From sequence record SRR20825006_693: a DNA stretch of 34,103 nucleotides; one strand, written 5' to 3'. Shown in pieces: positions 1-34,103 of this stretch (positions are counted from its first letter, which is position 1; each line of letters opens with the position of its first letter). Under the pieces are notes generated by a model. It had not been told where the DNA came from. It saw only the letters and a list, made by a program, of their open reading frames with translations, and made no database searches. Position numbers and translations under genes: made by a program.

Positions 1-778
1 AGCGCAAACCACGCGCCACCGTATTTTAGGTATCGTAAATGGTGATGATTTTCAGGCGATTTTTAGCGATACTCCGGGAATTATAAAACCCGCATATGAG
101 CTGCAAGCTTCGATGATGGACTTTGTAAAGTCGGCTTTTGAGGATGCCGATGTGTTGATCTATATGGTTGAAATGGGCGAAAAAGAGTTGAAAGACGAAG
201 ACTTCTTCAATAAAATTCGCAATACCGATATTCCGGTGTTGCTGCTCATTAACAAGATCGATAAAGGAAATGAAGAGCTGCTTGAAGCCAGTCGTACGCA
301 TTGGCAAGAGAAAGTGCCTAATGCAGAGATTTTTGCTATTTCAGCTTTGGAAAATTTTGGGGTAAGTCAGGTATTTGATCGTATTCTTGATGCTTTACCG
401 GTGTCGCCACCATTTTACCCAAAAGATGCGTTGACCGACAAACCAGAACGCTTTTTTGTAAATGAGATCATTCGCGAGAAGATCTTGATGCACTACAAAA
501 AAGAAGTTCCATATTCTGTAGAGATCGATACCGAAGAGTTTTTTGAAGAAGAAAATATCATTAGAATGCGCAGCATCATTATGGTGGAACGCGATAGCCA
601 AAAGGGAATCATCATTGGGCATAAAGGTGCGGCGCTAAAACGCATAGGCGTAGAAGCCCGTAAGGATCTCGAGATTTTCTTTGGCAAACAAGTGCATTTA
701 GAACTCTATGTAAAAGTCAATAAAGACTGGCGCAGCAGCGAGCGCGAGTTGCGTCGCTTTGGATACAATGGGAAATAG
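1..778 (+). CDS. era: GTPase Era (5'-truncated at window edge)
   Basis: Frame of ORF 113..778 is open back to base 2: AQTTRHRILGI (G2), DTPG (G3), NKID (G4), SA (G5), KH-domain GIIIGHKG and C-terminal LYVKVNKDWR. Confidence 0.97.
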   Translation, partial: AQTTRHRILGIVNGDDFQAIFSDTPGIIKPAYELQASMMDFVKSAFEDADVLIYMVEMGEKELKDEDFFNKIRNTDIPVLLLINKIDKGNEELLEASRTHWQEKVPNAEIFAISALENFGVSQVFDRILDALPVSPPFYPKDALTDKPERFFVNEIIREKILMHYKKEVPYSVEIDTEEFFEEENIIRMRSIIMVERDSQKGIIIGHKGAALKRIGVEARKDLEIFFGKQVHLELYVKVNKDWRSSERELRRFGYNGK

Positions 779-874
779 TCGCAGCGCCACAGTCGGTTTA
801 TAAAGTGGGTTTTTAAAATGCTAAATTAGTGTTTAAGCATATTTTTTCGGAAATTAGAACTAAAATGAATGGAG

Positions 875-1117
875 ATGGCAACTGTTGAAACTTTAAGAAA
901 CGGACTGATTGAGAAAATACAAGCGATAAAAGATAAAGAGTTTTTAGTCGCTTTAGATCGTTTAATCGCATCAGGCAAAGCCGAATCAGATATACTTGAA
1001 TTATCTGAAGCGCAAAAGGAATTGCTTGATCTGGCAGAGCAAGATGTTGCAACAGGAGCTTTACTTTCTCAAGAGGAATTAGATCAAAGAAATTTAAAAT
1101 GGCTGGACGCAATGTAG
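875..1117 (+). CDS. Putative type II antitoxin (addiction-module-type small acidic protein)
   Basis: About 80 aa, acidic C-terminus (ELSEAQKELLDLAEQD...LSQEELD); overlaps the downstream RelE/ParE gene by 19 nt. Start may be ATG 869 or 875. Confidence 0.7.
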   Translation: MATVETLRNGLIEKIQAIKDKEFLVALDRLIASGKAESDILELSEAQKELLDLAEQDVATGALLSQEELDQRNLKWLDAM

Positions 1118-1416
1118 TATGGACGCGTACGGCAGATATACAATTTGTAGGAATACTTGAATATTGGGTTCACCGAAATAAATCTAATACGTATTCTAAG
1201 AAGTTAGTTAGTCTCGTTTCAAAAACGACAAAACAAATTGCTAAAAACCCCAATCTTTTTAAGGCAACTAATTATAAGGATATTCGGGTTGCTTCACTAA
1301 ATCAGTACAGCATTTTTTATAAAGCCCATTCTGACCAAATTATTATTTTGGCTTTTTGGGATAACCGTCAAGATGATAAAAAGCTATTACAGTATTTAAA
1401 AACTAGAAATATATAG
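1099..1416 (+). CDS. RelE/ParE family toxin
   Basis: 105 aa basic protein with N-terminal VVWTRTA, central NPNLFK and C-terminal YSIFY...IIILAFWDNRQD, a typical RelE/ParE pattern. Confidence 0.85.
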   Translation: MAGRNVVWTRTADIQFVGILEYWVHRNKSNTYSKKLVSLVSKTTKQIAKNPNLFKATNYKDIRVASLNQYSIFYKAHSDQIIILAFWDNRQDDKKLLQYLKTRNI

Positions 1417-1422
1417 AATAAT

Positions 1423-1450
1423 AAAGCCCCGCATCGCGGGGCTTTTTATT
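1423..1450. terminator. Bidirectional intrinsic terminator between the convergent toxin gene and arsM
   Basis: AAAGCCCCGC-ATC-GCGGGGCTTT stem (1423-1445) with A-rich and T-rich flanks. Confidence 0.85.
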
Positions 1451-1472
1451 TTTACCGATGGCTGCAAGCCAT

Positions 1473-2441
1473 TTAGCAGCATCCGCCACCATCATAGTGA
1501 AAAGTGCTTTCACTAATAAATATGTCGTCACGGCCTAAAGCAGCAAGCGCACCGGCCGTTTTATCGCACACAGCCAATGGTTGGTTTTTCAATAAAACGT
1601 GGCCTTTTTTATCATCAAAATAATCCTTAGCGCCGTAATAGATGGCAGCTTTTCCGGTGAAGATACACGGGCCATCCTCTGGCATAGGATCTTTAATCGC
1701 TGCCACCTCAATCGATTCGATGTAGATGAGTTCGTCTGTTGGGTAGTTTTTAGGATCGAGAATGCGATACGGCTTGCGCGCACGAATCTCGATAGTGCCA
1801 AAACCAGCGTCGGTCAAGGCTTTTACATATTCTTTTATTGGTAAACTTCCGCTTAGGCATAATGCACGTAGGCGCTCATCGTTACGCAAGGTTTCATTCA
1901 TTTCTTGCTCGCAAGTAGGATCGCTCATTACGAGTCTGCCGTGAGGTTTCAGTACACGGTACATTTCATCAATCGCTTTTTTCAATTCTTCGGCTTTAAA
2001 AATATTGAAGAGACAATTTTGAGCTGCTACATCGATGCTGTTGTCTTCCACAGGTAAGTGAAGCGCGTCTCCCTTTTTAAGATCTACAAACTCACTTTTG
2101 AACCAAGGGTTTAACTCCTCAGCTACCTCAAAGTTTTTGCGTGAAGCTTCGAGCATCTCATCAACCACGTCAACGCCTACTACGCCGCTTTTTTGGCGCG
2201 AGAAATAAGCGAACTGTAAAAGCTCCATTCCGCCGCCTACGCCCACATAAAGCACCCGCGGATCGTTTGTAAGATCACGCGCATTTACGGTGCTTCCGCA
2301 GCCGTAATTCATCTCTTGCATAATCTTAGGGATTTTCAATTCCGGCAATTCCCAAATGGGATTTGTGGTGCAGCAAAGTCCAACATCTGGAGTGAGTGCA
2401 GCGTCACGATATACATTTTTGGTGGTTTCTAAATAACTCAT
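1473..2441 (-). CDS. arsM: Arsenite S-adenosylmethionine methyltransferase (arsenosugar-cluster type)
   Basis: N-terminal LCCT, NYGCGS, SAM motif I VLYVGVGGG, GVD, QNCLFN, YRVLKPHGRLVMSD, ALCLSG; C-terminal PCIFTGK...VCDKT domain ending GGGCC; same operon as arsS. Confidence 0.88.
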   Translation of the reverse strand: MSYLETTKNVYRDAALTPDVGLCCTTNPIWELPELKIPKIMQEMNYGCGSTVNARDLTNDPRVLYVGVGGGMELLQFAYFSRQKSGVVGVDVVDEMLEASRKNFEVAEELNPWFKSEFVDLKKGDALHLPVEDNSIDVAAQNCLFNIFKAEELKKAIDEMYRVLKPHGRLVMSDPTCEQEMNETLRNDERLRALCLSGSLPIKEYVKALTDAGFGTIEIRARKPYRILDPKNYPTDELIYIESIEVAAIKDPMPEDGPCIFTGKAAIYYGAKDYFDDKKGHVLLKNQPLAVCDKTAGALAALGRDDIFISESTFHYDGGGCC

Positions 2442-2501
2442 AATACATTATGTTATTCTCTAAAGATAAACTAGAGAAGGTTATTTAAGTTCTTTTGTCT
2501 A

Positions 2502-3329
2502 TTAAAGTTGAATGCCAAAACCTTGCAAGCCGCTTTCATATGCCGGCAGAATTTCGGTGTTGTCCCAAATTCCGGTGATCAGGGTCCGGGCATATTCCTG
2601 CGGTAAAAAGTCGGTTTGCATATGTTGATTAGCCAATTTGTAATTATAGTCCATCGTGTGATGCGTAAATTTAAGTTGGCCATCCCGTTCTTCTAAGATC
2701 GCATACCACACGTGCGGACTTCCATCATTTGCCGGCATTCCGATAACCCCGGGATTGAGCCAGAGTTTTTCATTCTTACTATGATTAAAGGGTAATCCAC
2801 AATGACCAGCGATGATCACATCGGCACCCGTTGCATCAAAGTTTTTCTGTTTAAGGGACCAATCGGTAGACTTATATACAAATTCAGAGACGTTAAAAAA
2901 GTCGCCGTGAACCATAACGAACTTTTTATCCGCAAAGCGGAATTGTATATGATCAGGAAAAGTAGCGATAAAATCTAACGAACTTTTACTGAGTTTACTT
3001 TGCGCGTACGGAAACCACATTTGACTAAAGCCGTCACAGCGCGAACCTTTTCTAAAATCACAACCGCAATCTTCTGCGCCATCGCGCAACTGAATCTCTA
3101 CATTACCTAAAATACTTTGCGCTCCCCAAATTTTAAAGAGTTGCACGACTTCTTCGGGTTGTGCGCAATACCCCACAATGTCCCCGGTGCACAAGCAATT
3201 TTGTGGTGCGATGTGTTGTGCTTCGGCGATATGCTTCAGCGCTTCTAAAGCTTGAAGATTACTGTACACTCCACCAAACAAAAGCACCTTTCCGTCAAGT
3301 TTGCCAAGGTCTACCACAGTTTTATCCAT
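2502..3329 (-). CDS. Calcineurin-like metallophosphoesterase family protein with degenerate motifs and a CxC-x7-C insert
   Basis: GDIVGY, GNVE, VHG, GHCG, NPGVIGMP. Start moved to ATG 3329 (MDKTVVDLG, 275 aa), which overlaps the symporter stop by 19 nt. Confidence 0.8.
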   Translation of the reverse strand: MDKTVVDLGKLDGKVLLFGGVYSNLQALEALKHIAEAQHIAPQNCLCTGDIVGYCAQPEEVVQLFKIWGAQSILGNVEIQLRDGAEDCGCDFRKGSRCDGFSQMWFPYAQSKLSKSSLDFIATFPDHIQFRFADKKFVMVHGDFFNVSEFVYKSTDWSLKQKNFDATGADVIIAGHCGLPFNHSKNEKLWLNPGVIGMPANDGSPHVWYAILEERDGQLKFTHHTMDYNYKLANQHMQTDFLPQEYARTLITGIWDNTEILPAYESGLQGFGIQL

Positions 3330-4648
3330 GCCGGTATCATATATAAAATTAAACAACATCCCGCGGCCCAAATGTTGGCCCATAGTAGGTCTGCATAGCG
3401 ACCTTGAGTTAGAATCCAACATTCAGGAATCAGGTTAAAAACCAATAAAAGTCCGAAACCAATGCCACAAAAAACACTCAGGTAAAAACTGAGTTTAGGG
3501 GCAGGGAGTTTCCAAAAGAAAAATATAGGCGTAAGGCCAATAACCATCGTGCCTGAAATGGTTGTTGCCGATAAAATTTCAGCATCTAAAAAGATAGGAA
3601 TTGTACCCAGAACAACCAATACACACATCGCTAAACGACCAAAACTGATGCTTTCGCCGAGTCTTAAATCTACTGCTGCCAGTTTAGAAAATGATGAAAA
3701 CGTAGAGTCTAAAGTCGAAGCCGCTGAGGTGATCATTATAAAATTGATGATCAACAAGATCACGCTACCAAAGGCTTTTCCTACTTCTACAGCCGCCTGC
3801 CCCTGCATTCCCATCGCTTTGGCATAAACCCCAATAACGCTGAAAAGCACTATACAGATCGCTCCTAAAATCCCTGCCCAAAGAAAACTTCTAAGCGTGA
3901 CTTTTGGCGAACTTAAAAAGCCGCGGTCTGTCAAAACGGGATCGTGAAAGGGATAACTCAAACTTTGAATGAGCGCGGCAAATAATAAATTTAAACCAGT
4001 GTCAAAACCCCAAACTCCAGATTGCAAGGTTTCTGCTACTGTAAAATTAGTAGTCGAATAAATGCTCGCCAAGATCACAAATAGTAAAATTCCAAAAAGT
4101 CCCATTTGTAAAACGTCGGTAAAGATCGAACTGCTCAAGCCACCTTTAAGCGAATAGGCAAGCGTTAGCAGTGTAAATACAATAATAGAGGCGTAATAGG
4201 GAGTGCTGCCGATATCGCCAAAATAACTTCCGATCACCATCGTATTGCTCCATACCTCATTAAACAGACGTATTGCGATCAACACCGAAAACACACGCAT
4301 CGCATTTTTACCGAAGCGCGAGGTAAGAAACTGATGCAAACTGGTAAAACCACCTCGTGTACGCAGCGAATAAATAAGAATACCCGCCATTACAAACGAG
4401 AGATAATACGCGGCATAAGCGACACCACCCACAATACCAAATTCCAATCCCAGGTTGGCCGCATTGGTAATACTCTTGGCAAAAATCCAGGAAATGATCA
4501 AGCTACCGGTAAGCATAAAGGCATTGGGCGCCTTCCTGCGATGCGTTGCTTTAAAAAAATCATCGGTTGTTTTTGCCAGAGGCGAAAGGAAAAAGAGCGT
4601 TACACTAGACGCAATAATCAAGATCCACTGCCAGATTGCTATATCCAA
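3311..4648 (-). CDS. Sodium:solute symporter (SSS) family transporter
   Basis: 445 aa, many hydrophobic segments; SWIFAKSI, FLTSRFG, YSLKGGLSSSIFTDVLQ, SAASTLDS. Confidence 0.9.
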   Translation of the reverse strand: MDIAIWQWILIIASSVTLFFLSPLAKTTDDFFKATHRRKAPNAFMLTGSLIISWIFAKSITNAANLGLEFGIVGGVAYAAYYLSFVMAGILIYSLRTRGGFTSLHQFLTSRFGKNAMRVFSVLIAIRLFNEVWSNTMVIGSYFGDIGSTPYYASIIVFTLLTLAYSLKGGLSSSIFTDVLQMGLFGILLFVILASIYSTTNFTVAETLQSGVWGFDTGLNLLFAALIQSLSYPFHDPVLTDRGFLSSPKVTLRSFLWAGILGAICIVLFSVIGVYAKAMGMQGQAAVEVGKAFGSVILLIINFIMITSAASTLDSTFSSFSKLAAVDLRLGESISFGRLAMCVLVVLGTIPIFLDAEILSATTISGTMVIGLTPIFFFWKLPAPKLSFYLSVFCGIGFGLLLVFNLIPECWILTQGRYADLLWANIWAAGCCLILYMIPAWIKLW

Positions 4649-4658
4649 ATTGGTAATT

Positions 4659-6101
4659 TTAATTATCCCACCAAACGGGACTGTTTAAACTGTTGTCATT
4701 TGTGGCTGCTGCCGCGGCTTGATAATTATCTGCATTCAAAGCTTGCTCTTCTGCCGGATACGGCATACGCACAGGAATGATCCCATCATTCAAGCTCGCT
4801 GCAACGGCCCTAAATTCGGGGAAGCCGGTGCGGCGCCATTCGATCCAACCTTCATAGCCGTTGATGAGGTTAGCGATCCATTTTTGCGTGATGATCTGTT
4901 GTACAGGTGTGGTTCCTGCAGCGTTATATGCAGCCGGTCCGTTCAAGTACTCTGCCGGAAGATCGGTCAACCAATAATCAAAAGCCAACTGAACGCCTTG
5001 ATTGTATAAAGATTCTGCATCAGCACTTATAAAACCTTTTTCTGCAGCTTCCGCAAGGATAAAGTGTGTTTCCCAAGCCGTCATAAAATTAGCATCTAAT
5101 TGCGCAGTGTTCTCTCGGAAAAGCGTTCCGGCCAACGAATAATTAGCAGGTTCGATCGAAGTTTGTGAGGCATCAATTCCGTTGATGAGTCCGTTAAATT
5201 CACCGGAAGTCGAATTGGCAAAAGGACGGAAAAATACCGAAATACGATCATCATCAAGATCGGTTAAAATATCTTCCATAGTTTCAGAAAGCACAAAGTT
5301 GTTGAAATCTCCTGCCCGCAATTGCGCAAAGCGAAAACTATTAGGAGCACTTGAGGTGAAATCGAAAACGGCATTATCTGCATTAGTAGTGATAAAATTT
5401 CCTTCGGCATAAATAGAAGCGATAGCGGACGCTACATCCTCCTGACTTGAAATACGCATTAAGGCTTTCAGCTTTAAAGAGTTTGCAAACTGTATCCATT
5501 TGCTGAGATCCCCGTCAAAAAACAGATCACCTTCTAAAGCCACAGCGCCGGAGTAGGCATTGATCGCGGCAATCCCCTGATCCAGGTTGTCCAGAATTCC
5601 GCCATCTGCTAGATAAATAGCTTCTTGATCATCATAAGGGGCGGTGACGGTTCCGTCAATTCCATTAAATGCTTCAAAATAGGGAACATCGCCAAACAAA
5701 TCGGTAAGACCTTGCGCCATATAGGCTTTGAGAATCAATGCCGGTCCTTCATAAACTTTAAAGGTTTCGACTTCCTGAGCCTGTTTAAGTAAAAGTTCGT
5801 TGTCTCTGAGATTGGTGTAAAAAATAGGCCAGGGATTGCCACCCAATTGCGGCGATTTCAATGCGTGACGATCAAAGAGGTTAAAGTCTAAAGCCGTGCG
5901 ATGCTGTGAAAGGAGATCGCCTGCTGCAAAACCTTCATAGCTCATTTGCTCGCCAAAATCATAAATAACCTGGCGTAAAAGCAATCCCGGTTGCACGCTT
6001 ACCGGCGCATTGGGATTGGTGTTTTTTTCTTCAAAATCTGTAGTACAAGCCGTAAAGAAGCTCAGACTCAAGATTAGAATGGTATATATCGTGTTTTTCA
6101 T
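4659..6101 (-). CDS. SusD/RagB family lipoprotein
   Basis: Lipobox FFTA-C then TTDFEEKNTNPN; LTDLFGDVPY, ANSLKLK, IITQKWIA, EGWIEWRRTGFP, PVRMPYP, VWWD; directly downstream of SusC. Confidence 0.95.
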   Translation of the reverse strand: MKNTIYTILILSLSFFTACTTDFEEKNTNPNAPVSVQPGLLLRQVIYDFGEQMSYEGFAAGDLLSQHRTALDFNLFDRHALKSPQLGGNPWPIFYTNLRDNELLLKQAQEVETFKVYEGPALILKAYMAQGLTDLFGDVPYFEAFNGIDGTVTAPYDDQEAIYLADGGILDNLDQGIAAINAYSGAVALEGDLFFDGDLSKWIQFANSLKLKALMRISSQEDVASAIASIYAEGNFITTNADNAVFDFTSSAPNSFRFAQLRAGDFNNFVLSETMEDILTDLDDDRISVFFRPFANSTSGEFNGLINGIDASQTSIEPANYSLAGTLFRENTAQLDANFMTAWETHFILAEAAEKGFISADAESLYNQGVQLAFDYWLTDLPAEYLNGPAAYNAAGTTPVQQIITQKWIANLINGYEGWIEWRRTGFPEFRAVAASLNDGIIPVRMPYPAEEQALNADNYQAAAAATNDNSLNSPVWWDN

Positions 6102-6131
6102 CTTCTAATTAGTTTTGATAGGCTTCAAGCC

Positions 6132-9100
6132 TTAAAAATTAAAGCCTGCTTTTAAACCAATACTGCGCGTGGTGGCATAGCTCATATCTTCAACACCGCT
6201 TACAAAGCCGGTGCCTTGCACTGCGAGTTGCTCAGGATCAAAATGCGGTATTTCTGAAAAGGCAAAGAGGTTGCGTCCCACAAGCGACAAGTCGATGTCC
6301 ATCCCGTTACTTAAGCCTAAAAAGCCATCTTTTAGATTAAAGGTATACCCCACTGAAAACTGACGCAGTTTTAAATAGGAAGCGTCATAAATATTGTTTT
6401 CTTCGTGGTTACGATCGTAAAATTGACGATAATAGGTCTCTGCAGAAACCGCGGTGGTATTGGGTACATACTGCGGATTTTCTGCTGTGCCTGTATTGAC
6501 CACACCTTGCGGAACAATACCTGCTTCCGGGCGATTTGCTGTTTCGGCAAGTTGGCCACCCACAGTTCCCAAAGCGCGCGTACGTGAAACGAGTTCGCCA
6601 CCTTGTCGCCAGTCAAACAAGAAGCTCAAACTCCAATTTTTATAGCTGAAGCTGTTGTTCCAGCCTAGCATAAAGTCAGGGGTGTAGTTTCCTATTTTTT
6701 TGAGGTTATTGTCTGCGATATAGCTTCCGGAAGGGGTTAGTATAAATTGTCCGTCTTCGGTTTTTTGATAACCAGTTCCGTAGATATCGCCAATTTTTCC
6801 GCCTTCTTCTACCTGAAACCAAACGGTCTGGTTGGCACTGTCGTAAATTCGGCTGTAAGCCAAGGTCAGCCTTCCGTCAGCTTGTGGTAAACTTTCTACT
6901 CTCGACGTATTACTACTAAAATTGAATGTAGTATTCCATTTAAAATTAGCGGTCAGAATCGGTGTGAGATCTGCGATAAGTTCGACTCCCTGGGTGCGCA
7001 CTTCACCGCCATTCACCACCTGCTGATTGTATCCTGATGAGATCGCGATAGGTAGTGAAATGATCTGATCTTTGGTCAACGCGTTGTAATACGTCGCATC
7101 TAATCGAATGCGATCTTTAAGAAATCTGATGTCAGCGCCTACTTCGTAAGACGTGGTTTGTTCAGGTCTCAGATTAGCATTCGGTATAAAATTTTGATTG
7201 CTGAAGGTGGGCTGCCCGTTATAAGCCGTCTGCGAAATAAACGCACCGCTGGTTTGATAAGGCTGCGTATCGTTACCCACTTGGGCTACACTCGCGCGAA
7301 GTTGCGCATAGGAAAAAGCTTTGGGTAACTCAGCAACTTCAGAAAGAATAAAACTCGCAGAAGCCGAAGGGTAAAAGAACGAAGTCCCATCTACCGAAAA
7401 TGGCGTAGCAAGCGCGCTTGACCAGTCGTTACGGCCGGTAAGGTCTAAAAATAAAAACTCTCGGTAGCCAAGTTTTGCAATTCCGTAGAGGGAATTGATG
7501 CGCTTATTTGATTCAAATTGAAATACATCAATTGGCGAAGCAGCGTTATTTAGATTGAAAACTCCCGGTTGTGCAAGATTCACCGTTTGCGACTGTTTGG
7601 TGCTGGCTTTTTGATCCAGACGGTTTCCGCCTAGCGAAACATCAAGAGAAAAGTCGCCAAAAATGTTGTTATAATTCAGTAAGAAATCAGTGTTGATCTC
7701 GCGATAAAACACATCGTGCTCGGCATAGCCTCCATTTTGAAAACGGTTAGAGCTGAAAGCACGACGCAGCTGGCGCGTTTCCGAAGAATAATCCATTCCG
7801 GAACGCAGCGAAAGGCTGAGGTTTTCTGTGATTTGCTGTTTGATAGAAATATTTCCAAAAACCCGATCCCGGTTGAAAGAATTCCGGTTTTCATACATCG
7901 TAAAAAACGGATTGTCAAAATACGTATAGTTGAAGGAGTAGTGCTGCACGCCTTCTAATCCCGGTTGCCAATATTGACGTAAGCTGTTAATGTCTAGCGA
8001 GCGCGGTCCCCAAGCCACAAGCGCATAATTGACGTTCTCACTTCCGTAGCCGTTAGATGGGCGGTTGTCGCTCCCAGAATTCACATAACTGATAGAAGCA
8101 TTAAACGTGGTTTCGTCAGTCGGTTTAAAATTCAGTTTGGTAGCTACCGTTTGACGGTCCAGATTTACTCCGGGAATGATCGACTCACTGCGTAAATCGG
8201 TAAACGAAATGCGATAGTTTCCTTTGTCAAAACCGCTGCCTATCGCCACGTTATTGATCGTGGTCACGCCGGTCTCGTAAAAATCTTTCAGGTTATCAGG
8301 ATGTGAATTGAAGGCTGTCGGCGTGATGGCGACCCCGTTGTATAAGGAAGTGTCTCCACCCCGAACGACCGTTCCGTCAGGTAAAGTTACAGGTGAATCA
8401 AATTGTGCAATCAAGGTGCCCTGATCTAAACGCGGTCCCCAGGAATAGGAGATGAGGTCGTTGACCCCGCCGCCTAAACCGTCAACAAATTCAAACTGAC
8501 CGGAATTTCCTTGCCCGTATTGATTTTGAAATTCAGGAAGTTTAAAGGGCGTATCTACAAAAACCGAAGTATTGATGCTGATGCCTAGACCTTTGCTTTG
8601 GCTTCCGTTTTTAGTTTCAATAATGATCACACCGTTTGATGCGCGGGTGCCGTAAAGCGCTGCAGCACTTGGGCCTTTGAGTACACTCACCGAAGCAATA
8701 TCGTCTGGATTGACTTCCATGGCGCCATTACCAAAATCTATCTCTTGAAAACCGGCTGCGGCTTCGTTACTTTCATTAAAAACTGTGTTGTTGTTGATAG
8801 GCGTTCCGTCAACTATAAACAACGGATTGTTGTTTGAAAAGGAAGCCTCACCGCGAATGGTGATCTTCGAAGAAGAACCCACGCCGGTAGCGCCTTGTGA
8901 AACCGTAACACCGGCTAATTTCCCAGCAAGATTGTCGAGGAAGTTCGGCGCTTTTACCGCAGAAACTTCTTCTGCTTCGATGGTTTGCACTACATAACCC
9001 AATTCTTTAGTCTCGCGCTCGAGACCGAGCGCCGTTATGACCACTTCATCGAGGTCTGTAGTAGATTCTTGTAAAGTGATATTGATGGTAGTTCGCCCGT

Positions 9101-9347
9101 TGATTGATGAGGTTTGGGTGATGAAGCCAATTGCTGAAAAGCGTAGTTCGTTAGCTGCAGCAGGAACTTCCAGCGAAAACATTCCGTTTTCATCGGTTAT
9201 CGTAGCAGCATCGGTATTTACGGCAATGACATTTACAAACGGTACGGTCGTCCCGTCGCTTGAGGTGGTTACCGTACCCGAAATGGTAGTTTGGCTATTG
9301 GCAACTGCACACAGCAAGAGCATTAGCCCAAAATAAAGGTGTTTCAT
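6132..9347 (-). CDS. SusC/RagA family TonB-dependent outer-membrane transporter
   Basis: 1071 aa; signal peptide, LDEVVITALG, PLFIVDG, NPDDIASVSVLKGPSAAALYGTRASNGVIIIETK plug motif, RNDWSS, LRPEQTTSYEVG, C-terminal Phe. Confidence 0.97.
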   Translation of the reverse strand: MKHLYFGLMLLLCAVANSQTTISGTVTTSSDGTTVPFVNVIAVNTDAATITDENGMFSLEVPAAANELRFSAIGFITQTSSINGRTTINITLQESTTDLDEVVITALGLERETKELGYVVQTIEAEEVSAVKAPNFLDNLAGKLAGVTVSQGATGVGSSSKITIRGEASFSNNNPLFIVDGTPINNNTVFNESNEAAAGFQEIDFGNGAMEVNPDDIASVSVLKGPSAAALYGTRASNGVIIIETKNGSQSKGLGISINTSVFVDTPFKLPEFQNQYGQGNSGQFEFVDGLGGGVNDLISYSWGPRLDQGTLIAQFDSPVTLPDGTVVRGGDTSLYNGVAITPTAFNSHPDNLKDFYETGVTTINNVAIGSGFDKGNYRISFTDLRSESIIPGVNLDRQTVATKLNFKPTDETTFNASISYVNSGSDNRPSNGYGSENVNYALVAWGPRSLDINSLRQYWQPGLEGVQHYSFNYTYFDNPFFTMYENRNSFNRDRVFGNISIKQQITENLSLSLRSGMDYSSETRQLRRAFSSNRFQNGGYAEHDVFYREINTDFLLNYNNIFGDFSLDVSLGGNRLDQKASTKQSQTVNLAQPGVFNLNNAASPIDVFQFESNKRINSLYGIAKLGYREFLFLDLTGRNDWSSALATPFSVDGTSFFYPSASASFILSEVAELPKAFSYAQLRASVAQVGNDTQPYQTSGAFISQTAYNGQPTFSNQNFIPNANLRPEQTTSYEVGADIRFLKDRIRLDATYYNALTKDQIISLPIAISSGYNQQVVNGGEVRTQGVELIADLTPILTANFKWNTTFNFSSNTSRVESLPQADGRLTLAYSRIYDSANQTVWFQVEEGGKIGDIYGTGYQKTEDGQFILTPSGSYIADNNLKKIGNYTPDFMLGWNNSFSYKNWSLSFLFDWRQGGELVSRTRALGTVGGQLAETANRPEAGIVPQGVVNTGTAENPQYVPNTTAVSAETYYRQFYDRNHEENNIYDASYLKLRQFSVGYTFNLKDGFLGLSNGMDIDLSLVGRNLFAFSEIPHFDPEQLAVQGTGFVSGVEDMSYATTRSIGLKAGFNF

Positions 9348-9417
9348 TTTTTTGTTTCTGATTAGTAAAGGAAAGCGGCTTGATTGTACAGTACACCGCG
9401 AGACAAATGGTTTTGTC

Positions 9418-10098
9418 TTAAATACTTAAACTAATCGGAGAACCTTTGTTGAAGTAGTTTTGATACTGAAAGGCATCAAAGAAGAACTTTTGGTTGGTGA
9501 TTGGTTGCGTCCCTCTAAAGTGTATGCGTAATAGCAGTTTTTTGATCAAATATGGAAGTTGCCCGCGATCTAAAAGTGCAGCAACATCAAAAACCGAATC
9601 TAAGTCGTGCAGCACCTCAAGTATTGTAGCCTGAATTTTCTGCTCACGTACTTTCCTCAGAATGATTTGCGTGAGTTTTGAAGTCTGCCAAGGGAGTTCC
9701 AAAAGCGCTTGTGCATTAAAATGCGCTTTGTTCAGTCCCATTAAATAAAACCCACCATCAACGGAAGGTCCGATGACCATTGGGCAATTTTGCAATTCGC
9801 TTGCGGCCGTAAGTAAATGCTGCTTAGTTAAATGCGGACTGTCATTCCCAATACTGATCACATTGTCATAGCCCAGGTCATAAATTTCTGTAAAGGCTTG
9901 TGTATAGCGTTCAGCAAACGTGGCCCCTTTTTGATTTTTTTCAGAATAAATGTAAAAGGGGAGTCCGCTTTGTTTTACCGTTTTTAAAGTCTGCCGGTTG
10001 AGCGCTTCAAAGAGTTGCACGCCGTTGTGCATCGACTTGTGTCGTGCATCTTCTTCCGCAGAGCGGGCAAAAATTAATATGGCGGTAGTAGTCTTCAA
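9418..10098 (-). CDS. DUF2064 / CofC-like GT-A-fold protein (second, divergent paralog)
   Basis: TTG start; AILIFAR, QKGATFAER, IGNDSP, GPSVDGGFYLMG, LPWQT, DLD; C-terminal tail ending NKGSPISLSI. Confidence 0.8.
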   Translation of the reverse strand: MKTTTAILIFARSAEEDARHKSMHNGVQLFEALNRQTLKTVKQSGLPFYIYSEKNQKGATFAERYTQAFTEIYDLGYDNVISIGNDSPHLTKQHLLTAASELQNCPMVIGPSVDGGFYLMGLNKAHFNAQALLELPWQTSKLTQIILRKVREQKIQATILEVLHDLDSVFDVAALLDRGQLPYLIKKLLLRIHFRGTQPITNQKFFFDAFQYQNYFNKGSPISLSI

Positions 10099-10139
10099 TA
10101 AGGCGGTAAACGCAACGCGTGCTTCTGGTTATTTTGAGA

Positions 10140-11207
10140 TTAGGCTACAGTTCCCTGGCAGCTGCTTCCTGCGCCGGCAGTACAGCCGTAGCAATGCTGA
10201 GAAATGATAATGTTTCGATCGTTAAGCACATCTTCATTATATTCTGAAATATGCTTCACTTTTGAATTCACTTTAAGATCCAGCATCTGATTGAAATCAC
10301 AATCGTACAGCCAGCCGTCCCAACTTATCGAGATCGTATTGGTACACATTACATTCGCCACCGCAGCCGGATTGTAAGCTTCAACAAGTTGGTACATATA
10401 ATCCTCGTAGTTTTCTGAAGCGATCAAGTAATCCAGAAAACGTGCGATAGGAAGGTTGGTAATTGCAAACAGATTATGAAACTGAATACCGAAATCTTCC
10501 ATCAGAGCCTTTTTGAAATCCTTTTCCATTCCTGCTTGATCAGAAGGGAGGTAAGCGCCGTTAGGATTATACACAAGGTCTAAGCGTAAGTCGCTATCTG
10601 GCATTCCGTAACCTACGGCATTTAATTCCTGTAAAGCTTTAATTGACTTGTTAAATACACCTTCACCACGTTGCTTATCGGTTTTACCACGTGTCCAGTG
10701 CGGCATCGAGCTCACCACGTGTACATTGTGTTTCTTGAAAAATTCCGGTAGATCGTAGTATTTCTTATTGGCGCGAATGATCGTTAGGTTACTGCGTACA
10801 ATAAAATCTTTAATCCCTGCTTTACTCGCTTCTTCTACAAAACGTCTGAAATTAGGATTCATTTCAGGAGCACCACCGGTAAGATCCAGTGTATGTGCGC
10901 CAGTGTTTTTGATCACTTCCAGACACTGCTCCATGGTTTCCCAAGTCATTATTTCTTTACGATCGGGACCGGCATCTACGTGACAATGCTCACACACCTG
11001 ATTACACATATATCCCACATTGATCTGAAGGATTTCCAGTTTTTTAGGTCGTAACGGAAATTGATTGGTCTCTTTGATCTTTTTGGCAAACGTAGGAAGT
11101 TCGCCATCGGCAAAAATTCCACCGGATAAAACCTCAAGCTGTTTATTGGCTTGAGCGAGATCGTCGTGACGTTTATGTAGGGATTTTTTTGTTTGAGTTG
11201 CAGGCAT
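10140..11207 (-). CDS. arsS: Arsenosugar biosynthesis radical SAM protein ArsS (Cys form)
   Basis: CNQVCEHC (CxxxCxxC), DLTGGAPEMNP, VRSNLT, QRGEGVF; Cys-rich C-terminus DCDFNQML...HCYGCTAGAGSSCQG. Confidence 0.92.
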   Translation of the reverse strand: MPATQTKKSLHKRHDDLAQANKQLEVLSGGIFADGELPTFAKKIKETNQFPLRPKKLEILQINVGYMCNQVCEHCHVDAGPDRKEIMTWETMEQCLEVIKNTGAHTLDLTGGAPEMNPNFRRFVEEASKAGIKDFIVRSNLTIIRANKKYYDLPEFFKKHNVHVVSSMPHWTRGKTDKQRGEGVFNKSIKALQELNAVGYGMPDSDLRLDLVYNPNGAYLPSDQAGMEKDFKKALMEDFGIQFHNLFAITNLPIARFLDYLIASENYEDYMYQLVEAYNPAAVANVMCTNTISISWDGWLYDCDFNQMLDLKVNSKVKHISEYNEDVLNDRNIIISQHCYGCTAGAGSSCQGTVA

Positions 11208-11277
11208 AAAAGCGTTTGTTTTTCTTTTTCAGTAGTGACTAAGATAGGACTAAGTTGCTAGAATATAGCCTTTAGTG

Positions 11278-11616
11278 CTACATTTCTAGCTTATTCACTT
11301 TATTCATCATCATCGTACCGTGTACGAGGGTAGCACCGCTCTTGATCGCAGCACCTACGTGAATGGCTTCCATCATTTGTTCTTTGGTCACGCCGCGTTG
11401 CAAGGTGTCTTTGGTGTACGCGTCGATGCAATACGGGCATTGTTCAGTATGCGCAACAGCAAGGGCGATAAGCGCCTTCTCTCGTGCAGTAAGCGCACCT
11501 TCTTCGAAAACTTTTCCGTAGTAATCAAAGAATTTTGTACCCAATTCCTCGCTCCATTCGGTGATCTTACCAAATTTTCTCAGGTCTGCCGGATCGTAAT
11601 AATTGTTGTTAGCCAT
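11278..11616 (-). CDS. AhpD/carboxymuconolactone decarboxylase-like CxxC protein (arsenosugar-associated peroxidase-like)
   Basis: EGALTAREKALIALAVAHTEQCPYCID; directly upstream of arsS. Confidence 0.88.
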   Translation of the reverse strand: MANNNYYDPADLRKFGKITEWSEELGTKFFDYYGKVFEEGALTAREKALIALAVAHTEQCPYCIDAYTKDTLQRGVTKEQMMEAIHVGAAIKSGATLVHGTMMMNKVNKLEM

Positions 11617-11647
11617 GATGATTTGTTGTTTTGAGTTATAAAAAGCA

Positions 11648-11665
11648 TAACTACACGAGTAGTTA
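11648..11665. promoter_or_regulatory. Inverted repeat TAACTAC-ACGA-GTAGTTA (operator or RNA hairpin)
   Basis: Perfect 7-bp arms in the PNP / AhpD-like intergenic region. Confidence 0.45.
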
Positions 11666-11706
11666 CGGAGATAATTGTGTTGTGGTTTTTTTAATGTGGA
11701 AAAACC

Positions 11707-12519
11707 CTAAAGTTTTTCAATAAGCTGCGTAAAAAGTTTAACCATATCAGGTTCTGCTTTTCCGGCGGCAGCCATAATATCTTGAATGTCTACAGGTGCT
11801 AGATTTTCTGGATCGCACTCATCGGTAATTACCGAGACAGCAGCAACCGGCAAATCGAGGTGGTTGGCGACAATCACTTCTGGAACGGTACTCATCCCAA
11901 CCGTGTCAGAGCCAATGATTTTAAGAAATCTATATTCGGCGCGGGTTTCTAGCTGTGGACCAACTACTGAAGCATAAACACCTTCGTGTAACGTGATTCC
12001 TTCGGTCTTTGCGATATCTTTAAGAATGTTGCGCATAGGTATGTCGTATGGTTCGCTCATATCAGTAAAACGTGAACCTAATTGTTCAACCCCTTTAAAC
12101 GCAAGGGGAGAGCCACCTTGCAAGTTGATGTGATCTTCAATAAGCATAATCTCGCCTTTTTTAAAGTTGAGGTTGATCGCGCCGGCTGCATTACTGATGA
12201 GTAGTTTTTTAATACCAAGTTCGTTCATAACACGCACCGGATAGCTTACATCGCGTAACGTGTAGCCTTCATAAATATGAAAACGACCTTGCATCACGAT
12301 CACTTTTTTTCCGCCTAAAGTTCCGTAGATCAGTTTTCCGGTATGGAATTCAACCGTGGCGGTTGGGAAGTTAGGAATGTGGTTGTAGCTCACCGAACTG
12401 ATGATCTCAACTTTATCTACAAATTGACCAAGACCGGTACCTAAAATAATACCGATTTCCGGAGCTTCAAAACCGCGCTCTTTTAAGAACTGCGCAGATT
12501 CTTCAATAAATTTTTTCAT
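11707..12519 (-). CDS. Trimeric-class purine nucleoside phosphorylase, predicted adenine-nucleoside specificity
   Basis: GIILGTGLG, MQGRFHIYEGY, SNAAG, GPQLETRAE, VGMSTVPE; SVITDEC where 6-oxopurine PNPs have SxITN. Confidence 0.93.
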   Translation of the reverse strand: MKKFIEESAQFLKERGFEAPEIGIILGTGLGQFVDKVEIISSVSYNHIPNFPTATVEFHTGKLIYGTLGGKKVIVMQGRFHIYEGYTLRDVSYPVRVMNELGIKKLLISNAAGAINLNFKKGEIMLIEDHINLQGGSPLAFKGVEQLGSRFTDMSEPYDIPMRNILKDIAKTEGITLHEGVYASVVGPQLETRAEYRFLKIIGSDTVGMSTVPEVIVANHLDLPVAAVSVITDECDPENLAPVDIQDIMAAAGKAEPDMVKLFTQLIEKL

Positions 12520-12525
12520 GGATTT

Positions 12526-13206
12526 TTATTTCAAATGTTCTGGTAAAAAAGGCTTGAAGGCCTCAATACCTTTTATGTCTTCGTAATAGTCTACATCATT
12601 ACGGGTTTCGAGCAATTTAACAGATTCTGAGCTTAAATCGGCAAGCGTGTCTTTAAGAACGGTTTCGGTGCCCCAAGTTTTATTGCTGAAAAGTTCTGGC
12701 TTTAAGAAGGTCATTCCGAGCAAATAATACCCGCCATCTTCAGCCGGACCAACAACAAAATCGTGCTCATCAAGCGATGCAAATGCTTCTTCTAGATCTT
12801 TTTGAGAAAGGTCATACATATCGCTACCAATGATGATCGCTTTTTTATAGCCGCTGGCAAAAGCTCCTGAAAACGCCTTTTGCATTCGAGCTCCCAGATC
12901 ATTACCGTGCTGTAGTTTTTTAGTAAACCTGTTTTCATCCCAATAATCTGAAGCACGTATTTTTTCAGAATAAAAAACCTGTTTATCTACGCTCAAATTT
13001 TGGGTAATGCTAACCGTGTGTCGAAGCAAAAACTTGTAGATATCAAGCGCAGCAACATCACCCACACCGCCTGCAAGTCTGGTTTTTACTTTACCCAATT
13101 CGGGATTGCGGGTAAAGATTAAAAGGGCTTTATCTGAGGTAGGGAAATGAAATTCTGTCTCGAAATCTTTTTCAGAATCGGTGTCTTTTTTACTTAATAG
13201 ACCCAT
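12526..13206 (-). CDS. DUF2064 / CofC-like transferase (arsenosugar-associated 'glycosyltransferase', TIGR04282-type by recollection)
   Basis: LLIFTRNPELGKVKTRLA, QHGNDLGARM, IIGSD, GPAEDGGYYLLG, WGT, DVD. Confidence 0.88.
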   Translation of the reverse strand: MGLLSKKDTDSEKDFETEFHFPTSDKALLIFTRNPELGKVKTRLAGGVGDVAALDIYKFLLRHTVSITQNLSVDKQVFYSEKIRASDYWDENRFTKKLQHGNDLGARMQKAFSGAFASGYKKAIIIGSDMYDLSQKDLEEAFASLDEHDFVVGPAEDGGYYLLGMTFLKPELFSNKTWGTETVLKDTLADLSSESVKLLETRNDVDYYEDIKGIEAFKPFLPEHLK

Positions 13207-13235
13207 TAGATGTTGTTAATTGATAAAAGTCAAAT

Positions 13236-13721
13236 TTAATGAACCGCAATTCCCGTACTTAAATAATCTTCCCAATTTTTTGAAAAGGTGTGCACTTTTT
13301 GAGTGCTTTTGCCTTTAGTATCTACAATTTTGAAGCCTGCATCTTTCCAAGCAAAAATTCCGCCGTAGAGATTATAAGCGGTTTTGCCGGTTTTGCGTTC
13401 AAGCTTTTCGCCAAAATCTTCGCTACGAATGCCCACGGTACAATACACTACAATTGGCTTTTTCTTATTTGATATGGAATCTAAAAATGCATCTTGAGGT
13501 CTTTCTCCAACCCAGATCGCTGACGGAAGATGGCTTACGGCAAACTCTTCTCTTTTACGGGTGTCTAGAATGGTATAGGCGTCAGTATTCATTTTCAGCT
13601 CTTGCACAGAAATATAAGGAACGCTTCGGGTGTTGTAGGTTTCCAGAAGTTTATCAATAGATTTTTTCTGGCAGAAGCCAAAAAGAGGAAGTAGAAGAGC
13701 GAGAAGCAGGTGAAATTTCAT
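13236..13721 (-). CDS. Rhodanese-like domain protein with N-terminal signal peptide
   Basis: Hydrophobic N-terminus MKFHLLLALLLPLFGFCQ; LDTR..EEFAVSHLPSA, active-site loop YCTVGIRS, NLYGGIFAW. Confidence 0.88.
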   Translation of the reverse strand: MKFHLLLALLLPLFGFCQKKSIDKLLETYNTRSVPYISVQELKMNTDAYTILDTRKREEFAVSHLPSAIWVGERPQDAFLDSISNKKKPIVVYCTVGIRSEDFGEKLERKTGKTAYNLYGGIFAWKDAGFKIVDTKGKSTQKVHTFSKNWEDYLSTGIAVH

Positions 13722-13903
13722 TCAAGAGTATTAATAAGGCAGTTTCTTAGTTCTGGTAAAACTTACGAAGAAACGCTTTTTTTGGTTTGATTTTAAAGGA
13801 ATCGATAAGCACGTGAATTACAGCACGCTTTAAAAGAGGGTGGTAATTCCGTGACGTTTCCCTTTAGTATTTCATATATTTAGCTATAAAAAACAACGTT
13901 CCT

Positions 13904-14914
13904 TTGATAACAATAAAACCCTTTGATACCACGCAAGACGGTCATCCCGTTTTAAGTGTAAAACTGAAAAACTCCTCAGGGATGGAAGCACATTTCATCA
14001 CCTATGGCGCCATACTACAACGATTAATTGTTCCGGACGCCGGCGGATTTACCGATGTGGTTTTGGGATATAATGACTTGCATTCTTATGAAGAAGATAC
14101 CTTTTTTATGGGGCAATTGGTGGGTCGAAGCGCAAACCGAATTGCCAATGCAACCGTGAGCCTTGACGGGAAAAAAGTTGCGTTGAGTGCTAACGAAGGC
14201 ACAAATCATCTTCACGGTGGTTTTGAAGGTTTCGGAAAGAAAATTTGGGAAGTTGCTGAGCTGGAAGATGAGGTGGTTTTTTCTTATTTGAGTAAAGACG
14301 GTGAAGAAGGCTATCCCGGGAATTTAGAGACCAAAATGTTTGTCAAACTAACTGAAGAGAATGCGCTAGAAATGCGTCTCGAAGCCACAACCGATAAAGA
14401 AACTATTGTAAATCTTACCCGTCACGAATATTTCAATTTAAACCCGTCAAGTGGGGAAGGCATTGCAAAGCATCAACTATTGATTAACGGAGAAGGGATT
14501 TTACCCAAAACAGAGCAGAACGTTCCTGACGGAAGCGTAAAACCGGTTGAGAATACACCTTTTGATCTGCGTGAACTTCGCTTTTTGGAACAGCCACTGG
14601 CTCAACTTGAAGGCGGCTACGATCATAATTATATTTTAGAAAAATACAGTAAAGATGTTCCGGCTGCTGTACTTGCAGCACCTTCGGGAATACCTAAAAT
14701 GGAATTGTACTGCACCCAACCCGGGATACAGTTTTATAGCGCTAACGGAATTGAAAAGATAGAGAACAAGACAGGGACGATTCAAGGGCCTTCGCCAGCC
14801 CTGTGTTTAGAACCACAGTTTTTTCCAGATACGCCCAACCATCCCAATTTTCCGTCAACGGTTTTAAAACCGGGAGAACAGTATAAGCATACCATCACGT
14901 ATAAATTTTTATAA
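13904..14914 (+). CDS. galM: Aldose 1-epimerase (galactose mutarotase)
   Basis: TTG start; GRSANRI, NHLHGG, EEGYPG, NLTRHEYFNL, YDHNY, QPGIQFYS, LCLEPQFFPD. Confidence 0.93.
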   Translation: MITIKPFDTTQDGHPVLSVKLKNSSGMEAHFITYGAILQRLIVPDAGGFTDVVLGYNDLHSYEEDTFFMGQLVGRSANRIANATVSLDGKKVALSANEGTNHLHGGFEGFGKKIWEVAELEDEVVFSYLSKDGEEGYPGNLETKMFVKLTEENALEMRLEATTDKETIVNLTRHEYFNLNPSSGEGIAKHQLLINGEGILPKTEQNVPDGSVKPVENTPFDLRELRFLEQPLAQLEGGYDHNYILEKYSKDVPAAVLAAPSGIPKMELYCTQPGIQFYSANGIEKIENKTGTIQGPSPALCLEPQFFPDTPNHPNFPSTVLKPGEQYKHTITYKFL

Positions 14915-17900
14915 ATGGAAACTTCATATATCATCGCTTTTGATCAGGGCACAACCAGTACTCGGGCCATTTTATTTGATGAGCACGGTAAGGTTGTCGC
15001 TATTTCGCAAAAGGAATTGAAACAATATTATCCACAGTCAGGTTGGGTAGAACACGATCCGGAAATGATTTTTAATGATCAAAAGGAAGTTTTTGAGGCG
15101 GTGGTGCAAAAAGCAAAAGTTCCGCTTGCTGCTATAAAAGGAATTGGAATCACCAATCAGCGTGAGACTACCATCGTTTGGGACAAGAAAACGGGAAAAC
15201 CGGTTTATAATGCGATTTGCTGGTTAGATAAACGTACCGAAGCGATTTGCGAAGGTTTACGAGAGCGCGGCCTTTCAAGATATATTCTTAAAAATACCGG
15301 GCTGGTAATTGACAGTTATTTTTCGGCAACTAAAATAAAGTGGATTCTTGATAATGTAGAAGGAGCGCGTGAAAAAGCCGAAGCTGGTGATCTGCTCTTT
15401 GGTACGGTAGATAGCTGGTTGATCTACAAGTTCACCGGCAAGCACCGTACAGATCATACTAACGCGTGCCGAACCATGCTGTACAATATTAAAGATATGG
15501 CTTGGGATCAGGAGTTGCTTGAGGAATTGACTATTCCGAAAAAAATGTTGCCTAAAGTGCAACCTTCATCTTCAGATTTTGGGACGATAACGTATCAGGA
15601 ATTTGATTTTCCTATTTATGGAGTTGCCGGTGATCAACAAGCAGCGCTTTTTGGGCAAGGCGGTTACAAATCAGGAATGGCAAAAAACACCTATGGAACT
15701 GGTTGTTTTATGCTTTTGAACACCGGAAAAAAACCTTCCTTTTCTAAAAACGGACTCATAACAACCTTATGCTGCACGCTCGAAGATAAAAAGCCAAAAT
15801 ATGCTCTAGAAGGAAGTGTATTTGTGGGAGGAGCTTCAATCCAATGGTTGCGGGATCAGGTAGGAATTATTGAGAATGCTGAAGAAACTAATGCGATTTG
15901 TCAAAGCATTCCGCCGCTTGAAGATCTGTTTTTTGTTCCTGCATTCAACGGTCTTGGAGCTCCATATTGGGACGGAAATGCGAAAGGAAGCATTCAAGGA
16001 TTGACCTTTTCAACAGGTCGCAAAGAACTAGTGAAAGCTACGGTTGAAGCGCTTGCATATCAAGTAACCGACTTGATCAAAGCGATGGAAGAAGACAGCG
16101 GCAAACAAATAAAGACCCTAAAGGTTGATGGTGGTGCTTGTGCTAATGATTACTTGATGCAATTTCAAGCAGATCTTTTAGATGCGCAGGTAGATCGCCC
16201 AGAAATGCTTGAAGTTACCGCCTGGGGTGCAGCTTTATTAGCGGGAATTAAAGTGGGTATTTGGACCCAAAAAGACATTGCTACATTGCGCAGCGCTGAT
16301 CAGGTTTTTGAACCTGAAATGGATGTAAGAACGCGTAACCACAAGCAAGAAGGCTGGGAGCTTGCGGTGATGCGCACACGCTCTGGTTATGCAGAAACCA
16401 TCGAGAAAGAAAAAGAACCTTTACGTTTTAGCGTGCGTGACCGTAAGCGTTACATCAAAAAAGCGAAGAAGAAAAAATTTGATTTAGTCATCATTGGTGG
16501 CGGAGTTACCGGAGCTGGGATCGCGCTCGATGCAGCGACCCGCGGTATGAGCGTTTGCCTGATCGAGAAAAATGATTTTGCCTCAGGAACCAGTAATAAA
16601 AGTACCAAATTGGTCCACGGTGGTTTGCGCTATTTAAAACAGATGGAAATCGGTCTGGTAAAAGAATCAGGAACCGAGCGCGCTATCGTGCATAAGTTAG
16701 CGCCGCATCTTGTGGTGCCCGAGAAAATGCTCCTTCCGCTTATTGAAGGTGGGCAGTATGGTAAGTTTTTAACCTCTATAGGGCTGAAAGTTTATGACCT
16801 GCTGGCCAATGTAGATGACGAAGATAAACGCCGTATGTTGACCAAAGAAGAGACGCTTGAGCGCGAACCCATTCTTGATGAGAGCACTTTGCTAGGTGGT
16901 GGTTTTTATGCGGAATATAGGACTGACGATGCTCGTCTCACCATTGAGTTGATGAAAAAAGCCGCCGGTTTTGGTGCGATTTGCCTCAACTACTGCGAGA
17001 TGGAAGATTTTGTGTACAACTACAAAGGCAAGATTACCGCGGTAAACTGCAAAGATCACAACACAGGAAAAACCTTTGAAGTAGAAGGAAGAACGTTTGT
17101 TTCTGCCACCGGCCCCTGGGTTGATAAGCTTCGGAAGAAAGATGAGTCGATGAACAACAAACATTTGCATTTGACTAAAGGGGTGCATTTGGTCTTTCCG
17201 AAGGAAAAATTACCCGTACATCAATCGCTCTATTTTGATGTGCCAGACGGACGTATGATTTTTGCGATTCCGCGAGGTAGAGTGACCTATGTGGGAACCA
17301 CAGATACCAATTACTCCGGAAGTTTAGATCGTGTGGTGGCAACTAAAGCTGATATTAAATATTTGCTTGATGCCGTAAACGGAACCTTCCCTGACATCAA
17401 TTTGACCGAAGAAGATATCGAATCGAGCTGGGCAGGACTTCGACCACTCATTCACGAGGATGAGAAAGATCCTTCAGAATTATCGCGAAAGGATGAGACA
17501 TTTATTAGTAAAAGTGGCTTGATCTCTATTGCCGGCGGAAAACTTACCGGATACCGTAAAATGGCCCAACGTGTAAACGAAACAGTAAGCAAGCGACTTA
17601 AAGAGAAATTTGGTAAAACCTATGATGAGTCGCGCACTCAGCATATTGCCTTAACTTCTCACGCAATGCGGAATACCCAAGAGGTAGAAGATTATCAAAA
17701 CTACTTGGAGCAGGAATTAGATTTTATGCAAATTGATAACGCCGCTTTTAAAGCCTGGTATTTGGTCTCTACTTATGGAAAGCAAACGGATATCATCAAA
17801 AATAAGATCAATTATTTTAGAGATGCAGACGTAAATGATAGACTACTGCGCGCTGAATTGTGGTACAGTGTTAATTATGAAATGACCAACAGCCTGGCAG

Positions 17901-18091
17901 ATTTCTTTGTACGTCGTACCGGGAGACTCTATTTTAATATCGAAACGGTAACGCAATACCGTCAACAAGCAGTGCAGGATTTCATTAATTATTTAGATTG
18001 GGATGAAGAGCGCGTTGCTTTTGAAAATAAGAAGCTTGACGAGTTGTTGTATGATGCAACGCATTTTTATGAATCTGAGATTCTTAGCTAA
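14915..18091 (+). CDS. glpK-glpD: Fused glycerol kinase / FAD-dependent glycerol-3-phosphate dehydrogenase (GlpK-GlpD)
   Basis: aa 1-~489: DQGTTSTR, GWVEHDP, ITNQRETT, GDQQAALFG, KNTYGTGCF, YALEGS, APYW. aa ~505-1058: IGGGVTGAGIALDAA, DFASGTSNKSTKLVHGGLRYL, TDDARL, GTTD, AGLRPL, GGKLTGYRKMA, RRT. Single uninterrupted frame. Confidence 0.93.
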   Translation: METSYIIAFDQGTTSTRAILFDEHGKVVAISQKELKQYYPQSGWVEHDPEMIFNDQKEVFEAVVQKAKVPLAAIKGIGITNQRETTIVWDKKTGKPVYNAICWLDKRTEAICEGLRERGLSRYILKNTGLVIDSYFSATKIKWILDNVEGAREKAEAGDLLFGTVDSWLIYKFTGKHRTDHTNACRTMLYNIKDMAWDQELLEELTIPKKMLPKVQPSSSDFGTITYQEFDFPIYGVAGDQQAALFGQGGYKSGMAKNTYGTGCFMLLNTGKKPSFSKNGLITTLCCTLEDKKPKYALEGSVFVGGASIQWLRDQVGIIENAEETNAICQSIPPLEDLFFVPAFNGLGAPYWDGNAKGSIQGLTFSTGRKELVKATVEALAYQVTDLIKAMEEDSGKQIKTLKVDGGACANDYLMQFQADLLDAQVDRPEMLEVTAWGAALLAGIKVGIWTQKDIATLRSADQVFEPEMDVRTRNHKQEGWELAVMRTRSGYAETIEKEKEPLRFSVRDRKRYIKKAKKKKFDLVIIGGGVTGAGIALDAATRGMSVCLIEKNDFASGTSNKSTKLVHGGLRYLKQMEIGLVKESGTERAIVHKLAPHLVVPEKMLLPLIEGGQYGKFLTSIGLKVYDLLANVDDEDKRRMLTKEETLEREPILDESTLLGGGFYAEYRTDDARLTIELMKKAAGFGAICLNYCEMEDFVYNYKGKITAVNCKDHNTGKTFEVEGRTFVSATGPWVDKLRKKDESMNNKHLHLTKGVHLVFPKEKLPVHQSLYFDVPDGRMIFAIPRGRVTYVGTTDTNYSGSLDRVVATKADIKYLLDAVNGTFPDINLTEEDIESSWAGLRPLIHEDEKDPSELSRKDETFISKSGLISIAGGKLTGYRKMAQRVNETVSKRLKEKFGKTYDESRTQHIALTSHAMRNTQEVEDYQNYLEQELDFMQIDNAAFKAWYLVSTYGKQTDIIKNKINYFRDADVNDRLLRAELWYSVNYEMTNSLADFFVRRTGRLYFNIETVTQYRQQAVQDFINYLDWDEERVAFENKKLDELLYDATHFYESEILS

Positions 18092-18122
18092 TTTTCTGCT
18101 TAAGCATTCTACCTCTTAAAAA

Positions 18123-18145
18123 TTAAACGTTATTTTTACGTTTAA
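18123..18145. promoter_or_regulatory. Inverted repeat TTAAACGT-N7-ACGTTTAA upstream of the HAD phosphatase gene
   Basis: Perfect 8-bp arms in the 66-nt intergenic region. Confidence 0.4.
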
Positions 18146-18157
18146 ATAAATAGCCCT

Positions 18158-18964
18158 ATGGACAAAGGATTTTTAATAGATATGGACGGAGTCATTTACA
18201 GCGGTAATGACTTGATTCCGGGAGCAGATACATTTATAAAAACATTGCAGGATCGTGGCATTCCGTTCTTGTTTATGACCAATAACAGTCAGCGTAGCCC
18301 TATTGATGTTGTGAATAAATTACGTCCCATGGGAATTCACATTAAAGAAGATAATGTGTACACCAGCGCTATGGCAACGGCTTGGTTTTTAGGTTTTACA
18401 AAACCTAATGGTACCGCTTACGTTCTGGGTGAGGGCGGACTTCTAAGCAGCTTGCACGAAAATGGGTACAGCTTGGTGACTCAAGATCCAGATTATGTTG
18501 TGGTAGGTGAAGGCCGAAATTTCACTTTAGAAATGGCAAATAATGCCGTAGATATGATACTTGGTGGCGCTAAACTGATCGCAACTAATTTAGATCCTTC
18601 GCCTAAGAAAATTGGCTGGTCTAATCTAGGGATCAAAGCAATCGTTAAGATGATCGAAGAAGCAACCGGGCGTAAAGCATTTTCGGTAGGAAAACCTAGT
18701 CCTGTAATGATGCGTGCCGCTCGAAAAAAATTAGGCTTAACCACAGATCAAACCATAGTAATAGGAGACACGATGGATACTGATATTCTGGGCTCTATTC
18801 AAATGGGGTACAAGACTATCCTGACTCTGTCAGGAGTTTCGAAGCAAGAGGAAATAGGTACATATGCATTTGGTCCTGATATGGTCATCGACTCACTCAA
18901 AGATTTTAACATCGACGAGGCTTTAGAGAAGCTTTCCGTTGAAAATAACGTAGCAGAATTTTGA
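18158..18964 (+). CDS. HAD-superfamily subclass IIA phosphatase (NagD-like)
   Basis: DMDGV (motif I), MTNNS (II), GKPS (III), GDTMDTDI (IV). Confidence 0.92.
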   Translation: MDKGFLIDMDGVIYSGNDLIPGADTFIKTLQDRGIPFLFMTNNSQRSPIDVVNKLRPMGIHIKEDNVYTSAMATAWFLGFTKPNGTAYVLGEGGLLSSLHENGYSLVTQDPDYVVVGEGRNFTLEMANNAVDMILGGAKLIATNLDPSPKKIGWSNLGIKAIVKMIEEATGRKAFSVGKPSPVMMRAARKKLGLTTDQTIVIGDTMDTDILGSIQMGYKTILTLSGVSKQEEIGTYAFGPDMVIDSLKDFNIDEALEKLSVENNVAEF

Positions 18965-19983
18965 AAATACTAGTAACCGGCGGACTCGGATTTATAGGTT
19001 CGCATACCGTAGTCGAATTACAAAATGCAGGATACGAGGTGGTCATTATTGACGATCTGTCTAATGCTTCAGAAGATGTTTTAGATGGAATAGAAGCCAT
19101 TACCGGCAAAAGGCCTGAGTTTGAAAAATTGGATCTAAGGGATCGCAACGCGGTTTCGGCTTTCTTTAAAAAATACGCAGACGTAAGCGGGGCGATTCAT
19201 TTTGCAGCTTCAAAGGCAGTAGGAGAAAGTGTTCATAAGCCTTTGTTGTATTACGAAAACAACCTAAGTTCGTTAGTATATCTGTTGAAAGAACTCACGG
19301 GAAAAGCTTCGGCTAATTTTATATTCAGTTCGTCGTGCACGGTTTACGGGCAGGCAGATGAATTGCCTATAACCGAAAGCGCACCGGTAAAACCTGCGGA
19401 ATCTCCGTACGGAAATACTAAGCAGATCGGGGAAGAGATCATTAGAGACACGGCTAAAGTTTACGAGAATTTTAAAGCTATAGCGTTACGCTATTTTAAC
19501 CCGATTGGAGCACACGAAAGTGTAGAAATAGGGGAGTTGCCGCTAGGCGTTCCGCAGAATTTGGTGCCGTTTATTACCCAGACAGCAGCCGGATTGCGTG
19601 ATGAACTTAGTGTGTTTGGCAATGATTATCCTACTAAAGATGGTACGTGTGTGCGTGATTATATTCACGTGGTTGACTTGGCCAAAGCGCATGTAAAGGC
19701 GCTAACGCGTTTGGTGGAAAGTGAAAATAAAAGCAATTACGAAGTATTTAATTTAGGAACTGGCACCGGAAGTTCTGTACTTGAAGTGATCAACACTTTT
19801 GAAGAAGTTTCCGGAGTGCAATTGCCTTATAAGATCGTAGACCGAAGAGAAGGCGATGTGGTTGCTGCCTATGCAGACACCGAACACGCCAATAACGAAC
19901 TCGGTTGGAAATCAGAGTTGACACTCGCTGATGCATTAGATTCTGCCTGGAAATGGGAGAAGAAAGTTCGCGGTATCAAGTAG
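18961..19983 (+). CDS. galE: UDP-glucose 4-epimerase
   Basis: TTG start overlapping the HAD stop (TTGA); TGGLGFIGSHT, HFAASKAVGES, SSSCTVYG, YGNTK, LRYFNPIGAH, DGTCVRDYIHVVDLA. Confidence 0.96.
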   Translation: MKILVTGGLGFIGSHTVVELQNAGYEVVIIDDLSNASEDVLDGIEAITGKRPEFEKLDLRDRNAVSAFFKKYADVSGAIHFAASKAVGESVHKPLLYYENNLSSLVYLLKELTGKASANFIFSSSCTVYGQADELPITESAPVKPAESPYGNTKQIGEEIIRDTAKVYENFKAIALRYFNPIGAHESVEIGELPLGVPQNLVPFITQTAAGLRDELSVFGNDYPTKDGTCVRDYIHVVDLAKAHVKALTRLVESENKSNYEVFNLGTGTGSSVLEVINTFEEVSGVQLPYKIVDRREGDVVAAYADTEHANNELGWKSELTLADALDSAWKWEKKVRGIK

Positions 19984-20002
19984 TCAACCTACGTTTAAAA
20001 AT

Positions 20003-20035
20003 AAAAAAGCCCAAATCTTGAAGATCTGGGCTTTT
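20003..20035. terminator. Bidirectional intrinsic terminator between galE and the LacI gene
   Basis: AAAAGCCCA-A-ATCT-TGA-AGAT-C-TGGGCTTTT hairpin with one mismatch and A/T-rich flanks. Confidence 0.8.
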
Positions 20036-20059
20036 GTGTTTTTTAAAAGAATGTATGTT

Positions 20060-21070
20060 TTAAAGTTTGCGGGTGCTGTTGCGAATCACCAATTCGGTTT
20101 CTATAACTTCTTGTTTGGGTGCTTCTTTTTCTTTAGCGTTGATGTTTTTAAGTGCGATCTCGATCGCTTTTTTTCCCATAATTTCGGCTTGTTGCTTTAC
20201 TGTGGTCACCGATGGGAAATAATTTCGCGCCAGCGTTCCGTCAGTAAACCCTATAACACTTACATCATTAGGAACTTCTAAGCCTTTAGTGCGAATGGTG
20301 TTCATCGCGTAGATCGCGCTAGATTCGTCTGTGGTGATCAGAGCGTCTATCTCATTCTTGTCAAGAAAAGTTCCTAAATCCTGTTCTAGCGTTGCCAGCT
20401 TGGTATATAAAACTTTGGGAACCGCACCTGCTTCTTTTGAAACGGCCGCTTGATATCCCGCGAGTCTTTTATTCCCCACCGAAGTATTGCTCAATGTAGA
20501 CAATAACGCCACATTTTTACAACCGGTTTTATAGAGATAACTGGTCGCTTCAAAAGCTCCGGAGAAATCATTAATTACCACGCTATCACAAGCTACATCG
20601 GTATTTGCACGGTCAAACATTACTAACGGAATATCATAATGCAATACATCATTGAGATGCTCGATTTCGTTAGATTCCTGCGTCTCAGAAGTAAGGCTGA
20701 TAATAATCGCATCTACCGAAACATCGCTCAGCATATTGAGGCTCTGCTTTTCTTTTTCTAGAGATTCGTTAGAGATGCAGGTAACCAGACTGTAACCATT
20801 TTTTGTGGCTTCTTCTTCCATCCCCACGATGACCTTTGCAAAAAAGTTATGCATAATGTTAGGGATCACCACACCAAGGGTATTGGTACGGCTGCTTTTT
20901 AATCCCCGAGCCATCGCATTAGGGCGGTATTTAAGTTGTCTGGCTGCTGTTTTTACTAAAAGTTTTGTAGCCTCACTTATTTCTGGGCTGTCTGCTAATG
21001 CTTTTGAGACTGTAGAAATAGATAAGTTGAGGTGTTCTGCAATTCCTTTTAATGTGGTTTTAGTAGACAT
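20060..21070 (-). CDS. LacI/GalR family transcriptional regulator
   Basis: HTH TLKGIAEHLNLSISTVSKAL, YRPNAMARGL, PLVMFDR, VPNDVSVIGF, TTVKQ. Confidence 0.95.
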   Translation of the reverse strand: MSTKTTLKGIAEHLNLSISTVSKALADSPEISEATKLLVKTAARQLKYRPNAMARGLKSSRTNTLGVVIPNIMHNFFAKVIVGMEEEATKNGYSLVTCISNESLEKEKQSLNMLSDVSVDAIIISLTSETQESNEIEHLNDVLHYDIPLVMFDRANTDVACDSVVINDFSGAFEATSYLYKTGCKNVALLSTLSNTSVGNKRLAGYQAAVSKEAGAVPKVLYTKLATLEQDLGTFLDKNEIDALITTDESSAIYAMNTIRTKGLEVPNDVSVIGFTDGTLARNYFPSVTTVKQQAEIMGKKAIEIALKNINAKEKEAPKQEVIETELVIRNSTRKL

Positions 21071-21071
21071 T

Positions 21072-22109
21072 TTAATTTTTAGTGTAATGTGTGTCTGCTA
21101 AATTACGTAAAGTTTTTGCAGCCATCTCTGCTGTGATGTCTCTTTGTGGTGTAGCAAACATTTCATAGCCTACCATAAACTTCTTAACCGTTGCTGAGCG
21201 CAGTAATGGCGGGTAGAATGACATATGAAAATGCCAGCAGTCCCAATCCTGACCATCAGTAGGTGCCTGATGAATTCCTGAACTGTAAGGGAATGAGATC
21301 TTAAACAGGTTGTCATATTTAATGGTTACCGCTTTAATGATCTTAGCGTAATCGAGACGTTCTGCTTCAGAAAGGGTTAAAATAGTTCTGTGTTGTTTTT
21401 TAGGTAGAATCATCACTTCGTATGGCCATACTGCCCAGTAAGGCACTAGGGCAACAAAGTATTCGGTTTCTACAATGATGCGCTCTTGCAAGGCAAGCTC
21501 TTCTTTTAAATATTCAGCTAAAAGACTAACTCCGTTATCATTCCAATATTCTCTAAGGTGTTTGTTTTTTTTAGCAACTTCTTGCGGAATGGTGCGCTGC
21601 GCCCAAATTTGACCGTGTGGGTGCGGATTGCTGCATCCCATGGTTGCACCTTTGTTTTCAAAGATCTGCACGTGGTTGATATCACTTTTTTTGCCCAATT
21701 CACGATATTCTCTTTGCCAAAGCGCGATGACTTTGTCAATATTTTCAACATCCATAACAGGAAGTGTTAGAGAATGATCAGGCGAGAAACATACCACTTT
21801 ACAAATCCCACTTTCAGATTCAGCTTTTAGTAAACCGCTTTTAAATTTGGCTTGAGGCACATCATTTTTAAGTGCAGCAAAATCATTAACAAACGACCAA
21901 GGTTCGGTGTAATTTTCATTGATATGACCACCGGCACGCTCATTTCCGGGGCATAAATAACAATTGGGATCGTAAGAAGGGCGCTCTTCAACAACGATAT
22001 CTTCCTCTTTACCTTGCCACGGACGTTTAGTTCTGTGCGGAGAAACCAAAATCCATTCTCCTGTGAGTATGTTGTAACGTCTGTGTGAATTATCATTAAA
22101 ATCTACCAT
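21072..22109 (-). CDS. galT: Galactose-1-phosphate uridylyltransferase
   Basis: HRRYNILTGEWILVSPHRTKRPWQG, CYLCPGN, FENKGATMGCSNPHPHGQ, PPLLRSATVKKFMVGYE. Confidence 0.97.
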   Translation of the reverse strand: MVDFNDNSHRRYNILTGEWILVSPHRTKRPWQGKEEDIVVEERPSYDPNCYLCPGNERAGGHINENYTEPWSFVNDFAALKNDVPQAKFKSGLLKAESESGICKVVCFSPDHSLTLPVMDVENIDKVIALWQREYRELGKKSDINHVQIFENKGATMGCSNPHPHGQIWAQRTIPQEVAKKNKHLREYWNDNGVSLLAEYLKEELALQERIIVETEYFVALVPYWAVWPYEVMILPKKQHRTILTLSEAERLDYAKIIKAVTIKYDNLFKISFPYSSGIHQAPTDGQDWDCWHFHMSFYPPLLRSATVKKFMVGYEMFATPQRDITAEMAAKTLRNLADTHYTKN

Positions 22110-22126
22110 AATCAGGCTTGTATTGT

Positions 22127-23296
22127 TTAGTGTATACGTTCTCCACCATTTGCAGGCATTGCCGTAAATGTAGAGAGTTTAATATTGAATTGTTTGTGAT
22201 ATGCTTTTTTAGCAGCGTCCACATAGGCGTCAATGTGATCCTCGTGAATTAGATTGATGGTACAGCCACCAAAACCACCGCCCATCATTCGGCAACCTAA
22301 AACAGCATCATGGTTTTTAGAAAAATCGGTAAGAAAATCTAATTCTTTACAACTCACTTCATATTTGTGCTGAAGTCCGTCGTGAGAACCATACATTAAA
22401 GTTCCGAAGGTTTTTAGATCTTCTGCTTTAAGCGCTTTAGCCGCTAACGCCACACGCTGGTTTTCTTCTAAAACATATTCACATCGCTTATAAACCACAG
22501 GATCAAAATCGGCTTTGTGTTTTTGCAACTGTTCTAAAGTTACATCACGCAGGGTTATGATCTCAGGATACCATTTTTGTAGCAATGCGACGCCCGCTTC
22601 ACATTCCGCTCTGCGTACGTTGTATTCGCTCGTAGATAGACTGTGAGAAACATTGGTGTTCAATAGGAGCAACTTGTAAGGTTCAATAGCAAACGGAAGC
22701 AATTGATATTCGAGACTTTGACAATCCAACTGGATCACGTGGTTCTCTTTACTCATCACAGAAGCAAATTGATCCATAACACCACATTTGGTGCCTACAT
22801 AGTTATGCTCGGCCATTTGTGATAATTTGATGATTTCCAGATCAGTCAAGCCTAAATCAAAAAGTTCATTAAGCCCTCTGGCTAAACCACATTCTAAGGC
22901 CGCTGAAGAACTGATGCCGGCTCCCATAGGCAGATTGCTGTACATCATACAATCAAAACCTTTAAGACTATGCCCCAGTTTTTTAATTTCTTCCACAACA
23001 CCAACAATATATCTTGTCCATTCGGCGCCGTTAGGATCATAGGTCGCAACGTCAAAACTAAAATGCGAATCATAGTTTAAACTGGTGATGCGTGCCTGAG
23101 ACGGAGTACCATTCTTTTTTAAATAAAACTGAATGGTTTTATCAATTGCGGTAGGCATCACAAAACCATTATTATAGTCAGTATGCTCACCAATAAGGTT
23201 GACGCGTCCTGGTGAATTGATAATAACCTCGGCTTTAAATGCACCTAGCTGCGCAATATGTTCGGGAGATTGCGAATGTGTAATTTGCTGTTCCAA
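22127..23296 (-). CDS. galK: Galactokinase
   Basis: TTG start; PGRVNLIGEHTDYN, PMGAGISSSAA, CGVMDQ, GCRMMGGGFGGC. Confidence 0.97.
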   Translation of the reverse strand: MEQQITHSQSPEHIAQLGAFKAEVIINSPGRVNLIGEHTDYNNGFVMPTAIDKTIQFYLKKNGTPSQARITSLNYDSHFSFDVATYDPNGAEWTRYIVGVVEEIKKLGHSLKGFDCMMYSNLPMGAGISSSAALECGLARGLNELFDLGLTDLEIIKLSQMAEHNYVGTKCGVMDQFASVMSKENHVIQLDCQSLEYQLLPFAIEPYKLLLLNTNVSHSLSTSEYNVRRAECEAGVALLQKWYPEIITLRDVTLEQLQKHKADFDPVVYKRCEYVLEENQRVALAAKALKAEDLKTFGTLMYGSHDGLQHKYEVSCKELDFLTDFSKNHDAVLGCRMMGGGFGGCTINLIHEDHIDAYVDAAKKAYHKQFNIKLSTFTAMPANGGERIH

Positions 23297-23336
23297 AATA
23301 CCGTTGAGGATTTAGATTAGTTGTGTAAATGAATGT

Positions 23337-23344
23337 CAAAGATA
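23337..23344 (-). promoter_or_regulatory. Bacteroidota -7 promoter element (TATCTTTG) for galK-galT-lacI
   Basis: Matches TAnnTTTG on the minus strand about 40 nt upstream of the galK start. Confidence 0.6.
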
Positions 23345-23633
23345 CATATATAATATTAAATGTAATTTGTACGTTTAAAAATTTTTAAACTATTTTTGTG
23401 AAATTCAATAAGATACTGATGGTGTGAACGATGCGCTCAGGTGCTTTTTGAGCAATACCATTTTGAACTTTAAAAAAGTAAGGTGAATAGGGCAATTAGT
23501 TTTTGGAAGACTTTGATTAATCGCGCTTCTAAAAAACACAACAAAATCTTGTGGTGAATAAAAATTGACGCATTTTTGTAGGGTTTTGACATTTTTTGAG
23601 CCCTATTTTTAATAAATACCAAATCGTTTAGTT

Positions 23634-23641
23634 TACATTTG
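23634..23641 (+). promoter_or_regulatory. Bacteroidota -7 promoter element (TACATTTG) for the sugar symporter
   Basis: Matches TAnnTTTG about 65 nt upstream of the start codon. Confidence 0.55.
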
Positions 23642-23672
23642 GAGGCAGAAAAAATGAGCATTCATAACACCT

Positions 23673-23690
23673 AACTACAACGGTGTAGTT
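23673..23690. promoter_or_regulatory. Candidate LacI-type operator AACTACAACGGTGTAGTT
   Basis: 18-bp palindrome with one mismatch and a central CG, between the -7 element and the symporter start. Confidence 0.5.
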
Positions 23691-23706
23691 TGATAAACTT
23701 AAATTT

Positions 23707-25290
23707 ATGGCATTAATTTCCTTTTTAGCATTTACAATTTTGGTAGCGGTCATTTCTTGGCTGGCTGTTCGAAAATCTGATGAATCTACCTCTGACGGTT
23801 ACTTTTTAGGTGGACGTAGTTTAACCGCCGGAGTGATCGCAGGTTCTTTACTTCTAACAAACTTATCTACTGAGCAGATCGTAGGTCTAAACGGAAGCGC
23901 TTATAAAGACGGTTTATCTGTAATGGCCTGGGAAACGTTGGCAGCGCTCTCTATCGTTGTAACGGCGATCTTTTTATTGCCGCGCTATTTAAAAGGAGGG
24001 ATCACCACAGTGCCGCAATTTTTAGCGGAACGTTTTGATACCACGACCAAGACCATCACCTCAGGCCTGTTTTTAACCGGTTATGTAGTGGTTTTACTTC
24101 CCGTGATCTTATACTCTGGTTCTGTAGCCATCAGCGGTATGTTTGACGTGCCTACTTTATTGGGCGTTTCAGATACTACGGCACTTGTAATTTGTATATG
24201 GGGAATCGGGATCATCGGTTCTATTTATGCGGTTTTTGGCGGACTCAAAGCGGTGGCGGTTTCTGATAGTATCAATGCGGTAGGATTGATCATCGGCGGG
24301 GTAATGATTCCTGTTTTTGGTTTGATGGCTATTGGTGACGGAAGCGTTCTAGAAGGGTTAAGCACTTTAGTTGATGCAAATCCAGAGCGTTTTGATTCTA
24401 CCGGTGAACCGGGACAAGAGGTGCCTTTTGCTACAATTTTTACCGGGATGATGCTCGTACAATTATTTTACTGGGGAACCAATCAGCAAATCATTCAAAG
24501 AGGATTAGGTGCAAAAAGTTTAGCTGAAGGTCAAAAAGGACTTTTACTTGCAGCGTTCTTAAAGATCTTAGGTCCGATTATTTTGGTATTACCTGGGATG
24601 ATCGCATATTATTACTTTGAAGGTGGATTAGCAAGCAGCGATCTTGCATATCCTGAATTGGTGCGTGCAGTGCTTCCAAAGCCTTTAATGGGCTTTTTTG
24701 CTGCGGTATTGTTTGGAGCTATTTTGAGTTCGTTTAATAGTGTGTTGAACAGTTCTGTAACCTTATTCGGTATTGATATTTATAAGCAACATATAAACAA
24801 AGAAGCCTCAGAAAGTGTTGTAGTCAAATACGGAAAGATCTTTGGAGTATGTCTTGCGCTAGCTGCGATGTTTATTGCGCCTTTGATTGCAAACGCCGGA
24901 AGTTTATTCAGCTATCTACAAGAAATCAACGGTATTTACAGTATTCCAATTTTTACTATCATCGTAGTGGGTTATTTCACAAAACGTGTTCCGGCTATTG
25001 CAGCAAAAATTGGGATCGTTTCAGGTTCTATACTCTATATTATCAGTCAGTTTGTGATGAAGCCTTACTTTGGCGAAGAGAATTATCCGCACTATCTGCA
25101 CGTGATGGCAATACTGTTTGTGACCAATATTATTATTATGTTGCTCATAGGTAAAGTAGTTCCTAGAAAAGAACCATTTGTACTCGAGTACACTAAAAAG
25201 GTTTCTATAGAGCCGTATAAATACGTGAATCAGGTGGGTATTGTGATCTGTCTGATTGTAGTTGGTATTTATATCTATTTTGCCAAATAG
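23707..25290 (+). CDS. Sodium:sugar symporter (SSS, YidK/SGLT-like; probably galactose or a galactoside)
   Basis: GYFLGGRSL, LTNLSTEQIVG, MAWE, FGGLKAVAVSD, FYWGTNQQIIQR, SSFNSVLNS; divergent from galK. Confidence 0.92.
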   Translation: MALISFLAFTILVAVISWLAVRKSDESTSDGYFLGGRSLTAGVIAGSLLLTNLSTEQIVGLNGSAYKDGLSVMAWETLAALSIVVTAIFLLPRYLKGGITTVPQFLAERFDTTTKTITSGLFLTGYVVVLLPVILYSGSVAISGMFDVPTLLGVSDTTALVICIWGIGIIGSIYAVFGGLKAVAVSDSINAVGLIIGGVMIPVFGLMAIGDGSVLEGLSTLVDANPERFDSTGEPGQEVPFATIFTGMMLVQLFYWGTNQQIIQRGLGAKSLAEGQKGLLLAAFLKILGPIILVLPGMIAYYYFEGGLASSDLAYPELVRAVLPKPLMGFFAAVLFGAILSSFNSVLNSSVTLFGIDIYKQHINKEASESVVVKYGKIFGVCLALAAMFIAPLIANAGSLFSYLQEINGIYSIPIFTIIVVGYFTKRVPAIAAKIGIVSGSILYIISQFVMKPYFGEENYPHYLHVMAILFVTNIIIMLLIGKVVPRKEPFVLEYTKKVSIEPYKYVNQVGIVICLIVVGIYIYFAK

Positions 25291-25310
25291 AATACGGAAA
25301 TCAATAGTTC

Positions 25311-25339
25311 AAAGCTCGTTGTAAAACGGGCTTTTTTTT
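25311..25339 (+). terminator. Intrinsic terminator of the sugar symporter
   Basis: AAAGCTCGTT-GTAA-AACGGGCTTT hairpin running into a T8 tract. Confidence 0.8.
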
Positions 25340-25400
25340 GGTTTAGCCGAAAGTTTAAAGCATCAAAACCTATCTAATATAGTGCTAAAGTAAGTGCGTG

Positions 25401-25435
25401 AAAAAAGCCTTGAGGTTTAATACCTCAAGGCTTTT
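25401..25435 (-). terminator. Intrinsic terminator of the acyl-CoA dehydrogenase gene
   Basis: AAAAGCCTTGAGGT-TTAAT-ACCTCAAGGCTTTT perfect 14-bp stem; A6 on the plus strand gives the U tract on the minus strand. Confidence 0.85.
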
Positions 25436-25457
25436 GTATTTAAGAAGTTTGTTTGTG

Positions 25458-26597
25458 CTAGCTCAGTAAACCTCTAGAGATTACGATCTTTTGAATTTCA
25501 GAAGTACCTTCATAGATCTGAGTGATCTTGGCGTCACGCATCAAGCGTTCAACGTGGTATTCTTTGACAAAACCATTTCCTCCGTGTACTTGTACTGCTT
25601 CAACAGTAACATCCATTGCGACTTTCGAAGCATAGAGCTTGGCCATTGCGCTCGAAATATCATAGTTGTTTCCTTGATCTTTATCCCAGGCTGCTTTCAT
25701 TACTAAATGACGCGCAGCTTCGATCTCCACATTCATATCGGCAAGCTTAAAGGCGATGGCTTGATGGTTGCAAATTTCAGTGCCAAAAGCTTTGCGCACT
25801 TTTGAGTAATCACGAGCCAATTCATAGGCTCCGGCAGCAATACCCAGCGCTTGCGCTGCTATACCTATGCGACCGCCACTTAATGTTTTCATAGCGAACT
25901 TAAACCCAAAGCCGTCCTCACCAATGCGATTTTCTTTGGGGATTTTTACGTCGTTAAAAATTAGAGAATGCGTGTCACTTCCGCGAATTCCTAGTTTTTG
26001 CTCTTTAGGGCCTACTTCAAATCCTTCCCAGCCTTTTTCAACAATAAAAGCATTGATGCCGCGATGTTTCTTTTCTTTATCGGTCTGAGCGATGACTAAG
26101 TAATAATCTGCAGAACCGCCGTTAGTGATCCAGTTCTTGGTTCCGTTTAAAATGTAGTGATCGCCTTTGTCGATCGCGGTGGTTTTTTGAGAAGTAGCAT
26201 CACTTCCTGCTTCTGGTTCGCTTAAACAGAACGCGCCTAATTTTTCACCGGTCGTTAATTTAGAAAGGTACTTTTCTTTTTGAGCCTGACTGCCGTAATT
26301 AGCCAGACCATAATTAACCAAACTATTATTAACCGAAACAATCACCGAGGCGGAAGCATCTATCTTAGATAATTCTTCCATGACCAGAACATAAGAGATG
26401 GTATCCATACCACCACCGCCAAACTCGGTTGGTGCCATCATTCCTAAGAATCCCATTTCGCCCATTTTCTTGATCAATTCCTTAGGGAAATGCTGCTGTT
26501 CATCGCGCTCAATCACTCCGGGTAGTAATTCATTTTGAGCAAATTCGCGAGCTGCGTCCCGAATCATTAAATGCTCTTCACTTAAACTAAAGTCCAT
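25458..26597 (-). CDS. Acyl-CoA dehydrogenase (short/branched-chain type)
   Basis: AFCLSEPEAGSDA, LNGTKNWITNG, KLGIRGSDT, GRIGIAAQALG, VQVHGGNG, RDAKITQIYEGTSEIQK. Confidence 0.96.
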   Translation of the reverse strand: MDFSLSEEHLMIRDAAREFAQNELLPGVIERDEQQHFPKELIKKMGEMGFLGMMAPTEFGGGGMDTISYVLVMEELSKIDASASVIVSVNNSLVNYGLANYGSQAQKEKYLSKLTTGEKLGAFCLSEPEAGSDATSQKTTAIDKGDHYILNGTKNWITNGGSADYYLVIAQTDKEKKHRGINAFIVEKGWEGFEVGPKEQKLGIRGSDTHSLIFNDVKIPKENRIGEDGFGFKFAMKTLSGGRIGIAAQALGIAAGAYELARDYSKVRKAFGTEICNHQAIAFKLADMNVEIEAARHLVMKAAWDKDQGNNYDISSAMAKLYASKVAMDVTVEAVQVHGGNGFVKEYHVERLMRDAKITQIYEGTSEIQKIVISRGLLS

Positions 26598-26826
26598 ATT
26601 AACTTGTGCTTTTAGATTGTACTATATCGTTTTCTTAAATTGTGTTCAGTTTAAAATATAAAGGTGTTATTTGGGTATAAATTAATCAATTTATTATGCT
26701 TGCATAACACTTTGTAAATTAAACCAATTTATTTATAGAAAATTCAAAAACTAATGATAAATATGCCGTAATTTAAATATTCTTTATAATTATAGCTAGT
26801 TTTTAAGAAAAAGCATAATTCATTTT

Positions 26827-27897
26827 ATGAATTCAACCACTTATTTAATGCTCGGTGTGATGAGCGGGACCTCTTTAGACGGAGTTGATCTTGCTTATGT
26901 GCGCTTTACGAAAACCAAGCATTGGCAGTACGAACTGCTTTCTTGCGAGACTATCCCTTACGAAACGGAGTGGGTTACACGCTTACAAAATGCCGTAGAC
27001 TTGCCTCAGTCAGCCTTGGCAAGTTTAGATCAAGAATACACGGCTTATTTGGCTACCCTAATACAATATTTTCGGGCTAGAAATCCGTTAAAGCAAATAG
27101 ACGCGATCGCCTCTCACGGTCATACCATTTTACATCAACCAGCTCAGGGAATTACTTATCAAATTGGCAATCGCCCAGAATTGGCAAAGCTTTGCAATAA
27201 TCTGGTAGTTTGTGATTTTAGAGTTGAAGATGTGGCATTAGGTGGGCAAGGAGCACCATTAGTGCCTATTGGAGATCAACTCTTGTTTCACAAGTATGAT
27301 GCGTGTTTAAATATTGGCGGTTTTGCAAATTTATCTTTTCAGATGGGAGAAGGGCGCGTAGCTTTTGATACGTGTCCGGCTAATATCGTGCTCAATCAAC
27401 TCACTCGTAAACTTGGGCTGCCTTTTGATAAAGACGGTCTGATTGCCAAACGCGGAAAGATTGACGCAGCTGTTTTAGACCAACTGAATGCGTTACCGTT
27501 TTATTCGCAAACCGGCCCAAAATCCTTGGGTCTTGAATGGGTGAAAGCCAAAATTTTTCCTATACTCAATGCGAGCGATGTTGCGGTAGAAGATCTTATT
27601 GCAACCTTTACGCAGCATATTGCGGTTCAGCTTGCACAAACGTTCGCCCAACTGCCAGTAACAAAAAATGGAATATTAGTAACCGGTGGTGGTGCATATA
27701 ACAAACACCTTATAGCTATCACACAAAATCTTGTGCAGCATAAGCTGATTGTGCCTGAAGCGAGCCTCATCGAATTTAAAGAAGCATTAATTTTTGCTTT
27801 TATGGGTGTTTTGCGTTTGCGCAACACAAACAATGTACTCAAGTGTGTTACAGGAGCTTCAAAAGATCATTGCGCAGGTTTACTGTATTCACCTTAA
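26827..27897 (+). CDS. anmK: Anhydro-N-acetylmuramic acid kinase
   Basis: GVMSGTSLDGVD, SHGHT, DFR..DVALGGQGAPLVP, NIGGFAN, FDTCPAN, PKSLGLE, GGGAYN, KEALIFA. Confidence 0.93.
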   Translation: MNSTTYLMLGVMSGTSLDGVDLAYVRFTKTKHWQYELLSCETIPYETEWVTRLQNAVDLPQSALASLDQEYTAYLATLIQYFRARNPLKQIDAIASHGHTILHQPAQGITYQIGNRPELAKLCNNLVVCDFRVEDVALGGQGAPLVPIGDQLLFHKYDACLNIGGFANLSFQMGEGRVAFDTCPANIVLNQLTRKLGLPFDKDGLIAKRGKIDAAVLDQLNALPFYSQTGPKSLGLEWVKAKIFPILNASDVAVEDLIATFTQHIAVQLAQTFAQLPVTKNGILVTGGGAYNKHLIAITQNLVQHKLIVPEASLIEFKEALIFAFMGVLRLRNTNNVLKCVTGASKDHCAGLLYSP

Positions 27898-27935
27898 ATT
27901 AATATGAAAACGATAGGGAAAACCACCTAAGTCGT

Positions 27936-27943
27936 TATATTTG
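27936..27943 (+). promoter_or_regulatory. Bacteroidota -7 promoter element (TATATTTG)
   Basis: TAnnTTTG 20 nt upstream of the dehydrogenase start. Confidence 0.6.
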
Positions 27944-27963
27944 TCAACCCTCTAGATTAATTA

Positions 27964-29190
27964 ATGAAAGATTTACTAAAACGTTACGAGAATAAAGAGC
28001 CGGAAATTGTTTTTCACTGGAACGATCCCGAAACCGAAGCCGAAGGCTGGACGGTGATCAATTCGCTTAGAGGCGGAGCTGCCGGTGGCGGAACAAGAAT
28101 GCGTGTAGGGCTCGATCGAAACGAAGTGTTATCACTTGCCAAAACCATGGAGGTGAAGTTTACCGTGTCTGGCCCGGCGATTGGCGGAGCTAAAAGCGGA
28201 ATCAACTTTGACCCTTCAGATCCCCGAAAAAAAGGAGTGCTAGAGCGCTGGTACGCGGCGGTCTCGCCTTTACTTAAAAGTTACTACGGAACCGGAGGAG
28301 ACCTTAATGTAGATGAAATTCACGAAGTGATTCCGATTACCGAAGAAAGCGGTGTGTGGCATCCGCAAGAAGGTGTTTTTAACGGGCATTTTAAACCTAC
28401 CGAAGCAGATAAGATCAATCGCATTGGGCAATTGCGTCAAGGAGTGATCAAAGTGCTTGAGAATTCAGCATACTCTCCTGATGTTTCCAGAAAATATACG
28501 GTTGCAGATATGATCACCGGTTATGGTGTAGCCGAAGCCGCACGCCATTTTTATGAGATTTATGGAGGAAATTTAGAAGGAAAACGTGCCGTTATACAGG
28601 GCTTTGGTAATGTAGGTTCTGCGGCAGCGTATTATTTGGCGCAACAAGGAGCCAAGATCGTTGGGATCATTGATGCAGCAGGCGGACTCATAAATGAAGA
28701 AGGTTTTTCTTTTGAAGAAATAAAAGATTTGTTCCTGAATAAAAAGGGCAATACATTGGTAGCCGAAAATCTTATTCCTTTTGAAGAGGTAAATAAGCGC
28801 ATTTGGGAGATCAAAACCGAAATTTTTGCGCCTTGCGCAGCATCAAGATTGGTGACTAAAGCACAGATAGATACGATGATCGATGCCGGGTTAGAGGTGA
28901 TCTCTTGTGGTGCAAATGTACCTTTTGCAGATAAAGAGATTTTCTTTGGGCCTATTATGGAATATACCGATGCTAAAGTTTCGGTGATTCCTGATTTTAT
29001 ATCCAATTGTGGGATGGCTCGTGTTTTTGCCTATTTTATGGAGCGTCGTGTACAAATGACCGATGAAGCGATCTTTAACGATACTTCATTGACCATTAAA
29101 AACGCAATTCAGAATACATTTAATCACAACAGCAGTAAACAAAATTTGAGTGAAACTGCTTTTGAGCTAGCATTGCAGCAGCTCGTTTAA
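27964..29190 (+). CDS. Glu/Leu/Phe/Val amino-acid dehydrogenase family protein
   Basis: GGGTRM, LAKTMEVK, GGAKSGI, TGYGV, QGFGNVG, CGAN, IPDFISNCG. Confidence 0.9.
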   Translation: MKDLLKRYENKEPEIVFHWNDPETEAEGWTVINSLRGGAAGGGTRMRVGLDRNEVLSLAKTMEVKFTVSGPAIGGAKSGINFDPSDPRKKGVLERWYAAVSPLLKSYYGTGGDLNVDEIHEVIPITEESGVWHPQEGVFNGHFKPTEADKINRIGQLRQGVIKVLENSAYSPDVSRKYTVADMITGYGVAEAARHFYEIYGGNLEGKRAVIQGFGNVGSAAAYYLAQQGAKIVGIIDAAGGLINEEGFSFEEIKDLFLNKKGNTLVAENLIPFEEVNKRIWEIKTEIFAPCAASRLVTKAQIDTMIDAGLEVISCGANVPFADKEIFFGPIMEYTDAKVSVIPDFISNCGMARVFAYFMERRVQMTDEAIFNDTSLTIKNAIQNTFNHNSSKQNLSETAFELALQQLV

Positions 29191-29227
29191 TATTAAAATT
29201 GAATAATTAACCAACAAACGAATACAA

Positions 29228-30700
29228 ATGTTAAAGTACTTTTTGGGTAGCAGCCCACGCTGGTTTAAGATGGCTATGATCGCTTTCTTAATATTTAATG
29301 TCATCTCTTACTACGTTTTAGGACCTATGGTAACCGCTTGGCTTTTTATTGGGGAATTTATTTTTACCCTGGCGATGGCTCTTAAATGCTATCCGTTACA
29401 ATCAGGAGGTATCTTAGCCTTAGAAGCATTGATCTTAGGGCTTACGAGTCCGGAGGCTGCTTATGAAGAAGTTGATCAAAACCTAGAAGTGGTATTACTG
29501 CTTGTGTTTATGGTGGCTGGTATTTACTTTATGAAACCTATGCTGATGTACATCTTCTCTAAGGTGTTCACTAAAATAAAATCTAAAGTAGTGCTCTCTA
29601 TGCTGTTTGTTTTCCTGGCAGCAGTGCTTTCTGCTTTCTTAGATGCGTTAACAGTAACCGCTGTATTGATCAGTGTGGCAGTAGGGTTCTATGGAGTTTA
29701 TCATAAAATTCACTCTATGGAAAGTGCCGACTATGATGCAGATAAAGTTCCGGATAGAGAAGCTCTAAGTGGTGAAACGCTTGAGCAGTTTAGAGGTTTT
29801 CTTCGCAGTTTGATAATGCACGGTGTTGTAGGTACTGCTCTTGGTGGTGTTTGTACACTTGTAGGAGAGCCGCAGAACTTATTGATTGGTGAAAAAATGG
29901 GTTGGGAATTTATTGAGTTCTTTGAGCGTATGGCGCCAATCACTATTCCGGTTTTAGTATGTGGTTTGCTTACCACCTTCTTACTAGAAAAAACAAAGTT
30001 ATTTGGTTTTGGAGATAAGCTTCCGGCTGTAGCGCGTACGATCATTGAGAACTACACCGCTGAGGTTGATGAGAAAAGAACTCCAAAAGAATCTTTCGGT
30101 CTTTGGATTCAAGGTATTTCTGCGATCTTATTGATTTTAAGTTTAGCATTGCATTTAGCGCCTGTAGGGTTCATCGGTTTATTCTTGATCGTAGTTCAAA
30201 CGGCATTTATGGGAATCACTGACGAGCACAGTTTAGGTAAGGCTTTTGAAGAAGCACTTCCGTTTACGGCGCTTTTAGTGGTATTCTTTGTGGTGGTTGC
30301 GATGATTCACGACCAGCATTTATTTACTCCCATCATTGAGTATGTTCTTGAAATGGATCCTGCAAGTCAGCCTTCGATGTTCTACTTAGCTAACGGAATT
30401 TTATCAATGATTAGTGATAACGTATTTGTGGCTACGGTTTATATCAACGAAGTTCAAGTGGCTTTTGATGCCGGGAATATTACGCGTGAGCAATTTAATC
30501 ACTTGGCTGTGGCGATCAATACCGGTACAAACTTGCCTAGTGTTGCAACACCTAACGGTCAGGCTGCATTCTTATTCTTATTAACCTCTTCATTGGCTCC
30601 GCTAATCAATCTTTCTTACGGAAGAATGGTAAAAATGGCGCTTCCGTACACTATTGTTTTAGGAGGTGTGGGCTTACTGGGAGTTTATATGTTCTTGTAA
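29228..30700 (+). CDS. nhaB: Na+/H+ antiporter NhaB
   Basis: [105 protein letters not shown]. Confidence 0.92.
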
Positions 30701-30777
30701 AGTTTATAAATCCTGTATTTGAGCATATAATTTAAAACGCTTTTGCACGTTAACTTCATAACTAATTAAGAAAAACT

Positions 30778-31482
30778 ATGCTTACACTCTTGTTGCAAGA
30801 AGGTGCTGAAACTTTGCCATCACTTGCTGCCGAAGAAGAACCGGTAGAAAAGACGCTTTCGCTTTTTGATTTATTGATGAGCGGCGGATTGCCGGGACAA
30901 ATAATTATACTCGTGCTTTTTGTGCTGCTTTTTGTGGCGATCTATATTTATTTTGAACGTTTGTTTGCCATCAAAGCTGCCTCCGGAATGGATAGCAACT
31001 TTATGAATCAAATTAAAGACAACGTCGCTAACGGAAAGATCGAAGCTGCAAAAGTGCTTTGCGCACAGCAAAACAGTCCGGTTTCAAGATTAACCGCTAA
31101 AGGAATCAGCCGTATTGGGAGTCCGTTAGAAGATATCAATACTGCTATTGAAAATTCAGGTCGTCTTGAAGTCTATCGTCTGGAAAAAAACGTGAGTGTT
31201 TTGGCAACGATTGCTGGTGCTGCGCCTATGATTGGATTTTTAGGAACGGTGATCGGGATGGTGCTTGCTTTTCATCAGCTAGCAACCAGTAGCGGTCAGG
31301 CAGAGATGGGTAATCTAGCCGAAGGTATTTACACGGCGATGACTACAACAGTTGCAGGTCTAATCGTGGGTATCATCGCTTATATTGGCTACAATCACCT
31401 TGTGGTGCGTACTGATAAAGTAGTACACCAGATGGAAGCTACAGCGGTAGATTTCTTAGATATGTTAAACGAACCGGTTTAG
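30778..31482 (+). CDS. exbB: MotA/TolQ/ExbB proton channel protein
   Basis: LATIAGAAPMIGFLGTVIGM, GIYTAMTTTVAGLIVGI. Confidence 0.92.
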   Translation: MLTLLLQEGAETLPSLAAEEEPVEKTLSLFDLLMSGGLPGQIIILVLFVLLFVAIYIYFERLFAIKAASGMDSNFMNQIKDNVANGKIEAAKVLCAQQNSPVSRLTAKGISRIGSPLEDINTAIENSGRLEVYRLEKNVSVLATIAGAAPMIGFLGTVIGMVLAFHQLATSSGQAEMGNLAEGIYTAMTTTVAGLIVGIIAYIGYNHLVVRTDKVVHQMEATAVDFLDMLNEPV

Positions 31483-31483
31483 T

Positions 31484-31876
31484 ATGAACCTACGCGGAAG
31501 AAATAAAGTGAGTCCGGAGTTTAGTATGAGCTCCATGACAGATATTGTATTTCTGTTGTTGGTGTTTTTCTTACTAACCTCTCCTGCGATCACTCCAGAT
31601 GCCCTTGACTTAATTTTGCCAAAGGCGAAAGGGAAAACGAGTAATCAGCAAAATCTTTCTGTAAGCATTACAAAAGATTTGGATATTTACGTGAATAAAG
31701 AGCGGGTTTTGCCTAATAATCTTGAATCCTTTATCAATAGTGAGCTTTCAGGAGTAGAAGATCCTACCATTATTTTACGAGCGGAAGAAGGAGTTCCTAT
31801 CGAAGAAGCTGTTTCGGTGATGGATATCGCAAATCGCAACAAATACAAAATCGTATTGGCCGTTAGGCCGAACTAA
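31484..31876 (+). CDS. exbD: ExbD/TolR biopolymer transport protein
   Basis: MSSMTDIVFLLLVFFLL transmembrane motif with conserved Asp; LPKA; VMDIA. Confidence 0.92.
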   Translation: MNLRGRNKVSPEFSMSSMTDIVFLLLVFFLLTSPAITPDALDLILPKAKGKTSNQQNLSVSITKDLDIYVNKERVLPNNLESFINSELSGVEDPTIILRAEEGVPIEEAVSVMDIANRNKYKIVLAVRPN

Positions 31877-31881
31877 AAATC

Positions 31882-31915
31882 ATCAAACCGAATAGCAGTA
31901 TTCGGTTTGATTTTT
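31882..31915 (+). terminator. Hairpin / terminator between exbD and tonB
   Basis: ATCAAACCGAATA-GCAG-TATTCGGTTTGAT perfect 13-bp stem followed by TTTT. Confidence 0.65.
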
Positions 31916-31946
31916 GATTCATAGATGTTCAACCAATATTGCTGTC

Positions 31947-32780
31947 TTGAGCTTTTTAGATACAAAACATAAACGCAAGTCTTTTACCTTAACAAGCATC
32001 ATCTATGCCTTGTTTTTGATTTTGTTGTTTTTCGTCGGACTCACGTATCTAGATCCTCCGCCAGAAAGTGGTATTGCAATAAATTTTGGGACTTCAGATG
32101 TAGGTTCAGGAACTATTCAACCTCAGGCTGCAGTTGAGTCCGCGCCGCGAAATACCACTCCAGAACCGCCGCAAGTTGAGAAATCTACAGAGGTGAAAGA
32201 GGAGGTGGTAACGCAAGAGACCGAAGAAGCTCCGGTGATCAAAGAAGAGCCCAAAAAAGAAATTAAAAAGCCTGTTGAGCAACAGCCTAAGAAAACCGAA
32301 ACCAAACCGGTTGAAGCTAAAAAACCTGATCCAAAACCAGATAAGTCTACCACAGATGCGCTGTCAAGTATTTTAAACGGACCTAAAAGTTCGGGTACTG
32401 AGCGTGGAGGTGAAGGCAATGATAATCAAGCCGGAGATAAGGGAGATCCCAATGGCGATCCTAATGCATCAAGTTATTACGGAAACGGAAAAGGCTTAGA
32501 TGGTGATGGAAATTATCAGTTGGGAGGTCGTAAGGCTTTAAGTAAACCTAAGCGTGTTCAGGATTGTAACGAAGCCGGAATCGTGGTCGTGAGTATCGAG
32601 GTAGACCGCAATGGAAATGTGATTAAAGCGACACCCGGAGTGCGCGGAACCACAAATAATAGCCGTTGTTTGCTAGATCCTGCAAAGGCCGCTGCTTTGG
32701 CGACTAAATTCAATCCGGATACGGATGCTCCTTCACGACAGATAGGTAAAATAGTGTACAAGTTTAGTCTTTCAGAATAA
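31947..32780 (+). CDS. tonB: TonB/TolA-like energy transducer
   Basis: Probable TTG start (MSFLDTKHKRKS); N-terminal TM helix, P/K/E-rich then Gly-rich linker, C-terminal GIVVVSIEVDRNGNV...GKIVYKF domain; stop overlaps the folC start (TAATG). Confidence 0.8.
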   Translation: MSFLDTKHKRKSFTLTSIIYALFLILLFFVGLTYLDPPPESGIAINFGTSDVGSGTIQPQAAVESAPRNTTPEPPQVEKSTEVKEEVVTQETEEAPVIKEEPKKEIKKPVEQQPKKTETKPVEAKKPDPKPDKSTTDALSSILNGPKSSGTERGGEGNDNQAGDKGDPNGDPNASSYYGNGKGLDGDGNYQLGGRKALSKPKRVQDCNEAGIVVVSIEVDRNGNVIKATPGVRGTTNNSRCLLDPAKAAALATKFNPDTDAPSRQIGKIVYKFSLSE

Positions 32781-34003
32781 TGAACTATCAGCAAACGCTG
32801 CAGTACATGTTTGAGCGCTTGCCCATGTTTCAGCGACAGGGCGCTTCAGCATTCAAAAAAGATTTAGGGAATATCACTAAGTTGTGTGACTACCTAAATA
32901 ATCCTCAAAATACATTCAAGTCAATTCACGTAGGCGGAACCAATGGTAAAGGTTCTACAAGTCATATGCTGGCTTCTGTTTTACAGGAAGCCGGTTACAA
33001 GGTGGGATTGCATACTTCACCGCATTTAAAAGACTTTAGAGAGCGTATACGCGTCAATGGGGAGATGGCTGAAGAAAACTTCGTGATCGAGTTTGTAGAG
33101 GCGCACAAAGCTTTTATTGAAGCGCACCAGCTTTCTTTTTTTGAGCTTACCGTTGGGATGGCTTTTGAATATTTTAAAATTCAGCAGGTGGATGTTGCAA
33201 TTATTGAAGTAGGATTGGGAGGAAGGTTAGATTCAACAAATATCATTACTCCAGAATTATCGGTGATTACCAACATTGGTTTAGATCATACAGCTTTTTT
33301 GGGAGACACATTAAAGGCAATAGCTGGAGAAAAAGCAGGAATAATAAAACCGAATATTCCTGTGGTGATCGGCGAGCGCCAAGAAGAAACTACAGAAGTT
33401 TTTGAGACCGCCGCAAAAAAGAATCACGCGCCTATAGTTTTTGCTTCAGATAATCAGTTTCCTGATCTGGAAAGCGAATTAAAGGGTAGCTATCAGCAGA
33501 AAAATAAAGCTACTGTGCAACAGGCGATACGCGTCTTGAATCAAAAAACCGATTTTAAAATTCCGGAAGCTGCGTTAATATCCGGGATTAAAAATGTCAT
33601 TCGCAATACAGGCTTGTTGGGGCGTTGGCAGATCATACAGGAATCCAATCCTAAGATCGTTTGCGACACAGGCCATAATAAAGAAGGTCTGACCTATGTG
33701 ATGCGCCAATTGAAAGAAGAGCAGTATAAGCAGCTCCATATTGTTTTAGGAGTGGTTTCTGATAAAGATTTGAATAGTGTGCTGCCATTATTTCCTAAAG
33801 AAGCATCATATTATTTCAGTAAGCCGGATGTGCCAAGAGGACTTTCTGAAGAAGATTTGCAGCAAAAAGCATTGCATTTTGGCCTTCACGGAAAAAAGTT
33901 TAAAAAAATTTTACAAGCTTTAAATGCTGCTAAAAAGGCGTCAGGTGCTGAGGATCTGATATTTGTGGGAGGGAGCACTTTTGTGGTTGCAGAAATAATT
34001 TAA
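32780..34003 (+). CDS. folC: Folylpolyglutamate synthase / dihydrofolate synthase
   Basis: HVGGTNGKGS, TSPHL, ERIR, EVGLGGRLDSTN, GLDH, EKAGIIK, GRWQ, DTGHN, GS. Confidence 0.96.
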   Translation: MNYQQTLQYMFERLPMFQRQGASAFKKDLGNITKLCDYLNNPQNTFKSIHVGGTNGKGSTSHMLASVLQEAGYKVGLHTSPHLKDFRERIRVNGEMAEENFVIEFVEAHKAFIEAHQLSFFELTVGMAFEYFKIQQVDVAIIEVGLGGRLDSTNIITPELSVITNIGLDHTAFLGDTLKAIAGEKAGIIKPNIPVVIGERQEETTEVFETAAKKNHAPIVFASDNQFPDLESELKGSYQQKNKATVQQAIRVLNQKTDFKIPEAALISGIKNVIRNTGLLGRWQIIQESNPKIVCDTGHNKEGLTYVMRQLKEEQYKQLHIVLGVVSDKDLNSVLPLFPKEASYYFSKPDVPRGLSEEDLQQKALHFGLHGKKFKKILQALNAAKKASGAEDLIFVGGSTFVVAEII

Positions 34004-34020
34004 TTTTTTTGAAAAAAGGC

Positions 34021-34050
34021 TTTGCAAACTTAAAAATTGGTTTATATTTG
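34021..34050 (+). promoter_or_regulatory. Bacteroidota housekeeping-sigma promoter for the tRNA
   Basis: TTTG (34021-34024), 18-nt spacer, TATATTTG (34043-34050), matching the -33/-7 consensus. Confidence 0.8.
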
Positions 34051-34066
34051 CATCCGCTAACAGCAA

Positions 34067-34103
34067 GGGCGCGTAGCTCAGTTGGTTCAGAGCACTTGGT
34101 TTA
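34067..34103 (+). tRNA. tRNA, probably Val(TAC); 3'-truncated at window edge
   Basis: GGGCGCG acceptor strand, TA, D-arm GCTC-AGTTGGTTCA-GAGC, anticodon stem CTTGG, loop begins TT-TA; third anticodon base lies outside the window. Confidence 0.85.

What the first reader, a model, noticed from the sequence alone, without database searches (positions are those of the whole stretch)
1473..13721. Arsenosugar enzymes in one cluster with a SusC/SusD/SSS import module: a candidate organoarsenical synthesis-and-uptake locus
Seen: 11 co-oriented genes with gaps of 90 nt or less: rhodanese, CofC-like transferase, PNP, AhpD-like CxxC protein, ArsS, second CofC-like protein, SusC, SusD, Na+ symporter, metallophosphoesterase and ArsM. 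No ArsR, ArsC, Acr3/ArsB or glycoside hydrolase is present. Established: in Synechocystis PCC 6803, ArsM methylates As(III) and ArsS adenosylates DMA(III) to 5'-deoxy-5'-dimethylarsinoyl-adenosine (DDMAA); later steps are poorly defined. SusC/D and SSS proteins are importers. Inference: this is not a detoxification operon. The cell appears to import an arsenical (algal arsenosugar, DMA or an arseno-nucleoside) and build or remodel arsenosugars. Proposed route: ArsM -> AhpD-like reduction -> ArsS (DDMAA) -> PNP (dimethylarsinoyl-ribose-1-P + adenine) -> CofC-like nucleotidyl activation -> aglycone transfer. I recall similar neighbourhoods in other Flavobacteriaceae, so the novelty is the uncharacterised function rather than uniqueness.
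Basis: partly seen in the sequence, partly recalled or inferred. Interest (0 to 1): 0.88.

Follow-up and report, generated by a model that had tools for sequence, protein, structure and literature searches.

The report
Arsenosugar genes with built-in uptake module
A marine flavobacterium's arsenic-sugar gene cluster has a conserved set of import proteins and an odd cysteine-rich protein built into it, which suggests that these bacteria deliberately take up an arsenic-related compound whose identity is still unknown.

Summary
Eleven co-oriented minus-strand genes (1473-13721) end at one strong terminator. Six pass or hit NCBI's curated arsenosugar models: ArsM, ArsS, TIGR04169, TIGR04282, the rhodanese NF045521, and a PNP. 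This core is annotation-level knowledge and near-universal in the family (ArsS in 158 of 201 genomes).

The less ordinary part is a five-gene insert: DUF2064 paralog, SusC, SusD, a distant SSS-like permease and a metallophosphoesterase-fold protein.
- It occurs in 22 of 201 sampled genera and in four other families.
- It is always in ArsS-positive genomes (27 of 27) and lies beside arsS in 24 of 27, in at least four gene orders.
- The "phosphoesterase" has lost one metal site and its catalytic His, and has gained invariant cysteines.
- Elsewhere this protein is fused to ArsS, to the AhpD-like protein, or to an ArsS-like radical SAM enzyme.
- A congener carries a different, non-orthologous SusC/D plus ABC importer at the same spot.

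Best reading: a dedicated uptake route feeds an exogenous, probably organoarsenical, substrate into the ArsS pathway. The substrate is not identified. This scan found the same kind of locus before on other DNA (e1-3101851).

The parts
13236..13721 (-). Exported rhodanese, first gene of the cluster
   Evidence: NF045521 rhoda_near_glyco scores 186.7 against a cut-off of 145. It has an N-terminal hydrophobic signal-like segment. The active-site motif YC[ST]xGIRS is invariant in 17 of 17 aligned orthologues.
12526..13206 (-). DUF2064 / TIGR04282 'arsenosugar biosynthesis glycosyltransferase' (core copy)
   Evidence: TIGR04282 scores 215.6 against 134, and PF09837 scores 110 bits. It lies next to PNP in the default family cluster.
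11707..12519 (-). Purine nucleoside phosphorylase (PNP-I type)
   Evidence: NF006054 scores 335 against 218. It is part of the default core in 16 of the 18 module-less loci. A congener has a nucleoside hydrolase plus an MtnK-like kinase instead.
11278..11616 (-). AhpD-like CxxC protein (TIGR04169)
   Evidence: TIGR04169 scores 190.3 against 120. C60 and C63 are invariant in 17 sequences. Elsewhere it is found fused to the module's phosphoesterase-like protein.
10140..11207 (-). ArsS, radical SAM enzyme
   Evidence: TIGR04167 scores 437.7 against 300, with PF04055 and PF12345. The radical SAM cysteines C68, C72 and C75 and the C-terminal cysteines are invariant.
9418..10098 (-). DUF2064 paralog, first gene of the uptake module
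   Evidence: PF09837 scores 70.6 bits. TIGR04282 scores only 95 against 134 and matches profile positions 51-188. It is 26% identical to the core copy over 125 residues. It sits directly upstream of SusC in 20 of 21 fetched family loci.
6132..9347 (-). SusC-type TonB-dependent outer-membrane transporter
   Evidence: TIGR04056 scores 595.4 against 368, with CarbopepD_reg_2, Plug and barrel domains. Orthologues are 69-77% identical in other genera of the family (99% in the nearest genome) and 59-65% in other families.
4659..6101 (-). SusD-like lipoprotein
   Evidence: PF12771 scores 307.8 bits. The signal peptide ends in Cys. Orthologues at 65% identity or more are found in 22 of 201 genomes, and the next-best matches are at most 40% identical.
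3311..4648 (-). Distant SSS-like inner-membrane permease
   Evidence: TIGR00813 scores 37 bits against 184. PDB 9rws, a choline transporter, matches at E 5e-6. The Atlas feature score is 0.99 to 'sodium:solute symporter' clusters. Homologues at 38-42% identity lie beside the radical SAM/phosphoesterase-like fusion in 6 of 80 alphaproteobacterial loci.
2502..3329 (-). Cysteine-rich metallophosphoesterase-fold protein, a partner of ArsS-type enzymes
   Evidence: PF12850 scores 41.9 bits. The AF2 model has pLDDT 87, and Foldseek's top hits are SapH 3qfm and 3rqz. DxH is replaced by G-V-Y, GNH by GNV and GHxH by GHCG. C47, C88 and C90 are invariant and C98 nearly so. Fusions to ArsS, AhpD-like and other radical SAM enzymes exist.
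1473..2441 (-). ArsM, arsenosugar-type arsenite methyltransferase, last gene
   Evidence: NF038099 scores 571.2 against 400.
1423..1445 (.). Bidirectional terminator-like hairpin closing the cluster
   Evidence: It has 10 pairs, 7 of them G-C, with T-runs on both strands.

Best explanation
The locus is an ArsM/ArsS arsenosugar-type organoarsenical pathway with a dedicated import route added. The core is near-universal in this flavobacterial family.

Proposed route of the import module:
1. SusC/SusD carry a scarce external compound across the outer membrane.
2. The SSS-like permease carries it across the inner membrane.
3. The cysteine-rich metallophosphoesterase-fold protein handles it in the cytoplasm, working with the AhpD-like CxxC protein and directly with ArsS. 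This protein is not a phosphoesterase.
4. PNP, the DUF2064 proteins and TIGR04283 (encoded elsewhere) then process the adenosylated product into a riboside.

The imported compound is most likely an exogenous organoarsenical. One candidate is a pentavalent methylarsenical such as dimethylarsinate, which must be reduced before ArsS can adenosylate it. The other is a dimethylarsinoyl riboside or nucleoside of algal origin.

What is shown here: gene families, conservation, linkage and fusions. What is established elsewhere: ArsM methylation, and ArsS adenosylation of DMAs(III) to DDMAA. What is inferred: the direction of transport, the role of the phosphoesterase-like protein and the identity of the substrate.
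For: 1. Curated models above cut-off identify ArsM, ArsS, TIGR04169, TIGR04282 and NF045521.

2. The SusC-SusD-SSS-phosphoesterase-like block is contiguous in all 26 loci fetched for it: 21 in the family and 5 from the phylum search.

3. All 27 genomes carrying the block have ArsS over cut-off. The baselines are 158 of 201 in the family and 149 of 401 in the phylum.

4. The block lies beside arsS in 24 of 27 genomes, in at least four different gene orders. Linkage has therefore been kept through rearrangements.

5. Rosetta-stone fusions tie the phosphoesterase-like protein to the pathway. Of 72 longer homologues at E <= 1e-20:
- 2 are fused to ArsS (PF04055 + PF12345);
- 5 are fused to the AhpD/CMD domain, one of them named 'arsenosugar biosynthesis-associated peroxidase-like protein';
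- 65 are fused to another radical SAM enzyme.
A further 413-residue phosphoesterase-like/AhpD fusion sits directly beside ArsS in G544.

6. The active site is remodelled. The M1 ligands and the GNH histidine are lost, while D50, N76, H141 and H176 are kept. C47, C88 and C90 are invariant and C98 nearly so, across stand-alone and fused forms.

7. In Alphaproteobacteria the fusion sits with an SSS homologue, PNP, GT2 and DUF2064, and usually without ArsM. ArsM appears in 5 of 80 loci. This is what one expects if import replaces methylation as the substrate supply.

8. A second species of the same genus carries a non-orthologous SusC/D plus ABC importer, with a nucleoside hydrolase and an MtnK-like kinase, at the same place next to era, beside ArsM-ArsS.

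9. The SSS and phosphoesterase-like genes overlap in the window, where the overlap is 19 nt.

10. Contigs from marine RNA libraries of three studies cover all eleven genes and bridge most junctions. This is weak support: DNA carry-over is not excluded, and a contig is not a transcript.
Against: - No result identifies the substrate. No arsenic-binding or transport assay exists for any module protein.
- ArsS works without the module in most genomes. 136 of the 158 ArsS-positive genomes lack the SusD orthologue, and the 18 such loci fetched carry no SSS or phosphoesterase-like gene.
- In 3 of 27 genomes the module lies far from arsS: G116 at 180 kb, G333 at 3.2 Mb and G353 on another contig.
- The related SusC/D-ABC-rSAM2 module occurs in three genomes that are 99-100% complete and have neither ArsS nor ArsM. 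Cousins of this system do not depend on arsenosugar genes.
- SusD proteins usually bind glycans or larger ligands, which argues against a 138-Da dimethylarsinate.
- The four conserved cysteines could equally hold zinc or an Fe-S cluster.
- The cysteine loop has only moderate model confidence (pLDDT 62-64), and I could not measure distances in the model.
- Genomes are related, so the co-occurrence counts overstate independence.
Confidence: 0.45

Rival explanations
1. The module imports a non-arsenical molecule that the pathway needs or salvages. Candidates are the aglycone or a sugar acceptor, or a 5'-modified nucleoside or riboside such as 5'-deoxyadenosine, MTA or a SAM-derived product. The phosphoesterase-like protein would be an auxiliary metal or Fe-S domain serving the radical SAM enzyme rather than an arsenic handler.
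For: - The type-2 cousin module (SusC/D, ABC importer, nucleoside hydrolase, MtnK-like kinase, rSAM2) occurs in genomes without ArsS or ArsM.
- The hydrolase plus kinase pair mirrors MTA and 5-deoxyribose salvage.
- SusD proteins typically bind glycosides.
- Four conserved cysteines fit a Zn or Fe-S site.
- Sixty-five of 72 fusions are to a radical SAM enzyme that is not ArsS.
Against: - The type-1 module was found only in ArsS-positive genomes (27 of 27) and mostly beside arsS (24 of 27).
- Fusions to ArsS itself and to the arsenosugar-associated AhpD-like protein exist.
- Alphaproteobacterial cassettes with the fusion carry PNP, GT2 and DUF2064, the arsenosugar-type downstream set.
- The ArsS reaction releases methionine, not 5'-deoxyadenosine (passages of PMC13598754), so no by-product salvage is needed.
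Confidence: 0.22
2. The locus is a catabolic or remodelling system for algal arsenosugars. SusC/D and SSS import dimethylarsinoyl ribosides. The cell then strips or exchanges the aglycone and detoxifies or re-uses the arsenic part. ArsM and ArsS only happen to share regulation with it.
For: - The genera named among close homologues are marine, for example Polaribacter, Lacinutrix, Flavivirga and Winogradskyella. From recall, many of them are algae-associated.
- An arsenosugar is a glycoside of a size that suits SusC/D.
- A 2025 review states that uptake mechanisms of arsenosugars are largely unknown (passage of PMC12608789), so no known system competes.
Against: - No glycoside hydrolase, isomerase or aldolase lies in the cluster.
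- The phosphoesterase-like protein lacks catalytic residues, so it would not cleave phosphodiester arsenosugars.
- Its fusions point to the ArsS step, which arsenosugars cannot enter.
Confidence: 0.18
3. The 'arsenosugar' names are annotation transfer. In these bacteria the ArsS-type pathway and its import module act on another element or compound class, for example selenium or antimony species.
For: - Only the cyanobacterial ArsM and ArsS have been tested (recalled, plus passages).
- The NCBIfam hit list itself contains related (seleno)protein families.
- ArsS is very widespread, in 149 of 401 genomes of the phylum, which is more than an arsenic-specific speciality might suggest.
Against: ArsM matches the arsenosugar-specific ArsM model at 571 bits, and ArsS matches an equivalog model at 438 bits. 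The ArsM cysteine-containing motifs are present in the sequence (the motif assignment is from recall).
Confidence: 0.08
4. Chance insertion of an unrelated SusC/D locus into the arsenic cluster.
For: SusC/D pairs are very numerous in these genomes. 111 of 201 genomes have a SusD match at E <= 1e-30, often several. One module-less locus (L055) has an unrelated SusC/D pair nearby.
Against: The same orthologous block recurs in 22 genera and four further families, in several gene orders, and is nearly always beside arsS. One of its proteins is fused to ArsS and AhpD-like proteins elsewhere.
Confidence: 0.03

Closest known systems
Cyanobacterial arsenosugar pathway (ArsM plus radical SAM ArsS, Synechocystis sp. 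PCC 6803) and NCBI's curated arsenosugar gene set (NF038099, TIGR04167, TIGR04169, TIGR04282, TIGR04283, NF045521)
   Same: ArsM, ArsS, TIGR04169, TIGR04282 and the rhodanese all score above their curated cut-offs. TIGR04283 is present elsewhere in the nearest genome. ArsS chemistry, DMAs(III) to DDMAA, is documented (passages of PMC13598754).
   Different: This locus has a five-gene uptake module in the middle. My four text searches found no paper that links arsenosugar genes to such a module. The steps after DDMAA are unproven. Arsenosugar production by flavobacteria was not found in the searches and was not tested.
Bacteroidota polysaccharide utilisation loci (SusC/SusD systems)
   Same: There is an adjacent SusC (TIGR04056) and SusD-like lipoprotein pair followed by an inner-membrane transporter.
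   Different: The cluster has no glycoside hydrolase, lyase or esterase, and no hybrid two-component or ECF/anti-sigma regulator. The partners are radical SAM and arsenic-methylation genes.
SapH / 3rqz subgroup of metallophosphoesterases
   Same: The fold is shared: Foldseek gives E 1.4e-14 and TM 0.72-0.78 to 3qfm, 3rqz and 1nnw. The profile match to 3rqz has E 2e-14.
   Different: 3rqz has canonical DVH, GD, GNHD, H and GHTH motifs. The module protein has GVY, GD, GNVE, H and GHCG, plus the invariant D-C-G-C...C loop and a C-T-G-D motif.
MTA and 5'-deoxyadenosine salvage (phosphorylase route versus nucleosidase plus MtnK kinase route)
   Same: The window uses a PNP-family phosphorylase. The congener locus uses an IU-nucleoside hydrolase plus an MtnK-like kinase (TIGR01767, 101 bits) at the equivalent place. 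These are the two standard ways to reach a 5-substituted ribose-1-phosphate (pathway knowledge recalled).
   Different: The kinase scores below the MtnK cut-off (101 against 275). No isomerase or aldolase is present. The 5'-substituent here would be an arsinoyl group, which is inferred and not shown.
Phosphatase-derived arsenate reductases (LMW-PTPase-type ArsC; Cdc25/rhodanese-type Acr2), recalled as an analogy
   Same: A phosphate-binding fold has lost hydrolytic residues and gained cysteines. It is paired with a thiol-disulfide protein, here the AhpD-like CxxC protein, to which it is fused in some genomes.
   Different: The fold is different (calcineurin-like). No reductase activity has been shown. 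The cysteines might instead bind Zn or Fe-S.

Membership tests
NCBIfam arsenosugar biosynthesis gene set | ArsS: TIGR04167 equivalog score over 300 bits with a radical SAM CxxxCxxC motif | tested here: met
   The score is 437.7 bits. C68, C72 and C75 are invariant in 17 sequences.
NCBIfam arsenosugar biosynthesis gene set | Arsenosugar-type ArsM: NF038099 score over 400 bits | tested here: met
   The score is 571.2 bits over positions 1-321 of 321.
NCBIfam arsenosugar biosynthesis gene set | Accessory genes TIGR04169, TIGR04282 and NF045521 above cut-off | tested here: met
   The scores are 190.3 against 120, 215.6 against 134 and 186.7 against 145.
NCBIfam arsenosugar biosynthesis gene set | TIGR04283 glycosyltransferase 2 in the cluster | tested here: not met
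   It is not among the window ORFs. It is present over cut-off elsewhere in the nearest genome (G001, contig C7, 233.5 bits). In G098 and G116 it lies within about 9 kb and about 6 kb of arsS.
NCBIfam arsenosugar biosynthesis gene set | The cell makes DDMAA or arsenosugars | not testable with these tools
   This needs arsenic speciation by HPLC-ICP-MS/ESI-MS.
Polysaccharide utilisation locus (PUL) | Adjacent SusC/SusD pair | tested here: met
   TIGR04056 scores 595 bits and PF12771 scores 307.8 bits. The gap between the genes is 30 nt.
Polysaccharide utilisation locus (PUL) | Linked carbohydrate-active enzymes and a dedicated sensor or regulator | tested here: not met
   No hydrolase, lyase or regulator family was found among the 11 genes. 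The LacI gene at 20060-21070 belongs to the neighbouring galactose genes.
Metallophosphoesterase (calcineurin-like) enzymes | Fold | tested here: met
   PF12850 scores 41.9 against 27. Foldseek matches 3qfm, 3rqz and 1nnw at E about 1e-14.
Metallophosphoesterase (calcineurin-like) enzymes | Five catalytic motifs: DxH, GD, GNH[DE], H, GHxH | tested here: not met
   DxH is G-V-Y, GNH is GNV and GHxH is GHCG. GD, H141 and H176 are kept. This holds in all 17 orthologues and in the fused forms.
Sodium:solute symporter family (SSS) | Family model score over cut-off | tested here: inconclusive
   TIGR00813 scores 37.4 against 184. Pfam SSF gives no hit at E 10. PDB 9rws matches at E 5e-6 over 150 residues. 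The Atlas feature score is 0.99. It is a distant relative, and neither ion coupling nor substrate is known.
ars detoxification operon | ArsR, ArsC, and Acr3 or ArsB in the cluster | tested here: not met
   None is present among the window ORFs. Acr3 (435.7 bits) is on another contig of the nearest genome.

The most novel reading that the evidence does not exclude
The cysteine-rich metallophosphoesterase-fold protein is a new kind of organoarsenical-handling protein. It would be a thiol-based reductase and carrier that takes an imported pentavalent methylarsenical, reduces it with the AhpD-like CxxC protein, and hands the trivalent product directly to ArsS. In the alphaproteobacterial fusions the recipient would be an ArsS-like enzyme. 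Together with SusC/SusD and the SSS-like permease, it would be the first described bacterial system for deliberate high-affinity uptake of organoarsenic. It would let marine flavobacteria turn algal or dissolved methylarsenic into ribosides, a possible microbial link in the marine arsenic cycle.
Probability: 0.2. Interest if true: 0.85.

Novelty: new variant of a known kind. Interest (0 to 1): 0.62.

Why it matters
Arsenosugars are the main arsenic compounds of marine algae. Only the first two biosynthetic enzymes are known. A 2025 review states that uptake mechanisms for arsenosugars and other small organoarsenicals are largely unknown (passage of PMC12608789).

This locus gives concrete, testable candidates in culturable marine flavobacteria:
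- an outer-membrane pair and an inner-membrane permease;
- a small protein family, 171 clusters at E <= 1e-30 among 1.84 billion representatives, that evolution has repeatedly fused to ArsS-type enzymes.

If the imported compound is an arsenical, it would show that bacteria acquire organoarsenic on purpose rather than only expel arsenic. It could also supply the so far unidentified enzyme that reduces pentavalent methylarsenicals (an open question, from recall).

Tried and rejected
- Complex prediction of ArsS with the phosphoesterase-like protein gave 'no answer' (score 0.00, and my alignments were not used). It counts neither for nor against binding.
- The Rfam gathering scan of the whole window found nothing, so no riboswitch was seen.
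- The sigma-70 promoter scan found 23 sites against 27.7 expected. It is uninformative, and this phylum uses other promoters (recalled).
- The search for longer, fused forms of the DUF2064 paralog found a single 399-residue protein on a 1338-bp contig that combines DUF2064 with the SusC N-terminal domain. It is probably a read-through, and I drew no conclusion from it.
- The paper search 'arsenosugar' + 'SusC' matched 'susceptib...' and was useless.
- Searches for 'arsenosugar' + 'TonB-dependent' and for 'DUF2064' returned 0 papers. Searches on arsenosugar/ArsS/Flavobacteri and on 'arsenosugar biosynthesis' + 'gene cluster' listed nothing on such a module (listings only).
- The window's own assembly is not held, so all genome-wide statements rest on the nearest genome, G001.
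- I could not obtain model coordinates, so the distance between the cysteines and the residual metal site was not measured.
- The idea that the phosphoesterase-like protein cleaves phosphodiester arsenosugars was dropped because its catalytic residues are missing.
- The idea of a DHAP-shunt-like route from arsenoribose to arsenobetaine precursors was dropped for lack of isomerase and aldolase genes in the loci.
- Parts of the RNA-library lay-out without cover carry no meaning.

Full report
**Observation**

The window carries eleven minus-strand ORFs from 13721 down to 1473. They are separated by 6-90 nt, with one overlap. A strong bidirectional hairpin at 1423-1445 closes the cluster.

Curated NCBIfam models above their cut-offs identify five of the genes:
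- an exported rhodanese (NF045521);
- a TIGR04282 DUF2064 protein;
- the AhpD-like TIGR04169 protein;
- ArsS (TIGR04167, 437.7 bits);
- the arsenosugar-type ArsM (NF038099, 571.2 bits).

A PNP-I phosphorylase is also present. Between ArsS and ArsM lie five more genes:
- a DUF2064 paralog below the TIGR04282 cut-off;
- SusC;
- a SusD-like_2 lipoprotein;
- a permease that is only a distant SSS relative;
- a Metallophos_2 protein.

None of the 30 window ORFs scanned hits ArsR, ArsC, Acr3/ArsB or a glycoside hydrolase family. Acr3 lies on another contig of the nearest genome. Close named homologues point to Leeuwenhoekiella (84% identity). The nearest held genome, G001, has the same cluster at 96-100% protein identity.

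**The core is ordinary**

ArsS scores over cut-off in 158 of 201 genomes of the family, roughly one per genus, and in 149 of 401 genomes of the phylum. I fetched 18 ArsS loci that lack the SusD orthologue. Their usual cluster is AhpD-like, ArsS, (rhodanese), DUF2064, PNP, ArsM, although a few loci lack some of these genes. None has a permease or phosphoesterase-like hit, and 2 of the 18 have the DUF2064 paralog. TIGR04283, the second 'arsenosugar' transferase, is present over cut-off in 5 of 5 genomes tested but outside the cluster in G001. Up to this point the locus is what NCBI's annotation already calls an arsenosugar gene set. ArsS adenosylating DMAs(III) to DDMAA is documented (passages of PMC13598754).

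**The insert is a conserved module tied to ArsS**

Searching the same 201 genomes with the window's SusD gave a bimodal result. Twenty-two genomes have an orthologue at 65-99% identity, and all other matches are at most 40% identical. I fetched 20-kb regions for 21 of the 22.
- In all 21, SusC-SusD-permease-phosphoesterase-like are contiguous.
- In 20 of 21, the DUF2064 paralog sits directly upstream of SusC.
- In 20 of 21, the block is next to arsS.
- The 22nd genome, G186, has a SusD fragment 4 kb from arsS on the same contig.
- G116 has the block 180 kb from arsS, among housekeeping genes.

At least four gene orders occur:
- as in the window;
- AhpD-ArsS-[module]-rhodanese-DUF2064-PNP-ArsM, the commonest;
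- [module]-AhpD-ArsS;
- the G015 order, with ArsS between the DUF2064 paralog and SusC.

A phylum-wide profile search for the phosphoesterase-like protein found high-scoring orthologues in 7 of 401 genomes, four of them in other families. Their loci keep SusC-SusD-permease-phosphoesterase-like at 48-65% identity. arsS is adjacent in two of these four.

All 27 module-carrying genomes have ArsS. The genomes are related, so this is not a formal statistic. Even so, linkage that survives rearrangement and family boundaries is hard to ascribe to chance.

**The 'phosphoesterase' is not one, and it is a partner of ArsS-type enzymes**

An alignment of 17 orthologues and a comparison with the closest solved relative, 3rqz, which has canonical DVH / GD / GNHD / H / GHTH motifs, show the following:
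- DxH has become G-V-Y, GNH has become GNV, and GHxH has become GHCG.
- D50, N76, H141 and H176, the second metal site, are kept.
- Cysteines have appeared next to the motifs: C-T-G-D and a D-C-G-C-x7-C loop.

The AF2 model is confident overall (pLDDT 87) except in that loop (62-64). It resembles SapH, 3rqz and two Pyrococcus proteins.

A search among longer proteins found 72 homologues at E <= 1e-20:
- 2 are fused to ArsS itself (PF04055 + PF12345, 50-52% identity to the window protein);
- 5 are fused to the AhpD/CMD domain;
- 65 are fused to another radical SAM enzyme of about 600 residues.

G544 has a 413-residue fusion with the AhpD-like protein directly beside ArsS. Across stand-alone and fused forms, C47, C88, C90, D50, N76, H141 and H176 are invariant and C98 is nearly so. 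The family is small: 171 clusters at E <= 1e-30 among 1.84 billion representatives.

**Related systems**

Relatives of the alphaproteobacterial fusion (80 loci) carry several related genes within 10 kb:
- the phosphoesterase-like domain in 34 of 80;
- a DUF2064 gene in 25 of 80;
- a homologue of the window's permease (38-42% identity) in 6 of 80;
- a PNP-like gene in 5 of 80;
- ArsM in 5 of 80.

One Afipia locus reads: permease / fusion - PNP - DedA - GT2 - DUF2064. That is an arsenosugar-like cassette with an importer and no ArsM.

In a genome of another class (L076), a 57%-identical permease lies with a phosphoesterase-like gene, an ArsS-like radical SAM gene, DUF2064 and a FadL/TodX-type outer-membrane channel.

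A second species of the window's genus (G198) has, at the same place next to era: ArsM-ArsS-AhpD-rhodanese, followed by a second radical SAM enzyme, an MtnK-like kinase, an IU-nucleoside hydrolase, an ABC importer and a non-orthologous SusD/SusC pair. That second module type also occurs in three genomes with neither ArsS nor ArsM.

**Reading**

Three different envelope-crossing solutions accompany ArsS-like enzymes: SusC/D plus permease, SusC/D plus ABC importer, and FadL-like channel plus permease. Uptake is therefore part of the biology of this enzyme family.

In the window's type, the permease gene overlaps the gene of a protein that evolution has fused to ArsS and to its thiol partner. The simplest explanation is that an imported compound is prepared for, or handed to, ArsS. 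A pentavalent methylarsenical that needs reduction fits the chemistry and the cassettes that lack ArsM. A riboside or nucleoside fits SusD and the hydrolase/kinase variant better. I cannot decide between them, and a non-arsenical substrate is not excluded.

Contigs from marine RNA libraries of three studies, 90-97% alike, cover all genes and bridge most junctions, for example 9327-11624 and 9571-11929. This is only weak evidence of expression.

**Novelty**

- No paper in the library combines arsenosugar with TonB-dependent transport (0 hits).
- DUF2064 appears in none.
- The listings show nothing on such a module.
- A 2025 review calls organoarsenical uptake mechanisms largely unknown.
- This scan noted the same kind of locus before on other DNA (e1-3101851), and the ABC-type cousin as well (e1-4228740).

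I rate the finding a new variant of a known kind. It is of moderate to high interest, with an unidentified substrate.

Noticed in passing
window 14915-18091 (+): A single 1058-residue ORF joins a complete glycerol kinase (GlpK, residues 2-490) to a glycerol-3-phosphate oxidase/dehydrogenase (residues about 505-1033). It is transcribed divergently from the arsenic cluster, between galM and a HAD-IIA phosphatase plus GalE. The same fusion is present in the nearest genome. Glycerol is the commonest arsenosugar aglycone (recalled), but no link was tested.
   Followed up: no
window 13904-25290: Leloir-pathway genes (galM, galE, LacI-type regulator, galT, galK) and a well-scoring SSS transporter (NF007790, 775 bits) flank the cluster. 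They look like an ordinary galactose utilisation set.
   Followed up: no
window 869-1416 (+): A small ORF is followed by a ParE-type toxin domain ORF (PF05016), probably a toxin-antitoxin pair. It lies between era and the terminator of the arsenic cluster. It is absent from this position in the congener G198 locus, where era abuts ArsM.
   Followed up: partly
L049 (G198) 9949-19783; L159, L162, L163, L164: A second conserved module reads: DUF2064 paralog, SusC, SusD, ABC importer (PRK11622-type binding protein), IU-nucleoside hydrolase, MtnK-like kinase, and a radical SAM enzyme with no close family. It is found beside ArsS in one genome and in three genomes lacking ArsS and ArsM.
   Followed up: partly
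L076 (G460) 534-10789: In another class of the phylum, the locus reads: MarR, unknown, phosphoesterase-like, ArsS-like radical SAM, a 57%-identical permease, unknown, DUF2064, a FadL/TodX-type outer-membrane channel, unknown, MerR. The same inner-membrane permease is paired here with a different outer-membrane route.
   Followed up: partly
L086 (Afipia sp.) 8292-18176: An alphaproteobacterial cassette reads: permease homologue / phosphoesterase-like-radical SAM fusion, PNP, DedA/VTT, GT2, DUF2064. It is followed by two pyridine nucleotide-disulphide oxidoreductases and a DUF3047 protein.
   Followed up: partly
phylum sample: ArsS is over cut-off in 52 of 87 genomes of one family with small genomes (f24, 2-3 Mb) and in 149 of 401 genomes overall. 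The 'arsenosugar' radical SAM enzyme is far more widespread in this phylum than its single characterised cyanobacterial example suggests.
   Followed up: no
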